A stretch of DNA of 64,000 nt from Parvularculaceae bacterium (GTDB lineage: Bacteria; Pseudomonadota; Alphaproteobacteria; Caulobacterales; Parvularculaceae), in the NCBI GenBank assembly GCA_965263305.1, contig OZ253666.1, positions 1,773,511-1,837,510 of the forward strand, written 5' to 3'. Positions 1 to 64,000 of this stretch are shown here, piece after piece; position 1 is the first letter of the stretch; each line of letters starts with the position of its first letter. The notes below the pieces were generated by a model, which worked only from the letters and a program-made list of their open reading frames with translations, searched no databases and was not told the origin of the DNA. The translations under genes and the position numbers were made by a program.

Positions 1-683
1 AAGTGAATTGGTCGACGCTTCACCAATCCCATTGAGGGGCGGCGCGCCACCCGCCTGCTGACGACATCACCCGCTTTTGCGCCGTCCACCGGCCCGACAC
101 GTTACATAAGGCCGGCAGACTTCTAATGGTGAGCGCTGGCGCGGTTGAGCCTTTTGAGGACGCCGCACGGGCCGTTTTCTGATCACCAACAAACCGGCGC
201 CGTTTGATAAAGCTCCAACGAGCGGTGAGGTCATCGCGGTCGAAAAACCCCTCTGGGGCCGGAGCAAGAATGTTAGCATCAGCCCTTATCGGCGGCGCTG
301 GCGCTTCCGTCTTAAAGAACCTAACCTTAGAACCGGAGGAGTGGAATGGACCACAGCATTTCATTCCCCTTTCGCGTCCAGGATTTTTACATTCCTTACA
401 CATTAAAAATACACGCACGGAAAGAAGCGCTACGCGATTGAAAGTGGATTGGATCACAGAAATTCTTTCACTTTTTCAAATATACCGCATTCTTAATGAT
501 CATAATATTTTATTGCCGCTTATCTTATCTAGATTTCATCAAATTGATTAAGATTCTAAATTCCAATCACCGCGGCCCTATGTTTTGATTGGTGTGCGCC
601 GGATAGAGAGAAATTGTCGGTGTACATTCTTTTATCCATGGTGGGTATTAGATGATTTAAAACCTAAGAAAATGAGAGAAACC

Positions 684-848
684 ATGAAAAACCTAGAAAT
701 CACGAATGCAGATCAGATCGTTGAACTTTCTGACGCAGAAGTAGTTGAAATCTCTGGCGGCGTTACAAACGGGTCTCCAACGAATAGCTTGTTCTGTGCG
801 TTTTGCGAACCGCGCGACACCTGCCGTGCCGTGTTCTGGTGCCAATAA
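684..848 (+). CDS. Small precursor peptide (54 aa) with double-glycine-type leader and Cys-rich core: MKNLEITNADQIVELSDAEVVEISGG / VTNGSPTNSLFCAFCEPRDTCRAVFWCQ
   Basis: Internal Met of track ORF 585..848 with GAGAGAA Shine-Dalgarno-like sequence just upstream. The leader matches the double-glycine consensus L(-12)S(-11)xxE(-8)hxxI(-4)xG(-2)G(-1). The core has 4 Cys, and a hairpin terminator lies immediately downstream. Start choice (684 versus 672) is uncertain. Confidence 0.6.
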   Translation: MKNLEITNADQIVELSDAEVVEISGGVTNGSPTNSLFCAFCEPRDTCRAVFWCQ

Positions 849-853
849 AAGAC

Positions 854-918
854 GTTAAGTGAGAAATTTTCTCACTAACGGCACGCAGGTGATAACTCAC
901 CTGCGTGCTTATATTTTG
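854..918 (+). terminator. Tandem hairpins (AGTGAGAAA/TTTCTCACT, then a 12-bp GC-rich stem GCACGCAGGTGA-taac-TCACCTGCGTGC) followed by TTATATTTT; a rho-independent terminator or attenuator between the precursor gene and the downstream gene
   Basis: Perfect inverted repeats read directly from the sequence; a T-rich tract follows the second stem. Confidence 0.5.
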
Positions 919-952
919 CCGGACATGGTGATCGTAAATTCTCGAGCGAAAA

Positions 953-2632
953 ATGAAAAACTCTGCGTCACTCTCCGCAAAAGCGGCGTTAAAAATCAAT
1001 AACACGGTGCTGACCACGCTTTATAGTGATGCGCTTCGCGAAGGTGGCGTCGATCTACCGGCGCGAACCCTGGAAAAAGCGATGAACACGCATCCTAATT
1101 TTCCAGGTTTTAAGGCTTTCCACGAATGGGCGTCGGACCACGGATTGAAGTTGCGCGTTTTTCAAGGCAATCCTAGTCAGTTATCGAAATTGGTACCCTG
1201 CCTTGCTTTCTTTCGGGTGAGTGATGGCCGCTTAGAACCCTTGGCGATGATACGGGACACGCGGGACGGTGAGATCCTCCTCGATGACGAACACGGTTTG
1301 CACTGGGAACCGGTCGAAAAAATTCAAGGGTACAATTGCGAGATCTTTGTCAAAGTATCGGCGCCAGAAACACCCTCGACCGACGCGTTGACGAGCGTAA
1401 TACGCGAAAACACGTCTGAAATATGGCGAAAGCGGATGGTGTTGGCTTGCGTTTTCGTCGCTCTTATTATTGCGCTCGCAATGCAGTGGGTGTCCGCACC
1501 CGGATTGTCGGCGCTGGGCCTTTCGGCTCATTTTATTTTGAGTATTGTCGGGATTGGTCTCGCCGTCGAGTTAGTGTCCCTGACGCTTGGGCGTAACGCC
1601 GGACTTGCGCCAAACATTTGTGAAGCAGCAGCTCTGGCGCAATCTGGCTGCGGGAGTGCATTAACGTCGCCGCTATCAAAAATCGTCCCTTGGATCGGAT
1701 TGCCGCTGGCAACGCTCGGCTATTTTTTGGTGATGGCGTTGGCCGTCGGGTTAGGCGCCGGTATCGCAGGCCTACATGGCTGGGTAATGATCATAAGCGC
1801 GGGCGCCATCGTTGCAGGGCTCGGATCACTCTACTACCAAGCCGTCGTTTTAAGAGAATGGTGCCATCTCTGCTGTCTCATGATTGGCGTGATGGCGCTT
1901 CAGGCGGTAGCCGCCCTGCTGTTCGTCTCCTCCATCGTGACCCAATCGACAATGCCAGAGATTGCCGGCGCCATGATACTCGTCTGCTTATTTGCCACGG
2001 TATTCGCAATACTTGTTATCGCTGAACCCTATCTTGAGGGTGCAAGCGAATACGAAAATGTCTATGCGCACTATAAGCAGCTCCTCCAAAAACCACAGAT
2101 TCAAATCGATACTTTCAGAGGGCAAGCATTCGAGTTCGGATCTGTTGATGGTGATATTGTTCTTGGCGACATGAGCGAGGACGCTGCGGAACTGGCGTTG
2201 GTGGTCAGTCTGGGTTGCAATGGATGCGCAATCACCATCGCGGATGTTGAACGTTTGAGACGCCGGTTCTCTGATGGCGTTCGTGTACGGATCCGGTTGG
2301 CGATCGAACAACCAAATGTCTATTTCGATATTGCCGACACAATCGTGACCGCATCCGCTGACGGGCGCCACGAGGACGCGTTTTCAATTCTTCTAGCGGA
2401 AGTGCGTAACCCGACGAAGGTTTCTCGACATACGGCCAGGCGGGCTGACCCGGCGGATTATTCAGAAGCGCTCCGGGCGCAATTGCGTTGGTACAAAGAA
2501 GTGCAACCGCCGACGGTGCCATTAACAACATTCAACGGGTATATTTACCGCGGGCAACTCGCAGACATGCGCTATTTAATCGAAGAAGTCGCCGCAGATA
2601 TATGCGCCACACGGCTCAAAAAATCTGCATAG
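953..2632 (+). CDS. VKOR-family membrane thiol-disulfide oxidoreductase with a C39-like N-terminal domain and a C-terminal thioredoxin-fold CXXC domain
   Basis: The N-terminal segment LKLRVFQGNPSQLSKLVPCLAFF...DDEHGLHW resembles the C-terminal half of the papain-like C39 fold. The central domain has multiple TM helices with a loop Cys pair (NICEAAALAQSGCGS) and a TM-embedded W-CHLC-C (CXXC), which are hallmarks of vitamin K epoxide reductase homologues. The C-terminal soluble domain has VVSLGCNGCAI (Trx-like CXXC). Confidence 0.65.
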   Translation: MKNSASLSAKAALKINNTVLTTLYSDALREGGVDLPARTLEKAMNTHPNFPGFKAFHEWASDHGLKLRVFQGNPSQLSKLVPCLAFFRVSDGRLEPLAMIRDTRDGEILLDDEHGLHWEPVEKIQGYNCEIFVKVSAPETPSTDALTSVIRENTSEIWRKRMVLACVFVALIIALAMQWVSAPGLSALGLSAHFILSIVGIGLAVELVSLTLGRNAGLAPNICEAAALAQSGCGSALTSPLSKIVPWIGLPLATLGYFLVMALAVGLGAGIAGLHGWVMIISAGAIVAGLGSLYYQAVVLREWCHLCCLMIGVMALQAVAALLFVSSIVTQSTMPEIAGAMILVCLFATVFAILVIAEPYLEGASEYENVYAHYKQLLQKPQIQIDTFRGQAFEFGSVDGDIVLGDMSEDAAELALVVSLGCNGCAITIADVERLRRRFSDGVRVRIRLAIEQPNVYFDIADTIVTASADGRHEDAFSILLAEVRNPTKVSRHTARRADPADYSEALRAQLRWYKEVQPPTVPLTTFNGYIYRGQLADMRYLIEEVAADICATRLKKSA

Positions 2633-2645
2633 GGTTTATGGGGCG

Positions 2646-2993
2646 TTGGATCAGAATGCGCTTTACCCACTGCTTCTCAAATATGGAAAACCAGAGTTCA
2701 TACGTTCCGACAACGGCCCGGAGTTTATCTCTGAATACTTTCAAAGCTGGCTGAAAAAAGTTGGGGTCAAACCCATCCGCATTTATCCAGGCTCACCCCG
2801 GAAGAACGGATACAATGAGCGTTTCAATGGAACCCTTCGCCGAGAAGTCCTCAATGCAGAATGAATCGCATCAATCGATCAGGCAAAAACAGTCATCAAC
2901 CGATGGCTAAACCAGTACAACCGGATCCGCCCGCATCAGGCGCTCGGCATGCGCCCTCCCGTGCCAGAAACTCTATCAAAAATTGGGACATAA
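2646..2993 (+). pseudogene. IS3-family transposase (OrfB integrase-core C-terminal part) fragment with an in-frame TGA where Trp is expected; the N-terminus is missing
   Basis: The rve-like motif ...IRSDNGPEFIS...GSPRKNGYNERFNGTLRREVLNAE is followed by TGA. The same frame then continues as IASIDQAKTVINRWLNQYNRIRPHQALGMRPPVPETL, a typical IS3 OrfB C-terminus. There is no upstream OrfA or catalytic N-terminal region. Confidence 0.7.
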
Positions 2994-3037
2994 TGAACGG
3001 GCTTTACACCAGCAAATACAATCCGCGCCGGCGTTAT

Positions 3038-3184
3038 CGAATTACTGCCTATCTCAGCAACCCAGATTCACGGCTCGAGCTCGCGCAGCAAATGGCGGGG
3101 CACGCCGATCCGAAAACGACAAGGATGTATGATCGGCCGTCCGATCAAGTTTCGCTTGATGAGGTTGAGAAAATTGGAATTTAG
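3038..3184 (+). pseudogene. Tyrosine recombinase (phage-type integrase) C-terminal fragment
   Basis: The tail of track ORF 2861..3184 reads ...LAQQMAGHADPKTTRMYDRPSDQVSLDEVEKI, which matches the conserved integrase C-terminus (GH..xxTTxxY with catalytic Tyr). No upstream integrase body is present; the first half of that ORF is an alternative-frame read of the IS3 fragment. Confidence 0.5.
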
Positions 3185-3433
3185 AACGTAAACCGATAGC
3201 GTATGGGGAACTCGACCACTTTATTTGGGTGACAATGACCGAAGACGCCCCGGTCATTGCCCATGTGGTACCTGAAGGACTTCAGCCAGCCGATATTTTT
3301 ATACCGAACAAAATGCGCGCCATTTCAAAGTCGCTTACGAGCAAATTCGCACTTTCATGTGACGGCAGTTACCATTCCAAGCTGAGTACCTGCAAGGGAT
3401 ATGGCTCCCTACTCCAATGATTTTCCTTTCCGC

Positions 3434-4393
3434 CTATTGAGAACGTTTAATCATGCGCTCTAGAAACGCATCAATATCTTGGGCCGTGCGGTCAGGCGCT
3501 TCTTCCATTGGCAGGTGTCCAATACCCTCATATACGACGACATCTGCTTCAGACAAACGCTCGGAAAACGTTTTCGCAGCGGATGGGAAAATTCGTTGAT
3601 CTTCCGCACCCCAGATAACGAGTGTTGGGGCCGGAATATCCCCCAATCGTTCAGCATAGATTGCTTCCCGGTCAACAATGGCGCGTAAGATGGCAGCGCG
3701 CCGATTTCCAGGATACCGCAATAGTTCCCAATACCGATCAATAACGTGCTCGGCCATCACTTCTTTGATGCTCACACTCTGCAGCGCAGAAGCCTCTACG
3801 ATACTACGCTGTATGAAATGTTTTGCCGCAAACCGTCCGACTGGGTTTTGCAAGATTAAAGAGCGGAAACTAAAAGAGGGTATTTTTTCTCCCTCACGCA
3901 GGGGCATGCCCGCAGCATTCAGCAAAAGTAAAGCTTTCACGCGTTCCGGGTTGTCGAGAGCATACCGCCATGACACCCATCCGCCCAAGGAATTACCACC
4001 TAGAACAAACGTAGGTAGATTTAACTCCCGGGTTAGATGATCTAGTGCTTCGGCCATTCCGGAAAAAGAGTAGTCATCTCGCGGATGTGGACCGGTCAAT
4101 CCATGACCGGGCTGGGTGTAGGTTATTATCCGATACTCTTTGCCAAGGCGTTCGACCAGGGGTTCCCATGTATGCAGAGATGCGGCAGCCCCGTGGAGGA
4201 AGACGATGGTTTCTCCATGGGGATTTCCCTGATCACGATAGTGAATACGAAATCCATCATCGGTTTCGAGAAAGCGCGATGCCTCATTCGTATATTTTTC
4301 AACCATCGCATCATGACTTGTGTCTGGCGTGCGGGTCAGGAAAATCGCCAGTACTACAATTAAAAGGCCGGTTAGAAGGGCGTATTTTTTCAT
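3434..4393 (-). CDS. Secreted/membrane-anchored alpha/beta-fold hydrolase
   Basis: Has a GNSLGG nucleophile-elbow motif (GxSxG), HG oxyanion motif (FLHGAAAS) and a C-terminal His (GIGHLP). N-terminal hydrophobic signal/anchor MKKYALLTGLLIVVLAIFL. Start taken at internal Met (aa 23 of track ORF). Confidence 0.75.
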   Translation of the reverse strand: MKKYALLTGLLIVVLAIFLTRTPDTSHDAMVEKYTNEASRFLETDDGFRIHYRDQGNPHGETIVFLHGAAASLHTWEPLVERLGKEYRIITYTQPGHGLTGPHPRDDYSFSGMAEALDHLTRELNLPTFVLGGNSLGGWVSWRYALDNPERVKALLLLNAAGMPLREGEKIPSFSFRSLILQNPVGRFAAKHFIQRSIVEASALQSVSIKEVMAEHVIDRYWELLRYPGNRRAAILRAIVDREAIYAERLGDIPAPTLVIWGAEDQRIFPSAAKTFSERLSEADVVVYEGIGHLPMEEAPDRTAQDIDAFLERMIKRSQ

Positions 4394-4597
4394 GGCAATC
4401 CTATTTATCGAGATCAAAAAACGCCTCAGCCTGCCTTCAAGTTGATGATGAATAGTCAAGTCAAACTCTTCGCGGACGGCGCCATTGAAAATCTAGCATG
4501 TCCCATATGACAACTAAAATTATTTCCGTATACGATGTATGATAAGTATACCAAGAAATCGGCGTATGCGCCTCCCCATCAGGTCAATACCTTTCGT

Positions 4598-5890
4598 CTA
4601 CGAATTAGCTATCAGCAAAGCACAATTCTCTTCAAGTCTCTCTTTAAATGACTTCACCAAGTCATCTGGGATGAGGCTGTTTGCCGCCCCACAAAAAAAA
4701 CGAAGTTCATCATCAGTAACACCGATTCCAAAATACAATTTATGCATGATTGTCACTCTAGGTGTATACTGTTTTAGTACGCCCATTTTCTTAAGGTCTT
4801 TCGGCGTATTAATCTTTCCAAGACATGTAACAACGATGTCCACTTGCTCATCCGCACAATTTCCATCAAATAAAACCTGTTCTGTGTGGCTACTTGTAAA
4901 ATTAATGAAGCCAACGATTTGATCGATTGTTGGTCTTTTTTCTTTTATCTGTGCAGAAATGTCATTCACCACTTCCGACGTGCTACGGCTTATTAGATTT
5001 TTGATGTCTAAACGTACAATATCAGTATAAACACCGATTTGATTGGCTGGCAGCCTCGCAATTTGATGTTGATAGCTATGTGGCAATCCTAAGCGAAGGC
5101 GATCTGAGTTGGTTGCTTGCGCATATGATTTCGCCGCGATTGCTGCATAAAGGGCTATTTGAGAGATCTTTCGCGTCCTGCGATATTTGCTGATCGTGTT
5201 AGCAATGTTCGCACTCAGAATTCCGTCGAGCATATATTGCCCGTCATAGCGTATACTGGGCGAACCTCTTTGGCTAAACTTCAATTGCCGCTGCCATATT
5301 TTAAATTGTAGAGCTGCATACCAACTCTTGATGATGGAAAACGGCGCTTTCCTCCAACGAAGCCCCTGCAATTCATGTACAGCCCGAGCGATGCTGCCTG
5401 GTTGAAATTTTTTATCGGGGTCCAGTAGTAACCGCAGAAAATCGAAGAAGAGAGCGCAACCCGAAAACCCGTCACTGATCACATGGTGTACGGTGAAAAA
5501 AACAACGCTACTCTTTTCACCTCTTAAAACCCTACAAAATACGTATGGGTCATGCTCTCTAACAAAGCGTCTCTTCACTTCATTGTCGAACACTGCGCAT
5601 ATTTCATCTTCACAATGATACTCGCCCACGCAAACCTGGCCTGTAAAGTCCGGTTGCCTCTCAATAAAATGCGGCCCGTGCTGATGTTCTAGCGATACGC
5701 CCATTCCTAAGAGCGGGTATTTCACATATAGCCGGTTTAGCGCGCCTAAAACCCGTTGGCGCGAAATTTCTGTTTGATCGATTGTCGCAGCGAATACACA
5801 ATTCACTGGCGCCTCAAACCCTTGGGCCATCCATTGCTCATGAATTGTCAATGGCCTTTGAAACGTCATATGATTTTCCGCGCCATTCAT
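4598..5890 (-). CDS. HHxxxDG-motif acyltransferase (WS/DGAT wax-ester-synthase-like or free-standing condensation-domain family)
   Basis: FFTVHHVISDGFSG lies at about residue 135 of a 430-aa protein. This matches the WS/DGAT and NRPS C-domain active-site motif HHxxxDG in position and length. No adenylation or PCP partner is encoded nearby. Confidence 0.55.
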   Translation of the reverse strand: MNGAENHMTFQRPLTIHEQWMAQGFEAPVNCVFAATIDQTEISRQRVLGALNRLYVKYPLLGMGVSLEHQHGPHFIERQPDFTGQVCVGEYHCEDEICAVFDNEVKRRFVREHDPYVFCRVLRGEKSSVVFFTVHHVISDGFSGCALFFDFLRLLLDPDKKFQPGSIARAVHELQGLRWRKAPFSIIKSWYAALQFKIWQRQLKFSQRGSPSIRYDGQYMLDGILSANIANTISKYRRTRKISQIALYAAIAAKSYAQATNSDRLRLGLPHSYQHQIARLPANQIGVYTDIVRLDIKNLISRSTSEVVNDISAQIKEKRPTIDQIVGFINFTSSHTEQVLFDGNCADEQVDIVVTCLGKINTPKDLKKMGVLKQYTPRVTIMHKLYFGIGVTDDELRFFCGAANSLIPDDLVKSFKERLEENCALLIANS

Positions 5891-5970
5891 TTGCGACTAC
5901 ATGCTAAATTTATACTTATGTACGAAACGTGAGTTGGATAAGATCCTGGGTGCAAATTTACGGTGCAGCC

Positions 5971-7272
5971 TTACTCTGCGGCTTGCGTTGCTGGCGAAAG
6001 CCCCTTGCCGGCCGCAGCCAACGCCTTGTCTTTATTCGCTGGCGGCAATGTTATACCATAATCACGTAACAAAAAATTTCTTGATATTGGCGGGATGTAA
6101 TGCACCGAACCGAATATAATCTGCCAGCGGATTTTCCAATTCCGATTGTGCTTCAATTCGTAAAAAATCTGAACTATACCAGCAAAGCTATAAGCGCCAG
6201 GGCTCATTAAAACATCTGGTTCATGTGTTAACCCGACCGATGGCCTCTGCATTGGCGGCTCAACATAAGAGCCAAATACTCGATCCCAACACAAAAACGG
6301 GGCGCCGCTGCCAAGGTTTACGGCTTGGTGCTCAAGCTTGCTTGAATGATGCACATAATGATATGGGCCATGCCCTCCCGCCGCCATCATAATAAAGCGC
6401 CAAAAACGGCTTTTCATCACAATTTCATATGTTGACGCAATATGATTGTGAATACTCAAATTGATAGTGATAAGGATGAAAATCGATAATTCTAGGAGTA
6501 AGTACTGCCCAGTGAAGAGTCGAATTACAATCGAACCCACGATCGCTTTAATCGCAAATGTCCAAACACCGCCAAGCGGAAACGCCTGGTTTGCTTCAAA
6601 AACCGTTGCCGTATTTAGTATCGTCGAAATATGATGCGACCGGTGCGCACATAGCCATAATAATCGTGATTTATGGCATAGATAGTGATCTATATAAACA
6701 AATAGTCCTCCCAGAACGTAGGCCACTATGATTGCGAGAAAATATGGTAGTTTGAATAAATGTGGCGTAGACGTAATTAAAGCAACGATGAAGTTCGAAA
6801 ACGCCGTAACACCCTCGATCATCGTTAATCCGTAAAGGGCGGAAATACCCCATATCGATAAACTTAGAGACATCAACCAAAGAAGCAGATTTGATAAATT
6901 AGACAAAATGCAGAATACAACGTATCGGCGATCGTGCAGAACACCAGTCACCCGTTCCTGATCAATGTAAGACCTTGCGGAAGCGTAAGTCATATAGACG
7001 CCGCTAAGAACTGTCAGCGCCACATAAGCATGGATTAACCCGTCCCAACCTCGCGTTTGCATGGCGTCGACGTTGTCCCAAAATATCGGCATCGTGATCC
7101 CACCGAAGAACACCAGTAAGGTTGCAAAAATTGCATATTGTACAGCACACCAAGTATATCCGAAGAAATCGACGACACCGTAGTATTTCTCAGGAATATC
7201 AGGGACCTCATAGAATAGTTTATCAAGGAAGCTGTTATTTTTTCGTCCTACCCCTCCCTCACTCTCTAACAT
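5971..7272 (-). CDS. Membrane fatty-acid hydroxylase / sterol-desaturase superfamily di-iron enzyme
   Basis: Multiple TM helices plus the histidine boxes HKSRLLWLCAHRSHH, HNHIAS and HYVHHS characteristic of the FA_hydroxylase superfamily. Confidence 0.7.
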   Translation of the reverse strand: MLESEGGVGRKNNSFLDKLFYEVPDIPEKYYGVVDFFGYTWCAVQYAIFATLLVFFGGITMPIFWDNVDAMQTRGWDGLIHAYVALTVLSGVYMTYASARSYIDQERVTGVLHDRRYVVFCILSNLSNLLLWLMSLSLSIWGISALYGLTMIEGVTAFSNFIVALITSTPHLFKLPYFLAIIVAYVLGGLFVYIDHYLCHKSRLLWLCAHRSHHISTILNTATVFEANQAFPLGGVWTFAIKAIVGSIVIRLFTGQYLLLELSIFILITINLSIHNHIASTYEIVMKSRFWRFIMMAAGGHGPYHYVHHSSKLEHQAVNLGSGAPFLCWDRVFGSYVEPPMQRPSVGLTHEPDVLMSPGAYSFAGIVQIFYELKHNRNWKIRWQIIFGSVHYIPPISRNFLLRDYGITLPPANKDKALAAAGKGLSPATQAAE

Positions 7273-7287
7273 TTCGTTTCCCCTTTT

Positions 7288-8061
7288 TTAATTGTGGACG
7301 CGCTTTGCGAAATTTCGCATTGAGATGTTGAATGCGACAATTGTCAAAAACATGAGATAGCCGACCACGCCAGAAAATTTGGCAACCGCAATCGTGTTAT
7401 GGAGCGTAAGGTCTCTAATTACGTTCGTAACGAGCGCGCTGGGTAATACAATAACAACAGGCCGCAATAGCTCTGAACCTCCATCAAGAGGGAGAAAGAA
7501 ACCGGAAAACATTGTAGACGGCGCCACCCATAAAAACATAAACAGGGTAATGCCATGCCAACTTTTTATTATCGACACGGCCATAACACCTATTGCGCCA
7601 TAGCAAAGCCCCGCGACCAGTATCAATGTCAGAACTAAACCAAAATGCAGCGTCAGCTCTATTACACCGAGAACGACCATCAAGATCGTGATGATCGCCG
7701 CTACAATAACACCCTTCGTCGCGCTCCATAAAACTTCACCCGCAACAATGTTTCGCAACGAAAGAGACGTAGACAACATTGTCTTCCACGTTTGCGTATG
7801 TTTGAATCGTATAAATGTGACTTGTGAGGCTTCCGCCGACGTCGTAGTGAAAAGAACGAAACTAACAATCCCTGCCGCTAACCAATTGTGGTAGTTGGCG
7901 CCAACCATGCCTTGAAGCAGTTCACCCGCAGTCATCGCAATGGCCAATCCAATACAAACGGGCAACGCCAAGTCTGAGATCAAAGCAGGAACTATCGACG
8001 TTCGCCACACGAGAAAATTGCGCCTAACGACACTCATACTGGGAAATCGGGTGAGGATCAC
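7288..8061 (-). CDS. ABC-2 type exporter permease
   Basis: Six-TM hydrophobic protein with ABC-2 family character. Its start overlaps (ATGA) the stop of the upstream ATPase gene, indicating translational coupling. Confidence 0.7.
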   Translation of the reverse strand: MILTRFPSMSVVRRNFLVWRTSIVPALISDLALPVCIGLAIAMTAGELLQGMVGANYHNWLAAGIVSFVLFTTTSAEASQVTFIRFKHTQTWKTMLSTSLSLRNIVAGEVLWSATKGVIVAAIITILMVVLGVIELTLHFGLVLTLILVAGLCYGAIGVMAVSIIKSWHGITLFMFLWVAPSTMFSGFFLPLDGGSELLRPVVIVLPSALVTNVIRDLTLHNTIAVAKFSGVVGYLMFLTIVAFNISMRNFAKRVHN

Positions 8062-8981
8062 GACGCAATTGCCCTATGAGAATCTGTGTCACCTAGAGAC
8101 ATCATGACATCTTCCAGGGTTGTGTTCCGGTAAGAAAACTTTGCACCCTTGGGCAGGCGCTTGACGATTGACGATGCGTCATCTGTGAAAAAAATCATGG
8201 CTTTACCATTGTCATATCGCCGAATAGCCGGGTCATACAACATCGCGGAAACGGGCTTTTCGACGACAAGCGCGGATTTACCGGTTGTCTGATTAACAAC
8301 ATCTATCGGCGCGCCTTGCTCTAGCACCTTACCGTCTTTGATCAGATAAATGTAGTCGCAAAGCTGCTCTGCTTCTTCCATATAATGAGTAGAAACAATG
8401 ATGGATACGCCGCTATTTTTTAGTCTGATTAACTCTTGCCATACTTTCTTCCGCGATTGGGCGTCTAGCCCGGAACTTGGTTCATCAATGATGAGTAGTT
8501 CAGGTGAACTCATCTGCGCGCGGGCAATGATCAGCCTTCGCTGCATACCGCCTGATAGGGTATCAACGCGATCATGTTCACGAGATAAAAACCCTATCTC
8601 CTCTAACAGAGTCCTTGCTTGTTTTCTCGCAACCCGCGTATTGAAACCAAAATAGGTTCCGAAGACTTCTAAGTTCTGAATGACAGTTAGCTCTTGATCA
8701 AGATTATTATCTTGCGGAACGATACCAAAAATGCGGCGATCGTGATGGGTTAGCGTTCCGATATTTTTCCCATTAATTCGCACCTCCCCTGCATCAGCAT
8801 GCTTCAGTCCAGACAAAATAACCATCGTCGTGGATTTACCCGCGCCATTCGGTCCGAGTAACCCTGTTATCTTTCCCCGAGCGATCTCAACACTGAGGCC
8901 GTCAACCGCGATCGATTGTCCGTATCGTTTTGTGATACCGGTGGCAGATGCGATTGGCAGCGCGCAGTCACTCTCTACCAT
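8058..8981 (-). CDS. ABC transporter ATP-binding protein (ABC-2 exporter partner)
   Basis: Walker A LLGPNGAGKSTT, signature LSGGMQRRL, Walker B LLIIDEPSSGLD, and an H-loop. Confidence 0.85.
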   Translation of the reverse strand: MVESDCALPIASATGITKRYGQSIAVDGLSVEIARGKITGLLGPNGAGKSTTMVILSGLKHADAGEVRINGKNIGTLTHHDRRIFGIVPQDNNLDQELTVIQNLEVFGTYFGFNTRVARKQARTLLEEIGFLSREHDRVDTLSGGMQRRLIIARAQMSSPELLIIDEPSSGLDAQSRKKVWQELIRLKNSGVSIIVSTHYMEEAEQLCDYIYLIKDGKVLEQGAPIDVVNQTTGKSALVVEKPVSAMLYDPAIRRYDNGKAMIFFTDDASSIVKRLPKGAKFSYRNTTLEDVMMSLGDTDSHRAIAS

Positions 8982-10414
8982 GCCGCCTTCCCCCCGATTA
9001 ACCGATCAGGATTTTCCTTGGCAGTCCTTACGATATCGCGATACTGAAAAATAAAGGGAATACCGCGCAGACCACGAAAAATTTCATAACCCTGAATAAC
9101 AGACCTGAGGGTCCAAAAGATGATAAAGAGGAGACTTCTGTTGGAGATTTGAGTCAGCAAATTGGTTCCTGCTAACTGCGCCGCGCCCTCAAGGCCATTT
9201 AACCAACGCTGCATCTGGTCGCGCCCCGAGGTCAAACCGCCAGCTTCGGTGATATCAGCGCTTCTGTTTAAATGAACAACGGAACGGATCGTACAATTCT
9301 TCCGCCCAAAGATATGGGCTGCAATTGAAAATGTAATGTCTTCGACCCTGTTACCAGAGTATTTTGTGAACTCTCTTAATATTGCAACGCCTTCATCATA
9401 TTTCGCGAGCGTCGCGCCGCCTGGTAAGAAATTTAAATTTGCGTGCCCATGCATCAGGGCAGTGCCTGCGACAAGCGGATTAACGCGGGAATCATCCCAG
9501 ACTGGCTCCCCAGAATCATCAAATGGCACCAAAAGATTGCTAGCGCCAACGAAAAATTCTCCACCCCGGGATAACGAAATCATTTCAGATAAACCGCTCG
9601 GTTGTTCTGCGGAAAATTGTGATTTTATCGCTTTGAGGCGTGAAGAGCGGGAGAAAAAATCTTGTAAATTGTCTTTGAGCGTTCTTCGATCAAACTGACG
9701 GGATCGAAGTCGCGTTTCAGCGTCCATTGCTAATAAGTATTGCGGGCGATACCGTCCAACCATGTATTGATCGTATAAAAATTCATAAATATCGCGCAGC
9801 GCACGAACCTTGCCTCTATTTTTTTGATTATCGATATGTTGGTCAATCCAAATTAAATCAATCGACTTAGTATCACCCAGCGCTTGACTATCAATGCATA
9901 TTTCATTGGGTGCGTGTTCTTCGGCGTTAGATTGGTTTGGCGCCGTGTGCCCCCGGAACACACGATCAAATCCAAACTGACCTAGTGAATTTGACAATAA
10001 ACCAGTCGTACCGCCTCCATTGTTGAGGACAACGAACACTTCCCCATTCAGGTTGCATTCTCTCAATTGCGTAACGATTTCAGATAGCGTCGTCGGCAGT
10101 AGCTTGTCGGCGTCGAAAACGGATATCAAAATCGCAATCCGGTCTTTGTCGAAGCCAAATTCACCAATTCGCTGACGATCATTCGCGATACGATCAAGCG
10201 AACAAGCAAATTTTTCGTCCATCTGTGCGATTTGATCCGCAGGGGTCAGTTCACGCCATCGTCGCCAATCCATTCGGACATCACGAACGCACTGTTCCTT
10301 TAGCAAATTTAGATCAGGAACCTTAGTCCAAACGTTTTTCGTTTTGGCAGTGACGCTTGACGTTCGGAAAAAGCGATTACCTCTGTTGGTTCTTTTTTGT
10401 GTGAGCTCTAGCAT
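8975..10414 (-). CDS. Hypothetical protein (479 aa) embedded in the operon; function unknown
   Basis: Long ORF with consistent codon usage and tightly packed with its neighbours (7-nt overlap downstream, 6-nt gap upstream). I recognise no clear motif; a glycosyltransferase-like fold cannot be excluded. Confidence 0.5.
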   Translation of the reverse strand: MLELTQKRTNRGNRFFRTSSVTAKTKNVWTKVPDLNLLKEQCVRDVRMDWRRWRELTPADQIAQMDEKFACSLDRIANDRQRIGEFGFDKDRIAILISVFDADKLLPTTLSEIVTQLRECNLNGEVFVVLNNGGGTTGLLSNSLGQFGFDRVFRGHTAPNQSNAEEHAPNEICIDSQALGDTKSIDLIWIDQHIDNQKNRGKVRALRDIYEFLYDQYMVGRYRPQYLLAMDAETRLRSRQFDRRTLKDNLQDFFSRSSRLKAIKSQFSAEQPSGLSEMISLSRGGEFFVGASNLLVPFDDSGEPVWDDSRVNPLVAGTALMHGHANLNFLPGGATLAKYDEGVAILREFTKYSGNRVEDITFSIAAHIFGRKNCTIRSVVHLNRSADITEAGGLTSGRDQMQRWLNGLEGAAQLAGTNLLTQISNRSLLFIIFWTLRSVIQGYEIFRGLRGIPFIFQYRDIVRTAKENPDRLIGGKAAW

Positions 10415-10420
10415 TTGACA

Positions 10421-12826
10421 TCATCCTTGGGCGCTCATGCCAGCAACAACACGCTCGCTATCTTCCCTAACGAAAGGCTTCCTCTTGTTTGGCCCATTGC
10501 GAGCCAAACGTTCGTGTGCATTTGTAAATGACCCTGATGCGATTGACGCTGTAATAGAAATTTCTCCGCACAAACATAAAGCGCAGACTATTTCAGCCAG
10601 AGCAGCGGCGGTATTTGGACCTTCGCCAAGTCCCAATAATGAGAGGGCGGCTTTCTGGCTGGGCAATCCCGTGCCCCCCCCAACTGTCCCAACAATAATT
10701 CCTGGCATTGCTAAGGTATATCGAACACCTTGGTCCGTCCGCACTATTCTACCATTTCCGACAGCAGACTCTGCAACGCATGCAACATCTTGTCCGGTCG
10801 CCAGATATAATGCCGCTAAACCATTCGCCAGCTGAGCTTGTACACCGAATTGACCGCTAATTGAGGAGCCTAATTGGGCGACCTCGTGGTAGCGTATGAG
10901 TGTATCCGGACAAACGCCGAGCAATTTGTGACATACGTCATTTGGTATTGTCACCGATGCACAAACCGATCGCCCGCGCCCCTTCATGACGCCAGCGTAA
11001 CTTGCCTTCTTGTCACCAGACAATCCGCCGTCAATAAACCACTCCGATATTTTCAATGTCGAAATGTTGGCGATGTATCGGCACATTGCATCGGTTGCAA
11101 TGGTCGCCATGTTCTGGCCCGCCGCGTTCCCCGTCGTATAGCGGACAATTAGGTAGACAATCTCACCCTGGCGCAGGCAATCCAGCTTATTCACAACGCC
11201 AAAACGCGTGGTCTTTTGAGCAACACTTTTGAGGACATCTTTGCTCTTTTCGACCCATTCAACGAATTCTGTCGCAGCATTGAAATCTTGAAATAAAAAC
11301 GCCGGACAGCGCAGTACCCCATCATCGATTGTAGCAATCTCAACCCCGCCAGCTTTTCGGGCAGCCATGGCGCCGCGCGCATAGGATGCCACTAACGCTG
11401 CTTCGGTTGTTGCTAATGGCGTATAAAATTCTCCGATAGCATGATCACCTCGTACGGGAATAGGGCCGACTAGCCCCATTGGCACTTTCACGGTGCCAAT
11501 GTATTTCTCAATGTTCCCCGCATAGGCGCCGGCTTGATCAACGCTGTCCCCATCTGCGATGAGATCGTGGACACCGTCTTGGATATTAATGACATTGCCG
11601 AGTTTTTTCCATCGACGAAGCGTTGAATTTGAATGAAAGCTAGATGCTGGCTGGGAAGGCGCAGTTTTAAGATCTTTGTCAACACGAACCAGCCGTAGCG
11701 AACTACCATCGCTCCGTGCACTGCGCGCGCCAACAGAAAATGCTGTATTGTTAATAACATCCTGATTGAGAGTTGCTCTCTCATCGACAGACAGCGCCTT
11801 GGCAAAATATAATACTGTCTCGGCAAGTCCCGCTGATAGAGGGACGGTCGGTCGCCAGTTTAACAACTGGGTGGCGAGTCCAATATCTGGCTTCCTGATT
11901 TTTGGATCATCGCTCGGAGCTTCCTTAAACGAAATAGAAGTTTCCGTTGTAACAAAATCCTTCACCAGACCCGCAAGTTCCGCTATCGTAAATTCGTCTT
12001 GGTTGCCCAGATTGACCGGTCTAGCATTAACTTGGTTCACGGCCATTAACCGCAGCAGACCTTCGACTAAATCACTGACAAAGCAGAATGATCTCGTTTG
12101 CTTGCCGTTTCCATAGATCGTCAGCGGCGCCCCTTGCAAGGCCTGTACGATGAAATTCGAAACCACTCTTCCATCATCCGGCCGCATTCTGGGCCCGTAT
12201 GTATTGAAAATGCGAGCAACGCGAATATCGACGTCATGTTCTCGGTGATAATCAAAAAACAACGATTCCGCAGCGCGTTTTCCTTCATCATAACACGATC
12301 GAATTCCATTTGGATTCACGTTTCCGTTGTATGACTCGGTTTGCGGATGGTGATCTGCATGGGGATCGCCGTAAACCTCAGATGTCGACGCCTGTAGTAT
12401 GCGCGCTCCGGTTTTCTTTGCTTGTTCCAGTAAGTTCATGGACCCAATCACGCAGGTGCGCATTGTACGAATGGGATCTAACTGATAGAGGGGTGGAGAC
12501 GCCGGGCAAGCGAGGTTAAAAATAAAGTCCACATCGAACGTTTCGGACGTTTCGATATCCGCCTCGACGAAAGAGAAATTAGTATGATCCAGAACCGGTT
12601 GTATATTGATCAAAGAGCCAGTTTGGAGATTGTCTAAGCATGTAACGTCTGCTCCAAGCCCAAGCAGCCGGTCACATAGATGGGATCCCAAAAATCCTGC
12701 GCCGCCGCATACAAGCACTGATTTGTTTTTAAACGTTTTTTCCGCCCTTGCGCACCACTCCTCATGAAGAGCAATCGTTCCTTCGTCGCGAAGCATTACA
12801 ACAATCCCCGTTTCCCGTAAAAACAA
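10421..12826 (-). CDS. Fusion protein: N-terminal UDP-glucuronate decarboxylase/NAD-dependent epimerase-dehydratase-like SDR plus C-terminal class I HMG-CoA reductase-like catalytic domain
   Basis: N-terminus: Rossmann motif VCGGAGFLGSHL and a YxxxK region matching the UXS/extended-SDR fold. C-terminus: HMGR hallmarks VKVPMGLVGPIPV, TTEAALVAS, NAAGQNMATIATDAM (DAMGMNM-like) and GTVGGGT. Confidence 0.75.
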   Translation of the reverse strand: MFLRETGIVVMLRDEGTIALHEEWCARAEKTFKNKSVLVCGGAGFLGSHLCDRLLGLGADVTCLDNLQTGSLINIQPVLDHTNFSFVEADIETSETFDVDFIFNLACPASPPLYQLDPIRTMRTCVIGSMNLLEQAKKTGARILQASTSEVYGDPHADHHPQTESYNGNVNPNGIRSCYDEGKRAAESLFFDYHREHDVDIRVARIFNTYGPRMRPDDGRVVSNFIVQALQGAPLTIYGNGKQTRSFCFVSDLVEGLLRLMAVNQVNARPVNLGNQDEFTIAELAGLVKDFVTTETSISFKEAPSDDPKIRKPDIGLATQLLNWRPTVPLSAGLAETVLYFAKALSVDERATLNQDVINNTAFSVGARSARSDGSSLRLVRVDKDLKTAPSQPASSFHSNSTLRRWKKLGNVINIQDGVHDLIADGDSVDQAGAYAGNIEKYIGTVKVPMGLVGPIPVRGDHAIGEFYTPLATTEAALVASYARGAMAARKAGGVEIATIDDGVLRCPAFLFQDFNAATEFVEWVEKSKDVLKSVAQKTTRFGVVNKLDCLRQGEIVYLIVRYTTGNAAGQNMATIATDAMCRYIANISTLKISEWFIDGGLSGDKKASYAGVMKGRGRSVCASVTIPNDVCHKLLGVCPDTLIRYHEVAQLGSSISGQFGVQAQLANGLAALYLATGQDVACVAESAVGNGRIVRTDQGVRYTLAMPGIIVGTVGGGTGLPSQKAALSLLGLGEGPNTAAALAEIVCALCLCGEISITASIASGSFTNAHERLARNGPNKRKPFVREDSERVVAGMSAQG

Positions 12827-13030
12827 ACAAGCGCCAACCCGATAGTTATAATTCGCGGCTTAATACCATCATTATACCGATGCATAATCAGTCAGCATTT
12901 AATTCGATATCGAAATGTTTTGACACCGACGAATTTGTGATTGATTTACACAAAAATTTTACCTGCGCAATACCGCTTCCGAAAATACCACCCATGATTG
13001 TATTCATATAAAAAGAAACGCATAGAGATC

Positions 13031-13098
13031 ATTAAGAAACTTAACCAAAAAACGCATTTTGATTAAGAATCTTAACGTCCATCATTAAGATTCTTAAC
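13031..13098. promoter_or_regulatory. Three palindromic TTAAG-N3-CTTAA sites (TTAAGAAACTTAA, TTAAGAATCTTAA, TTAAGATTCTTAA) in the AT-rich region upstream of the leftward 7-gene operon; candidate operator array
   Basis: Read directly from the sequence: three perfect 13-bp palindromes within 70 bp, about 200-270 bp upstream of the operon's first gene start at 12826. Confidence 0.4.
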
Positions 13099-13801
13099 TT
13101 GGATCGCTATAAAGAGTAATCTGGCTCCCGCACCCATCGACCGATCTGGATATTTCGCGACGTGGGAAAAATATTTTCCTGACGAAAAAATGCGATAATC
13201 AGATATTTTTTTATTCGAAACGAATAAGCGGTTGAGCAAGATCGAGCCATATCTTTAGGCGAGGCCTCGCGGACTTCACGCATGGCTAAGCGCCATGCGC
13301 AATGTTTGAGTGCCCGCCTGTATCAAAAAGGGCGCACATAAAGCCTCTGTAAGGAAACCGGTCGCTCACGATCCTGACGGACTCTTTGTCTTATGTGATG
13401 ATGGCGTGACGGGGGCGTTGACCCAGATGCGAAAGGGCAATGAAACCGTCCGGCGACGGGATGGTTCCTGCTTATGAGTAATACAATCTCGGCCAGCGCA
13501 TCTCTGCGCCCATGGTGGCGAGCCGTCTACAGACGATTTACCGCTATGATCAGTTCAACTGGTTGAATGAAGCCTGCCATGACGTGCAATTCGGCGTGGG
13601 CTATGATCGGTAGTTAACCGTTAACAGCATCCGGCAGGTCAAATCGTCCGATAGACAAGAATTATAAACGATATTTGCATTGTTTGATTTCAGAAAAACT
13701 GATGTCGCTTTTTATGCGGGTGATAAATATTTATTTTGTGAGGATTGAGCGTGGCTTGCCCAATCGAAGTGGTCCAACCAATTTATTAGAGTTGGCGTTA
13801 C

Positions 13802-14005
13802 ATGCAGCGGCGCTTATGTCGCCTCCATATTATAAGGCGGCTTGAACGACGCCTGCAAGATGAATTCAGGCATCGGCGTTGGTTCTCGCCCGCCCTCTAT
13901 CGCAAACGCAATGCCGTCGAACGCTCTTTCTGCCGACTGAAAGACTTCAGACGCACCGCAACCCGTTACGACAGGCTCGCTCGGAACTTCCTCGCGGCCG
14001 TATAG
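13802..14005 (+). pseudogene. IS5-family (IS427/IS1031-like) transposase C-terminal fragment
   Basis: RNAVERSFCRLKDFRRTATRYDRLARNFLAAV is the characteristic C-terminal tail of IS5-family DDE transposases. No upstream body is present. Confidence 0.55.
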
Positions 14006-14312
14006 CTCACGCCGATGAGTCCCGAACCTAAGAGGCGCGCTCGTCACGTCCGGCTAGGACGGTCGAAACCGGTTCAAGATCAGCTCAGCCAATGACGCCC
14101 AATATGATACGGCGGGCCGTCTTGACGGGATGGAGGGGAACCCGAATTGGCTTCCGCTGTGTGACGGCTCCAGCCAGATCGGCGTTCTATCGGAGGCAAT
14201 CTCATGGTCACATAGAACGTGGCTGCGCCATTGGGGTTTCGTCACTACAGCAAAAATGAGGGGTTTCGAACACCAGAATTATCTTTGCCTTTCAAGGTTC
14301 TAGATAATTTTT

Positions 14313-15032
14313 GGGGCTGTCCCAGAAGATTTAGTTTCTTGAGTATGGTTTGAGCCATTCTCGGAGTGTTTTCAAGAGCTGATCGGCGGCTCCATAATTG
14401 AAGCGCCACTCACATTCCTTGAGATAAAGATGGAAGTTTTGCTTGGGGATACCATTGTATTTCCTGAGGTGCCGCTTTGCCTGGTTCCAGAAGTTTTCGA
14501 TGCCGTTTATGTGGTTTTGCCTATCAGCGAAAAGCTGTGAATGGTTGATCCGCATATGGTGAAAATCAGTGATGTCGAGCGTGTCGTAAGATCGATAACT
14601 GTCGGTGTAAACAATGCTGTCAGGCTGTACTTTGCAAGCAATAATAGGGATTAACGTGTCAGCCTTGGTATCGCTGACAGCGACGGTGAACACGCGTCCT
14701 CCGCGTTTCAGCAGTCCAAAGACAGGTATCTTTCCAGCTGCGCCGCGTCCACGCTTACCCTTCCGAACACCGCCGAAATAGCTTTCATCAACTTCTACTT
14801 CGCCAGCCAACTCGGAGGCTTCTTCGATCAGCTTTTCCGCAATAACAATCCGCAAGCGATGATAGAAAGTGGCTGCTGTGTCCTTATTCACACCGACAAG
14901 CAAACAAGCCGTTCTGGCTGGCGTACCCGCAACGAAGTGTTCGAGCAGCTTATTCGTCTGATTATGCGTTAGTTTTGAATGCTTTAGCCGCATCCCGCCA
15001 TCCTAGATGTTTCAAACATCTGGGACAGCCCC
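14313..15032 (-). mobile_element. Intact IS1595-family insertion sequence (IS1016-like, about 720 bp) with imperfect about 20-bp terminal inverted repeats (GGGGCTGTCCCAGA...) and an 8-bp target-site duplication TAATTTTT
   Basis: IRL GGGGCTGTCCCAGAAG at 14313 and IRR (reverse complement) ...TCTGGGACAGCCCC ending at 15032. The flanking direct repeat is ..TAATTTTT|IS|TAATTTTT... The single internal ORF is a transposase. Confidence 0.7.
14331..14993 (-). CDS. IS1595-family (ISXO2/IS1016-like) DDE transposase
   Basis: 220-aa ORF filling the IS, with an N-terminal HTH-like region and a DDE-type core (…VYTDSYRSYD…, …NHINGIENFWNQAKRHL…). Confidence 0.75.
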   Translation of the reverse strand: MRLKHSKLTHNQTNKLLEHFVAGTPARTACLLVGVNKDTAATFYHRLRIVIAEKLIEEASELAGEVEVDESYFGGVRKGKRGRGAAGKIPVFGLLKRGGRVFTVAVSDTKADTLIPIIACKVQPDSIVYTDSYRSYDTLDITDFHHMRINHSQLFADRQNHINGIENFWNQAKRHLRKYNGIPKQNFHLYLKECEWRFNYGAADQLLKTLREWLKPYSRN

Positions 15033-15060
15033 TAATTTTTTTTTGCCCCTGAAAGTCGTA

Positions 15061-15136
15061 TGGTGCCGCATGGGTGACTTGAACACCCGACCCCATCATT
15101 ACGAATGATGTGCTCTACCAGCTGAGCTAATGCGGC
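15061..15136 (-). tRNA. tRNA-Thr (anticodon CGT), CCA encoded
   Basis: The reverse complement reads GCCGCATTAGCTCAGCTGGTAGAGCACATCATTCGTAATGATGGGGTCGGGTGTTCAAGTCACCCATGCGGCACCA. This gives a 7-bp acceptor stem, D-arm GCTC/GAGC, anticodon stem CATCA/TGATG with loop TTCGTAA (CGT), and T-arm GGGTG/CACCC with TTCAAGT. Confidence 0.8.
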
Positions 15137-15280
15137 TTGTCGGTTGTGAGGCTCTCCGAAATTCGAAGCTTCACAAGACAAGCGCTTTCCTTATCCGCTG
15201 GTTGTTGATCGTGCAAGCGAGAATTGCGAGCGCCCCGGATGCGGGGGTGCATCCAAAAGAGTGCGGCGGCGTGGTCCGGG

Positions 15281-15949
15281 TTAGGCGCTCTTGACGACGC
15301 GCACGGGTTGCGGCGCGGCGTGTACGCCCCGGCGCTTGGGTCGGTCAGAGGTCTCCTCTGGGGCGTTGTATTCGGGTTCCGCTTTTGCGGTCTCCTCAGG
15401 CCGGGAGAACTGTAGCCCGTAGATCTGGCCATCCCGGCGAATGACAATGCCCGCCGTCTGGCCGAGGGTCACCTTACTGCCAACCCGGATGTATCCATTG
15501 GTGCGGATCGCCGCCCCGGTGAGGGACATGTCCACAATGCGGCAGGAGACGGGGCCACGCTCGGTGATGCATTGGGTCTCGACCTTCATCCCGTCAACGC
15601 GTTCGGTCAGGCGGCGATCTATGGTGAGGGAGGTCACCGGGAGATCCTCGTTTTCCACCAACGGGTCAAGAGAATCGAGCAACCGCTCCCGGCGGCGTTC
15701 TGAGATTTTTAACTCCAGCGCAAACCCGCCCCGGAACACGCGCGCCACGATGCCTTCTAGCCGTGCGCCGCCATTCAAATGGGCGACGATGGCGTCGCCT
15801 TTGGCGGGTTGCGTTTTCGAAATGATCGCTATTCCGCCGCCTGAAATATCCCGGGCGATCCCTTCTCCGGGCAAATCCCCATTGATCAGGAAACGGGTGA
15901 AAATATCGGCATCGATCCGGGGGAATGCTCTGTTGTCCATCACGGACAC
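15281..15949 (-). CDS. PilZ-domain protein (two PilZ-like halves); putative c-di-GMP receptor
   Basis: Has an R-x-x-x-R-like region and D-x-S-x-x-G motifs (…GIARDISGGGIAIIS…; …CRIVDMSLTGAAIRT…). Confidence 0.6.
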   Translation of the reverse strand: MSVMDNRAFPRIDADIFTRFLINGDLPGEGIARDISGGGIAIISKTQPAKGDAIVAHLNGGARLEGIVARVFRGGFALELKISERRRERLLDSLDPLVENEDLPVTSLTIDRRLTERVDGMKVETQCITERGPVSCRIVDMSLTGAAIRTNGYIRVGSKVTLGQTAGIVIRRDGQIYGLQFSRPEETAKAEPEYNAPEETSDRPKRRGVHAAPQPVRVVKSA

Positions 15950-16137
15950 CTCCCAAGGTAGTGAAAAATATTAAAAACAACCTTGGGTATAAATTGATGG
16001 TGTGGCTAAACGTTCAATAAAGCCCCGAAAATGAGCGTTCTGTTGTTAAGGCGTTGGTTACCTCTTGCCGGAAGGCGGCGGCCCGAGCGGCCGCATGTTT
16101 TCGACATGGGGCTAAGATACGCAGCATTACCAGTGGT

Positions 16138-18558
16138 TTAGCCGCGTAAAATGCCGCCCACGGCTTTTTCCACTTGCGCCACGACTTTTTCCGCGATGGC
16201 GTCGATTTCTTTGTCCGTCAGTGTTTTGTCTCGCGGTTGCAGCGTCACTTCAACGGCGAGTGATTTCTTGCCCTCGGGCACGCCTTTGCCCTCGTAGACA
16301 TCAAATATGCGGACGTCGGTGAGGAGTTTTTTCTCCGCGCCCCGGACGGCCTTCAAGAGGCTCTCCGCCGTCACGTCGTGGTCGACAATAAAGGCGAAAT
16401 CACGGGAAAGGGGCAGGAGGTCCGATGCATCCATCGCCGTTTTGGTTTTTGTGGCGCGGGGTTTGCCGACCGGTGCGGCGTCGAGGTTGACTTCAAACGC
16501 GTAGACCGGGCTGTCCACATCCATTGCTTTTAAGACGGCCGGGTGAATTTCGCCGAATTCAGCCAACACATTCTTAGGGCCGAGGCGCAACACGCCAGAG
16601 CGGCCCGGATGATACCAGGACGGCGCGCTCGCGGCCGTTTGAAGTTGGGCGACATTGACGCCGGCGGCGGTCAGCGCCGCCAGGGCGTCGGCCTTCGCGG
16701 TAAACAGATCCGCCTGCGCGGTGGCCCCCGACGGTGCCCAGTGACGGGCCGGACGTGACAGACGCGCGCCCGAGGCAAGGGCCAATTGGCCGTCTGGTTG
16801 GTCGGAAATATAGATCGGTCCCACTTCAAAGAGGGCGAGATCGGCGCGCCCGCGATCGGCGTTGCGTTGTAGCGCGGCAATCAGATTTGGCAGGATGGAG
16901 GGGCGCATCACGCCGAGATCGCTGGCGATGGGGTTCGCCAGGACAAGGCCCTGGGCTTTCAACCAATCCGATCCCTGACAGAAATGGGGGGCGAATTTTT
17001 CATCCGTAAACGACCAAGTGACGGCTTCCAACAACCCACGCCCAGCGAGAGCCCGGCGCGCCCGGGCCCGGCGGGATTGGGCCGTGGTCAGCTTCGGCGT
17101 TTCAACGGCTTTCAATGGCGGCAGGGTCGCCGTCGGGAGGTCGTTAAAGCCCACAATTCGAGCGATCTCCTCGGCGATATCGGCTTTGCCATCGATATCT
17201 GGGCGCCAGGATGGGGCCTTCACGATCCATGGATCGCTTTTTGAGACATCAAACCCCAAGGCGATGAGAATGCGCTCCGCCTCGGCATGGTCGATATCCA
17301 TCCCCGTCAGGCGTTTTGCCTCGCTCGGCGGATAAAGCACTGTCTTTTCAGAAGTTGGCGCAGCTCCGGCAATCTCTATTTCGGATGGGTCGCCGCCGCA
17401 TAGATCGAGCACCATTTGGGTGGCCATCTCTAATCCCGGCAATAGAAACGCAGGATCAACGCCGCGTTCGAAGCGATAGCGCGCATCCGAGGTAATGGTG
17501 GTTTTTCGTCCGGTTTTGGCGGTTCGTAAGGGATCAAAATAAGCGCATTCGATGAAGACGTTGTTGGTTTCTTCTGTACACCCTGTTGTTTCGCCACCCA
17601 TGATGCCCCCGAGGCCGAGGACGCCGTTGTCGTCAGCGATGACTGTCATTGCGTCATCGATGTCATATTCTTTGCCATCAAGGGCGAGGAATTTTTCGCC
17701 GGTTTTGCCAAGGCGCGCATGGATCTCGCCGGCGAGTTTGTCGGCGTCATAGACATGCAGCGGCCGCGCCCGGTCGTAGGAGATGTAGTTGGTCATATCG
17801 ACGAGAGCGTTAATGGGGCGAAGGCCGATGGCGACGAGGCGATCTTGAAGCCATTTTGGCGATGGGCCGTTCTTCACCCCACGGATAAGCCGTCCTGCAA
17901 ATGCCGGGCAGGCGGCTTCAGCGCCATCGGGGAAATGGAGGCCGATGTTCTGAGGGCAGGCGAATGCGCCTTTGACGCTTGCCGGGCTTGGTGTTTTTAA
18001 AACGCCGAGCCCCGCGGCGGCGAGGTCCCGCGCAACGCCATCGACGCCATTGGTGTCGGGGCGGTTGGGGGTAACTTCGAAATCGATGACCGGGTCGTCG
18101 GCGCCAAGCCAGGACGCAATAGGGTCCCCGATGGGCGCTTCAGCGGGCGCTTCGATGATGCCGTCATGATCCGTCCCCAGCTCCATTTCCCGGGCGGAAC
18201 ACATCATGCCATGGCTTTCAACACCGCGAATTTTCGCTTTCGACAAGGTAACGTCAATGCCCGGCACATAGGCGCCGACAGGGGCGAAGGCGACTTTGAT
18301 CCCTTTGCGCGCGTTCGGGGCGCCGCAAACGATTTGTTTCTCGCCATCTTTCGTCGCGACCTTGCAGACCTTCAGGCGGTCCGCTTCTGGGTGCTTTTCG
18401 GCTTCTAAGACTTCGCCGATGGTAAAAGCGGCAAGGCGATCAGCCGGATTGTCGACCTCCTCTACCTCAAGGCCGACAGCCACCATCGTCTCGACAATTT
18501 GATCGAGGGAAGCATCCGTCTCCAGATGATCTTTGAGCCAGGATAGGGTGAATTTCAT
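16138..18558 (-). CDS. pheT: Phenylalanine--tRNA ligase beta subunit
   Basis: Canonical N-terminus MKFTLSWLKDHLET..., 806 aa, with B3/4 and B5 anticodon-binding and FDX-ACB domains. Located directly downstream of pheS. Confidence 0.95.
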   Translation of the reverse strand: MKFTLSWLKDHLETDASLDQIVETMVAVGLEVEEVDNPADRLAAFTIGEVLEAEKHPEADRLKVCKVATKDGEKQIVCGAPNARKGIKVAFAPVGAYVPGIDVTLSKAKIRGVESHGMMCSAREMELGTDHDGIIEAPAEAPIGDPIASWLGADDPVIDFEVTPNRPDTNGVDGVARDLAAAGLGVLKTPSPASVKGAFACPQNIGLHFPDGAEAACPAFAGRLIRGVKNGPSPKWLQDRLVAIGLRPINALVDMTNYISYDRARPLHVYDADKLAGEIHARLGKTGEKFLALDGKEYDIDDAMTVIADDNGVLGLGGIMGGETTGCTEETNNVFIECAYFDPLRTAKTGRKTTITSDARYRFERGVDPAFLLPGLEMATQMVLDLCGGDPSEIEIAGAAPTSEKTVLYPPSEAKRLTGMDIDHAEAERILIALGFDVSKSDPWIVKAPSWRPDIDGKADIAEEIARIVGFNDLPTATLPPLKAVETPKLTTAQSRRARARRALAGRGLLEAVTWSFTDEKFAPHFCQGSDWLKAQGLVLANPIASDLGVMRPSILPNLIAALQRNADRGRADLALFEVGPIYISDQPDGQLALASGARLSRPARHWAPSGATAQADLFTAKADALAALTAAGVNVAQLQTAASAPSWYHPGRSGVLRLGPKNVLAEFGEIHPAVLKAMDVDSPVYAFEVNLDAAPVGKPRATKTKTAMDASDLLPLSRDFAFIVDHDVTAESLLKAVRGAEKKLLTDVRIFDVYEGKGVPEGKKSLAVEVTLQPRDKTLTDKEIDAIAEKVVAQVEKAVGGILRG

Positions 18559-18620
18559 TTCGGATCGTCGTCCCTAATTGCGGCGGTACTCTTGCGCATT
18601 CTTCGTAAGGTTTGGCGAAA

Positions 18621-19712
18621 TCACCGGCTGAGCCCGGTCGCCAAGTTGGGTTGGTCATCGGCGTCAAACCCGTAATGCTCCAGCCAGCGGGCATCGCTTG
18701 CGAAAAAGTCCCGCAGGTCCGGAATGCCGTATTTCAGCATGGCGAGGCGATCGACGCCCATGCCCCAAGCGAAGCCTTGATACTCATCGGGGTCGAGGCC
18801 GCAGTTCTTTAATACATTCGGGTGGACCATGCCGCAGCCGAGGATTTCCATCCATTTTTCGCCCTGGCCGATTCGCACTTCGCTTTGGCCCTTTGACCCG
18901 ACACGCTCATATTTGACATCCATTTCGGCGGAGGGCTCCGTGAACGGAAAGAAATGCGGCCGGAAGCGGGTTTCCACATGGTCGATTTCGAAGAAGGCTT
19001 TGACAAACGCTTCAAGCGTGCCTTTCAAATGACCCATATGGCTCTCGCGATCGATGACGAGCCCTTCTACCTGATGGAACATCGGGGTATGGGTTTGATC
19101 AGAATCGACGCGGAATGTCCGCCCTGGGATAATAATCCGAATGGGCGGCGTTGTGCTTTTCATTGTGCGGATTTGTACGGGCGAGGTGTGGGTCCGCAAC
19201 AACATGCGTTCCCCATCTTCTTTTTCGTTGAAGAAGAAGGTGTCATGCATCTCACGGGCGGGATGGTCGACGGGAAAGTTCAGCGCCGTGAAATTATGGA
19301 AATCATCCTCGATATCGGGGCCTTCGGCGACGTCGAACCCCATGGCGGAGAAAATCGCCACAATCTCTTCGGTAACCTGGCTGACGGGGTGAATGCGGCC
19401 CTCAGGCGTCGGCGCGACTGGCAGCGTGACATCGACTTTTTCTGCTGACAACCGCGCTTCCATCGCGGCGCTTTCCAGCGTTGCTTTGCGCGCATCAATG
19501 GCGTCGGCGATCCTTGTCTTTAGCCCGTTAAGGGCCGGCCCCATGGTTTTGCGCTCTTCCGGGCTCATCTTGCCCAGGGTTTTCATCCGCTCAGAGATCG
19601 CGCCTTTCTTTCCGAGGGCGCTGACGCGCACGCTTTCAAGGCCGGCTTCATCGGCCGCCTCAGCGATTTGCGTGGTGATGTCCCGTTCGAGAGTGTCTAA
19701 GTCATCGGTCAT
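18621..19712 (-). CDS. pheS: Phenylalanine--tRNA ligase alpha subunit
   Basis: 363 aa with class II aaRS motifs (…[17 protein letters not shown]…, …[10 protein letters not shown]…). Confidence 0.95.
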
Positions 19713-19901
19713 TGAAAGCGCGGCCTAACGAGATGATGGAAAAGCCTTCCCCATAGCGAGGGCGGCCGTTGAATGACAAGGGCCGATCGACGCTTTTTGC
19801 GTCAACCGGCCCATTTAAGAACTCATGCGAGACTGGATGATGACGCCCCAACCCTCGCGCGAGACGGTAGGGCGATGGTTGGGTCGGAACCAGGCGCGGC
19901 G

Positions 19902-20543
19902 TTAATTGGCGATTTTCGAACCGTTGCCAAATGAGCCGTCAGCGATCACCGCGTCCAGGAACGCGCGGGTCTCGGCGTCAATTTCTGGGCGATAGCCGTC
20001 TTGTGTTGCGTTAAAGGAGATCGTGTTCGCTGTGCCCCGGCTTTGTGACGTGAATTGGAACCAAAGGTCGATGACGTTCTTAAAGACGGTGGCGTTGATC
20101 GCGAACGATCCGCGCGCCGTCCCGTAGTCAGCGATTAAATAACGATCGAGAAAAACAACCCCCTCTTGGACGGAAGCGCGGGTGGTGCGCGCCTGGGAGT
20201 TGAAATTGTTCACCATATCCGTGCTGGCCGTATCATTGATGATGGCGATCATCCAAAGGCCGGCGCAGGTTCCAGGCTGACGGCAAACCGTTTCTTTGAA
20301 CAACATGGTGCGGCCATCGGCGCTGCGTACAACCAACGCGGTTTGGCCGTTCTGGTTGACTTGCTCGGTTGTATATCCGAGTTCGGTCAAAATCGGCGAG
20401 ATATCGTTAAACGATAGGCTTCGTAGAATGCCGGATGGATTAGCGACGGGCGCCCCCGCCTGAGCATAAGCAGACGTCAAAAATGCTGTGGCGCAAAATA
20501 CGCTTGCGACGGCGGCCGTGATGGCGGCGATTTTCTTGTTCAT
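19902..20543 (-). CDS. Secreted hypothetical protein (signal peptide, YbjN-like?)
   Basis: N-terminal signal peptide MNKKIAAITAAVASVFCATAFLTSAYAQA. No firm family assignment. Confidence 0.45.
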   Translation of the reverse strand: MNKKIAAITAAVASVFCATAFLTSAYAQAGAPVANPSGILRSLSFNDISPILTELGYTTEQVNQNGQTALVVRSADGRTMLFKETVCRQPGTCAGLWMIAIINDTASTDMVNNFNSQARTTRASVQEGVVFLDRYLIADYGTARGSFAINATVFKNVIDLWFQFTSQSRGTANTISFNATQDGYRPEIDAETRAFLDAVIADGSFGNGSKIAN

Positions 20544-20623
20544 TGTAAAACCCCTCGATACTGATGGCGCACACCGTCCAGCAAAAAACGATTAAAGGCA
20601 AGGGCCGCGCCTCTCCGTGGCGC

Positions 20624-21769
20624 CTAATCCCGGGCGTCCAGCAGGTTTTTAACCTTACCAAGAGGCACTGCCGGGTAGGGCGCGCCAGGCTCTGTTTGCG
20701 CCATAAAGAGGGAGTTCAGGATCGCCTCTTCCGTTGCTTCAATGGCGGCTTGTGACAGGGGAGAGAATAGATTGTTTGGCATATCCTTAATAAGGGAAAT
20801 TTCGCCGCGCCGTTCTGGGGTTCGTCGCACCCCTTCTGCGGTGGAAAACGCCAAGACATAATCGCCGGATCCATTCGTCATCGCAGCGCCCGTTCGCGCG
20901 AGACCGGCAATCGCGCGGGCGGCCAGGCGTTCAAGATTCCGGTCCGAAAGGGGCGCATCCGTGGCGACGACGATCATGATTGATCCATCGGCGTCGCCTT
21001 TATCAGTATGCTTTTGGAAGTAAAATTGATCGAGGGCTTCGCCCACCTTCACGCCGTCGACAATAAGGGCGCCGCCGAAATTCGACTGCACAAGTACGCC
21101 AACCGTGAACCCGCCAAGGGCATCGGGTAACTGGCGGGAGCTGGCGCCGATGCCGCCTTTCCATCCAAAGGCGACGGTGCCGGCGCCGGCGCCGATCGCG
21201 CCTTCCGCAACGGGGCCGGGTTTGGCGTTATCAATCGCTTGGCGCATATGGCGCGGCGTCAACGCCCGCGCCCGGATGTCATTCAGGCGACCATCATTCG
21301 TCTCCCCGACGACCGCGTTGACGGACCGGACGGTGTCATTCCCAGGCTGCTCCAGCGTCCAATCGATGATGGCGCTTGCCGCTTCGGGCGTATTCAAGGT
21401 GTTGGTTAATAGGATCGGGGTTTCAATCTCGCCAAGCTCTCTGATTTGGGTCACGCCCATAAGTTTGCCAAAACCGTTTCCAACGAATACACCCGCCGGT
21501 ACTTTATCCTGATACAGATTACCATCATGGGGTAGGATGGCCGTCACGCCCGTGCGAATAGTGCTCCCTCCGCGGCGCTCACGGATCAGCGTGACATGCC
21601 CAACGGCGACACCATCAACATCGGTAATGGCGTTTAACGGGCCGGGCGTCAGAATGCCCGGTGTTGCGCCAAGGGCCCGGGCGCGTTGACGCGTCTCCTG
21701 GCCATGGGCAGGCCAAGACACGATGGCGGTGACGGCAAAGACAACGGCGAGGAAAGTGTGGTGATGCAT
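20624..21769 (-). CDS. Secreted P1/S58 (DmpA/ArgJ-like) family peptidase/aminopeptidase
   Basis: Internal Met start (aa 61 of track ORF) with a signal peptide MHHHTFLAVVFAVTAIVSWPAHG. Gly-rich autoproteolytic core …AIGAGAGTVAFGWKGGIGASS… typical of the DmpA family. Confidence 0.65.
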   Translation of the reverse strand: MHHHTFLAVVFAVTAIVSWPAHGQETRQRARALGATPGILTPGPLNAITDVDGVAVGHVTLIRERRGGSTIRTGVTAILPHDGNLYQDKVPAGVFVGNGFGKLMGVTQIRELGEIETPILLTNTLNTPEAASAIIDWTLEQPGNDTVRSVNAVVGETNDGRLNDIRARALTPRHMRQAIDNAKPGPVAEGAIGAGAGTVAFGWKGGIGASSRQLPDALGGFTVGVLVQSNFGGALIVDGVKVGEALDQFYFQKHTDKGDADGSIMIVVATDAPLSDRNLERLAARAIAGLARTGAAMTNGSGDYVLAFSTAEGVRRTPERRGEISLIKDMPNNLFSPLSQAAIEATEEAILNSLFMAQTEPGAPYPAVPLGKVKNLLDARD

Positions 21770-21816
21770 GCGGCCCCCGCTTATTGGTGGTTTCGAAAGA
21801 TTGGCGTCACGCCCAG

Positions 21817-24213
21817 TTATAAATCTCGCGCGACGCGAAAGCCCGTGGCGAAGTCCCTGGCTTTGGCGGCGGCGGCGCGGCGATATCCTGCGCGGGCCCG
21901 CCAAGCGCCAGCGTTCCAGGCGCCTCCCTTTATGACGCGCGCCTCGCAATCATCTTGGGCGATGCTGCTGTCAACGGGACGTCCGTCCAATGGCGCGCCT
22001 TCATGGGTGGGTCGCCAGCAATCAGCGGTCCATTCCCAAACATTACCGTGTACGTCGTAAAGGCCAAAAGCATTGGGGGCGAAACTGCCGGTATTCGCCG
22101 TGCGGCGGCGATAGCGACCGGGCGCCGTCCCATAGGGGTATTCGCCGTGATAGTTCGCTTGGGCGGCGGTGATGGTGTCGCCGGTGTTAAACGGGGTTTG
22201 GGCGCCTGCCCTTGCGGCGAATTCCCACTCTGATTCACTGGGCAGACGATATCGCCGCCCGGTGCGTGACGACAGCCAGGCGATGTAGTCGAGCGCGTCT
22301 TCATAGGAGACATTGATGACCGGCTTGCGCCCGCGGCCCCAGCCAGCGTCGCGCGGCCGGTAGCGCCGACAGCCGCCGGCTGCGACGCAAGCGTCCCATT
22401 CATCGAAGGTCACTTCTCTCGCGCCAAGGGCAAAGGGACGCCGCAGTGTCACCGTCACCTGAGGGCCCTCCTCCGGCGTGCGCGCCGCCTCGTTGATGGG
22501 CGCGCCCATGACAAAAGCGCCAGCGGGCAATTCGGCCATGTCGGGGCATTCCAGACAATCGCGGAAATATAGCCCCGCCGTCGCTTCAGTGTCTTCGATG
22601 AGGGAGGCGATGTCTCGTTGTTCGGAGGGGACAGCGTCAGATGACGATCCCTCATTGGCCGGGGCGCCGGCGGTTGAAGAAAGGGCGTCCCTGGTTGGCG
22701 CCTCCGAGATTGACGACCAGGCGAGTTGCGCAATCACGTCGGCGTTGCCGGGCGGCGCATCCTGTTGCGAATCATTGATCGCTTTTGGCGGCGCGGCCGG
22801 CTTTAGGGTTGGTTCAACGTCGAAGGCGGCAAGACGGTTTTCTTTGGTGAGTGGCGCTGGGGCGAGCGGCGCCGGTGTTTCTTCGACTGCGTCGTATAAA
22901 GATGATTCTTCAGCCGGTGGTGTCGCCTCGAGCGGCGTCAATTCAGACCAGACGGTCTCATTCGTTGCGACCGCTTCTCCTGAGGGAGGCAAGTTCGCTG
23001 TTTCGCTGGTCGTCGGTGCGGATGTCGCCAGCGTTGTCATTGTCTCTGGCGCTTCGCTCTTTCCTTGCGCGCTTGAGAATTGCTCAACAGACAATGGAGA
23101 TTTTTCCTCAAGGCGAGGTGAGGTTTCGCGTAGCGTTGGGGGCTCGTTTTTCTTAGGGCTCGCCGCGGTCGCTGGTTCGACAAAGGCGACCACGGGCGGG
23201 GGATCGATAAAACGAGGGAGATCGCTTGGCGTTGAGGCCATGATCGACGCCGCATCATCCCGTTGGCCGGAATCGGCCGACGGTGATGACCCTACGTTAC
23301 CCATAAAAAGACCCGCAGCACCGATCGCCAAAAGCAGTGAAGCAGCAGCGCCGGCAATTATCCGGATGGTCGATGTGCGAAACGCAGGCGTGTTTTGCGG
23401 CGTCGGTTCTTCGTGAATCGCGAGTGAAGGTCTCGACGCGATTAGAGGGGAGTACGCGCTCTCCCTTTCTTCATGGTAAGGATCTTTTTCAAAGATATCT
23501 GCATCGACGCGGGCGCCGGTTGATCTATCATCAGGGCTAAAGCCGTCAGCGTCATGGCGTGACTGAAAAAGGGCGCCGTGATCCTCCGCCATCCAGACCC
23601 CCGCTTTCGATTGACCATCCGCGGGTGTCACGGCGCGGTGATGTCGGTCGCCACGAAGTGCGCCGGGGTCGGCTTTGGCTGGTGGCGTCCAATCAAAAGG
23701 ATGGCGTTGCGACGGTGTCGCGGAGGGAGACGCGAGGGACGGCGGCGTTGCATCCGCGCTGCTCTTCGCAAGGGTGTCGTTTGTTATAGCGTTCTGCGGG
23801 TCGAGGTTTTGCGCTTGAGCGCGTTTGGCGGCGATTTTAATGTCTTCCAACATGAACCGCCAACGCGGATCCGCCTCGGCGCCGCTCCATCCAACGAGGT
23901 CAACCGGCGCCAGACTGGCGAACGCCTTTGGCGGTGCTGTCCGTTTAAACGTCACGGGGCAAAGTAATCTATCCTGTAACGCTTGCTCAGCCGCGGCGAG
24001 CAAGTCCGCATCTTGCAGGCTTTCTGGCGACCAAATCACCACCGTAGCGATGGGGGCTTGGCGAGCGGGCTTTTGGGAAGCGTCGCTATGGTCATCAGCG
24101 CCGCTAAACAAGACAGAGTAACCGAGAACCTGAAGAGCCCTCGCGATTTGTTCTCCCAATAGGGCGCTGTCGGCGCAAAAGAGAAGACGTACAGGTGATG
24201 AAGTATCTATCAT
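21817..24213 (-). CDS. Multidomain protein: N-terminal TIR-like domain, long Ala/Pro/Ser/Thr-rich linker with one TM helix, C-terminal FGE-sulfatase (SUMF1/formylglycine-generating-enzyme-like) domain
   Basis: N-terminus …RLLFCADSALLGEQIARALQVLGYSVLF…ATVVIWSPESLQDADLL…E… is a TIR/DUF1863-like pattern. TM helix IRIIAGAAASLLLAIGAAGLFMG. C-terminus …VSYEDALDYIAWLS…YRLPSESEWEFAARAG…YDVHGNVWEWTADCW…RVIKGGAW… is canonical FGE-sulfatase. Confidence 0.65.
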   Translation of the reverse strand: MIDTSSPVRLLFCADSALLGEQIARALQVLGYSVLFSGADDHSDASQKPARQAPIATVVIWSPESLQDADLLAAAEQALQDRLLCPVTFKRTAPPKAFASLAPVDLVGWSGAEADPRWRFMLEDIKIAAKRAQAQNLDPQNAITNDTLAKSSADATPPSLASPSATPSQRHPFDWTPPAKADPGALRGDRHHRAVTPADGQSKAGVWMAEDHGALFQSRHDADGFSPDDRSTGARVDADIFEKDPYHEERESAYSPLIASRPSLAIHEEPTPQNTPAFRTSTIRIIAGAAASLLLAIGAAGLFMGNVGSSPSADSGQRDDAASIMASTPSDLPRFIDPPPVVAFVEPATAASPKKNEPPTLRETSPRLEEKSPLSVEQFSSAQGKSEAPETMTTLATSAPTTSETANLPPSGEAVATNETVWSELTPLEATPPAEESSLYDAVEETPAPLAPAPLTKENRLAAFDVEPTLKPAAPPKAINDSQQDAPPGNADVIAQLAWSSISEAPTRDALSSTAGAPANEGSSSDAVPSEQRDIASLIEDTEATAGLYFRDCLECPDMAELPAGAFVMGAPINEAARTPEEGPQVTVTLRRPFALGAREVTFDEWDACVAAGGCRRYRPRDAGWGRGRKPVINVSYEDALDYIAWLSSRTGRRYRLPSESEWEFAARAGAQTPFNTGDTITAAQANYHGEYPYGTAPGRYRRRTANTGSFAPNAFGLYDVHGNVWEWTADCWRPTHEGAPLDGRPVDSSIAQDDCEARVIKGGAWNAGAWRARAGYRRAAAAKARDFATGFRVARDL

Positions 24214-24603
24214 ATAGTCAGTACAGTGTATAATTTATTTGTTGCCGTTGCGCCTGCTCGTCCGTTTCGCCGCCCAGGAAAGACGATTGGCTCTCAACGC
24301 TTAGCCGTTGCGGCGCCGTGAATGTCTCATTGCGCCTGTTGTTTTTGTTTGTCGCCGTTGGCTCTCTCAAAGCACGCCGCAATGGCGGGTTTGCGAACGG
24401 AGCGGCGACGTCGATTTGCTGAACCCCGTTTATTAACCATCTTTGCGGCCCAACCACCGGTGTTCGCAAGTCTGAAACGTTGTTGCTCGGGTTAAACTTC
24501 GGCATTAATTTGTTCTTGTAATGTTCTATTTTTTCGTCCAATGTGGCATTCTCTAACGGAATATCATGATTTGTCGCTCGCCAAGGTTGTCAAAAGGAGT
24601 TGA

Positions 24604-26274
24604 TTGATGGTCGCGCAATTGACGACATACGCCTTCCATGGGGTTGAGGCTCAACCGGTCGCGGTGCAGGTGCACACCGCCAATGGCGCTTCGCATTTTT
24701 CGATTGTTGGGCTGCCGGATAAGGCCGTGTCGGAGGCGCGTGAACGGGTGCGCGCGGCGTTTAGCGCAATCGGTCTTGGCCTGCCGCCAAAGCGGATCAC
24801 CGTTAACCTCGCGCCAGCGGATTTGCCGAAGGAAGGCGGTCATTTCGATTTGGCGATCGCCCTCGGGCTCATGATTGAGATTGGCGCCGCCCCCCATGAT
24901 GCTGCTGAGGGGTATGCGGTGATTGGGGAGTTAGGGTTGGACGGATCGATCGCGCCCGTGACGGGTGCTTTATCGGCAGGCCTTGCGGCGGCGGCTGGCG
25001 GCGTCGGGTTGATTTGCCCGGCCGCGTCCGGCCCCGAGGCGGCGTGGGCCGGCGATGATCTTGAAATCCTTGCGCCGCAATCCATCATCCAACTGATCAA
25101 TCACTTTAAGGGCGTGCAAATGCTGACCCGCCCGACCCGGGGGCAGTTAGAAGACGCGCCGAGGCTTGCGGATTTTCGTGATATCAAAGGCCAAGAAAGC
25201 GCCAAGCGCGCGGCCGAGGTCGCCGCTGCTGGCGGTCATAATTTACTGATGGTAGGGCCGCCGGGGTCGGGAAAATCTATGTTAGCGTCCCGATTGCCGG
25301 GCATCCTGCCGCCGCTCACCGCTGAAGAGATGCTTGATGTCTCCATGGTTCAATCTGTAGCGGGATTATTAGAGGGCGGCCGGTTAACCCGGGCGCGTCC
25401 GTTCAGAGCGCCTCATCACTCCGCATCAATGGCCGCGATGGTCGGCGGCGGCGTTCGGGCAAAGCCGGGAGAGGCGTCCTTGGCGCATCACGGCGTTTTG
25501 TTTCTTGATGAATTACCGGAATTCGCCCCGCAGGTTTTAGATAGCCTTCGCCAACCCTTGGAGACCGGTGACATCTTAATCGCCCGGGCGAATATGCATG
25601 TGCGGTATCCGGCGCGCTTCCAACTCGTCGCGGCGATGAACCCGTGCCGGTGCGGGTATGGGCGCGCCCATGCCGCCGCAGCCGGGCGGGCCTGTGGACG
25701 GGGCCCAAATTGTGAAAGCACATATCAGGCAAGGGTTTCAGGGCCCCTATTTGACCGCATGGATGTCGCCGTTGATTTGTCACCGGTCATGCCGGCGGAT
25801 CTGGCGCGCCCCGCCGATGGTGAAACGAGCGCGGTAATCGCCGCGCGCGTGGCGAGGGCGCGACAGGCTCAGGAGGATCGGGCGTTGGAACGGCGCAACG
25901 CGGAACGGAACGCCTCTAACGGAAATGCGCTTGAAAGCGCCTCGTCGCTTTCCAACGCGCCTATTTCAAATACCAACGCAGCTCTCCCCGACGGCCTGTT
26001 GCAAGTTATAGCCGCGCCCGACGCCGATGGCGCGGCGTTAATGGCGAAAGCAGCTGAAACCCTAGGATTTTCAGCGCGCGGCTATCACCGTATCTTACGG
26101 TTGGCGCGGACGCTCGCCGATCTTGATGGCGTTGACGCCGTTCGCAGACGCCACGTTGCCGAGGCGATTAGCTATCGTCGCCGCGATCCTGGAAGCAATG
26201 TGGCCGCTTTTTCGGGGAACCAGATGGGCGGCGCGTCTGCACTGGGAGAGCCTTCGATGGGCGTCAATCCTTGA
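24604..26274 (+). CDS. yifB: YifB/ComM family Mg-chelatase-like AAA+ ATPase
   Basis: N-terminal Lon-protease-like domain, Walker A MVGPPGSGKSM, Walker B VLFLDELPEF, and a C-terminal ChlI-like region. Confidence 0.85.
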   Translation: MMVAQLTTYAFHGVEAQPVAVQVHTANGASHFSIVGLPDKAVSEARERVRAAFSAIGLGLPPKRITVNLAPADLPKEGGHFDLAIALGLMIEIGAAPHDAAEGYAVIGELGLDGSIAPVTGALSAGLAAAAGGVGLICPAASGPEAAWAGDDLEILAPQSIIQLINHFKGVQMLTRPTRGQLEDAPRLADFRDIKGQESAKRAAEVAAAGGHNLLMVGPPGSGKSMLASRLPGILPPLTAEEMLDVSMVQSVAGLLEGGRLTRARPFRAPHHSASMAAMVGGGVRAKPGEASLAHHGVLFLDELPEFAPQVLDSLRQPLETGDILIARANMHVRYPARFQLVAAMNPCRCGYGRAHAAAAGRACGRGPNCESTYQARVSGPLFDRMDVAVDLSPVMPADLARPADGETSAVIAARVARARQAQEDRALERRNAERNASNGNALESASSLSNAPISNTNAALPDGLLQVIAAPDADGAALMAKAAETLGFSARGYHRILRLARTLADLDGVDAVRRRHVAEAISYRRRDPGSNVAAFSGNQMGGASALGEPSMGVNP

Positions 26275-26489
26275 TGTGAACTGTCGTAGGGGCGTTCTAG
26301 CGGCGTCCTAACGCGTTCTGGGTCTGGGGATCGGGTGGTTTATCGCCTGGCGGTAAAGTGCAACCGTTTTTGCCTGACCTATTGAAAGTTATACGGAAAT
26401 TCTTTTCCGACGCTTAACCATATCGCCTAACCGAATTTTCAAGGCCATAGGGCATAAATCGTACCTAAGACGATTTAGGGTCTGTTTAT

Positions 26490-28409
26490 ATGACTAACGC
26501 CGACGTGGCCATTGACGCCACCCTCGAGCTTATTGTCGTTTGTACGGCGGATGATATTATCCGTTTTGCAAACATTGAATTTGCGTCGTTGTTTAACGCG
26601 CAGCCTCAAGCGTTGCACGGTCAAAGTTTCTCGCCTTTTGAGGCCGACACGGTTGGCATCGGCGAAAGCCGTCATTTCATGACGGAAATGGCGACCGCAG
26701 CCGGAACCAACCTCATTCAATGGGAACTGGCGATCAGCGATCACGGGGAACGTCTTTACACCGGTCGTTTAGCCGCTGACCGCCGTCAAAACCGTCCGGT
26801 CCAAACATTGGGCACCGTGTCCGCAAACGGAGCGTTTACAACGGATAACCCGTCAACGGATGAAGGCGCGCTGGAACGCGCTCATGACGATGATGATGGG
26901 GCGATGCGCTACCTCGCGATTATGAGCCATGAAATGCGCACGCCATTAAATGGTATTCTGGGCATGGCGAGCCTGTTGATGTCCACCGATCTGAACGCTA
27001 ACCAGCGGACATATGCGGAGGCGGTCCGCGAGTCTGGCGGTGCATTGTTAGCCCTGATCAATGATATCCTCGATTTTTCCAAACTAAACGCTGGGAAACT
27101 CGATCTCGAGCAGGAACCTTTTGATCCTTATGCGCTCATTCAAGGGGTGACGGAGCTTTTGGCGCCGCGCGCTGCTGAGAAAGGCATTGAAATTGGATTT
27201 TTTGTCGCTCCGAATGTGCCGAGCAAGCTTGCTGGCGATGAGGCGCGCGTCCGCCAAGTACTTCTCAACCTAGCGGGCAACGGGGTCAAGTTCACCGAGG
27301 TTGGCGGCGTTTCGATAGAGGCGCGCATGGATGCATGCCCGGAAACAGGATCAGATTGTTTCGTGGTCGACGTACGCGACACAGGGATCGGGATCAGCAA
27401 AGAGGCCCAGGCGCAGATCTTCAATGAGTTTTCACAGGTCGACGATGTGATTGCCCGCCGGGCCGAGGGGGCGGGCCTCGGATTGGCGATTTCGCAACGT
27501 CTTGCCGCCGCAATGCCGGGTAAAGTCTGCGTCGAGAGTGAGCCGGGTAAGGGCAGTGTGTTTACCTTCCGCGCCGGTTTAAAAGCGGCCGGCGACGTGA
27601 ACGTTGCGTTAAAAGCGAAGGATACCCCCGTCGTTGTTGCAACGCGTTCCGGCATTTTGGCGCGGATCATCCGTTTGCAGCTTGACGCCTTTGGCGTGAC
27701 GCAGCGTAGTTTCGCGGACACCCATCGCCAAGCAATGGATAGCCTCAAGGCCCAGCCTGGCGCGTTGCTGATCTGCGATACTGATATCGCCGATTCCGAT
27801 AAAGGCGCTCTGGCAGCTGCGGCGGACCGCGCGCTCGTTTTACTCCCGCCCGATGCGCGTGACGCCATTCCCGGTCTGCGAAAGCGGGGATTTGATGGAT
27901 ATCTCATCAAACCGATACGTCAAACAACCCTAATGCGAGAATTGGCGCGCGCGCCGCGTCCACAGGAAAAAGCGCCGCTATCCGTCGATGCATTGACCCC
28001 GGTATCGGCGAAAAAGCCGCTTACCATTCTGTTGGCGGAAGATAATCAAATTAACGCCGTTCTCGCTGTCGCCCTGATCAAACGCGCAGGGCATCGAGTG
28101 GATGTCGCTGGCAACGGCCTCTTGGCGTTGGAGGCGTTGCAGCAAAACAAATATGACCTTGTCTTCATGGACATGCATATGCCTGAAATGGACGGGCTGG
28201 AGGCCGCGCGTCAGATCCGTGCTCTTGCCGCTCCCCATTCGAACACACCGATTGTTGCGTTGACCGCCAATGCGATGGCGGCCGATCGCCAAAAATGCAT
28301 GGCCGCCGGGATGGATGATTTCCTGCCGAAGCCATTCGATCCGGAAGATCTACATGCAATGGTGACCAAATGGGGGTCCGGGCGCAAAGCCATTGGCGCG
28401 GCGTCTTGA
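26490..28409 (+). CDS. Hybrid sensor histidine kinase/response regulator
   Basis: H-box MSHEMRTPLNGILGMASLL, HATPase N/G boxes (…LLNLAGNGVKFT…, …DTGIGIS…GLGLAIS…) and a C-terminal receiver …ILLAEDNQINAVLA…DLVFMDMHMPEMDG…. Confidence 0.85.
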   Translation: MTNADVAIDATLELIVVCTADDIIRFANIEFASLFNAQPQALHGQSFSPFEADTVGIGESRHFMTEMATAAGTNLIQWELAISDHGERLYTGRLAADRRQNRPVQTLGTVSANGAFTTDNPSTDEGALERAHDDDDGAMRYLAIMSHEMRTPLNGILGMASLLMSTDLNANQRTYAEAVRESGGALLALINDILDFSKLNAGKLDLEQEPFDPYALIQGVTELLAPRAAEKGIEIGFFVAPNVPSKLAGDEARVRQVLLNLAGNGVKFTEVGGVSIEARMDACPETGSDCFVVDVRDTGIGISKEAQAQIFNEFSQVDDVIARRAEGAGLGLAISQRLAAAMPGKVCVESEPGKGSVFTFRAGLKAAGDVNVALKAKDTPVVVATRSGILARIIRLQLDAFGVTQRSFADTHRQAMDSLKAQPGALLICDTDIADSDKGALAAAADRALVLLPPDARDAIPGLRKRGFDGYLIKPIRQTTLMRELARAPRPQEKAPLSVDALTPVSAKKPLTILLAEDNQINAVLAVALIKRAGHRVDVAGNGLLALEALQQNKYDLVFMDMHMPEMDGLEAARQIRALAAPHSNTPIVALTANAMAADRQKCMAAGMDDFLPKPFDPEDLHAMVTKWGSGRKAIGAAS

Positions 28410-28529
28410 GCGAAAAGCGCCGTTTATTAGAACACGTAAGGCCTTTCTGTCGCCGCAAACGCGGCTAAGCTCCCCGTTGCAATGCTTCTTACGACACGTA
28501 AAAGCGACGATCAGTAACGGGATGCTTTC

Positions 28530-29903
28530 ATGACCAATGAAACACCATCGGCGGACGACGCCCACAAACCCGCAATTTCCAAGCGCAATGTGGCGGAATA
28601 TTTGGCGGCGGCGAAAACCTATATGACGCCGCGCGGTCTGTTGATGTTAACCTTCGGGTTTTCCGCCGGGCTGCCCTTTTATCTCATTTTTCAGACCCTT
28701 TCGATTTGGCTGCGCGAAGAGGGCGTCAGCCGTTCAGAAATTGGCTTGTTTGTATGGGTCGGCTTCGCGTTTACAATTAAATTTCTATGGGCGCCCATTC
28801 TCGACCGCGTCCCGGTTCCTTTTCTCGAAAAGAAAATTGGACGCCGGCGCGCCTGGATGGCGTTCGCCCAGGCGAGCGTTGCGGCCACGCTGATTGCGAT
28901 GTCATTTGCCGATCCCGGCGCGAACCTAACCTATGTGGCCTTGGTCGCCATTGGCATCGCCTTCGCGTCTGCAACCCAGGATATCGCCATTGACGCCTGG
29001 CGCATTGAAGCGGCCGCCGCGAATGAGCAGGGCATGATGGCGGCGATGTACCAATATGGCTACCGCATCGGTCTCCTCACCGCGAGTTCTCTCACCCTGA
29101 TTATCGCAGACGCCGTCAGTTGGCCCTTTGCCTATCGGTTTATGGCGTTTTTGGTCCTCATAGGCATGTCGGCGGCGCTCTTTGCCCCACGCGTTGAGGC
29201 GCGTGAGCACGAGCCGCCTAAAAGGCTTCCTCCGCTGCAGGCGTTGAGAGAATCGACAATTGGTCCGATTGCTGATTTCTTACGGCGCTATGGCGCCGCG
29301 GCGTTTGTGATTCTGGCGTTTATTGCGCTCTATCGAATTCCTGATTTTGTCATGGGCGTGATGACGGGCACGCTCTATGTTGACCTTGGCTACGATAAGA
29401 CCCAGATCGGCGTGATCCGCGGCGGTATTGGACTGTTGGCGACCATGTTCGGCGTGTTTGTTGGCGGGCTTATCCTGTTGCGCATCACCTATTTACAGGC
29501 CCTCGCCATTGGCGTTGTCGTCCAGGCGGTCACCAATCTTCTGTACTCTTGGTTATCCCTTATGCCGGCCGATAACGTTTACCTCGCGACGGCGGTGGTG
29601 ATTGATAACATCGCCTATGGCTATGCCGGCACCGTTCTCATTGCGTATATGTCCAGTCTGACAAACACCGCGTTTACGGCGACGCAATACGCTTTGTTCA
29701 GCTCTTTCTATGCGATACCGGGCAAGTTTGTCGGCGGCCTTTCCGGATTTATCGTGGATGCGGTCGGCTATGCATGGTTTTTTGTCTACACGGCCGTTGC
29801 TGGTATCCCCGCTTTGGCGCTGATTTATTTCCTGCGCCATTCACAGCAAGTTTTCGAATCCGAGCGCGCTGTCGCGGCCGAAGAACAGGCGGCGGCCCCA
29901 TAG
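28530..29903 (+). CDS. ampG: AmpG-family MFS muropeptide permease
   Basis: About 12-TM MFS protein with an AmpG-like N-terminus (…TYMTPRGLLMLTFGFSAGLPFYLIFQTLSIWLREEGVS…). Confidence 0.7.
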   Translation: MTNETPSADDAHKPAISKRNVAEYLAAAKTYMTPRGLLMLTFGFSAGLPFYLIFQTLSIWLREEGVSRSEIGLFVWVGFAFTIKFLWAPILDRVPVPFLEKKIGRRRAWMAFAQASVAATLIAMSFADPGANLTYVALVAIGIAFASATQDIAIDAWRIEAAAANEQGMMAAMYQYGYRIGLLTASSLTLIIADAVSWPFAYRFMAFLVLIGMSAALFAPRVEAREHEPPKRLPPLQALRESTIGPIADFLRRYGAAAFVILAFIALYRIPDFVMGVMTGTLYVDLGYDKTQIGVIRGGIGLLATMFGVFVGGLILLRITYLQALAIGVVVQAVTNLLYSWLSLMPADNVYLATAVVIDNIAYGYAGTVLIAYMSSLTNTAFTATQYALFSSFYAIPGKFVGGLSGFIVDAVGYAWFFVYTAVAGIPALALIYFLRHSQQVFESERAVAAEEQAAAP

Positions 29904-29931
29904 GGGCTAATAGGGGGACATTCGGGGAGGG

Positions 29932-30345
29932 TTATAACCCTGTCGCTAAGCAGCGGTCCGCATCAGGTTTTGCGGCGCCGGCGGTTTTTGCGCTGGCGTA
30001 AAACGTTCGCACATGAGACTGGGGCTCAGATCCAGTGTCTTTTTCATCTGGATAGAGAATAACTATGATGTTGCAGTCCGCCAGCGCATAGCGACGAAAC
30101 TCGCCGTTTCCTTCGCGCCGCTTCAGCGCTGGATCGCCAAACAGGGCGTCGATTTCTTGAGCGGACTTGCCCATCACATCGTCGGCTTTGAAAGCGGGCG
30201 CGGCGGGCGTTGTCGACGCCGCTTTCTGGAGGGGCGGGCCCGGGTTCGTTGTCGCGGCGCATCCCGAGAGCGCGATGAACGCCAGGGCGAGGACGATACG
30301 GTTGTTCAGGCATGGTTGGCGCGGGTCAACGCTGAGCATGATCAC
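29932..30345 (-). CDS. Small putative lipoprotein (lipobox LSGC)
   Basis: N-terminal hydrophobic stretch ending IALSGC|AATT; no other homology recognised. Confidence 0.4.
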   Translation of the reverse strand: MIMLSVDPRQPCLNNRIVLALAFIALSGCAATTNPGPPLQKAASTTPAAPAFKADDVMGKSAQEIDALFGDPALKRREGNGEFRRYALADCNIIVILYPDEKDTGSEPQSHVRTFYASAKTAGAAKPDADRCLATGL

Positions 30346-30514
30346 GAAGTGTTTTCCTTTTGTGTCGGCGGTCCGATCCCGCCATGCAGAGACATTGCGG
30401 CGCTCGGCGAAACACGCCGGGACAAGGCGTTCTCATCAATAGCATTGCGAACCGCGCTCACGAATTCTATAGACAGCGCCTAAACACTCAACAAGCGCAA
30501 ACGGATTTCCTGAC

Positions 30515-31522
30515 ATGCCAACACCTGATCTCGACGTCATTGGCGTCGGCAACGCGATCGTCGATGTTCTAGCCGAAGCCGACGACGGTTTTCTGGAGAA
30601 GCTCAACTACGCCAAAGGCGGCATGTTTCTCATTGACGAGGAAGAGGCGAAAACTATTTACGACGCGATGGGAACCTCCGTCGAAATCTCGGGCGGGTCA
30701 GCGGCGAACTCGATTGCGTGCATCGCTTCCCTCGGTGGTAAAGGCGGTTTCATTGGGAAGGTCGCCGATGATGCGTTGGGTGAGACTTACCGGCGGGATC
30801 TGCGGGCGCTCGGGGTTGAGTTTGATACTGCGACATTAGCGGACGCCAACGGGCCGGGAACAGGGCGTTGCCTCATTCACGTTACACCCGACGCGCAACG
30901 CACGATGACGACCTATCTTGGCGCCGCCGGTCTTGTCGAGCCTGATGATGTGGAGGAGGCGTTTATCCTGCGCGCCGCCATGACGTTCTTCGAAGGATAC
31001 CAGTTTGAACAGCCCGTCGCGCGCGCCGCGTTTCAAAAGGCTTGTGAGGTTGCGCGGGGCGCTGGGTATAAATCTGCGTTGACGCTATCGGATGTTGGTG
31101 TTGTTGATCGTCAACATGCGGCGCTTCTTGAGTTCATCCCCACCCATGTCGATATATTGATGGCGAATGAGCAGGAGGGCGCGCGGCTCTTTGGCACGGA
31201 TGATCTTGATCAAATGATCAACGCTGCTCGTGAACTATGCCCCCTGACGGCGATCACGTTATCAGAAAAAGGGTCGGTCCTCGTGCCACAAGATGGAGAG
31301 CCCGTTCATATCGATGCGGTGAAACCGACCTCTCTCGTGGATACGACCGGCGCCGGTGACGCCTACGCTGCGGGGCTGCTCTTTGGGATTGCGCGGGGCA
31401 AGCCCTTAGCGACGGCCGGGGCGCTCGGTTCTTTGGCGGCGTCGGAAGTGATCAGCCATTTTGGCGCTCGTCCTCAACGTAATCTTGCAGAGATGGCGCG
31501 CGAAGCCGGCCTCCTGGAATAA
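30515..31522 (+). CDS. PfkB-family carbohydrate/nucleoside kinase (adenosine kinase-like)
   Basis: N-terminal GG motif region VIGVGNAIVDV and a C-terminal DTTGAGDAYAAGLL anion hole/catalytic Asp motif. Confidence 0.8.
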   Translation: MPTPDLDVIGVGNAIVDVLAEADDGFLEKLNYAKGGMFLIDEEEAKTIYDAMGTSVEISGGSAANSIACIASLGGKGGFIGKVADDALGETYRRDLRALGVEFDTATLADANGPGTGRCLIHVTPDAQRTMTTYLGAAGLVEPDDVEEAFILRAAMTFFEGYQFEQPVARAAFQKACEVARGAGYKSALTLSDVGVVDRQHAALLEFIPTHVDILMANEQEGARLFGTDDLDQMINAARELCPLTAITLSEKGSVLVPQDGEPVHIDAVKPTSLVDTTGAGDAYAAGLLFGIARGKPLATAGALGSLAASEVISHFGARPQRNLAEMAREAGLLE

Positions 31523-32549
31523 CGGTTGGCCGGTCTTCATTGGTGGCGCCATCACTGGGCGCCATCGTCCCTGTGCGGTAAAAAGCGTTATCCGTAGTGA
31601 TGGCGATCTCTGAAACGCCAAAGGGGCTCAATTTTTGACGCAGGGTCACCGCTAGGCGGTCAACTAGATCCGCTGTACGAACGGCGCTGATGTTGTCGAT
31701 GGTGCGCTGGGCGATTTCATCGGCGAGCGCTCTGTTGAATACCGGGGTGAGTCTGGCTCTGGCGACATCATCATTCCGCAAGGCGTTATAAAAGCGCTCC
31801 GGCGAATTGACGCCAAAGGAAATACCGAACCCACCTAACACAACCCGCTGACGATCGATAAGAACGACTTCGATATCTGCAGGCGCGATGGCGATCGCCG
31901 GCTGTTGCACGCCTACTATGCCGAGTTTCGATGCGCCGGCGAACGACTGCGGCGCGCCGAAAATCCACCTAACCGGTTTTGGCGGCTTGGCGACATAGCC
32001 ATTCGTGCAGTGAATATTATTCGCCTTGGCGCTGGTGATGCGGGCGCCGTCTGGGAGAATTTTATCTCTTTGCGCGTTCAGAAACGCTTTGCTCCAGCTC
32101 TGAACGCCGCCGCGCACGATATCGCCCAGGCTCATATTACCGACGGCGAAAGACAGGGCGTTCCGCAAGGCGCGTTCCGCCTCCACATAATCGTTGCGAC
32201 CGCCGAATACGCTTGTTTTTCTGGAAATATCTAACCCATGGCGCAAACGCCATTCAACCGCCCGGGCGGCATCGCCAATATGATATGTGACCGCCGCGCT
32301 AATCGTGCAGCTTTCACCGTTCTCTATGGGGATCGTCATTTGCGTTTCGACGCGACGTTGGTACAGCGCGCCGACGATCCCGGCTTGTTCAAACAGCGGC
32401 GCTTTTAAATGAAAGCCGGGTCCCAGAACCCGTTTCGGCGCCCCTTCGCGCAGAATAACCGCCTGTTCGGCAGGCGCGACCCGAACAATGACGCCGCTTG
32501 CCAGCAGGACCGTCCCCCAAACAGCGATGGCGAAAAAGATGATCCGCAT
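31452..32549 (-). CDS. SPFH/band-7 (prohibitin/HflC-like) membrane protein
   Basis: N-terminal TM anchor followed by an SPFH-like body. Internal Met with a GGAG Shine-Dalgarno sequence chosen as start. The 3' end overlaps the convergent kinase gene by about 70 nt. Confidence 0.6.
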   Translation of the reverse strand: MRIIFFAIAVWGTVLLASGVIVRVAPAEQAVILREGAPKRVLGPGFHLKAPLFEQAGIVGALYQRRVETQMTIPIENGESCTISAAVTYHIGDAARAVEWRLRHGLDISRKTSVFGGRNDYVEAERALRNALSFAVGNMSLGDIVRGGVQSWSKAFLNAQRDKILPDGARITSAKANNIHCTNGYVAKPPKPVRWIFGAPQSFAGASKLGIVGVQQPAIAIAPADIEVVLIDRQRVVLGGFGISFGVNSPERFYNALRNDDVARARLTPVFNRALADEIAQRTIDNISAVRTADLVDRLAVTLRQKLSPFGVSEIAITTDNAFYRTGTMAPSDGATNEDRPTVIPGGRLRAPSLQDYVEDERQNG

Positions 32550-32609
32550 GCCCTTACTCCCCACGGGTGAATGACGCGAACACGGGAGCTGTCAACGCCG
32601 CAACCGACA

Positions 32610-33491
32610 CTACAAGCTTCGATCCTCTGGTAGTAAAGGTGCGGCTGGTTCTAAAATGATTTCGATACGGCGATTTGCTGGCGCATACGGGTCTTCGGGG
32701 TAGAGAGGGTTCGCCTCTCCCCTCGCGATGACGCCGGCAATACGATCCCTAGGGAAGCCCGCCGCCAGCATAATACGCCGCGCGGCGTTGGCGCGATCGG
32801 CGGTCAGGTCAAATGCGGAATAGGCCCCGCTAGAGGTCGCATCCGCATGGGCCTCGATCATGATCCGGTTCGCGAGCGGGCTGAGCGCCCGGGCGGTTTC
32901 CTCTAATAGCGCAATGGCGGCGGGTGTCGGTGTTATTTCCCCCGTCGCAAACATGGGACGGCCGGTTGTATCAACCAGCATCACCTGCAAGCCTTCTTCG
33001 GTTAGGTTGATTGTGATGGCGTCTTCACCACCCCGTAGGATAGGATGGGTAAGGATCGCATTTTCGAGGCGCTTTTTCGCGGCAAGAAATGGCCGTTGCG
33101 CGGCGGCGCCTTGGTCGACGCTGGCTTGGCGGCCCGTCGACCCGCGTTGGGGTTTTGCCGTCAGCCGGTCTGATAGCCCTTCGCCGGTCGGATTTGTAGA
33201 GGGGCGAATGTTGCCAGGCTGGCGCTGTTCAGAAACACCTTCAAATTTGATATCGCCGGCGAAGCGGCGTTCTTCGGCGACGCCAAAGGCTTCACGGATG
33301 GAGCCCGCCACCACTTCCATCTTGACTTGGTCTTGGATTGAAAACGAGACAATCAAGACAAAGAAGCACACAAGAATGGTCATGAGGTCGGCATAGGTAA
33401 TGAGCCAGGCGGCGGCCGGGCGGCCCTTTCGGCCCCCCGTTAGGCCCTGCATTTGGTGATCTCCACGCTTTATGATCTTTGTATCGTTCAC
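32610..33491 (-). CDS. motB: MotB/OmpA-like stator protein (flagellar motor protein B family)
   Basis: Single N-terminal TM helix with the conserved Asp (…WLITYADLMTIL…) and a C-terminal OmpA-like peptidoglycan-binding domain. Start overlaps the motA stop (ATGA). Confidence 0.7.
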   Translation of the reverse strand: MNDTKIIKRGDHQMQGLTGGRKGRPAAAWLITYADLMTILVCFFVLIVSFSIQDQVKMEVVAGSIREAFGVAEERRFAGDIKFEGVSEQRQPGNIRPSTNPTGEGLSDRLTAKPQRGSTGRQASVDQGAAAQRPFLAAKKRLENAILTHPILRGGEDAITINLTEEGLQVMLVDTTGRPMFATGEITPTPAAIALLEETARALSPLANRIMIEAHADATSSGAYSAFDLTADRANAARRIMLAAGFPRDRIAGVIARGEANPLYPEDPYAPANRRIEIILEPAAPLLPEDRSL

Positions 33492-34264
33492 GCCGTCGCC
33501 GCTGAGAATGCGCCTCGTGATTTCTCGGGAAGATAGACGATCAACATATCCGTAATCGCGTCGGGGGAGCGCCGTTCAGAGACTTGGCACAGCCCATCGA
33601 TAATCAGGGAGAGGTTGATTTCTTGCGCTTCCAATTTCATGGCGAGTTTGTCGGCAATCGGCAGGGCTAATACATAGGCGATCAACGCGCCGTAAAGCGT
33701 GGTGAGAAGGGCGATCGCCATCGCGGGGCCGATTGTCGACGGGTCGTCCATTGTCCACAGCATACGGACGAGGCCGACGATGGTGCCGATCATGCCAAAG
33801 GCCGGCGCCGCTTCGCCCACGGCGCGGAAAATTTTCTCACCATCGACAAGGCGTTGGATCTCAAGGTCACGCTCACGAATAAGCTGGGAGCGCAAATGAT
33901 CCGTTGGCAATCCATCGGCGATCATCTGCTTACCCCTGGCGAGGAAGGGATCTGATACGATCGCGCGCTCAAGGCCGATGGGCCCGTTGCGGCGGGCGAT
34001 GCTGGCCAGTTGGCGCACTTCTTCTAATAGGTCGCCGGGTTGGCGGCGATGATCCAAAAACGCTGTGCGCGCTCCGGTGGCGAGGGCGGCGAACACTTCA
34101 TCAATCGGAAAACGCAGGATCGTTGCGGACACAGCGCCGCCGATCACGATAAGGAAACTCGGCGCATTGAAAAAAACCGCTACGGCGCCGGACATCGCGA
34201 TTGCTAGCCCGACTACAAATAGCCCGGCCATTATTCCGCCAATTGTCGCTAAATCGATCCGCAT
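33488..34264 (-). CDS. motA: MotA/TolQ/ExbB-family proton-channel stator protein
   Basis: Four-TM protein with a conserved C-terminal TM3/TM4 region …TIVGLVRMLWTM…AMAIALLTTLYGALIAYVLALPIADKL…. Confidence 0.75.
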   Translation of the reverse strand: MRIDLATIGGIMAGLFVVGLAIAMSGAVAVFFNAPSFLIVIGGAVSATILRFPIDEVFAALATGARTAFLDHRRQPGDLLEEVRQLASIARRNGPIGLERAIVSDPFLARGKQMIADGLPTDHLRSQLIRERDLEIQRLVDGEKIFRAVGEAAPAFGMIGTIVGLVRMLWTMDDPSTIGPAMAIALLTTLYGALIAYVLALPIADKLAMKLEAQEINLSLIIDGLCQVSERRSPDAITDMLIVYLPEKSRGAFSAATA

Positions 34265-34361
34265 TGCGCAACGCCCCATCCTGTGTTCAGGGCGGTACTC
34301 TAATCGTGTCAGCGTAAAGACGACCCTTAAAGGATGCCTAAAATGCCGTCAGAATAGGGCG

Positions 34362-35261
34362 TTAGGAGCGTCCCGCATTGGGAACAGAGCCGACGCCGCT
34401 TGCATAGGCCGTCGGTTGATCCTTCGCCATTGCCATTAAGGCGTCGATACGATTTTGGGTCGCGGGATGGGTCGAGAACAGATTATCTTTGCCCCGTCCC
34501 GATAAGGGATTGATGATCATCAGTTGCCCCGTTTCGGGATGCATCTCCGCCGTTTCGTTCGGAATGCGCGCTGCGCCGTTGGAAATTTTCGCCAGGGCTG
34601 ACGCAAGCCATTCAGGATGACCGCAGATTTCCGCGCCCACGCGATCCGCCTCATATTCGCGCCCACGGGAGATCGCCATTTGCACAATACCCGCGGCCAT
34701 CGGCGCCAGGAACATAATCGCCAATGAGCCGATGAGGCCCACCCGGTCGCGCCCGCCGCCAAAGAACATGGCGAAATTGGCAAGCGTCGTAATGGCACCG
34801 GCGATGGTTGCGGTGATGGTCATGGTGAGGGTGTCGCGGTTTTTCACATGGGCGAGCTCATGGGCCATCACGCCGGCGACCTCCTCCGGCGTTAGCATGG
34901 ACAAAAGACCCGTTGTGGCCGCGACGGCGGCGTTTTCGGGGTTTCGCCCGGTGGCGAAGGCGTTTGGCTGTTGGCTGTCAATGATCGTGATTTTGGGGCG
35001 CGGCATGCTCGCGTTTTCCGCCAGCCGTTCCGTCGTCTCTACATAGCGCCGCACCAACCCGGACGGGTGAGAGCTATCGACGATCTGCGCTTTGTACATG
35101 CGCAACACCATCTTGTCGGCGTTCCAGTAGGTGTAAACATTTGTGAGGACCGCAAAGCCAAGGGCGAGCGCCATGCCGGCGCCGCCGCCCAATAAAAAGC
35201 CGATGGTCCCGAAAAGGGCGGTCATCACGGCGAGCAGAAGTCCGGTGCGCATGGCGTTCAT
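34362..35261 (-). CDS. htpX: Zinc metalloprotease HtpX (M48 family)
   Basis: HELAHV (HExxH) motif, N-terminal TM helices and an M48 fold. Confidence 0.85.
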
Positions 35262-35344
35262 AAAAAACTCTTTCAGCGATTGAAGCGTAAGGTTTATTAG
35301 CGATGTGTCGATCTTATATGTAAGGCCGATGGAACGGGTTCAAT

Positions 35345-35632
35345 ATGAATGACGTGAAAGATGGCGGTGAACCGCTTCAAAAACATGGTGCGCCCGGATC
35401 TGAATCTGGGCCTGAATCTGGATCTGTGCCAGGCGCCGCGCCGGGCAAAACGCTCCCGCCGGCGGCTATTCGCGCCTTGCAGGAGGCCGAGGCCCGTCGA
35501 CAGGCCGACGCCGAAAAAGCCCGCAAGGGTGCGACTGACCCTAAAACCGGCGAAGACGGCGGCCCCGCGGGGCCGGAGCCCACGCGTTACGGCGATTGGG
35601 AGCGCAAAGGCCGAGCCGTCGATTTCAGCTAA
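35345..35632 (+). CDS. DUF1674-family small protein (SDHAF4-like)
   Basis: Conserved C-terminal motif GGPAGPEPTRYGDWERKGRAVDF. Confidence 0.6.
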   Translation: MNDVKDGGEPLQKHGAPGSESGPESGSVPGAAPGKTLPPAAIRALQEAEARRQADAEKARKGATDPKTGEDGGPAGPEPTRYGDWERKGRAVDFS

Positions 35633-35795
35633 GGGGGGTAGAAGCGATCGCTAAGCGTTTGGCAGGAAATTCGCCAGAAATAGACGTGTGAGCACCAACC
35701 AAAAGCAGCAGAATTGAGCGCGCTCGTCCTAATTTGCGGCCGAAGTTAGCGTTTGGTTTTCGCTCAAAAACGATCTTTCAATCGGTTCAGAGTTA

Positions 35796-36647
35796 TCAAG
35801 CGCCAATGCGGCTTATCGATACGGATACACCCGTAACGCGAGCTTCAAACAATTTGATGTCTCTTTCGAGATTGGACGAAACTTCAGTTAACCGCTGTCG
35901 TCCGTCTACCCCTACATTCCAACCGATTATGACGCCACATACGTACGCAGGATCAATTTCCCGTAACCACATGTTTGTCGTGCCTACGACCTTCTTCTTG
36001 CACCGCTGAAGTGCACTGACTACGCGGTACTCTTTTTCGTATGACCAGTCTGAATATTTCCAGAAAAATAGGTTCTTCTGACTACTCGGCCTGAACGTCA
36101 TCCCTTCAAAAACATCAGAATAAGACACCGGTTCAAGCTGATCCAGGACACCAGTTTTATCTCCCGTAAAATAGGTATCTAGGCTGTCAAAAATGACTAC
36201 GAAACCATCCGCATTGCCCGCATAATGTGCCCACATCGGTAGACTAGACCAATTGGATGTGAGGCTCAGAATCCCCGTTTTTGATTTTATGTCTCTGACC
36301 GCGGATCGTTGCAAACTCGCCAGACTGCGAGTGTCATCATAGAATGACGACATGATCTGTCTATGTGCTTCCTCAGCGCTTCGAGGAACCGGAATAGCTT
36401 GGCTTGAAGGGCTTAGCGATTTCAATAACGCTCCTTGCCTGCACAACCATTTGTATTCGATGTCGGAATATCCGTTTTTCCTGAATTCCTCTAAAGATGC
36501 CAAAACCATTTCTTCGTTGATTTCGCCTGCTAACTCAATTGGGTCGTTGAGTTCGTCAGCCATTGAGAATCTAAGGCATCCCCGAAGTATATTCTCAACT
36601 GCTGAAACACTTCGTACAAACTTAAAGAGACTAGTTGACGGGAACAT
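35796..36647 (-). CDS. DUF2971-family protein encoded on a low-GC insertion
   Basis: …LPMWAHYAGNADGFVVIFD… matches the DUF2971 signature (MWAHYA…G). GC content is far below the surrounding genome. Confidence 0.5.
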   Translation of the reverse strand: MFPSTSLFKFVRSVSAVENILRGCLRFSMADELNDPIELAGEINEEMVLASLEEFRKNGYSDIEYKWLCRQGALLKSLSPSSQAIPVPRSAEEAHRQIMSSFYDDTRSLASLQRSAVRDIKSKTGILSLTSNWSSLPMWAHYAGNADGFVVIFDSLDTYFTGDKTGVLDQLEPVSYSDVFEGMTFRPSSQKNLFFWKYSDWSYEKEYRVVSALQRCKKKVVGTTNMWLREIDPAYVCGVIIGWNVGVDGRQRLTEVSSNLERDIKLFEARVTGVSVSISRIGA

Positions 36648-36965
36648 GCGAGTTTTCCTGCAATCAGGCTGTAAACGACAGCAAGTTCAATTGCAGCACA
36701 GTCGACCGATTCAGCCAAGTGGACGTATGCGCAGTTGCGGCGAAAATTCACCTCGTCCGCAACGTGACCGCTCGTCCAATCTCAGGAAGATGGCAGGAAG
36801 AGGCCATTGTTTCCGATGACGCTTACAGCCAGCGTCCTAAGCTCGCCCCATTTCGCTCGCTCGCTCGCAGTGTCCGCTCCGACGATCATGTTGGTGTCCG
36901 AGACGCGGGCGTTTGCTGCAAGATAGCCCTTGAAGAACAAAGCTGGAATGTATAAATATCGTTTT

Positions 36966-37418
36966 ATGAGAAAAATACTCGTATTAAGATATCTTGCGTT
37001 CTTTTTAATTGTTTCGCTCGGCGTCGCTCCACCGGTCAGCGCAAAAGGGCGATTGGCCGGACCGACCCTCGCCCATGTCGATAAAATCATCGATGGCGAT
37101 ACGATCCATGTCACGGTTGATGTTTGGCTGGATATGGCGCTTCAGACAAAAGTGCGCCTGGCGGCGGTCGATACGCCTGAACTTAATAACCCCCGATGTG
37201 AGCGCGAGCAGCGGCTCGCCCAGGATGCGAAAAACTTTGTTGAGCGGTTCCTGGCGGCGCGCCGGGTCTATTTGAAGGATGTTCGCCATGGGAAATACGC
37301 CGGCCGGGTCGTCGCTCGTGTTGAAACGGCGGGCGGGCGGGATCTTGGCCAAGCGTTAATGGAGGCGGGGCTCGGGAAACCTTACGGCGTCGGGGCAAGT
37401 TGGTGCGCTGAGAGCTGA
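36966..37418 (+). CDS. Secreted SNase-like (thermonuclease family) nuclease
   Basis: Signal peptide MRKILVLRYLAFFLIVSLGVAPPVSA followed by an SNase fold with motifs …DGDTIHV…VRLAAVDTPE…. Confidence 0.7.
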   Translation: MRKILVLRYLAFFLIVSLGVAPPVSAKGRLAGPTLAHVDKIIDGDTIHVTVDVWLDMALQTKVRLAAVDTPELNNPRCEREQRLAQDAKNFVERFLAARRVYLKDVRHGKYAGRVVARVETAGGRDLGQALMEAGLGKPYGVGASWCAES

Positions 37419-37484
37419 ACCTTACGCGGAATCGGTGGGTTTAGTTCTCGATGACCTGGTGTGGGCGGTCCGGGGCGCGTTTCC

Positions 37485-38870
37485 TTACCGATAAAACGTC
37501 GTTTCAGCGCCCGTGAACGCCCAGGGCGTCTCAAGATCAACGCAGGCCTGAACATCCCCGCGCATTTCGATTTTCATCAAACCGCCGCGCGGCGCGCCAT
37601 TCGGGCTGGCGCCTTCAGGGGCCGCCACTGAATTTAGCCCCTCGTTTTCTGTCAGTTCCAACAGCAACACGCCATTGATCAGGGGGCCGACGAAATTCGC
37701 CCGTAGCCGGTCATAACAATAAACGCTCCCCGCCTTCACCTCGGTGAAGGCGGCGTTGCGTCGATCGACGCCGCGTTCAAAAGTCAAGAAATCCCGCGCG
37801 GCGGCTTCTCGTGCTTCGGTCAATTTAGGATGGAGGCTGACCATTGAGGGCTTTAAGGACGTCAGCTTCCCATGCAGGGCGAAAATAAGCCGCGTTGGGT
37901 CAATATTATCCGGGGCGAGGGCGACAGCGCTCACTTTTGAGGTCGCGCCGTTATGGGCGGCGTCGGTGAACCAGGCGCCTTGCGCGGTGCCCGGCGCGTC
38001 AACAAGGGCGGTTCGGCACGCGCTGCCGCCTTTTGCGCGCCGCACGCCCACCGCATCCCCCAAAAGCGCGGACCAAGCGGTGGTCACTTTTTCGGGCAGA
38101 TAATCGAGGGGGCATTGGGCGCGAGCGTGGTCGCGACCGACCGCTTCCAGCAGAGAGGCGTCAGCGCCTGTCGCGCTCGCCAAAAGATAAGGGTTATGCC
38201 GGTAGCGTTCCGGGCGGACAAGATCCACCGGGCGGGCCTTTGCGTCTTCCAATCCAACATCGAAACCGTCGCCGGCGCCGATGATGTCGCCTTGGTTCAC
38301 TCGCAACGACGTCGTGGCGGCGCTGTGGTCCGGCCCGTCGATTTGTTGAAAGGCGGCAATGCCGCCCACGCGACGCATCAAATCCGGATTGATCGTGTCA
38401 AGATCGTCATAGTAAAGACTAATATCTTCGCAAACCCGAAAAAAGACAGTCCAGGATTGGCTGACTGCTTTGCCGTCGTCATCGCGCCGGATGCGCCGCT
38501 CGATCGCCGTCACCTCCGCCCGCGCCGGGCTTAGCGCACTGGTGGTGCGGCGTTCAAAAACCGTATCGCCGAACTTCGTATTGATGCGGATATAGGGAGC
38601 CGGCAAAGGCTCCTGGGGTGCTGTTACGCCGCCAAGAGGTGAAATCGACAGCACATCATCCACATCAGCAAAGGCGCCGCCAAGGGGCGCGCCGGCAAGG
38701 GGGCAAGCTTTCTCAGAGAGATTGGCGCGCCGCTCCTGCGCGTCTTCTGCTTTGTCCGCTAGGGTCGGCAACACATTGGTGAGCGCCGACGGCTTTAAAA
38801 CGGCCCCGATGAGCACCGCCGCCACAACCAGCATTGCGAAGAAACGTGTAAAATAGACGGCTGCCGACAT
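37485..38870 (-). CDS. Hypothetical membrane-anchored/secreted protein (461 aa)
   Basis: N-terminal TM/signal MSAAVYFTRFFAMLVVAAVLIGAVL. No recognised domain. Confidence 0.4.
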   Translation of the reverse strand: MSAAVYFTRFFAMLVVAAVLIGAVLKPSALTNVLPTLADKAEDAQERRANLSEKACPLAGAPLGGAFADVDDVLSISPLGGVTAPQEPLPAPYIRINTKFGDTVFERRTTSALSPARAEVTAIERRIRRDDDGKAVSQSWTVFFRVCEDISLYYDDLDTINPDLMRRVGGIAAFQQIDGPDHSAATTSLRVNQGDIIGAGDGFDVGLEDAKARPVDLVRPERYRHNPYLLASATGADASLLEAVGRDHARAQCPLDYLPEKVTTAWSALLGDAVGVRRAKGGSACRTALVDAPGTAQGAWFTDAAHNGATSKVSAVALAPDNIDPTRLIFALHGKLTSLKPSMVSLHPKLTEAREAAARDFLTFERGVDRRNAAFTEVKAGSVYCYDRLRANFVGPLINGVLLLELTENEGLNSVAAPEGASPNGAPRGGLMKIEMRGDVQACVDLETPWAFTGAETTFYR

Positions 38871-39105
38871 GAAAACCCCAACAAATCGCCCGTAATGTCG
38901 CGGCGTGGCGACGCTCCGTCAAGACGCGTGGCCGGTCCCAAGTGGGTCGTTTGAGCAACACCCTCGCAATACGTCGCGTGAGGTCGGTTCCCCCAAGCAA
39001 TGGTCGCGCTCGCAACCCCCTGTTATTGCGCTCGCAGTTTAAATCCCTCGACAGGCGAAATTGCCTTGGTATTACTACGCTCAATCGACAGAGGAGGGGT
39101 TCAAA

Positions 39106-40005
39106 ATGGTGAAATGGCGGGGCCGCAGGCGAAGTGACAATGTGGAAGATCGGCGCGGTCGCGGCGGCGGCGTCGGGGCGGCTGGCTTATCCGGGCTTGC
39201 TATCCTTCTTATCCGCTTTGTCTTTGGCCGCTTTGGCATTGTCGGCGTTGTCGTCCTCGTCGGCGGGTTTTTCGCCCTCCGCGCCGTCGGCGTTGATGCG
39301 CTCGCTCTTCTTGGTGGGCAGCCCCAATCAACCAGCGCGTCTGTCCCATTAACCGCTGCCGATCAGGAAGCCGGCGCGTTTGTCGAGACGATCCTCGCAG
39401 AGACCGAGGATGTTTGGTCCCGGCGTTTCGCAGCGGCGGGGCAGCGGTACCCGGCGCCGGCGCTCATTTTGTTCTCCCGCGAAACGCAATCTGCATGCGG
39501 ATATGCATCGTCCGCCTCTGGCCCGTTCTATTGCCCGGCGGACCAAAAAATATATCTTGATACGTCGTTTTTCAGTGAACTCTCGCGCCGTTTCGGGGCG
39601 CCGGGGGATTTCGCAGCGGCTTATGTGATCGCTCATGAAGTCGGCCACCATATTCAAACTATTACCGGTATTTCGAACGAAGTACGGAAAATGCAGGCGC
39701 GATCGTCAAAGGTCGAGCAAAACGGCTTGCAAGTCCGTATGGAGCTGCAAGCCGATTGTTACGCCGGCATTTGGGCCCACGACGCGGACCGCACAGCAGG
39801 TATTTTGGAGCCTGGCGATATTGAAGAGGGGTTAACCGCGGCGGCTGCAATTGGAGACGACGCCATTCAGCGAAGCACCGGACGCCGAGTGCGGCCGGAG
39901 ACGTTCACCCACGGCGCTTCCGAACAGCGCGTGCGTTGGTTTACCATTGGATATCGCAACGGCGATATCCAGATGTGCGATACATTCAGTCAACAGAATT
40001 TATAA
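39106..40005 (+). CDS. ypfJ: YpfJ-family neutral zinc metallopeptidase (membrane-anchored)
   Basis: GAGGAGG Shine-Dalgarno sequence before an internal Met. N-terminal TM helix and HEVGHH (HExxH) motif …AYVIAHEVGHHIQT…, YpfJ-like. Confidence 0.7.
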   Translation: MVKWRGRRRSDNVEDRRGRGGGVGAAGLSGLAILLIRFVFGRFGIVGVVVLVGGFFALRAVGVDALALLGGQPQSTSASVPLTAADQEAGAFVETILAETEDVWSRRFAAAGQRYPAPALILFSRETQSACGYASSASGPFYCPADQKIYLDTSFFSELSRRFGAPGDFAAAYVIAHEVGHHIQTITGISNEVRKMQARSSKVEQNGLQVRMELQADCYAGIWAHDADRTAGILEPGDIEEGLTAAAAIGDDAIQRSTGRRVRPETFTHGASEQRVRWFTIGYRNGDIQMCDTFSQQNL

Positions 40006-40191
40006 CCAGCGGTGGTCGTTCGATCGCAGTTTCGCCCCGTTCTTCCGTCGGTTGGCCGGGTTTCTTCGGTTTTAACGTTGTTATGGAATTCCCGAAGGAA
40101 AGGGGCGATCTATCAATCGGCGTTGCGCGGAAGGGGCATTGGTTTATTTTACCTGCAGATTTTTCCAGCCCTTATTTGACAGAAAAGACCA

Positions 40192-41418
40192 ATGAACCCG
40201 GCACAATCTGATGACAACCGCTTGCCCGTCACCGTTCTCTCCGGTTTTCTTGGCGCAGGAAAAACGACGCTTTTGAATCGGGTCTTGAACAACCGCGATG
40301 GTCGGCGCGTGGCGGTCATTGTTAACGATATGTCGGAAGTTAATATTGATGCGGATCTTGTGCGCGCCGGGGCAGAGTTGAGCCGCACCGATGAGACCCT
40401 TGTGGAAATGTCGAATGGATGTATCTGCTGCACCTTGCGCGATGATCTTCTGGCGGAAGTTAAACGGCTCGCCGAAGAAGGTCGGTTTGATTACCTGCTG
40501 ATTGAATCAACCGGCATTTCAGAACCTCTTCCCGTCGCCGCAACCTTCGACTTCCGTACCGAGGAAGGCGAGAGCCTTTCTGATGTCGCCCGGATTGATA
40601 CCATGGTGACGGTCGTCGATGCGGTGAACCTCTTGAAGGACTTTTCAAGCCACGACTTTTTACGCGATCGTGGCGAGGTTATGGGCGAGGAAGATGAGCG
40701 CACCCTCGTTCATCTTCTCACCGATCAAATTGAATTCGCTGATATCGTCATTCTTAACAAGGTCGATGACGCAAGCACGGCCCAAGTAGATGCGGCGCGC
40801 AAAATTATCCGCAGCTTAAATGCTGACGTAAAGATTATCGAGGCGAATTACTCCGACGTGCCGGCGGGTGCGATCTTAGACACGGGGCTATTCGATTTTG
40901 AAAAAGCCCACCAGCACCCAATGTGGGCGAAGGAACTCTACGGGTTTGCCGATCATACACCTGAAACAGAAGAATACGGTGTCACGTCCTATGTTTACCG
41001 CGCGCGCCGCCCGTTTCAGCCTGAAGCCCTTCATACGTTGTTAAATGGGCCGCTTCCCGGGGTGATCCGCGCCAAGGGTCACTTCTGGATTGCAACTCGC
41101 CCCAATTTTGTCGCCGAGTTTTCGTTGGCGGGCTCCCTATCCAGCATCATCCCGCTTGGCGTTTGGTGGGCGAGCGTGCCGCGCGACCAATGGCCGACGG
41201 GGGGCATGCTGCCGCCCTATATTATCGAGCAGTGGCAAGAACCCTATGGAGATCGCCGCCAAGAGATTGTTTTTATTGGCGCCGGGATCGACTGGGTCGC
41301 CCTGAAAGCACGGCTTGATGCGGCCTTGATCCCTGACGACGTCGAATATTCCGTGGAGAACAGCCCCGAAATGGCCGACCCCTTCCCCATTTGGCGCCAG
41401 GCGGAAGCTGCCGAATAA
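40192..41418 (+). CDS. COG0523/CobW-family GTPase (zinc metallochaperone, ZigA/YeiR-like)
   Basis: P-loop [11 protein letters not shown], CxCC metal-binding motif GCICCTL, and a CobW C-terminal domain. Confidence 0.85.
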
Positions 41419-41765
41419 ATTTACCAAATAAAGGCAAAGCAGCGTCATTTACCCGCTGTTTTTGAAGCGCTGCGCGTGAATGGATTAAACAGGTAGCCAA
41501 CCCTTGTTTATCCAACACAAAGTATTGCCTGCTCCCCCATCTCCGCTGCCGGTGAGATGGGGGATTTTCTTGCAATATTATTAAAAACCACAGGGTGGTG
41601 ATCGTCGTTCACTGAATGTCGGCATGCACCTTTTTCTAACCTGCGCCCAAGCGTCAGCAGGAGATGGTTTTCATCAAGTAACAAATTTTTCACCAAATAT
41701 TACGAAGGTTGACATCCGTCAAATAAAGTTAAAGCGCATAAACCTTCATTCGGACGAATCCACCT

Positions 41766-43973
41766 ATGACAGCGGACCGACTAAAAATTATCAGCCAACG
41801 TCGCGCGGCACAGCTCTATGTCAAGTTCCTCCTTGTCGGAACTTTAGCGCTTGTTGCGGCTCACTATACCACACCGCTGGTAGCGTTTTCGTGGTGTTTC
41901 GTTTCCGCGTCTTTGTATTTTGTTGAAACACGCTTTTACAAGCACATTGCTAACCGGGTGGAGAAGCAGCCAACGGCCTATGAGGCCTTACTCCAACAAG
42001 CGCTGGCGGTTTCGATGCTCACGTTGCTTGCGTATCTATGCATGCCTTTCATCCTTTGGAATACAGGGGAAGAAGGCGCAAAGATGATTGCCCTCACCAT
42101 CGTTCCGTGTGCAATCTTTACGGTTTTCTCGAATCTGCAATTTTCATTTCGGGCGGGCGCCACATCGGTTGCTGTTATCATCTTCGCGCATAGCGCCTTA
42201 CCGATCTCTGATATTGTCAAGGGCGTGAATGTTGTCGCTAGTTTATGGATATTGTTGGCGATGTCGCCATTTTATCTATTGTTCATAAACAGCGCACGCC
42301 AATCCTATCGCTCCAATCAAACATTGTCACAGACCTTAAAACGCGCGCAGGAGGCCGAACACCGAGCGAACGCGGCGTCGATTGCGAAATCTGAGTTCAT
42401 TGCCAATATGAGTCATGAAATACGCACGCCAATGAATGGTGTTCTTGGCGTGGCGGAGCTTTTATCCAGTACGGAGCTTGATGAAAAGCAGCTCTCATTC
42501 GTCGACATCATTCAAAAATCTGGCAATGCCCTCTTGGTCATCATCAATGATATTCTAGATTTTTCGAAAATTGAGTCAGGGAAACTTGAGCTAGATCCGA
42601 CGGACTTTAACCTCCATTCGGCGATTGAAGATGTGGCGACATTGTGCTCCTCACGGGCGCAGGAAAAGGGAATCGAGTTGATTGTTCGGTACCCATCGCG
42701 ATTGCCGACCAATTTCGTTGGCGATGCATCGAGAATTCGCCAAATCGTAACAAATCTTGTTGGCAATGCCGTTAAATTTACCCATGAGGGATACATCCTA
42801 ATTAGGGTCGACGGGAACGAAAGTGACGCCGGTTACGACTTGAAGGTATCTATTGAGGACACTGGAATTGGGATTCCAGAAGACCGTCTGTCCACCATCT
42901 TTGAGAAGTTTCAGCAAGCCGATACGTCAACAACAAGAACATATGGCGGTACGGGGCTTGGGTTGTCGATCTCGCGACGGCTCGTTGAAGTCATGGACGG
43001 CAAGATTGGCGTTGAGTCAGAATTCGGTAAAGGCAGTGTTTTCTCGTTCGAAATTTCTCTGCCCCTTTCTTCTGAACAATCTGAAAGACCGGTGTGCATC
43101 ACCGCGCCGGAAAACATAAAATGCCTCATTGTCGATGATATCGAACTCAATCGTGAGATTTTCAATGAACAGCTTGCTGGGTGGGGGATTGAGACGGAGA
43201 CTGCATCGGGGGCGAAAACGGCGTTAGCAAAATTGAAATCAGCGGCGGATCAGAACCAGAAGTTTCCACTCGTCATCATTGATTATCAAATGCCGGACAT
43301 CAATGGTCTCGAGCTCACAAAGTTAATCAAAGCCGATCCGATGATTTCCGATGTTGAAATCATTCTCGCGAGTTCTGTTGACTGTCGCGAGAACGCGAAG
43401 CAATTGAAAGCGGCCGGAATATCGGAAATCATCCTGAAACCGGCGAGCTCGAAACTTCTATTTACGACCCTTCAACGGCTCGCATCGAAAAAAGAGGTTG
43501 GCGCTCGATCACGTCCGTCCCAACGGATGAAGCCGCCCGGCGCCTCCGATGCCATTAGTGAAAGTGATTTCATCCGTATACTTGTGGCGGAAGACAATGA
43601 AGTGAACCAGCTTGTTATTCGAGGTATGCTGGCCGACGCTAAATATGTGCTTACAATTGCGAATGATGGAGAATTGGCGTACGAACAGTTCAAGATCGCT
43701 GAAACGCCATTCGATATCGTTCTTATGGATGTTTCCATGCCGAATATGGATGGATATGAAACAACCAAAGCAATTCGCGCTCATGAGCATCGGAATAATG
43801 TGGGCGCAACGCCGATTGTCGCGCTTACCGCTCAGGTGATGGAATCCGATATTAAAGCGGCGATCGACGCTGGCATGACCTGTCATTTAGGAAAGCCAAT
43901 TGACAGCGAGCAGCTTCGTCAAACAATCGAACTCTATACAAACAAAAATTCGGCCGACAGATTATCAGCGTGA
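41766..43973 (+). CDS. Hybrid sensor histidine kinase with membrane N-terminal domain and two receiver domains
   Basis: H-box [14 protein letters not shown], HATPase motifs, and two REC domains (…[10 protein letters not shown]…[11 protein letters not shown]…; …[11 protein letters not shown]…[11 protein letters not shown]…). Confidence 0.85.
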
Positions 43974-44000
43974 GAAACCCGGAAGACACCCCTATCGGCG

Positions 44001-44615
44001 CTATCCATCGGAAATAGCGCTATCCAAATAGGCGATGGTTGCTTTTTTGACCGCTTCCTCTGTTTTCTTTGAAATTTTTCCCTCCTTGCGGATGCCAGTT
44101 GAAAACAACGAGGTCATCATTCGCAGGACAAATTCAAAAAAATCGGGTTCCGGTGGCGGGCCCTTGGATATCTCTGCAATATTCGTTCGGCGCGTCATCA
44201 ATTGTCCGATTTCAGTTGCGAGGCGCTCTTCTGATTTCGTGTCGCCAAACAGTGCTTGTTTTGCGCCTTTTGCGCCGAGCAAAAGAACGGCGGCCGCTGG
44301 CGATTCATCGAAAAATTGTTTGTATATGTCTGACACGCCAATCCATGCTCGGTGATAGTCTTCGCGTGTGTGGGGGTCGAAAAACGATAAAACACGAATA
44401 CGCAGCTGTTCGTGATATCGTTCCGTGAGCGCGTCCATTACCTCAATTTTTGATGGGAAAAAGTGGTAAATCGATGTGCGGGTGACATTCGCTCGGTCTG
44501 CAATCATCTTTAAGGTGATTTCTTCGAGCGGCAGCTCCAACAATAATTCTTGGGCCGCATCAAGAACATCCGAAATTTTATCCGAACTTCTCTTCTGTAT
44601 AGGTTCTTTTCTCAT
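44001..44615 (-). CDS. TetR-family transcriptional regulator
   Basis: N-terminal HTH …LEEITLKMIADRANVTRTSIYHFFPSKIEV…. Confidence 0.8.
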   Translation of the reverse strand: MRKEPIQKRSSDKISDVLDAAQELLLELPLEEITLKMIADRANVTRTSIYHFFPSKIEVMDALTERYHEQLRIRVLSFFDPHTREDYHRAWIGVSDIYKQFFDESPAAAVLLLGAKGAKQALFGDTKSEERLATEIGQLMTRRTNIAEISKGPPPEPDFFEFVLRMMTSLFSTGIRKEGKISKKTEEAVKKATIAYLDSAISDG

Positions 44616-44736
44616 CGTTAACCATTTTCTGGTGAATCAAATGTTCAAATGCGGCGTTGGCTCATCTCTACTTGTTGAACCCACTAAAGCATGCTTCGCA
44701 AGTGGTAATTTTGCGTCACAAAACAAGATGAATATC

Positions 44737-44768
44737 TGACATTTGTCATTTAAACTTGACACATGTCA
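44737..44768. promoter_or_regulatory. Two TGACA-N2-TGTCA palindromes (TGACATTTGTCA and TGACACATGTCA) in the divergent TetR/TonB-receptor intergenic region; candidate TetR operators
   Basis: Read directly from the sequence: two 12-bp palindromic sites 8 bp apart, between divergent genes. Confidence 0.4.
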
Positions 44769-44859
44769 GAAATATGCGCCACGGTAAACGCGACGGAAAT
44801 GCCCAAAATGGGGTTTGTTTTGTCATTTTCGCCTAAAAGCGCCATTTCGGGAGGGTCCT

Positions 44860-47724
44860 GTGCACAAATCAACTAAAACCATATTGTTGGGGTCAATCGC
44901 CGCAATTGCCTGTACGCCGGCATTTGCGCAGCAAACAACGGACGCGCCTGTCCAGCAAGTCACAGACGCGCCGGGCGATGCGCCGATTGTCGACGAAGTC
45001 ATCGTCATCGGTGAACGTTCATTGGGCCTCCAACGGGAGCGGGCGGCGGTGAACAAGAAAAGCGTGCTCGAAAGCGAGACGGCGAGTGACTTGCCGGATA
45101 TTAACGCAGCGGAGGCGATTCAACGCCTTCCTGGCGTTTATATCGATGAAGACCGGGGCGAAGGGCGATTTGTCTCCATTCGGGGCGCGAATTCGACATT
45201 TAATCAGGTCACGCTGAATGGCCTTCAATTGGGCAGCCCGGAGAGTAACGGTCTGTCTGTGCCGCTAGACGTCTTTCCTCCAGGGGCGCTAGCGGCCATT
45301 CAGGTTACGAAATCAACCACGCCATCTCAATCCGCAGCCTCCGTCGGGGGTGCTATCGAGCTGTCAACGCCGTCGATCCTGGGCAATAACAAGGTTAACT
45401 CAGAGGTGTCGTTCCGAGGCGGTTTCCATGGTTTAGGCGGCGGGTCTCGTATCCGCGCGCGGGGCAGTACAGGTAAGGTCTTTGGGTCGAATGACCAGTT
45501 CGCAGTTTCCTTTAACGGGAGCTATTCTGTCCGAAATCTCCTTGCGGAAACGATTGAGACGACTGATCTCGATTCTGAAGATGAGCTTTTGGACCCAGTC
45601 ACGGGCGAAGATATCCCATTCGCACCGTTTGGGTTCGGCGATGAGATCCGCGTTATCGACAGTCTAGAGTTTCGGAACCAAGACGTTCGTCGAGAGCGTA
45701 TTGCCCTTGGCGGCGTTTTCGAATGGAAACCCGCTGAGCAAGCGCGTTTGTTCGCCCAAGTAAACTTCTCCCGTTTTGAAGAAGATGAATTTCGTCAACT
45801 GAGAGAGTTTGAACTGGAGGATGGGGCCGGTCGGGTCACAAATGATGAGAACCTGGTAATTTCGCCATTCTCACCATTTAGCTCAATTGCCCAAGAGGTC
45901 ACCCTGGCAGATGGATCTCCCGCGGCGGAATTTGCATCGCTGACGCGTGGCGTGTTCGCGGATTCAGACGAGGCGACCGATGTGCAATTCCAGCGTGATT
46001 TCACGCCACAAAATTTTTGGATTGGGGCGCTTGGCTATGAATGGGCCGGTGAGGCTTGGGATTTTAGAGTAAACGGAGGGTATTCACGCACGACGGAATT
46101 CCGCGTTCGTGATCACTTGAATGGCGAGGGCGGTGTTTCAACGTTCCTATTTGATGCAACCATTGATCCTCAGGCGCCGACCGTCACGATCCTTTCGGGC
46201 GATGACGTGCAGAATGATCCCTCTACTGTGGATTTTGACGATTTCCAGATCGACGAGGATCGCCGTCTTGATGAGGTTTATACCATCTCAGCGGACGCGC
46301 GGCGGATTACGGAATTTGGCGGCAATCCTTTGGAGATCGCTGTTGGGGGCCGGATTACCTTGCGTAACCGTGAAATCGATGAGTCAGATTTGGCGTTTGA
46401 TCCGAATCTATTTGAAACCCTCGCGGATATTCCTGGTTTCTCCGTCGGTGAAGTCAATGCCGGTTTCTTTGATGGTCGTGGATTTGGTTTTGGTACATCG
46501 CGAGACTTCATCGAAAATGCCGCGCTGGATCCGGAAGGTGTTTTGGGCGCCGAATTTGATGACCCTGATGATGCCGACCTTTTTTCAGGTGATAGTGTTT
46601 CAAGCGAAGATGTGTATGCCGGGTACTTTGAGTTTCTTCATAAAGTCGGCCGTCTGACTCTTCTTGGTGGTGTCCGAGTTGAGCATACGGAGTTCCAGGC
46701 CGAAGCGTTCCAAGGGCTTGAGATTTCAGAAGACGATGAAGTTTTCGACGATATTGAGGTTATTACCCCGGTATCTGGAGGAACATCGTATACAAATGTA
46801 TTTCCAAGCGGCCACCTGCGTTATGATTTGACGGATGAACTGATCTTCCGGGCATCTGCGGCCAAAACCCTTCGTCGACCAAATTTCAATGACTTGATAC
46901 CTGAAAGTGATCTTGAGGCGGTTATTAGTCTTGCTAGTCCTGACGCTGATAACCAAACGATCGAAGTGGATATCGGAAACCCGGATCTAACGCCGCTTAT
47001 TTCATGGAATTATGAAGCGAGCTTAGACTGGTATTCAAACACAATCGGGTATGTCGGTGTTTCTGTATTTTATAAGGATATCAGCGATATTTCGGTTGAT
47101 ATCGTTGAAATGACGATCGTTGATGCTGCAGATGTCTCTGATACGATATCGAATAATATTGATCCGGCGTTGTTAGTCGGTCAATTCGAGCAATTCGAAT
47201 CGACGATTAGCTCGACATCCACCGGTGAAATTTTCGGTGTGGAGATCGCCTACTCGAAAAAGTTCGAGGAATTGCCGGGATTCTTGGGCAATTTCGGTAT
47301 CGACGCGAATGTGACGCTCACGGAATCAGAGCAGATAATTCCGCTCTTTGATGGGGCTGACATAATCCAAGAGGTTACGATACCCTTTGACGGACAGTCT
47401 CCTCTATCTGGCAATGTCACGCTGGCCTATGAGGACGGACCATTGGAGATCCGCCTAACGAACGCCTTTACAAAAGGCTTCTTGGACTTCTTTGGCTTTG
47501 AAGATTCCGACCCGTTTATTAATCAGTCGGTGTTCGATCGAGACTTCAGCCGTTGGGGCGGTCGGATCGAATACAATATTACTGAAAAAGTTGAGCTCTC
47601 AATCGCTGGGAACAATTTCAACAATCGGTTGCTGCGCCGTCTTCGCGCTGGAGATCTTAACACCTTTAGGGAAACAGAGCGAAATGGGTTCTGGTTAGAA
47701 TTTGGTGTCGCGGTCGAGTTCTAA
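44860..47724 (+). CDS. TonB-dependent outer-membrane receptor
   Basis: GGGAGGG Shine-Dalgarno sequence before GTG. Signal peptide, TonB box/plug region (…DEVIVIGER…), and a C-terminal beta-barrel ending in aromatic …WLEFGVAVEF. Confidence 0.8.
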   Translation: MHKSTKTILLGSIAAIACTPAFAQQTTDAPVQQVTDAPGDAPIVDEVIVIGERSLGLQRERAAVNKKSVLESETASDLPDINAAEAIQRLPGVYIDEDRGEGRFVSIRGANSTFNQVTLNGLQLGSPESNGLSVPLDVFPPGALAAIQVTKSTTPSQSAASVGGAIELSTPSILGNNKVNSEVSFRGGFHGLGGGSRIRARGSTGKVFGSNDQFAVSFNGSYSVRNLLAETIETTDLDSEDELLDPVTGEDIPFAPFGFGDEIRVIDSLEFRNQDVRRERIALGGVFEWKPAEQARLFAQVNFSRFEEDEFRQLREFELEDGAGRVTNDENLVISPFSPFSSIAQEVTLADGSPAAEFASLTRGVFADSDEATDVQFQRDFTPQNFWIGALGYEWAGEAWDFRVNGGYSRTTEFRVRDHLNGEGGVSTFLFDATIDPQAPTVTILSGDDVQNDPSTVDFDDFQIDEDRRLDEVYTISADARRITEFGGNPLEIAVGGRITLRNREIDESDLAFDPNLFETLADIPGFSVGEVNAGFFDGRGFGFGTSRDFIENAALDPEGVLGAEFDDPDDADLFSGDSVSSEDVYAGYFEFLHKVGRLTLLGGVRVEHTEFQAEAFQGLEISEDDEVFDDIEVITPVSGGTSYTNVFPSGHLRYDLTDELIFRASAAKTLRRPNFNDLIPESDLEAVISLASPDADNQTIEVDIGNPDLTPLISWNYEASLDWYSNTIGYVGVSVFYKDISDISVDIVEMTIVDAADVSDTISNNIDPALLVGQFEQFESTISSTSTGEIFGVEIAYSKKFEELPGFLGNFGIDANVTLTESEQIIPLFDGADIIQEVTIPFDGQSPLSGNVTLAYEDGPLEIRLTNAFTKGFLDFFGFEDSDPFINQSVFDRDFSRWGGRIEYNITEKVELSIAGNNFNNRLLRRLRAGDLNTFRETERNGFWLEFGVAVEF

Positions 47725-47755
47725 GCGCTATTTTTAAAAGGCGATAAAACGAGTA

Positions 47756-47788
47756 AAACATTTACCGGCGATCAGCCGGTAAATGTTT
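47756..47788 (+). terminator. Perfect 14-bp stem hairpin AAACATTTACCGGC-gatca-GCCGGTAAATGTTT downstream of the TonB receptor gene (terminator or protein-binding palindrome)
   Basis: Perfect inverted repeat read directly from the sequence; only a weak T tract follows. Confidence 0.35.
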
Positions 47789-47900
47789 GTATACAGAGTG
47801 AAAGCGGTGTTATCTCTTTTTCCTGATTGGAGGAGGAGTATAATAGGTGGCTTTGTAAATAACCTGGTTCAGCGTTTTTCTTGCGAAAGTAAATGAAAAC

Positions 47901-49073
47901 ATGATTGCAGATAGAATTCGTGGGATTCCAAAATCACCCACCGTCGGTATCGCCGATCTTGCAAGCGCTATGCGTCATGAGGGAAAGGACGTTATTGATC
48001 TATCTGCTGGGCGCGCCTCTGAGGCCACCGAGCCGGCGATCTGTGAGGCGGCGACTCGCGCGATGGCGGCCGGCCATACCCATCAGGCGCCCGCGCGGGG
48101 CATTCCTCAATATTTATCAGCGGTCAGTGAGAAGTTAGCGCGAGACAATCACCTATCCCATGACGCCGGCAACGAGGTAATCGCGACATTGGGCTGCAAG
48201 AACGGTCTTGTCCTCACATTGATGTCTATTCTTGATCCGGGTGATGAGGTCATCATTGAAGATCCGTGTTTTGTAAGCTACGCGCCAACTATTGAGTTAT
48301 GCGGCGGGCGCGCCCGCGTCGCGACACTGAAAGCAGAGAATAAATTTCGTTGGACGCCTGAGGATCTCTCTGCAGCCGTCACGCCAAAAACCAAAGCCAT
48401 TCTCTTTTGCTCGCCCCACAACCCCCTCGGCGTTGTGCACAGCGAGGAAGATCTTGAGGTGATTGCCACGGTCGCGCGGGAGAACAATCTCGTCGTGATC
48501 GCGGATGAAATTTATGAGGCCGTCACCTGGGGAGGGCGTCAACACCTTCCAATCGCTTCACTGCCGGGCATGAAACAACGAACGATCGGTCTCATGGGCA
48601 TGACAAAGAGCTATTCCATGGGGGGATGGCGCATCGGGTACGGTTACGGACCCGGCGACATCATCGAGAAAATGGGACTGGTGCAGGGGCACCTCATGAC
48701 ATGCGCCAGCACCATCAATCAGTGGGCCGGCATCGAAGCGCTGTCGGCGTCCGTTACGCAAGGTCTGCGAAACACGACCTGGCGCGACTGGGAAGAGCGG
48801 TGCCGCTTTTTGGCCGGCGCCCTCGATGAAATAAACGGCTTGTCTTGTGAAATGCCCGAGGGGGGGTTCTACGCATGGCTTGATGTCAGTGGGCTCGGCG
48901 TAACAGGTGACTTTTTTTCCGAAAATCTGTTGAAGGCCCATTTCGTCACCACGGTACCCGGTGGCGGTTTCGGTCCATCGAGCGCCAACCGCGTCAGAAT
49001 TACGTGTACGAAATCCTGGGACGATATTAAAACAGCGGCTGACCGTATCGGTCAGTTTGTTGGCTCACTTTAA
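47901..49073 (+). CDS. Class I/II PLP-dependent aminotransferase
   Basis: Aminotransferase fold with a conserved Lys region …GMTKSYSMGGWRIGY… and …FCSPHNPLG…. Confidence 0.8.
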   Translation: MIADRIRGIPKSPTVGIADLASAMRHEGKDVIDLSAGRASEATEPAICEAATRAMAAGHTHQAPARGIPQYLSAVSEKLARDNHLSHDAGNEVIATLGCKNGLVLTLMSILDPGDEVIIEDPCFVSYAPTIELCGGRARVATLKAENKFRWTPEDLSAAVTPKTKAILFCSPHNPLGVVHSEEDLEVIATVARENNLVVIADEIYEAVTWGGRQHLPIASLPGMKQRTIGLMGMTKSYSMGGWRIGYGYGPGDIIEKMGLVQGHLMTCASTINQWAGIEALSASVTQGLRNTTWRDWEERCRFLAGALDEINGLSCEMPEGGFYAWLDVSGLGVTGDFFSENLLKAHFVTTVPGGGFGPSSANRVRITCTKSWDDIKTAADRIGQFVGSL

Positions 49074-49097
49074 CCTGGCGTAAGGAGAGAAATCCTG

Positions 49098-50651
49098 ATG
49101 CGCAAAATTGCTTTCGCCTTCTTCCTCTTGTTCGTTTTGCCCTTTGCTTCCGCCCACGCGCGCGAACATACAGCGGCGGACCGTGAAGCGCTTTACGAAG
49201 ATATTGTCGCGAAAATAATGGCGCGCGAGGCGTTTTCGGAGATCAAGAACAAAGCGTACGGTGTTTCCTATCCAGAGGCGTTTGAGGCGCATCGTCAGAA
49301 TTTTATCGATGCCGATACGGATGAAGAGTTATTTTACGCCATCGTAAAACTGTCAAACGCGCGTAACGATCGCCACCTCTCTGTCGACCAAGTGGAGGGC
49401 GGTCTTCAACTCCCGTCTCGCCCTGATCTCATTGCACCGGTGACGTTTCTTTATGATTTTGACGCCGAACAATCCGCCTTTTTCGTCTCAGGTCTCGCCG
49501 AGGATCTTGGTGATGTTGAGAATGGTGGAAAACTGAAGGTTGGTGATCGCCTGGTTTCAATCAACGGTGTTCCTATTAAAGAGTATATCGAGCAAATTCG
49601 TCCCTTTCATCGCGGATCCACTGAAGCCAATTTCATGATGCGCCTGGCGATGTTGCTCAATCAAAAAAGCGATTTTTTGCCGCCCCGTTTTTACGGCGAT
49701 CGGTTCGTCGCGACGCTAAAGCCACAGCGCGGTAGAACGTTCCAAATATCGGCGCCGTACAAGTCGAGGGATGACGTCTCGATTAAGTCAGCTTGGGTTC
49801 AAGAGTATCCTGGTTTTGAAAAAGTATTGAGTTTCACGTCGTTTGATTTTTATCGGCGAACGGACGACAAAAAAATCGTCCTCTTTGATTGGTATGGATT
49901 TCGAAGTGATATCGTCGATTCCATGGATGCGGTCATGGATTACGCACGCGAAGAAGGGTTGCTTGATCATGATGTGATATGGGACGGCACGCAGTCGCGC
50001 GGCGGCGGTCGCGGGGCGTACGCTATTCAGCGCCTCCAGCCTAAACCGTTCAAAACGACGTTTGGCAATGTCCGGAATAGCGATGTCATCCCTCTTTTCA
50101 TCGAGGGGCGGGTTAAGACGTATAATGAACGGCGGGCCCAAAGCGATGGTGCGGTTGAAACCGTCGATGATGGGTCTTGGCTGATAGATTGGCTCACCGG
50201 TGACGTCACTAAGGGGCTGGAAGCAGGGCAGCGATACTCCAACGACGTGCCGTTCAAGTCAGCGCATTTGCCTGAATATTCTGATGGTGTCCTCGATCCC
50301 GCGCCTGTGCATTTTACCGGGCGCATGGTTTGTTGGTTGGGCCCCCGCGGCGGATCTCACCTTGATCAATTCTCTGCAATGGTGCGCGATAACGACCTTT
50401 GTGAAATGCTTGGTATGCCGACTGGCGGATACTCGAACACATGGGAGTGGGAAGAAAACCTCACATGGCCGGGTAGCGATGAGCCGGTAACCAGCTTCAT
50501 GTGGAGCATTGGTCACACCGTAAGGCCGAATGGTGAAGTGCTCGAGGGGAATCCCGCCGCTGTTGATGAGTTCATTCCGCTCACGGCGCAAAATGTCACT
50601 GACTATTACTCAATTCTCTTAAACCGTTCATACGAAATCTTGGGCAAATGA
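49098..50651 (+). CDS. Secreted PDZ-domain protein, probable S41-family (C-terminal-processing/tricorn-like) peptidase
   Basis: Signal peptide, a PDZ-like segment …LKVGDRLVSINGVPIKEYIEQ…, and overall S41-like architecture. The catalytic dyad is not confidently located. Confidence 0.45.
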   Translation: MRKIAFAFFLLFVLPFASAHAREHTAADREALYEDIVAKIMAREAFSEIKNKAYGVSYPEAFEAHRQNFIDADTDEELFYAIVKLSNARNDRHLSVDQVEGGLQLPSRPDLIAPVTFLYDFDAEQSAFFVSGLAEDLGDVENGGKLKVGDRLVSINGVPIKEYIEQIRPFHRGSTEANFMMRLAMLLNQKSDFLPPRFYGDRFVATLKPQRGRTFQISAPYKSRDDVSIKSAWVQEYPGFEKVLSFTSFDFYRRTDDKKIVLFDWYGFRSDIVDSMDAVMDYAREEGLLDHDVIWDGTQSRGGGRGAYAIQRLQPKPFKTTFGNVRNSDVIPLFIEGRVKTYNERRAQSDGAVETVDDGSWLIDWLTGDVTKGLEAGQRYSNDVPFKSAHLPEYSDGVLDPAPVHFTGRMVCWLGPRGGSHLDQFSAMVRDNDLCEMLGMPTGGYSNTWEWEENLTWPGSDEPVTSFMWSIGHTVRPNGEVLEGNPAAVDEFIPLTAQNVTDYYSILLNRSYEILGK

Positions 50652-51919
50652 CCAGCGCAGAGAGTGACAGCGCCACAACTTCAGGCGTGGGTTTTTTCCG
50701 TTTTTACACGAATAGATCATTAGGATTGAAAATCCTCATCTGGATGGGTGTCGGCATCGTTGCGGGCATCGTTTTCGGTGAGCGGGCGACGATTGTTGCA
50801 CCAATTGGAGACTTGTTCATCAAGCTCCTATTGATGGCGGCGGTGCCTTTGGTGTTTTTCAACCTGATTGCCGGCATCACCAGCCTGTCAAACATCGCCA
50901 TTTTAGGGCGCTTGGGCCTTCGCACCTTCGCGTATTATGTCACCACGACGGCCGCAGCCCTAACCCTTGGGTTGACGATGGCGAGTTTGTTCAAGCCGGG
51001 TCTCGGCATGAAGCTGACCGAACAAGTCGGCGATGACTTCGGGGAGGTGCCCGAGGTGACACAAGTCATTTTGGACCTTTTTCCCGAGAATATATTTAGG
51101 GCGTTTTCCGAAGGAAATATTGGCCAGGTCGTCGTCTTTGCAATTTTCATTGGTGTCACCACGCTACTGTTGCCCGGTGAACAAAAGGAAAAACTGCAGG
51201 ACTTTTTTGCGCTCATCGCTGAACTATTGCGCAAGCTCGTCGGGGTGATTTTGTACTTTGGGCCGATTGGCGTCGGCGCCCTCGCCGCCAATACGGTGGG
51301 GGAATATGGCGGCGCGGTCTTTGGGCCGTTGGCGAGGTTCATCGGAACCGTTTGGTTTACGCACTTGGTCATGATGTGTTTCTACATGGTGATGCTCGTG
51401 CTCCTGTCACGCCGCAATCCCCTCGATTGGCTGCGCACAACATCGCCTCTTTACGCGACAACCGCCGCGACGTGCTCCAGCTTGGCGAGCCTCGTTGTCG
51501 CCATGGATGTCGCTGAAAATAGGTTGAAACTGCCTCAGGACGTTTTCAGTTTCACGCTGCCCCTCGGCGCTCAACTCAACAAAGACGGGACGTCAATTAT
51601 GTTGACGACCGTTCTTCTGTTCACGGCGCAAGCTGCGGGCGTTGATTTCACGTTGACACAGGCGGTGACCATTATTTTGATCGGGTTGCTGCTATCAGAA
51701 GGATCAGGCGGCATCCCAGGCGGCGGGCTCGTCATCGCGCTCATCTTTGTTGAGGCCTTCAATCTACCTGTCGAAATTGCCGGCATCGTTGCGGGGATTT
51801 ACCGCCTCATCGATATGGGGAGTACAACGGTGAACGTCATGGGCGATCTTGTCTGGACAACGATTTTGTCGGACCAGGAAAAGAAAGCGTCCGATGAAAC
51901 CTTGAGTTACGGATCGTAA
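50648..51919 (+). CDS. Dicarboxylate/amino acid:cation symporter (DAACS family)
   Basis: GltP-like topology with the conserved C-terminal half …GTSIMLT…IPGGGLVIALIFVEAF… Start overlaps the upstream stop (ATGA). Confidence 0.8.
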   Translation: MTSAESDSATTSGVGFFRFYTNRSLGLKILIWMGVGIVAGIVFGERATIVAPIGDLFIKLLLMAAVPLVFFNLIAGITSLSNIAILGRLGLRTFAYYVTTTAAALTLGLTMASLFKPGLGMKLTEQVGDDFGEVPEVTQVILDLFPENIFRAFSEGNIGQVVVFAIFIGVTTLLLPGEQKEKLQDFFALIAELLRKLVGVILYFGPIGVGALAANTVGEYGGAVFGPLARFIGTVWFTHLVMMCFYMVMLVLLSRRNPLDWLRTTSPLYATTAATCSSLASLVVAMDVAENRLKLPQDVFSFTLPLGAQLNKDGTSIMLTTVLLFTAQAAGVDFTLTQAVTIILIGLLLSEGSGGIPGGGLVIALIFVEAFNLPVEIAGIVAGIYRLIDMGSTTVNVMGDLVWTTILSDQEKKASDETLSYGS

Positions 51920-51921
51920 CA

Positions 51922-54900
51922 ATGAGTCCTTTCTTAAAGTGGGTTTTGCCACTGTTCGTCACACTTGTTTCCTCAGTGTGCATGCCTAGCGCTGTGTTTT
52001 CGGCGACGCCATCGGACACGGCCAATCAATATGATGGTATGGAATGGCGTTTTGTCGGGCCTTACCGAGGGGGCCGCGTTAACGCCGTCGTCGGTCACCC
52101 AGTGGATCGAATGACGTTCTATGCTGGATATACCGGCGGCGGCATATGGAAAACCGATGATGGGGGCGTCAGTTGGCGCAATTTATCCGACGGGTATTTC
52201 AATGTTGGCTCCATCGGCGCGCTCGCCATAGCAGAGAGCGAACCATCGGTTATATACGCAGGCACAGGGGAGCATGCTCTGCGCGGCGACGTCTCCCATG
52301 GCGATGGGGTATACAAATCAACCGACGGCGGTGAAACATGGAAAAATGTTGGACTGTCAGAGACGCACCAAATCGCCGAGATCTTGGTTCACCCGACAAA
52401 CCCAGACATCGTATACGTCGCGGCGTTGGGCCATTTCGCCGGGCCGAATGATCAGCGGGGCGTGTTTCGTTCCCAAGACGGCGGGGAGACGTGGAAACGG
52501 GTTCTCTTCGTGTCGAGGGATGCCGGCGCCATTGAGATCGAAATAAGCAGACGGGATCCGGATTTACTTTTCGCCGCCACCTGGGATGTGCGCCGGTTCC
52601 CCTGGGGGATCCGCAGCGCGGGGCCAGATAGCAGAATTTTTCGCTCGCGCGATGGTGGCGATAACTGGACCGATATCTCAGAACGACCCGGGCTCCCAAA
52701 AGGTGCAAAAGAGAAAATCGGCCTCGGATTGAGCGATGCGAAGCGCGGACGCATTTGGGCATTGGTATCCGGGGAGACGGGCCGCGGGGTTTATCGCAGT
52801 GATGATTTTGGGGAGACGTGGTCTCTCACCGTGAACCAGAAAAAACTGCTCGCCCGCACGTATTATTTTAATCACATGACGGCAGACCCGCAGGACCCAA
52901 ACACGGTCTACATCCTTAATGATCGTTTGTGGCGATCAACCGATGGCGGGCAAACATTCGATCGGTTGCCCCACCACCATGCTGACCATCATGCAATGTG
53001 GATCGACCCTAAAGACAATGCCCGTATCATTGACGGGACGGATGGCGGCGCAGAAATAAGCTTCAATGGCGGTCAGACCTGGTCAACGCTATTCAATCAG
53101 CCCACGGGACAATTTTACTCCCTGACCCTAGATAATGATACGCCCTACAATCTCTATGGCGCGCAACAAGACTGGTCGACCATCGGTCTTCCGTCGCGAC
53201 ATAAAAGATCAAGAACCGGCGCGCAGAACTTCTTTGATACCGCATATTCTGAGGCGGGAAGGGTGGCCTTTGATCAGCGTGATCCAAATATCCTCTATAT
53301 CAGCGATCATCACTGGTTGTTGCGCTACAATAAAAAAGATGGCGGCGCTCAATATGTGGGTCCGCGTGATGAAACGAATTATGGTTGGGGAACGGCGGAT
53401 ATTAAGTACCGCTTCAACTGGACATTTCCGGTTCTCGCCTCCCAACATGATAACCGTACCCTTTATACGGGCTCGCAATACCTCCACCGATCGCGGGACG
53501 GCGGAAAAACATGGCAGGAAATCAGCCCCGACTTAACGAGAGCTGATCCGGACACCCTCGAACAAACGCCGCTTCCAAATACGGATAATGTGAGCAATCC
53601 GGAATATTGGGGACCGCTGACACGCGATAGCAACGGCGATCACTGGATCGCCACGCTCTATTCGGTGGCTGAATCGCCGGTTAAAAAAGGCGTGCTTTGG
53701 ACCGGGTCTGATGATGGCTACGTCCATGTCACCATGGATGGCGGACAAAAATGGTCAAATGTCACACCGCCAGATATGCCTGATTATGCGCTCATTACAC
53801 GGATCGAAGCGAGCCCACATGAATCGGCGGCGGCCTATGTTACGGCGAGCGCCTATAAAACGGATCGATACGAAACAATTGTCTACCGCACCAATGACGG
53901 CGGCGAAAACTGGACAAAAATTGTCCATGGGTTGCCGCAAAATGAGATTGTGAGATCGATTGTTGCCGATCCACAGGTCAAAGGGTTGCTTTACGCAGGC
54001 GGCGAGACCGGCGCCTACATCTCGCATGACGATGGCGATCACTGGACGAGCATGCGTCTAAATATGCCCGCCGTGCCAGTTTATGAGATGAAAATTCGCG
54101 GCGATGATTTGGCGATTGCGACTCATGGCCGGGGCTTCTGGATCATGGATGATTTGTCGGTGTTTCGCCAAGAGCCGGTCACCAGGCCTATTCAGACAAA
54201 GCTTTTTAAACCCGCCATGGCGCGTCGGTGGTCGGGCAGTTGGGCGTCGCGTGGGAACGCGCCCAATGGTGCGGTCATTCGGTATCGCCTGATGGATCGC
54301 GCCCAAAACGTGACGTTGGAAATTCTTGATAAAGACAAACAGTCCATTCGTCGTTTTGACAATGGGGCGGACGGGTTGAGCGCCGAGCCGGGGCTTCATC
54401 ATTTTGTTTGGGATCTACGATATCCAAACGCGGCCCAAGCGCCAGGCGTTGTCACGCGCGGAAACCAACAGGTCGGACCGGTTGCTGTTCCGGGCGAATA
54501 TATAGCGCGTTTGGTCGTTGATGGGGTGGCGTTTAGTGCGCCCTTCATGGTGGAAAAGGATCCGCGCGTCTCAGCGACGTCATCGGATTTGCGCCAGAAA
54601 TTTGAGTTTCTCTCTGATATTCGCAATCAGCTCGATGTGCTCAATAAAACAGTGATTCAACTTCGCTCAATCAACCGTCAGCTTGATGATCGGTTATTAC
54701 AGATCGGACCAAGCGAAACAGAAATCCGCGCCCAGGCGGCGGCGCTGAAGGCGGACCTTCGGGCGATTGAAGTTCAGCTTGTGCAAGTCAATGCGAAAGC
54801 GCGAAAAGATCTGCATGCAAACCCGGTCGCGCTCAATGATAAATTTTATCGGCTATCAAATTTTGTCTCGCGGGCTGATGCGGCGCCGACGCCGACCCAG

Positions 54901-55089
54901 AGGGGAATGTTCGCAGAATTTTCAACGCCAACATTAGCCGCAATCGGGTCGATGAAACCGTTACTCGATACAACCCTGCCGACACTCAATGATCTGCTGG
55001 TGTTGCAAAACTTAACGCCAATAGACCCAGCGTTGAATGATCTCAAAGAAAATGAGAGCCAAGAAAGAGCGCCAAGCATGCCTCGATAG
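51922..55089 (+). CDS. Large secreted BNR/Asp-box repeat (sortilin/GH74-like beta-propeller) protein
   Basis: Signal peptide and many S-x-D-x-G-x-T-W repeats (YKSTDGGETWK, FRSQDGGETWK, FRSRDGGDNWT, YRSDDFGETWS, WRSTDGGQTF, HRSRDGGKTWQ, YRTNDGGENWT…). Confidence 0.65.
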   Translation: MSPFLKWVLPLFVTLVSSVCMPSAVFSATPSDTANQYDGMEWRFVGPYRGGRVNAVVGHPVDRMTFYAGYTGGGIWKTDDGGVSWRNLSDGYFNVGSIGALAIAESEPSVIYAGTGEHALRGDVSHGDGVYKSTDGGETWKNVGLSETHQIAEILVHPTNPDIVYVAALGHFAGPNDQRGVFRSQDGGETWKRVLFVSRDAGAIEIEISRRDPDLLFAATWDVRRFPWGIRSAGPDSRIFRSRDGGDNWTDISERPGLPKGAKEKIGLGLSDAKRGRIWALVSGETGRGVYRSDDFGETWSLTVNQKKLLARTYYFNHMTADPQDPNTVYILNDRLWRSTDGGQTFDRLPHHHADHHAMWIDPKDNARIIDGTDGGAEISFNGGQTWSTLFNQPTGQFYSLTLDNDTPYNLYGAQQDWSTIGLPSRHKRSRTGAQNFFDTAYSEAGRVAFDQRDPNILYISDHHWLLRYNKKDGGAQYVGPRDETNYGWGTADIKYRFNWTFPVLASQHDNRTLYTGSQYLHRSRDGGKTWQEISPDLTRADPDTLEQTPLPNTDNVSNPEYWGPLTRDSNGDHWIATLYSVAESPVKKGVLWTGSDDGYVHVTMDGGQKWSNVTPPDMPDYALITRIEASPHESAAAYVTASAYKTDRYETIVYRTNDGGENWTKIVHGLPQNEIVRSIVADPQVKGLLYAGGETGAYISHDDGDHWTSMRLNMPAVPVYEMKIRGDDLAIATHGRGFWIMDDLSVFRQEPVTRPIQTKLFKPAMARRWSGSWASRGNAPNGAVIRYRLMDRAQNVTLEILDKDKQSIRRFDNGADGLSAEPGLHHFVWDLRYPNAAQAPGVVTRGNQQVGPVAVPGEYIARLVVDGVAFSAPFMVEKDPRVSATSSDLRQKFEFLSDIRNQLDVLNKTVIQLRSINRQLDDRLLQIGPSETEIRAQAAALKADLRAIEVQLVQVNAKARKDLHANPVALNDKFYRLSNFVSRADAAPTPTQRGMFAEFSTPTLAAIGSMKPLLDTTLPTLNDLLVLQNLTPIDPALNDLKENESQERAPSMPR

Positions 55090-55093
55090 CGAC

Positions 55094-55135
55094 CCAAAAA
55101 AACCGGGGCGCTTTTTTGGCGTCCCGGTTTTTTTA
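55094..55135. terminator. Bidirectional rho-independent terminator (A-run, stem CCGGGGCGC/GGCGTCCCGG with T6 loop, then T-run) between convergent genes
   Basis: AAAAAAACCGGGGCGCTTTTTTGGCGTCCCGGTTTTTTT read directly from the sequence. Confidence 0.55.
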
Positions 55136-55155
55136 CGATGGTCGTTCGTTTGTCG

Positions 55156-57891
55156 CTAAAGGTCGTTGATGGATTTTACTTCCAGCGGGCCAAGGTTCAG
55201 GGCGGAGACGCCTTCTTCGATTTTTTCGCGATCGCCGACAATAACCCAAATCAGGCTATCGGGGTGGATGACCTCATTTGCAGCTGACGTAATATCATCC
55301 AAGCTCAACGCCTCGTATTTTCCTTTGAGGGTTGTCGGATAATTCCAATCACGTCCGTACCGATTGCTTGCCTGCAAGCTGCCAAGAACATTGCCGGCCG
55401 TCTCAAAAGATCCCGGTAGGGATCTTGTGTTGTTCGCAACGGCGCGCGTCAATTCTGTTTCGGTTGCGGGCGCTGTTGTTTTGAAAGCGTTCAGCTCTCG
55501 AAGGATTTCCGCGATAGATTGGGAAGTTTTATCCGTTTGGACCGGGGCGAAAACCATATAAGGGCGTTGGCCGCGGGCGCCTTGTAGGAAGGTGTAGGCG
55601 CCATAGGCCCAGCCTTTGTCTTCGCGCAGATTCATGTTGACGCGTGCGGTGAACTGACCGCCGATGATGTCGTTCATGGCCGTAATGGCGATGTTATTCT
55701 CAGCGCCCGTCGGCGGTGCAACATGGCCAGCGAGAATTTGGGATTGGGGTGATCCCGGTTTGTCGATGATGATCACCTTGCCCTTTTCAGGGCGGACGAC
55801 CTCAGCGACGTTTTTAACCGGTAGGGCGCTGCGCGGCGCCGCCCAATTGCCAAACACGCGATCGAGCTGAGGTTTAATTTCCGCCATCGTCGTATCGCCG
55901 ACCACAAAGATGGTCGCATTATCCGGGCGAAGCCACTGTTGATGAAACGTGGATAAGTCGGACGGCGTTAGAGAATTGATCGAGGCTTCGGTGCCAGATC
56001 CGGTGAACGGCACGCCATAGGCGTGGGTCTCGCCATAAATCTCCGGCGGCAAAAGGCGCAGGGCAAGCTGGGTTGGGTTTGCTTTTTCTTGCGCGATGCC
56101 GGCGAGCCAACGGTTGCGCAGCTTGTCCATTTCAGTTTGGTCAAAGGCCGGATTCCGCACGACGTCCGCCAATACATCGAGGGATGGTCCGAGCTTTGAT
56201 TTCAGAGCGGAAAGAGAAACACCCGTTGTGTCCAACGAAGACCCAACGCCCAATGTGGCGCCGAGGCCTTCAAGTTCTTCAGCGATTTTCAGCGCTGAAC
56301 GACGCTTGGTGCCTTCGTCGAGCATCGCGCCGGTGAAGGACGCAAGGCCGAGTTTCCCGCCATCCACGCTATCGGCGGCGTAACCGGCGTCAAACTGGAC
56401 GGCGACATTAACGACCGGGACCGCGCTGCGCGTCGCCAGGACAACCTTCATGCCATTACCCAAGGTCGTTTCTTCCACGGTGGGGAAGGTGAGGTCCGGC
56501 GAAGTTGGGACGGCGGGCAGCCCTTTTGAGCGATCAATGCCAGCAGATGTCGTGTGATCCGCATAAGGGATAACATCGAGCTGATAATAGCCGGCGTTCA
56601 TCACGTCACGAGCGGCGGCCAGAACGTCTCTCGGTGTCGCCTCGCGCAACCAGTTAAGTTGTTTTAGAATGAAACCAGGATCATCGGCATAAAGAGCGCC
56701 TTCGGCCAGCGTAACGGCTTTGCCGCCGAACCCGCCGACTTTCTCAAGACCGCGAATTAGCCCCGCTTCGATGGATGTTTTTGATCGTTCCAGTTCCGCC
56801 GCTGTTGGGCCGCGCGCCAAAAATTGGTCGATGACCGCATTCATCTCCTTTTCAACGAGGGCGAGATCGGCGTCTTTCTTTGCGTCAACCGTGACCGAGT
56901 AGAAGCCTAATAGCTCTTGGGCTTGATTATCCGCTCGAGCCGTTGTCGCCACTTCAAGATCATAAACAAGGCGCTGGTAAAGGCGGGATGTTTTTCCGCC
57001 GCCTAGAACGTCGGCGGCAAGGTTTAACAGAATGGAGTCTTTCGTTGTTCGTCCTGGCGCCACCCAATTGCGATCAAGACGCGGCTGGGGCACGCGATCA
57101 TACATGATCTCGCGCTTGTTTTCGCTGAGCTGCGGCGCGTTCGCTTTTGTGCGCGTTAGTGGCGGGCCGGCGTCGATGTCGCCGAAATACTTTTTGACGA
57201 GGGGCTTGGCGGTCGCCGCGTCGATATCGCCGGCGAGAACGAGCACAGCGTTTGAGGCGCCGTAATATTGCTTGAACCAGTCTTTCACATCGTCGAGGGA
57301 AGCGGCGTCGAGATCCGCGAGCGAACCAATTGTGGTATGGCCATAAGGGTGCCCAGCGGGCAGTAAGCCGGCAAGCGTCGGATACTGCATCCGTCCGTAC
57401 GGGGCGTTATCGCCTTGGCGCTTTTCGTTTTGGACCACACCGCGTTGCTCATCGAGTTTTTCCTGGGTGACGGCGCCCAATAGATGGCCCATACGGTCGG
57501 ACTCCATCCACAACACGCGCTCTAAAGCGGGGGTTGGAACCGTTTGGAAATAATTCGTGCGGTCAAACCAGGTAGTTCCGTTCAGGTCCGTTGCGCCGAC
57601 TTCCTCAAGAGGCTCAAACCACTCGCCGTCATAGTTCTCGCTGCCATTGAACATCAGGTGCTCAAAGAGATGCGCAAAGCCGGTCTTGCCTTCAGGTTCG
57701 TCTTTAGAGCCGACATGGTACCAAATGGACACCGCGACGAGGGGGGCTTTGCGATCCTCGTGCACGACAACGCGCAAGCCGTTGTCGAGAGTGAATTGCT
57801 CATAGGGCAAGCTGATGTCAGCGGCGGCTGTCGGCGCGGTCATCGCGGCGAGGGCGGCGAACGCTGCCGCCGCGAAAACGAGTTTTTTCAT
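55156..57891 (-). CDS. Secreted M16-family (pitrilysin/insulinase-like) zinc peptidase, two-unit architecture
   Basis: Signal peptide and the inverted zinc motif GFAHLFEHLMF (HxxEH). 911 aa with duplicated M16 halves. Confidence 0.8.
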   Translation of the reverse strand: MKKLVFAAAAFAALAAMTAPTAAADISLPYEQFTLDNGLRVVVHEDRKAPLVAVSIWYHVGSKDEPEGKTGFAHLFEHLMFNGSENYDGEWFEPLEEVGATDLNGTTWFDRTNYFQTVPTPALERVLWMESDRMGHLLGAVTQEKLDEQRGVVQNEKRQGDNAPYGRMQYPTLAGLLPAGHPYGHTTIGSLADLDAASLDDVKDWFKQYYGASNAVLVLAGDIDAATAKPLVKKYFGDIDAGPPLTRTKANAPQLSENKREIMYDRVPQPRLDRNWVAPGRTTKDSILLNLAADVLGGGKTSRLYQRLVYDLEVATTARADNQAQELLGFYSVTVDAKKDADLALVEKEMNAVIDQFLARGPTAAELERSKTSIEAGLIRGLEKVGGFGGKAVTLAEGALYADDPGFILKQLNWLREATPRDVLAAARDVMNAGYYQLDVIPYADHTTSAGIDRSKGLPAVPTSPDLTFPTVEETTLGNGMKVVLATRSAVPVVNVAVQFDAGYAADSVDGGKLGLASFTGAMLDEGTKRRSALKIAEELEGLGATLGVGSSLDTTGVSLSALKSKLGPSLDVLADVVRNPAFDQTEMDKLRNRWLAGIAQEKANPTQLALRLLPPEIYGETHAYGVPFTGSGTEASINSLTPSDLSTFHQQWLRPDNATIFVVGDTTMAEIKPQLDRVFGNWAAPRSALPVKNVAEVVRPEKGKVIIIDKPGSPQSQILAGHVAPPTGAENNIAITAMNDIIGGQFTARVNMNLREDKGWAYGAYTFLQGARGQRPYMVFAPVQTDKTSQSIAEILRELNAFKTTAPATETELTRAVANNTRSLPGSFETAGNVLGSLQASNRYGRDWNYPTTLKGKYEALSLDDITSAANEVIHPDSLIWVIVGDREKIEEGVSALNLGPLEVKSINDL

Positions 57892-58055
57892 GATTGACCA
57901 TCCCTCTTGAAACGCAATTTTAGCAAAATTGTTCAGGGGACCGTCGCGATGCCGCCTTGCGCCGTCAAGGGGCGGGAGGGGTTATGCTAACCGCCTCACC
58001 GTATTTTGCACTCCGTTCGGCGTCTCGTTGACGATCGAAGGGTCTATAGACGCGT

Positions 58056-58616
58056 CTATCGAGGCGCGCGTTTGGCGAGAATGCGCTGAAGTGTTCGGCG
58101 ATGCATGCCTAGGCGGCGGGCGGTTTCTGAGACGTTATGATCACAAAGCTCATAAACGCGCTGAATATGTTCCCATCGCACTCGATCGGCCGACATAGGG
58201 TTTTCCGGCGGTTCAGGCCGCTGCCCTGCCGGCGCTAACAGGGCCTTTTCCACATCATCGGCGTCAGCGGGCTTTGATAGGTAATCGATAGCGCCGGCTT
58301 TTACCGCCGCGACGGCCGTCGCGATATTGCCGTACCCGGTGAGCACGACGACGCGGCAATCCTCGCGTTTTTCGTGGATGGCGTTGACGACTTTTAGCCC
58401 GTCCCCGTCCTCCAAGCGCAGATCGACAACCGCGAAAGCGGGCGGCTTTTCATTGGCCATTCGGATCGCTTCCGAAACGCCACTTGCGAGGTCAGGGGTA
58501 AACCCTCGACGTTCCATGGCGCGGCCGAGGCGGCGTCGGAACGCTTCGTCATCATCGACGATCAGCAGTGATGCGTCGTCGGGAAGGTTTTCGTTTAACG
58601 GTTTTTCGTCGGTCAT
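58056..58616 (-). CDS. regA: Redox-responding response regulator RegA/ActR/PrrA
   Basis: Receiver …SLLIVDDDEAFRRRLGRAMERRGF…VVDLRLEDGDGL… plus a near-invariant C-terminal Fis-type HTH …NPMSADRVRWEHIQRVYELCDHNVSETARRLGMHRRTLQRILAKRAPR. Start at internal Met by analogy with RegA length. Confidence 0.85.
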   Translation of the reverse strand: MTDEKPLNENLPDDASLLIVDDDEAFRRRLGRAMERRGFTPDLASGVSEAIRMANEKPPAFAVVDLRLEDGDGLKVVNAIHEKREDCRVVVLTGYGNIATAVAAVKAGAIDYLSKPADADDVEKALLAPAGQRPEPPENPMSADRVRWEHIQRVYELCDHNVSETARRLGMHRRTLQRILAKRAPR

Positions 58617-58741
58617 GGGGGCGGTGTCCAGCATAATAGGGGTACGCAACTTTCACGTGAGTCGATCACTATTTCCGTGCGTTTGATATAGGTGCAATGA
58701 CTGCGCAAGTGAATATTCGTCGTCGATTTCAATGGGATATT

Positions 58742-60163
58742 TTAAATCGAGGCGTCGTAATTTTCATCGCCGATGGCGTCATATGGCCACCGGGCGGAGA
58801 CCCATGCGCCCGATTCGTTGGATCCGTCGTTCCACTCTCTATTCGCGAAGGCGATATCAGCGCCCGTCCGTTCCAGAAGGGTTTTAGCGATAAAAAAGCC
58901 TAGCCCCATGCCCTTTTTTCTGCCCGCCGCGGTGCGGGACTTAGCGCGGACGCTGACATAGGGTTCACCAAGCCGCGTCAGAACGTCTGGCGAAAAGCCG
59001 GGCCCGTCATCCAGGATAGAGATGGTGACGCCTTGCTTATCCCAAGCGGCCGAAATCAGCACCTTTGACGAGGCGTAACTGGCGGCGTTTTCGATGAAGT
59101 TTCGCAGGCCGTATATTATTTCAGAGCGTCGGCGGAAGGTTGGGATGCGCGCGTCGCCATCTTCCGCCGTTTCTGCCCCGCCATCGGCGCTAACAAGATT
59201 GATCATCACATCGACACCGTTCGCAGGGCCTTCGGGCGCGTCGAGAAACGGGTTGGCCGCCTCACGCAGGAGAAGGTCAAGCGCGATGGACGACAGCATG
59301 GTATCGCTCTCCACATCGCGATTGGACAGACGGCCGAGAATATCGCGACATCGCTTCGCCTGGCTCACCAATAATCGCGCGTCTTCTGCGAGGAGGTCTT
59401 CTTCAAAGGGCGCGCCGTCGGCGATTTCATCGGCCATCTCCTTGGCGGTGACCTGAATGGTGGCAAGGGGCGTTCCCAACTCATGGGCGGCGGCGGCGGC
59501 AAGGCCGCCAATGGCGGCGAGTTGTTCTTCGCGCGCCAGAGTCAATTGCGTTTCGGCAAGCGCGCTTTTCATTTGCGCGGCCTCGGCGGCGATGCGGTGG
59601 GCATAGGCGGCGAAGAACGCGACGGCGAATGATAGAGAAACCCAAACGCCGGCGATGTAGGTCGCTGGCAATGACAATGTTTCTCCGGGCGCCCAAGGCA
59701 GTGGGTAATGCAGGCCCCCGATAACAGAGACGCCCGCCAAAGCGAGAGCGCCAATCATAACGGTCAGGCGAAGGGGCAAAACACTCGCCGCGATCGTTAC
59801 GGGCGCGAGAATAAGAAGCGCGAAAGGGTTGTGCAGCCCGCCGGTAAAAGCAAGCAGCGCGCATAGCTGCAGAATATCGAAGGCGATAAACAAAGCGGCC
59901 TGGCGATCGGACAGAAAATGTTGTGGCGAAAAGCGAAGAAGCGAGAAGATATTCAGCCAGGCGCTCGCCGCGATGGCGGCGAGGCATAAGCCCAGAGGCA
60001 GCGGAAACGCGAACCCGAAATAAACCAAAAGGATCGCCGCTGTTTGGCCCGCGACCGCCAGCCAGCGCAGGGCGATCAATGTGCGAAGGCGCACCGGCCC
60101 CCTGAGCGAGCGGCGATCAGCCGATGACGGCGTCTCTATCACATTGTGCGCATCTCTAAACAT
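58742..60163 (-). CDS. regB: Membrane sensor histidine kinase RegB/ActS/PrrB
   Basis: Multi-TM N-terminus, H-box …AAAAHELGTPLATI…, HATPase domain. Adjacent to regA. Confidence 0.8.
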   Translation of the reverse strand: MFRDAHNVIETPSSADRRSLRGPVRLRTLIALRWLAVAGQTAAILLVYFGFAFPLPLGLCLAAIAASAWLNIFSLLRFSPQHFLSDRQAALFIAFDILQLCALLAFTGGLHNPFALLILAPVTIAASVLPLRLTVMIGALALAGVSVIGGLHYPLPWAPGETLSLPATYIAGVWVSLSFAVAFFAAYAHRIAAEAAQMKSALAETQLTLAREEQLAAIGGLAAAAAHELGTPLATIQVTAKEMADEIADGAPFEEDLLAEDARLLVSQAKRCRDILGRLSNRDVESDTMLSSIALDLLLREAANPFLDAPEGPANGVDVMINLVSADGGAETAEDGDARIPTFRRRSEIIYGLRNFIENAASYASSKVLISAAWDKQGVTISILDDGPGFSPDVLTRLGEPYVSVRAKSRTAAGRKKGMGLGFFIAKTLLERTGADIAFANREWNDGSNESGAWVSARWPYDAIGDENYDASI

Positions 60164-60356
60164 GCCGTGGTCCTCGGTTCGAATCGTTCGCTGAGCTTAT
60201 AAGCCTGTCGCGTGGTTTCACGCCATGACCCACAATCCGCCGCACCCCTGCGCGGCGATGAGGCTACTGGCGATGCCCCGCCCGCTGCCTTATGTCGGGG
60301 TGAAGCGTCGTACCTAAAAGAGGCCCTTGGTCGTCAACTAAGCAGGAACAGCGGAC

Positions 60357-60986
60357 ATGAAGCCCACACCATTGATCGCCGCCGCGTTTTCGTTTCTGAG
60401 CGTTCTTGTCGCTTGCGGCCGGGGCGATCAAGCGACGTATCCAGCCGAAGCGGTCATTCAACTCTCTGATCAATTCACGGGTGACTTTGATCTTGTCGAT
60501 ATGAACGGAGCGCCGAAAAAGTCTGAGGATTTTGCGGGCAAAATCCAGTTTATTTATTTCGGCTTTGCGTCCTGTCCGGATGTGTGCCCCTTGGCGCTTG
60601 GTCGCTTGAGCGCTGGCCTCAATGCATTGTCGGAGAAGGAGTTGGCCGAAATCGCGCCTCTTTTCATCACCGTTGATCCTGAGCGGGACACGCCGGAGGT
60701 TCTGAAAACCTTCTTGTCCTTCGATGAGAGAGTGCTTGGCCTGACGGGCGAGCCGGCCGCGGCGGAGGCGGCCCGGCTGGCGTTTAAAACCTACGCCGAA
60801 AAACGCCCCCTAGAGGGGTCAGCTCTCGGATATACGATGGACCATTACAGCCTGTTCTATGTCGTGGATCGCCAAGGTCAGCCGCGCATCGCGTTAACGG
60901 ATGCGGTAAATGGCGATGAAATCGCGAGCGTTCTGCGCCGCGCGCTAAAGTGGAAACCTGTCGACAAAGATAAGCCATTGAAATAA
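60357..60986 (+). CDS. senC: SCO1/SenC-family copper chaperone/thiol-disulfide protein
   Basis: FGFASCPDVCP (CxxxC) and a conserved His. N-terminal lipoprotein-like signal …LSVLVAC. Divergent from regBA, as in Rhodobacter. Confidence 0.85.
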   Translation: MKPTPLIAAAFSFLSVLVACGRGDQATYPAEAVIQLSDQFTGDFDLVDMNGAPKKSEDFAGKIQFIYFGFASCPDVCPLALGRLSAGLNALSEKELAEIAPLFITVDPERDTPEVLKTFLSFDERVLGLTGEPAAAEAARLAFKTYAEKRPLEGSALGYTMDHYSLFYVVDRQGQPRIALTDAVNGDEIASVLRRALKWKPVDKDKPLK

Positions 60987-61181
60987 CGAGGCTTTTTTGA
61001 CCGTCCGCCCGTTTTGCGCGCTGGGTGATTGTTTTTACACATTATGATAAAGATGCTGTAATGTTGCATTGCGATATAAGGACGTGCGATTATTTGCGTT
61101 CCGCGAACACAGCTGGGCTTTGGCGCGTGTTTCGCAAGCGCGAGAAAATGGCAGCACGGATCAGTAAGGGTAAAAATCATC

Positions 61182-62471
61182 ATGCTTTATTCCGCTTATG
61201 AAATGGGTCTGTTGGCGATGGCGCCGGCGCGCTACGCTGCAGGCATGGGCGCGCAGTTTTGGCGCTCGCCCATGAACCCCATGGCGGAAAGCTGGTGGGG
61301 GCGCACATCCGCTGCGGCCCTTGATGTTTTTGAGAACATGACTCGGCGCTATCCGAAACCGGAATGGGGCATCACCGATACCCTCGTAAACGGCGAAAGC
61401 GTGCCGGTGACCATCGAGACGGTCGCCCATCGTGATTTCGGCAATCTAATCCGTTTCAGAAAAGACGAACTATCCTATCGGCGGGCCCAAAAGCAGGCTG
61501 ACCGTCCGATGGCGGATGACCCCAAGGTGATGATCGTCGCCCCGTTATCGGGCCATTACGCGACGTTGCTGCGCGGGACCGTTGAAGCGATGCTGCCCGA
61601 GCATGATGTGTACATCACTGATTGGACGAATGCGCGGATGGTGCCGTTATCGGCTGGCCGGTTCGACCTGAATGACTTCATCGATTACCTCATCGATTTT
61701 CTCCACGTCATTGGCGAAGGCGCCCACGCCATGGCCGTATGCCAGCCAGGGCCCGCCATGTTGGCGGCGACGGCGGTGATGGCGGAGCGCGAAGACCCGT
61801 GCATCCCGGCCTCCATGGTGATCATGGGCAGCCCGATCGACACGCGCCGCTCTCCGACCGTGCCCAATGTTCTTTCTCAAGAACGGTCCTTTGAATGGTT
61901 TGAGCGGAATATGATTTACGCAACACCGGCCCCCTATCCGGGCATGTTGCGCCGGGTTTATCCGGGGTTCGTTCAACTCTTCTCGTTCCTGTCGATGAAC
62001 TCAGATCGCCATGTCAGCGCCCACTATGATTACTATTTGAATCTCGTGAAGGGCGATGGCGATAGCGCCGATAAGCACCGGACATTTTATGATGAGTATT
62101 TGTCCGTTATCGACCTGACGGAGGAGTTTTACCTCCAGACGATCCGCGCCGTTTTCCAAGAGCACCATTTGCCGGAAGGGCGTTTCCTTCACCGGGGCCG
62201 CGTGGTGCGCCCCGATCTCATCACGAAGACCGCTTTGATGACGGTTGAGGGCGAGAACGACGACATCTCTGGCATTGGCCAGACCCAAGCCGCCCATGAT
62301 TTATGCGTGAATATTCCAGAGGCGAAGAAGGTTGATTACATCCAGGCCGACGTGGGTCACTACGGTGTCTTCAACGGGTCGCGCTGGCGCAAAGAAATTC
62401 AGCCGCGCGTGCGGGACTTCATTGCCAAAAACCGGACCGATAAGGCGTCGAAGAACGCCAGCGCCGCCTAA
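61182..62471 (+). CDS. phaZ: Intracellular poly(3-hydroxyalkanoate) depolymerase
   Basis: N-terminus MLYSAYEMGLLAMAP… and overall similarity to the PhaZ1-type intracellular PHB depolymerase family. Confidence 0.8.
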   Translation: MLYSAYEMGLLAMAPARYAAGMGAQFWRSPMNPMAESWWGRTSAAALDVFENMTRRYPKPEWGITDTLVNGESVPVTIETVAHRDFGNLIRFRKDELSYRRAQKQADRPMADDPKVMIVAPLSGHYATLLRGTVEAMLPEHDVYITDWTNARMVPLSAGRFDLNDFIDYLIDFLHVIGEGAHAMAVCQPGPAMLAATAVMAEREDPCIPASMVIMGSPIDTRRSPTVPNVLSQERSFEWFERNMIYATPAPYPGMLRRVYPGFVQLFSFLSMNSDRHVSAHYDYYLNLVKGDGDSADKHRTFYDEYLSVIDLTEEFYLQTIRAVFQEHHLPEGRFLHRGRVVRPDLITKTALMTVEGENDDISGIGQTQAAHDLCVNIPEAKKVDYIQADVGHYGVFNGSRWRKEIQPRVRDFIAKNRTDKASKNASAA

Positions 62472-62632
62472 GCGCTTCTTTTTGATCCTTTCCTCATTGG
62501 TTTCAACGCTGTTCGCTTTACAGCGTTGATACGCCACGCCTAATGTCCCGGGTTGAACGGAACACGTCCAGCGATCATTCGGGATCTGGGCGCGTCAGGG
62601 AAAAACAATCAAAGAAGTGAGGGGCGCGCGGC

Positions 62633-64000
62633 ATGTCGCCAATCGAGAAATTCTACGCTTTTATCGATAATCTAAGCGGGTTCATCTGGGGCGGTTCATG
62701 GGGCTCTGCCACGATCCTGCCTATTGCGCCGATGGTGGTCGTACTGCTGGGGGCGGGGCTTTACTTTATGATCCGCCTGCGGGCGTTGCCGCTGCGCCGG
62801 TTGGGACCAGCATTTGGCAATCTATTCCGGGGCCGTGGTGAGGGTGTTGACCAAAGCGCCGGCGGGGACATTAGTCCGTGGAATGCTCTATCAACAGCGC
62901 TTTCGGGACAAGTCGGCACCGGCAATCTCGCTGGGGTGGCGACCGCGCTTACATTGGGCGGACCGGGCGCCATTTTCTGGATGTGGGTGACCGCGATCTT
63001 TGGCATGGCTGCGGCCTTTGCTGAATCAAGCCTTGCTGTGAAGTATCGCGAAACCGGCGAAGACGGCGAGGTGCAAGGCGGGCCCATGTATTACATCCGC
63101 AACGGCTTATCGCCGCGATGGCGTTGGTTGGCGGTATTTTTCGCGGTCGGCACGATGTTCTCTGCTGTCGTGACCGGCAACATGACCCAAGCGAATTCCA
63201 TCGCGACGGGCATCGCCTCAGCGACGCCGATCCCTGTTTGGGCGACCGGACTCGCGGTTGCGGCGTTGGCATTCATCGTCATTATCGGCGGCATTAAGTC
63301 AATTGGCGCCGTTGCAGGGCGTGTCGTTCCGGCGATGGCGCTCGGCTATATCCTCGTGGCGCTCATTATGCTGATTATCAACGCCGAACGCGTTCCCGCC
63401 GCCTTCGCCGACATTTTCGCCTATGCTTTCGGGTTTAAACAGGCGGTGGGCGGCGTCGCCGGCTACACCGTTTTACAAGCGATCCGCTTCGGTGTGGCGC
63501 GGGGGTTGTTTTCCAATGAAGCCGGGCAAGGATCGACCGCCATCGCCCATGCCGCCGCAAAAACCGATGATCCGGTTCAGCAAGGCGAAATTGCGATGCT
63601 GGGCGCGTTTATTGACACCATTGTCATCTGTACCATGACGGCCTTAGTCATTTTGTCGGTCAAAGGGCAATTCGTGTCCGGCGATGGCTTCGTCGATTAT
63701 GCATGGCAATCATCAACGTTGGCCGGCGCCCAGGTGACAACGGCCGTCTTTAACCAAGGCATGCCCTTTGGCGGCTTATTCATTGCCGTTGCCTTGGCGC
63801 TCTTTGCGTTCACGACGATCCTCGGTTGGGCGTATTACATGGAACAGGCCGTGACGTATTTGTTCGGCGAAAAAGCCGCCAAGCCAATGCGTTTCATCTG
63901 GGTGGGCATGGTCTTCGTTGGCGCCTTGCAAGAGATCGATTTCATCTGGCGATTGGGCGATCTCGCCAACGCGTCGATGGCGTTCCCGAACCTTATAGCC
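62633..64000 (+). CDS. Alanine/glycine:cation symporter (AGCS family), 3'-truncated by the window edge
   Basis: Manual translation from the ATG at 62633 gives MSPIEKFYAFIDNLSGFIWGG…ISPWNALSTALSGQVGTGNLAGVATAL…GGPGAIFWMWVTAIFGMA…, a canonical AGCS signature. There is no stop before the window end. Confidence 0.8.
   Translation, partial: MSPIEKFYAFIDNLSGFIWGGSWGSATILPIAPMVVVLLGAGLYFMIRLRALPLRRLGPAFGNLFRGRGEGVDQSAGGDISPWNALSTALSGQVGTGNLAGVATALTLGGPGAIFWMWVTAIFGMAAAFAESSLAVKYRETGEDGEVQGGPMYYIRNGLSPRWRWLAVFFAVGTMFSAVVTGNMTQANSIATGIASATPIPVWATGLAVAALAFIVIIGGIKSIGAVAGRVVPAMALGYILVALIMLIINAERVPAAFADIFAYAFGFKQAVGGVAGYTVLQAIRFGVARGLFSNEAGQGSTAIAHAAAKTDDPVQQGEIAMLGAFIDTIVICTMTALVILSVKGQFVSGDGFVDYAWQSSTLAGAQVTTAVFNQGMPFGGLFIAVALALFAFTTILGWAYYMEQAVTYLFGEKAAKPMRFIWVGMVFVGALQEIDFIWRLGDLANASMAFPNLIA

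Follow-up and report, generated by a model that had tools for sequence, protein, structure and literature searches.

A C39-like/VKOR/DsbA-like fusion enzyme encoded beside a double-glycine-leader peptide: a candidate module for leader-guided disulfide formation before export

The window, the whole 64-kb stretch of DNA analysed here, encodes on its forward strand a 54-aa peptide with a double-glycine (GG) leader and four cysteines and, beyond two stem-loops, a 559-aa membrane protein that joins a C39-like domain, a VKOR core and a DsbA-like thioredoxin domain. We favour, with somewhat more than even confidence, the reading that the two genes form a maturation module, in which disulfides are installed in the cytoplasm under guidance of the leader and the peptide then leaves by type I export. 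We envision that the precursor would be made in excess because of a leaky terminator after its gene, and that the enzyme's catalytically inactive C39-like domain would bind the leader. The DsbA-like domain (C422/C425) would oxidise the four core cysteines to two disulfides and pass the electrons through the VKOR loop pair C223/C233 and the membrane pair C304/C307 to quinone, with the leader-binding domain and both redox-active parts (VKOR active site, DsbA-like domain) on the predicted cytoplasmic face. The oxidised, leader-bearing peptide would then pass to the PCAT/HlyD(/TolC) type I exporter encoded nearby, whose active C39 domain would cleave after the GG during secretion, bypassing the periplasm.

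The precursor gene (684-848, forward strand) translates to the leader MKNLEITNADQIVELSDAEVVEISGG (nt 684-761, ending in GG) and the 28-aa core VTNGSPTNSLFCAFCEPRDTCRAVFWCQ (nt 762-845), in which the cysteines are spaced C-x2-C-x5-C-x5-C. The initial annotation, made from sequence alone, had called this ORF a four-cysteine precursor with a GG leader, which holds; it had also described the leader as an exact match to the consensus, and here L-12, S-11, E-8, I-4 and the GG at -2/-1 agree, with V in place of L at -7 as the sole departure. The leader is thus hydrophobic at -4, -7 and -12 and acidic at -8. An alternative in-frame start, an ATG, lies at 672. Across all six frames of the window this ORF is the sole match to a strict GG-leader pattern; in shuffled windows the count was 0.76, falling to 0.06 when at least four cysteines were required. 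The leader also matches TIGR03949 weakly, at 16.4 bits, below the 21.5-bit cut-off. In a related contig, L004, the peptide gene carries 6 synonymous and 5 non-synonymous codon changes with the frame and the cysteine pattern intact, and a further locus, L089, encodes a homologous core although its enzyme is merely 23% identical to ours; the small ORF is therefore conserved. A search upstream of the gene for a promoter or LytTR-type repeats returned nothing convincing. As to its biological role, the peptide may be a bacteriocin or a signal.

Two stem-loops follow the peptide stop codon (853-919, forward strand), at about 853-880 and 880-909. The strong, attenuator-like hairpin expected here from the sequence is borne out by folding: the region reaches an MFE of -43.4 kcal/mol (z = -5.74), with 0 of 200 shuffles as good. 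The second stem-loop is terminator-like, with a 13-bp GC-rich stem followed by the U-rich tail TATATTTTG, and a terminator scan matches at 880-909. Both stems are identical in L004, where a single change falls in each loop. The second stem-loop probably functions as a leaky terminator or an mRNA stabiliser that would keep the precursor more abundant than the enzyme.

The 559-aa ORF (953-2632, forward strand) begins with a C39-like domain (residues 1-145, 953-1387), our proposed GG-leader binder. The domain shows both the C39 (papain-like) fold and sequence homology to it, and the alignment to the PCAT1 profile extends from the peptidase domain into the first transmembrane helix (TM1) of PCAT1. 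None of the 81 aligned family members has Cys in the catalytic Cys column and 5 of 81 have His in the catalytic His column, where our protein has P96; we therefore regard the domain as C39-like rather than as a peptidase, as first proposed, and reject an active leader peptidase. The neighbouring PCAT retains both catalytic residues. The VKOR core (TM1-TM4, with the linking helix TM5; residues 185-360, 1505-2032) scores 30.2 bits against Pfam VKOR (PF07884; cut-off 27.5) over residues 194-321. Its loop pair C223/C233 and its membrane pair C304-x-x-C307 (WCHLCC), which sits at the start of the fourth core helix, are invariant in the 81 sequences. The C-terminal DsbA-like thioredoxin-fold domain (residues about 380-559; 2090-2632, stop codon included) carries C422-N-G-C425 and the cis-proline P523; C422 and P523 never vary, and at least 90% of the 81 relatives have C425. 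Many family members carry a thioredoxin-like CGPC instead of a DsbA-like CPHC. With its CXXC and cis-proline following the fifth helix of the VKOR unit, this domain makes the protein a VKOR-Trx fusion, and both redox assignments of the initial annotation stand. Direct Pfam and NCBIfam scans of the N- and C-terminal pieces returned no match, nor did a single-sequence PDB search with the VKOR segment; the two terminal domains emerged through the family profile only.

The membrane arrangement departs from that of described VKOR-Trx fusions. An extra transmembrane helix, TM0 (residues 161-181, 1433-1495), absent from canonical VKORs and overlooked in the earlier sequence reading, precedes the core and brings the enzyme to six helices, a hydropathy pattern conserved family-wide. 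AF2 predicts a helix at 144-181, a 3-residue turn and a helix at 185-211, that is, a tight TM0-TM1 hairpin. By prediction, this differs from the canonical layout of five helices with the N-terminus in and the redox sites out: because of TM0, the C39-like domain, the VKOR active site and the DsbA-like domain are predicted to share one membrane face. Counted together, the Cys loop and the TM3-4 loop average 6.2 lysines and arginines, versus 0.9 in the three opposite loops, with the bias in the same direction in all 81 members, and none of the 81 has a signal-like hydrophobic N-terminus. From the positive-inside rule and the helix count of the predicted model, the shared face is thus predicted to be cytoplasmic. 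The basic stretches of the outward-facing Synechococcus VKOR (4NV2; LVKRWRW, GHRWLDGGK) fall in exactly the loops that are depleted in this family, so that the opposite orientation is predicted here. The concern that a cytoplasmic N-domain and periplasmic oxidation would lie apart is removed by TM0 and the same-face prediction.

Some points count against a cytoplasmic module. The cytoplasm is reducing, and a DsbA-like oxidase there would therefore compete with the thioredoxin and glutathione systems; the thioredoxin-like CGPC of many family members is another such point. Canonical VKOR-Trx fusions are oriented outward. The enzyme might be pictured as outward-facing, its C39-like and DsbA-like domains in the periplasm, oxidising the peptide or other exported proteins after translocation. 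We consider this unlikely. A stretch of about 146 residues would need to be translocated with no signal sequence, and the charge bias, uniform across the family, would have to be read against its sign. In PCATs the C39 domains lie in the cytoplasm, and export strips off the leader; a domain for binding leaders would find none in the periplasm. Moreover, type I secretion through PCAT/HlyD/OEP, as at L089, bypasses the periplasm.

Gene linkage across the enzyme family speaks to the partners of the cytoplasmic module. A word-indexed protein search recovered 3 family clusters only; an exhaustive profile search exposed the family, with 619 clusters (at 50% identity) at E<=1e-10. Domain assignments among 82 relatives were VKOR in 80, Thioredoxin_4 in 68 and Peptidase_C39 in 62. 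PGAP names members "vitamin K epoxide reductase family protein", and we found no curated NCBIfam model for the fusion family. A profile search of genome contigs gave one distant locus only, and exact look-up of P0001, P0002 and P0006 returned no contig. Metagenomes hold more than 570 loci; their survey used a profile built from a 19-sequence subset, is hence biased to Bacteroidota-like members, and covered 80 loci. Family members habitually adjoin Cys-rich GG-leader peptides, PCATs and HlyD/TolC-type partners: the linkage of fusion homologues to GG-leader peptides that the initial annotation had proposed as a check is found repeatedly. Among 80 metagenome loci, GG peptides with at least four cysteines lie on the same strand in 25 cases versus 2 on the other strand, and PCATs recur. 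Where at least 3 kb of flank was available on both sides, a PCAT or a peptide of this kind was present in 16 of 18 loci; about half of the 80 loci have neither, many of these contigs being just 2-3 kb long and the pattern strict. Individual loci illustrate the arrangement. In L001, three tandem GG-leader four-Cys genes lie directly upstream of a 47%-identical paralogue; L089 encodes a PCAT, an AprE-type adaptor, an OEP, the homologous peptide and the enzyme; and in L091 the order is peptide, enzyme, PCAT, adaptor. Annotated examples linked to a peptide or PCAT come from Parabacteroides and Emticicia, and the Bacteroidota members also include Sphingobacteriales. This linkage and the predicted same-face placement of C39-like domain and redox sites suggest a RiPP-like, leader-dependent modification that would take place before the leader is removed.

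The role of the dead C39-like domain could be conceived differently, with the enzyme still a dedicated oxidase: the domain might dock it to the PCAT/type I complex, or regulate it, so that proximity to the exporter provides the specificity. We judge this improbable. Loss of catalysis in C39 domains usually leaves substrate binding in place, the C39-like domain of HlyB being an example; that the HlyB domain binds another part of its substrate nevertheless counts against leader binding here. In addition, the peptides near family members retain canonical GG leaders even when their cores are unrelated.

The exporter that had been expected outside the window is found there. In L085, a 98.8%-identical contig, intact genes for HlyD and PCAT are located some 3.3-7 kb upstream of where the window begins, and a PCAT with catalytic Cys and His is present at the locus in both L085 and L004; HlyD, PCAT, peptide and enzyme occur together in L003, L004 and L085. 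Window positions 64-2656 are 92.5% identical to L004 6280-8909. The PCAT gene of L004 ends at 6527, and the window translation matches the PCAT C-terminus in two frames, which identifies a frameshifted 3' remnant of this C39-ABC exporter gene at 64 to about 311 (forward strand). At the window itself, then, the adjacent PCAT copy is a remnant, and IS and integrase fragments flank the peptide/enzyme module, a local counterpoint to the module reading; a TonB-dependent receptor is also encoded in the window and marks the source as a diderm. The flanking fragments and the PCAT remnant might suggest that the fusion has no part in maturing the peptide. It would then serve immunity or detoxification (the window yielded no immunity gene), be a general oxidoreductase placed there by chance, or belong to a module decaying among IS elements. 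We regard this as very improbable: neither gene is disrupted and both are conserved from contig to contig (the enzyme gene shows 20 synonymous and 19 non-synonymous changes in 560 codons relative to L004), the linkage to GG-leader Cys-rich peptides recurs across enzymes merely 15-25% identical to one another, and the bacteroidetocin thiol oxidoreductase, a possible member of this family, did not protect a sensitive strain that expressed it (PMC6671954).

The Synechococcus VKOR-thioredoxin fusion (3KP9, 4NV2, 4NV6) has neither the N-terminal domain nor TM0, with about 15 residues before TM1. Its C-terminal domain is a plain Trx fold, whereas the one here is DsbA-like (Thioredoxin_4, BdbD-like). 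Dedicated oxidoreductases of Gram-positive bacteriocins include PedC (pediocin PA-1) and BdbA/BdbB (sublancin operon); these work on the exported peptide beyond the membrane, lack a domain for leader recognition and rely on quinone reductases of DsbB type, not VKOR type. C39-like domains lacking the catalytic Cys are present in HlyB (CLD, 3ZUA) and Vibrio 3B79, while PCAT1, ComA and LahT150 are active. The domain here differs in being joined to a redox enzyme, not to an ABC transporter, and its substrate is presumably a GG leader, in contrast to the RTX domain of the HlyB case. For the predicted topology, Hatahet & Ruddock (2013) and Hibender et al. (2017) are said to have described an inward-facing VKOR in Aeropyrum pernix. 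This paralogue, ApVKORi, is cited as inward-facing in PMC13486548 and PMC12453122, and descriptions of such VKORs were confined, as of 2026, to "few Crenarchaeal species" (PMC13486548). ApVKORi, with its active site facing the cytoplasm, is the sole natural precedent for the topology we predict; it differs in being an archaeal, general oxidase with no C39-like fusion.

Judged by published description, the closest described system is the thiol oxidoreductase clusters of the bacteroidetocins (class IIf), which encode a 5-TM protein, a GG-leader Cys peptide, a thiol oxidoreductase and a PCAT (Coyne et al. 2019, PMC6671954). The peptide has four cysteines, the oxidoreductase gene lies between the peptide and PCAT genes, and deletion of the oxidoreductase attenuates bacteroidetocin activity (PMC6671954). 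Bacteroidota members of our family (Parabacteroides, Emticicia, Sphingobacteriales) occur in the same kind of cluster. At our locus a peptide, an oxidoreductase and a PCAT are present, and no 5-TM gene lies next to the window's genes; the likeness is drawn from the published description, which is silent on the domain make-up, topology and mechanism of the bacteroidetocin oxidoreductase (PMC6671954). Because such clusters already combine GG peptides and PCATs with dedicated oxidoreductases, the idea is not entirely new, which qualifies the earlier view that the system belongs to no known class. That view stands for the fusion itself: literature searches linking VKOR to bacteriocins, C39 domains or GG leaders brought up no relevant paper, and no published description of the C39-like/VKOR/DsbA fusion family was found in the literature searched.

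More broadly, we regard it as an evenly balanced proposition that these fusions are the first bacterial inward-facing VKORs and carry out leader-guided, quinone-driven, RiPP-like disulfide tailoring in the cytoplasm before export, widespread in Bacteroidota and present in other diderm lineages. If so, inward-facing VKORs, so far a feature of a few Crenarchaea, would also characterise a large bacterial family, and disulfide formation on a peptide in the cytoplasm before export, not described for bacteria, would explain how type I-secreted peptides that skip the periplasm acquire their disulfides. This would matter most in anaerobes without general Dsb machinery, and would offer a natural, self-contained module for producing disulfide-rich peptides in the bacterial cytoplasm. 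The family also provides a hook for genome mining: from at least 619 clusters and the metagenome loci, thousands of unannotated Cys-rich GG-leader peptides could be revealed. Those near family members have 4-8 cysteines and are knottin-like in appearance; the window's own peptide belongs to a very rare family, of which 5.8 billion proteins contained 2 clusters.

The 559-aa protein encoded on the forward strand at 953–2632 is a three-part fusion of a C39-like domain, a VKOR membrane core and a C-terminal thioredoxin (Trx)-fold domain, as the initial annotation had correctly described and placed it. It scores above the Pfam VKOR threshold, and the profile of its full family matches the solved structures of PCAT1 (5e-12), Synechococcus VKOR (2e-11) and DsbA-like proteins (1e-11). 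A word-indexed protein search with the enzyme returned only three clusters; an exhaustive profile search recovered 1931 representatives at E ≤ 1e-3, of which 619 reach E ≤ 1e-10, and the best 150 matches listed are mostly 500–600 residues long, with about half aligning across nearly the entire query. Among 82 aligned members, Pfam domains are assigned as VKOR (80/82), Thioredoxin_4 (68/82) and Peptidase_C39 (62/82). The family matches no NCBIfam model above that model’s cut-off, and the PGAP name of the Parabacteroides and Emticicia members is simply “vitamin K epoxide reductase family protein”. C223, C233, C304, C307, C422 and P523 are invariant in the family alignment and C425 is nearly so; therefore the complete VKOR-oxidase relay of Trx domain, loop pair and CXXC is present, with the cysteine pairs that had been read from the single sequence. 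The family profile of the N-domain matches the C39 domains of PCATs (C39-ABC exporters) with 98.7% probability (E = 1.7e-16). The catalytic-Cys column, however, holds Cys in 26/26 PCATs and in 0/81 family members, and the catalytic-His column holds His in only 5/81. With these residues missing, the N-domain is, on sequence grounds, a dead C39-like domain and not a peptidase, bearing out an earlier suspicion. At the Trx active site (query 422–425 in the family alignment) many members carry a thioredoxin-like CGPC rather than a DsbA-like CPHC; the window’s clade has CNGC there, and a third Cys directly after the membrane CXXC (WCHLCC). For one member, in Parabacteroides distasonis (NZ_OY725771.1, 4451–5996), the annotation gives a pair of overlapping genes, named “cysteine peptidase family C39 domain-containing protein” and “thioredoxin domain-containing protein”; the gene is either frameshifted or naturally split in two.

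The initial annotation had cautioned that the N-domain and the oxidation site would lie on opposite sides of the membrane, a difficulty removed by a sixth helix that it overlooked. Family-wide hydropathy and model secondary structure reveal a strongly hydrophobic helix (TM0, residues 161–181), linked by a three-residue turn to VKOR TM1 (185–211). Canonical VKORs have only ~15 residues ahead of TM1, where this family carries the dead C39-like domain and TM0. With six helices, the N-domain is predicted to share one membrane face with the Cys loop, the TM4 CXXC end and the Trx domain. Lys plus Arg in the short loops average 6.2 on the N-domain face versus 0.9 on the opposite face, a bias seen in 81/81 sequences. 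Moreover, the TM2–3 and TM4–5 loops, which are K/R-rich in the outward-facing Synechococcus VKOR (LVKRWRW, GHRWLDGGK), average 0.14 and 0.44 K/R in the family; none of the 81 members has a signal-like N-terminus; and the PCAT1 profile match runs on from the cytoplasmic peptidase domain into PCAT1’s first transmembrane helix. Taken together, these features argue for a cytoplasm-facing enzyme, an orientation we consider probable. According to a 2026 paper, the only VKORs known to face inward are paralogues from a few Crenarchaea, e.g., Aeropyrum pernix (PMC13486548; compare the references cited in PMC12453122). The enzyme could instead face outward like its Synechococcus counterpart; given the charge distribution, we regard this as unlikely.

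The candidate substrate is encoded just upstream, at 684–848 on the forward strand, by the only ORF in six frames of the 64-kb window to match a strict GG-leader pattern (shuffled windows average 0.76 matches, and 0.06 with at least four Cys). Its 54-aa product, correctly located and described from the outset, consists of the leader MKNLEITNADQIVELSDAEVVEISGG, with L-12, S-11, E-8, V-7 and I-4 preceding GG, and the 28-aa core VTNGSPTNSLFCAFCEPRDTCRAVFWCQ, whose four Cys are spaced C-x2-C-x5-C-x5-C. The strong hairpin noted 3′ of its stop codon resolves into two stem-loops (−43.4 kcal/mol, z = −5.7), the second of which, at 880–909 on the forward strand, is a 13-pair stem with a U-rich tail. 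The small ORF is conserved: in a 92.5%-identical contig, both hairpins and the Cys frame persist although codons differ, 6 synonymously and 5 non-synonymously in the peptide (20 and 19 in the enzyme), and a metagenome-assembled genome whose enzyme is only 23% identical clusters a PCAT, an adaptor, a TolC-like OEP and a 60-aa peptide with a homologous core, QAGKSPVSSFVCAHCWPRNKCKRMHWC. This peptide family has no other members among 5.8 billion proteins.

The separate exporter that had been expected beyond the window was found in a metagenome contig (L085/L003) 98.8% identical to the window’s first 2750 bases. Its upstream genes, ~3.3–7 kb before the window start, encode a hybrid histidine kinase, an 87-aa ORF, an HlyD/AprE-type adaptor and a 748-aa PCAT whose C39 domain is intact. 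The organism from which the window comes is a diderm. In the 92.5%-identical contig, a PCAT is followed directly by the peptide and enzyme genes. The window retains a frameshifted PCAT 3′ end at 64 to about 311 (forward strand), just upstream of the peptide gene, and in L085 the full PCAT lies 3.3 kb further upstream, beyond a 455-aa gene of unknown function; this arrangement suggests a duplication or insertion event.

Similar pairings recur elsewhere. The source genome encodes three paralogous enzymes, and upstream of a 47%-identical paralogue lie three identical tandem 52-aa GG-leader 4-Cys genes (MTKAIQLNNQELTLEELEQVSGG leader, SANDPIAPCNIRCLGEPTLLCCPVVVPNS core; 314 nt apart; L001 8973–9759). 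That leader scores 24.1 bits against the NCBIfam “CCRG-2 family RiPP” domain (cut-off 24), and the tandem genes adjoin a LytTR regulator and a hybrid kinase. A further locus is ordered GG peptide with 8 Cys, enzyme, PCAT, adaptor. Using hand-made patterns on short contigs, we surveyed 80 metagenome loci of more than 570 detected, a sample biased to Bacteroidota-like members: GG-leader peptides with four or more Cys occur on the same strand in 25/80 loci and on the opposite strand in 2; a full PCAT occurs in 24/80; and, of the 18 loci flanked by 3 kb or more of sequence on each side, 16 have a PCAT or a peptide of this kind. The same layout is seen in PGAP-annotated Parabacteroides and Emticicia loci.

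We infer with considerable confidence that the enzyme is a dedicated oxidase. The GG leader would be held by the dead C39-like domain while the core Cys are oxidised by the DsbA-like domain, electrons passing via the VKOR cysteines to quinone; a PCAT/HlyD/TolC system would then cleave the leader and export the peptide. Because type I export skips the periplasm and the leader comes off at export, enzyme and leader-bearing substrate could meet only in the cytoplasm, in agreement with the predicted orientation. The whole model, a leader-guided, cytoplasm-facing disulfide oxidase acting ahead of PCAT export, is the best-supported reading and somewhat favored, held no more firmly than the oxidase role and orientation it combines. 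The C39-like domain might dock on the exporter instead of the leader, which we judge improbable; an unrelated or immunity role is very improbable.

All components are already known: VKOR–Trx fusions, C39-like domains, PCAT-exported GG peptides and operon-encoded bacteriocin oxidoreductases. The closest described system is the bacteroidetocin clusters, where a “thiol oxidoreductase” gene, presented without domain analysis, separates the peptide gene from the PCAT gene and is needed for full activity (PMC6671954); it may belong to the same family. The initial view that no described class applies thus holds only in part: a literature search turned up no publication that connects VKOR to C39 domains, GG leaders or bacteriocins, so the fusion, TM0 and the predicted inward orientation appear undescribed, but clusters with a dedicated thiol oxidoreductase are not.

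Several neighboring genes deserve mention. P. distasonis NZ_OY725766.1 (5926–13542) has a family member and, after it, a Cys-rich peptide of 59 aa with a leader ending in AG instead of GG; next come a DUF4369 protein, a LanC-family protein, two glycosyltransferases and a PCAT, a hint that some clusters may add further modifications to the disulfides. On Emticicia oligotrophica pEMTOL01 (8438–9781), a TlpA-family disulfide reductase gene, whose product may be an isomerase or proof-reading partner, sits between Cys-rich peptide genes and a PCAT, in a cluster that also holds the VKOR fusion, with a histidine kinase and LytTR pair upstream. In the window, an rve-type transposase fragment and the apparent C-terminal end of a tyrosine recombinase (2646–3184) directly follow the enzyme gene; L085 carries an intact IS (HTH_Tnp_1 and rve; 12134–13284) at the point matching window ~2750. 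Beyond, a reverse-strand cluster (3434–12826) encodes an alpha/beta hydrolase, a 430-aa protein with an HHxxxDG motif and no Pfam match, a fatty-acid hydroxylase-like membrane protein, an ABC-2 transporter pair, a 479-aa protein of unknown function and, last, an unusual 801-aa fusion of NAD-dependent epimerase/dehydratase and HMG-CoA reductase.

Follow-up and report, generated by a model that had tools for sequence, protein, structure and literature searches.

A horizontally acquired seven-gene operon with a fused UDP-xylose synthase and HMG-CoA reductase-like gene, a candidate locus for synthesis and export of an acylated glycoside

The stretch of DNA analysed here (64,000 nucleotides from a Parvularculaceae bacterium, hereafter the window) carries on its minus strand seven tightly packed, co-oriented ORFs (3434 to 12826) that bring enzymes of known kinds together in a new way. 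The operon most likely directs synthesis and export of a xylose-containing acylated glycoside, glycolipid or short lipo-oligosaccharide, a reading that we hold with moderate confidence. The combination of a UDP-xylose synthase (UXS)-HMG-CoA reductase (HMGR)-like fusion, a glycosyltransferase, an acyltransferase, a hydroxylase and an exporter points to a sugar-containing acylated product rather than a simple wax ester. This supports the general idea of the original prediction that an acylated, possibly glycosylated product is made and exported. Given the UXS domain and the GT2-fold transferase, glycosylation is central to the pathway and not an optional feature, as had been supposed.

The seven predicted ORFs were confirmed, and the first five genes overlap or are separated by no more than 15 nt. 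A 6-nt gap (10415 to 10420) separates the fusion gene from that for a 479-aa transferase, the transferase and ATPase genes overlap by 7 nt (ATGGTAG, 8975 to 8981), the ATPase and permease genes overlap by 4 nt (8058 to 8061), and a 15-nt gap (7273 to 7287) lies between the permease and hydroxylase genes. ATGA couplings had been reported at both overlaps; the overlaps are present, but at 8058 to 8061 the sequence is GTGA and not ATGA, with the GTG start of the permease on the stop codon of the ATPase. Wider gaps precede the last two genes (80-140 nt before the condensation-like gene and 138-204 nt before the hydrolase gene), and hence these two genes may be independent, with promoters of their own. 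The low GC content noted previously was also borne out: the cluster has 47.1% GC (GC3 0.43-0.52), uniformly low over all seven genes, as compared with 56.0% for positions 15061 to 64000 (GC3 0.57-0.69 for pheS, pheT and two other genes).

The first gene (10421 to 12826, minus strand) encodes 801 aa from a TTG codon; in the public annotation it starts at an ATG at 12796, and the exact 791-aa product of 10421 to 12796 is present in a public collection. This protein consists of a UXS domain (aa 24-336; 11789 to 12727), a linker of ~80 aa, and a class-I HMGR-like domain (aa 418-766; 10499 to 11545). Both domains of the predicted fusion were recovered in Pfam and PDB searches, the Epimerase/GDP_Man_Dehyd and HMG-CoA_red (PF00368; E 3e-91) matches occurring in one protein. 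Each of the seven ORFs recurs, intact and with unchanged length, in a metagenome contig of independent origin (L014), with 98.8-100% nucleotide identity, a divergence too small for a selection test; thus, the fusion is not an assembly artefact. A search of 1808 plasmid records, 80 metagenome UXS loci and the best 120 HMGR-domain matches yielded no further protein with UXS fused to HMGR.

The UXS domain is similar to human UXS1 (2b69; 350 bits, ~57% identity over 313 aa in the PDB search), is 58-62% identical to the Sinorhizobium UDP-glucuronic acid decarboxylase, and includes the GGAGFLGSH, ASTSEVYGDP and YDEGKR motifs of extended-SDR UXS enzymes. As judged by homology, the N-terminal domain is a bona fide UDP-glucuronate decarboxylase (UDP-xylose synthase), which resembles human UXS1 and Sinorhizobium Uxs1 and differs from them in its fusion to the HMGR-like domain. 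It is far closer to UXS than to the decarboxylase domain of ArnA, which acts with the GT2 enzyme ArnC in the Arn pathway for lipid A Ara4N (350 versus ~84 bits), and the cluster has no ArnB, formyltransferase, ArnD, ArnT or ArnEF.

The HMGR-like domain scores 226 bits with the archaeal class-I HMGR 6hr7. When aligned to human HMGR, it retains E559, R590, D690, K691, K692, N755, D767 and H866, i.e. the catalytic E, K, D and H and HMG-binding residues of class I, with substitutions S684 to T, K735 to R and H752 to Q. Residue conservation indicates that the domain is catalytically intact. Its TIGR00533 score of 258.7 bits is below the HMGR equivalog cut-off (441.8 bits), and neither HMG-CoA synthase nor mevalonate kinase was found among the seven proteins of the cluster. 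The domain is 49-56% identical to stand-alone alphaproteobacterial proteins of the same clade, which share with it the clade-specific TTEAALVAS, DAAGQN and GRGR substitutions and an upstream W..L motif. Unlike the domain of the fusion, they are ~420 aa long, unfused and located in another conserved neighbourhood, an operon with genes for the HMGR-like protein, UbiA, a dikinase-like PPDK_N+PEP-utilizers protein, DUF3419, two unknowns and an AMP-binding, acyl-CoA-ligase-like protein. No role for this clade was found in the literature searched.

Conservation of the HMG-binding residues makes a short hydroxy-acyl-CoA resembling HMG-CoA, and not a fatty acyl-CoA, the probable substrate. The earlier inference of a fatty alcohol from this domain is thus weakened, all the more since the stand-alone members of the clade adjoin UbiA, dikinase and ligase-type genes. 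It is also conceivable, though we give it very little credence, that the domain is an oxidative, non-homologous stand-in for UDP-glucose 6-dehydrogenase (UGDH), oxidising the C6 alcohol of a sugar by four electrons and feeding UDP-glucuronate directly to the UXS domain, in which case the fusion alone would convert UDP-glucose to UDP-xylose. The fusion partner does consume UDP-GlcA, no ugd gene lies within the cluster, HMGR and UGDH share four-electron alcohol/acid chemistry via a thiohemiacetal, and degradative HMGRs are oxidative. However, the stand-alone relatives have no sugar genes beside them, the HMG-contact residues are retained, and oxidation of the HMGR type would be expected to yield a CoA thioester, whereas UXS needs the free acid.

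The second gene (8975 to 10414, minus strand) encodes the 479-aa protein that had been listed as unknown. Its D, DAE (DxD-type), ED and QxxRW motifs, a signature of beta-glycan synthases, are placed on a GT-A fold, and structure comparison ranks cellulose and hyaluronan synthases first. From fold and motifs, it is a very divergent GT2-fold (GT-A) predicted glycosyltransferase of a new type. Its family has 14 known members, in which the QxxRW, ED and DxD-type motifs are invariant; four of the 14 show Glyco_tranf_2_3 matches (best E 0.0022), the window protein has no Pfam match, and hhalign against one GT2_3 protein returned nothing. To our knowledge, polyprenyl-phosphate GT2s lack QxxRW, unlike the window transferase. 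No TM helix was predicted (no hydrophobic segment above KD 1.6 in a 19-residue window), the model shows no more than amphipathic helices at the C terminus, and the integral membrane channel of GT2 processive synthases is missing. Homologues adjoin genes for other glycosyltransferases (GT87, GT28, GT2_3, WecA-like and PMT_2), and also occur at the end of a PKS cluster that includes genes for a carbamoyltransferase, a methyltransferase and an ABC exporter.

The third and fourth genes encode, as predicted, an ABC-2 exporter ATPase (8058 to 8981, minus strand; 307 aa) and permease (7288 to 8061, minus strand; 257 aa, GTG start). The ATPase matches PF00005 and scores 237 bits with NF010060 NodI and 223.6 bits with TIGR01188 drrA (cut-off 312), and the permease scores 100.7 bits with TIGR01291 nodJ over aa 9-255. 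The NodI and NodJ equivalog cut-offs (521 and 206.65 bits, respectively) are not reached. The permease has an ABC2_membrane match and five hydrophobic segments. Together with the PF01061 and PF12698 matches of the pair and the GTGA overlap that couples the two genes, these scores assign the exporter by sequence to the NodIJ/DrrAB type of ABC-2 systems.

Instead of a lipid pathway, such a transporter next to a GT2-like enzyme could also mark a small island for capsule or EPS synthesis, with a surface poly- or oligosaccharide as product. A processive synthase would then make a xylose or uronic-acid glycan, to be exported by the ABC-2 system and decorated by the acyltransferase and hydrolase. The best structural matches of the transferase are indeed processive enzymes (BcsA, HAS, CesA, Chs1 and K4CP), its invariant motifs fit such a role, UXS provides an activated sugar, and capsules, teichoic acids and O-antigens are known substrates of ABC-2 systems. 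We nevertheless regard this as unlikely. The transferase lacks the transmembrane channel of BcsA, HAS and Chs, and neither a carbohydrate-binding module of the Wzm/Wzt type nor a polyprenyl-phosphate primer enzyme, an outer-membrane export protein or a chain-length protein is encoded in the cluster. The best scores of the transporter are with NodI/DrrA and not with capsule or O-antigen models, and such a locus would leave both the HMGR-like domain and the di-iron lipid hydroxylase without a role.

The sixth gene (4598 to 5890, minus strand; 430 aa, annotated as 410 aa from 5830) encodes a protein with an intact HHxxxDG motif (VHHVISDG), for which a WS/DGAT wax-ester synthase had been proposed. 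Its sole Pfam match is to Condensation (23.9 bits) and covers only the N-terminal 115 residues; as this is below the gathering threshold of 30.6, the protein is a very divergent member. It is a sequence orphan that matches only itself in 5.8e9 proteins. An exhaustive phmmer search gave 165 remote homologues, every one either an NRPS C domain or a stand-alone Condensation+PapA_C protein, and the stand-alone relatives, to which the window protein is 15-20% identical, also match Pfam AATase and PapA_C. Searched against the PDB, the family profile gave 8s6l (2e-76) and PapA5 (9e-17), as compared with 0.0047 (18.8 bits) for WS/DGAT 6chj. The AF2 model (pLDDT 82.6) fits the two-lobed, CAT-like condensation fold, in which HHxxxDG lies at the lobe interface, and its top Foldseek match is 8s6l (TM 0.76), followed by NRPS C, E and Cy domains. 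By these matches, the protein is a stand-alone condensation/PapA5-like (PapA5/AzeD-like) enzyme. Assignment to WS/DGAT was rejected, with no WES_acyltransf or DUF1298 match at E<=0.01 and 6chj absent from the Foldseek top 50. Acyl transfer is not guaranteed, since 8s6l, the closest solved relative, is titled a dehydratase.

These data bear on the wax-ester or fatty-alcohol pathway proposed originally, in which the HMGR-like domain makes a fatty alcohol, the HHxxxDG enzyme forms the wax ester, the chain is modified by the hydroxylase and the lipid leaves through the ABC-2 system. Four-electron thioester-to-alcohol reduction is HMGR-family chemistry, the HHxxxDG motif is intact, the AATase and PapA_C matches of the stand-alone relatives are to alcohol O-acyltransferases, and an FA_hydroxylase-family enzyme is present. 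The overall logic is that of the known pathway, which combines a thioester-to-alcohol reductase (fatty acyl-CoA reductase, FAR) with an HHxxxDG acyltransferase (WS/DGAT), but the families of both enzymes differ. Known bacterial fatty acyl-CoA reductases are NAD_binding_4 SDRs, a family different from HMGR, and the only NAD_binding_4 match here (20.3 bits) lies within the UXS domain. Retention of R590, K692 and N755, even with the changes at K735 and S684, points to a small polar substrate. With the WS/DGAT match so far behind that to 8s6l, and with the UXS domain and the GT2-like enzyme left unexplained, a wax-ester pathway is decidedly unlikely.

The fifth gene (5971 to 7272, minus strand; 433 aa) encodes a membrane di-iron enzyme of the FA_hydroxylase/sterol-desaturase family, in agreement with the original assignment. 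It matches PF04116 (35.1 bits, cut-off 31), has six hydrophobic segments, and retains the eight-histidine motif in three His boxes (HYLCH196, HRSHH210 and HGPYHYVHH301-309). Only remote relatives are known (24-31% identity, annotated as sterol desaturase family), and none was found in the genome scan. The product of the seventh gene (3434 to 4459, minus strand; 341 aa) is an alpha/beta-fold hydrolase (Abhydrolase_1, E 7e-28) with a GNSLGG nucleophile elbow. Hydropathy predicts one hydrophobic anchor or signal at the N terminus, MKKYALLTGLLIVVLAIFL, consistent with the secreted enzyme expected; a 319-aa form, annotated from 4393, is present in the public collection.

For the acylated, xylose-containing product favoured here, the following route can be drawn. 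The UXS domain would convert UDP-glucuronate to UDP-xylose, as its strong homology implies, and the HMGR-like domain may turn a CoA thioester into a primary alcohol in a four-electron, NAD(P)H-dependent reduction, giving a mevalonate-like diol as a possible aglycone or building block. The transferase, soluble or peripheral and assigned by fold and motifs, would move sugar, perhaps repeatedly, from a presumed donor to a presumed acceptor. The condensation/PapA5-like enzyme may then O- or N-acylate the intermediate, and the membrane di-iron enzyme may hydroxylate or desaturate the lipid part. By its family, the NodIJ/DrrAB-like transporter would carry the product over the inner membrane, and the membrane-anchored hydrolase may trim or transfer it on the periplasmic side. 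The cluster has no acyl-carrier, ligase or lipid-synthesis gene that could supply the acyl donor.

The arrangement resembles the rhizobial machinery for Nod factors, which are lipo-chitooligosaccharides (NodC, NodA/NodB and NodIJ): in both, one operon unites a GT2 enzyme bearing a QxxRW-type signature with an acyltransferase and an ABC-2 exporter of the NodI/NodJ family. The carbamoyltransferase and methyltransferase genes next to the closest homologue of the transferase likewise represent enzyme kinds that decorate Nod factors. In contrast, the window has a condensation/PapA5-like enzyme in place of a NodA-family acyltransferase, and no match to NodA, NodB or polysaccharide deacetylase was found among the seven proteins. 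The transferase has no significant sequence match to NodC/chitin-synthase families and no TM helices, and the sugar nucleotide is UDP-GlcNAc in the Nod-factor system versus UDP-xylose here. A PapA5-like acyltransferase is also paired with a DrrAB-like exporter in the mycobacterial PDIM locus (PapA5, DrrABC and the Pps/Mas PKSs), where the PapA5-type fold is likewise stand-alone. The alcohol esterified by PapA5 is a 1,3-diol, which is also what a 3-hydroxyacyl-CoA would yield on reduction of the HMGR type. However, the cluster has no PKS, carrier protein, MmpL or DrrC, and its sugar enzymes have no PDIM counterpart.

The operon sits in an island with IS remnants beside a tRNA gene. The island edge (13802 to 15136) includes an IS5-like transposase fragment (13802 to 14005), an IS1595 element with 37-nt inverted repeats (14295 to 15050) and tRNA-Thr(CGT) (15061 to 15136, minus strand), which is followed by the core genes for PilZ, pheT and pheS. 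The original prediction had named a lack of co-conservation elsewhere as telling against it, and this is what was found: no second genome with the cluster came to light except the near-identical sister strain represented by L014. Hence, comparison between genomes lends no support to a functional link among the genes. The operon is horizontally acquired and known only from the source organism and this strain, and its lack of conservation makes it unique, not unreal.

Serial horizontal insertions could have left mosaic cargo, or a decaying cluster, rather than one pathway. IS1595, IS5 and IS3 elements are found in the island context, the IS1595 element is missing from L014, i.e. there is an insertion polymorphism between the strains, synteny was not found elsewhere, and the last two genes follow wider gaps. 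Against this, the start and stop codons of the first five genes overlap or nearly abut, GC and GC3 are uniformly low in all seven genes, and all ORFs are intact with catalytic motifs kept in two strains, which makes a mosaic highly unlikely. Three copies of the palindrome ATTAAGAWTCTTAAC (13031 to 13098), located 235-300 bp upstream of the fusion gene, are candidate operator sites. This palindrome gives nine strand-matches versus 1.47 expected, a number reached in none of 100 shuffles, and is also present in L014.

The cluster comprises seven ORFs in the same direction on the minus strand (3434-12826), encoding in order a UXS-HMGR fusion, a 479-aa protein, an ATPase, a permease, a hydroxylase, an HHxxxDG protein and a hydrolase, and is the co-oriented operon of the original prediction. 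Reading of the junctions showed that the first five genes are translationally coupled or nearly so, with 6 nt separating the fusion gene from that for the 479-aa protein, overlapping start and stop codons (ATGGTAG) at 8975-8981, and 15 nt separating the permease and hydroxylase genes. The overlap at 8058-8061, previously reported as an ATGA coupling, is present and reads GTGA. The gaps before the last two genes are 80-140 nt and 138-204 nt, depending on start codon choice. The low GC content reported for the operon was also confirmed, at 47.1% (GC3 0.43-0.52) versus 56.0% for the window from position 15061 on, where pheS, pheT and two other genes have GC3 values of 0.57-0.69.

Upstream of the operon lie an IS5-like transposase fragment (13802-14005) and a complete IS1595 element (14295-15050) with 37-nt inverted repeats and a 220-aa transposase. 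The latter adjoins a tRNA-Thr(CGT) gene (15061-15136) that is followed by the core genes PilZ, pheT and pheS. This is the setting of a typical tRNA-adjacent genomic island. A search for an att-like direct repeat of the 3' end of tRNA-Thr found none, so that no repeat marks where the island ends on the far side. A reading of the seven genes as unrelated island cargo is considered very unlikely.

The first gene encodes a 791-aa protein (ATG at 12796). Its N-terminal domain (residues 24-336; 350 bits, ~57% identity to human UXS1) includes the motifs GxxGxxG, TSEVYG and YDEGKR, shares 58-62% identity with rhizobial UDP-glucuronic acid decarboxylases, and is predicted with high confidence to be a UDP-xylose synthase (UXS). 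Residues 418-766 form a domain like HMG-CoA reductase (HMGR), matching PF00368 (E 3e-91) and the archaeal class-I enzyme 6hr7 (226 bits). Alignment with human HMGR showed that catalytic residues E559, K691, D767 and H866 and substrate contacts R590, D690, K692 and N755 are retained, while S684, K735 and H752 are replaced by T, R and Q, respectively. The domain scores 258.7 bits against the HMGR equivalog cut-off of 441.8. From these data we infer that the domain is active as a four-electron thioester/alcohol oxidoreductase on a small, polar, HMG-like substrate, and is not a fatty acyl-CoA reductase. Thus, the retained HMG-binding contacts speak against the fatty-alcohol role proposed earlier for this domain. 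An oxidative role like that of UGDH for this domain appears highly improbable. The presence of both domains in a single protein suggests that the UXS and HMGR activities serve one product. No mention of UXS-HMGR fusions was found in the literature searched.

The nearest relatives of the HMGR-like domain are stand-alone proteins of ~420 aa, thousands in number, which share 49-56% identity with it. Those named are all from Alphaproteobacteria (Rhodobacteraceae, Devosia, Sphingorhabdus and Hyphomicrobium). The fusion shares with these relatives the clade-specific substitutions and, in its linker, the upstream W..L motif. In the three loci examined (L010, 10001-19401; L011, 10001-19277; L012, 10001-19344), the stand-alone gene heads a conserved seven-gene operon, followed by genes for a UbiA prenyltransferase, a PPDK_N/PEP-utilizers phosphotransferase, a DUF3419 protein, two proteins with no Pfam match and an AMP-binding enzyme. 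This operon appears to encode an uncharacterised pathway for the reduction, phosphorylation and transfer of a CoA thioester; a published description of it was not found in the literature searched. The clade is large and alphaproteobacterial, and occurs in organisms where it is not part of a recognisable mevalonate pathway. The fusion provides a testable clue to its role.

The second gene product, previously an unknown, could be assigned to the GT2-like glycosyltransferases from its motifs, predicted fold and the neighbourhoods of its homologues. The 479-aa protein has no Pfam or NCBIfam match, and its family includes 14 homologues among 5.8 billion clustered proteins. NNGGG, DAETR, ED and Q..RW, the motif set of GT2 beta-glycan synthases, are invariant in the family alignment. 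An AF2 model built on this alignment (pLDDT 76, pTM 0.81) gave hyaluronan synthases (E 6e-9), Chs1, PcManGT and GtrB as top Foldseek matches, and Glyco_tranf_2_3 was matched weakly in 4 of the 14 family members. Unlike the GT2 synthases matched by Foldseek, the 479-aa protein has no transmembrane segment.

Homologues of the 479-aa protein (27-36% identity) adjoin other glycosyltransferases (GT87, GT28/EryCIII-like, GT2_3, WecA-like and PMT_2). The closest, with 36% identity, terminates a PKS cluster (L002, 1-11299) from an uncultured organism. Besides KS, ER, ACP and TE domains, this cluster encodes an ABC exporter, a carbamoyltransferase, a methyltransferase and a GT28/EryCIII-like glycosyltransferase, and its product is probably a doubly glycosylated polyketide. 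We conclude that the 479-aa protein belongs to a new and highly divergent GT2-like glycosyltransferase family and may add one sugar or several. A decorated surface glycan, with repeated addition by this enzyme, is an alternative operon product; the hyaluronan synthase matches speak for it and the missing transmembrane segment against it, and it is considered unlikely.

The ATPase and permease gave their best scores with the NodI, DrrA and NodJ models, all under the equivalog cut-offs, and are predicted to form an ABC-2 exporter. PADLOC matches were to generic ABC-ATPase only, and a defence-system reading was rejected.

The HHxxxDG protein (4598-5830, minus strand) is a sequence orphan for which a word-indexed search finds only itself. 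When 1.84 billion representatives were searched exhaustively with phmmer, 165 matches were obtained, all of them NRPS condensation domains or stand-alone proteins of 400-480 aa. Among ten stand-alone relatives scanned, nine contain Condensation and PapA_C, and four also AATase. A profile made from the HHxxxDG protein and 20 of these relatives matched PDB entry 8s6l (2e-76), NRPS C domains (1e-33 and weaker) and PapA5 (1q9j; 9e-17), as compared with 0.0047 for the WS/DGAT structure 6chj. The AF2 model (pLDDT 82.6) is closest to 8s6l (TM 0.76), then to NRPS E, Cy and C domains. These matches and the Condensation/PapA_C relatives argue against the original assignment of this protein to WS/DGAT, and a role as a related O- or N-acyltransferase is plausible. 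The title of 8s6l, its nearest structure, is that of a dehydratase, which tempers the acyltransferase reading. A wax-ester or fatty-alcohol lipid, the product first proposed from the HHxxxDG motif and the HMGR-like domain, now appears quite unlikely.

The hydroxylase (433 aa) contains all three His boxes typical of the FA_hydroxylase superfamily, along with six hydrophobic segments. Its relatives are remote (24-31% identity) and annotated as sterol desaturase family, and a genome scan gave a single marginal match of 54 residues. The hydrolase (3434-4393, minus strand) has an ordinary alpha/beta fold with a GNSLGG elbow and one N-terminal anchor; by the positive-inside rule, its catalytic domain would face the periplasm.

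All seven genes are present at the same chromosomal position in a sister strain represented by a 62-kb ENA metagenome contig (L014), with 98.8-100% nucleotide identity and identical ORF lengths. This indicates that the fusion ORF is real and that at least two strains maintain the cluster. The genes differ at 0-16 positions each, a divergence too small for a dN/dS selection test. L014 lacks the IS1595 element, with an empty site at about 6100-6140, but carries an IS3 (rve) insertion of its own in the interval from the hydrolase gene downstream to the VKOR gene. We conclude that IS elements have recently been active around the island.

Beyond L014, the gene combination was not found again in searches of genomes, plasmids and metagenomes. 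Other members of the 479-aa glycosyltransferase family have different neighbours, and no close relatives of the HHxxxDG protein or the hydroxylase were found. None of the plasmid records covers both halves of the fusion. A metagenome scan with the whole fusion returned 80 loci, all UXS-only, and local tblastn found no HMGR, glycosyltransferase, hydroxylase or HHxxxDG protein gene alongside. The word-indexed search with the HMGR domain omitted the window's own 791-aa fusion, though this was in the collection, and may under-sample long multidomain proteins; hence, the absence of other fusions is weak evidence.

The layout of the operon is consistent with a compact pathway for making and exporting a product, with sugar chemistry at its centre. 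UDP-xylose would be supplied first and used by the glycosyltransferase encoded directly downstream, followed by the exporter and the lipid- or acyl-modifying enzymes. In the simplest version, an alcohol made by the HMGR-like domain would be the acceptor and UDP-xylose the donor. We infer donor, acceptor and product alike, and hold with about even confidence that an acylated glycoside, glycolipid or lipo-oligosaccharide containing xylose is made and exported. In combining a PapA5-like enzyme with a DrrAB/NodIJ-like exporter, the operon is reminiscent of both the PDIM locus and the export of Nod factors. No mention of NodIJ-type export of xylose glycolipids was found in the literature searched.

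The product might be an exported signal or surface molecule of a previously unseen class, a Nod-factor analogue assembled from non-homologous parts, though we regard this as rather improbable. In this scheme, the fused HMGR-like domain would supply a mevalonate-like diol as primer or partner for a short oligosaccharide or glycoside based on xylose, which the new channel-less GT2-like synthase would make, the PapA5-like enzyme acylate and the NodIJ-like transporter secrete. The fusion would then represent the first case of an HMGR-family enzyme recruited for the synthesis of glycoconjugates instead of isoprenoids.

All enzymes are from known superfamilies and the biosynthetic operon is of a familiar general kind. 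What is new is the UXS-HMGR fusion, the Pfam-invisible GT2-like family, the orphan condensation-fold enzyme and the whole combination. If functional, the operon encodes a compound predicted by no current pathway model, and it gives a handle on three poorly understood groups, namely the HMGR-like clade, the 14-member GT2-like family and the condensation-fold enzyme. As the cluster occurs in one organism only, its practical value is modest until the product is found.

Promoter and terminator scans gave counts no better than chance, and no regulator gene is found within the cluster. A 15-bp palindrome, ATTAAGAWTCTTAAC, occurs in three copies 235-300 bp upstream of the operon (13031-13045, 13062-13076 and 13084-13098). 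It has 9 strand-matches in the window versus 1.47 expected, a count reached in none of 100 shuffles, and its repeats are probably operator sites. A degenerate fourth copy (547-561) falls within an arm of a 25-nt inverted repeat (543-567 and 3173-3197) that brackets a gene (953-2632, plus strand) convergent with the operon and kept in L014. The gene encodes a 559-aa protein whose residues 194-321 form a VKOR (vitamin K epoxide reductase) domain, flanked by long regions with no family match.

Elsewhere in the window, an ORF at 21817-24213 (minus strand), which overlaps an upstream peptidase S58 ORF on the same strand, encodes a 798-aa protein with a long N-terminal region of no listed family and a C-terminal FGE-sulfatase (formylglycine-generating enzyme-like) domain.
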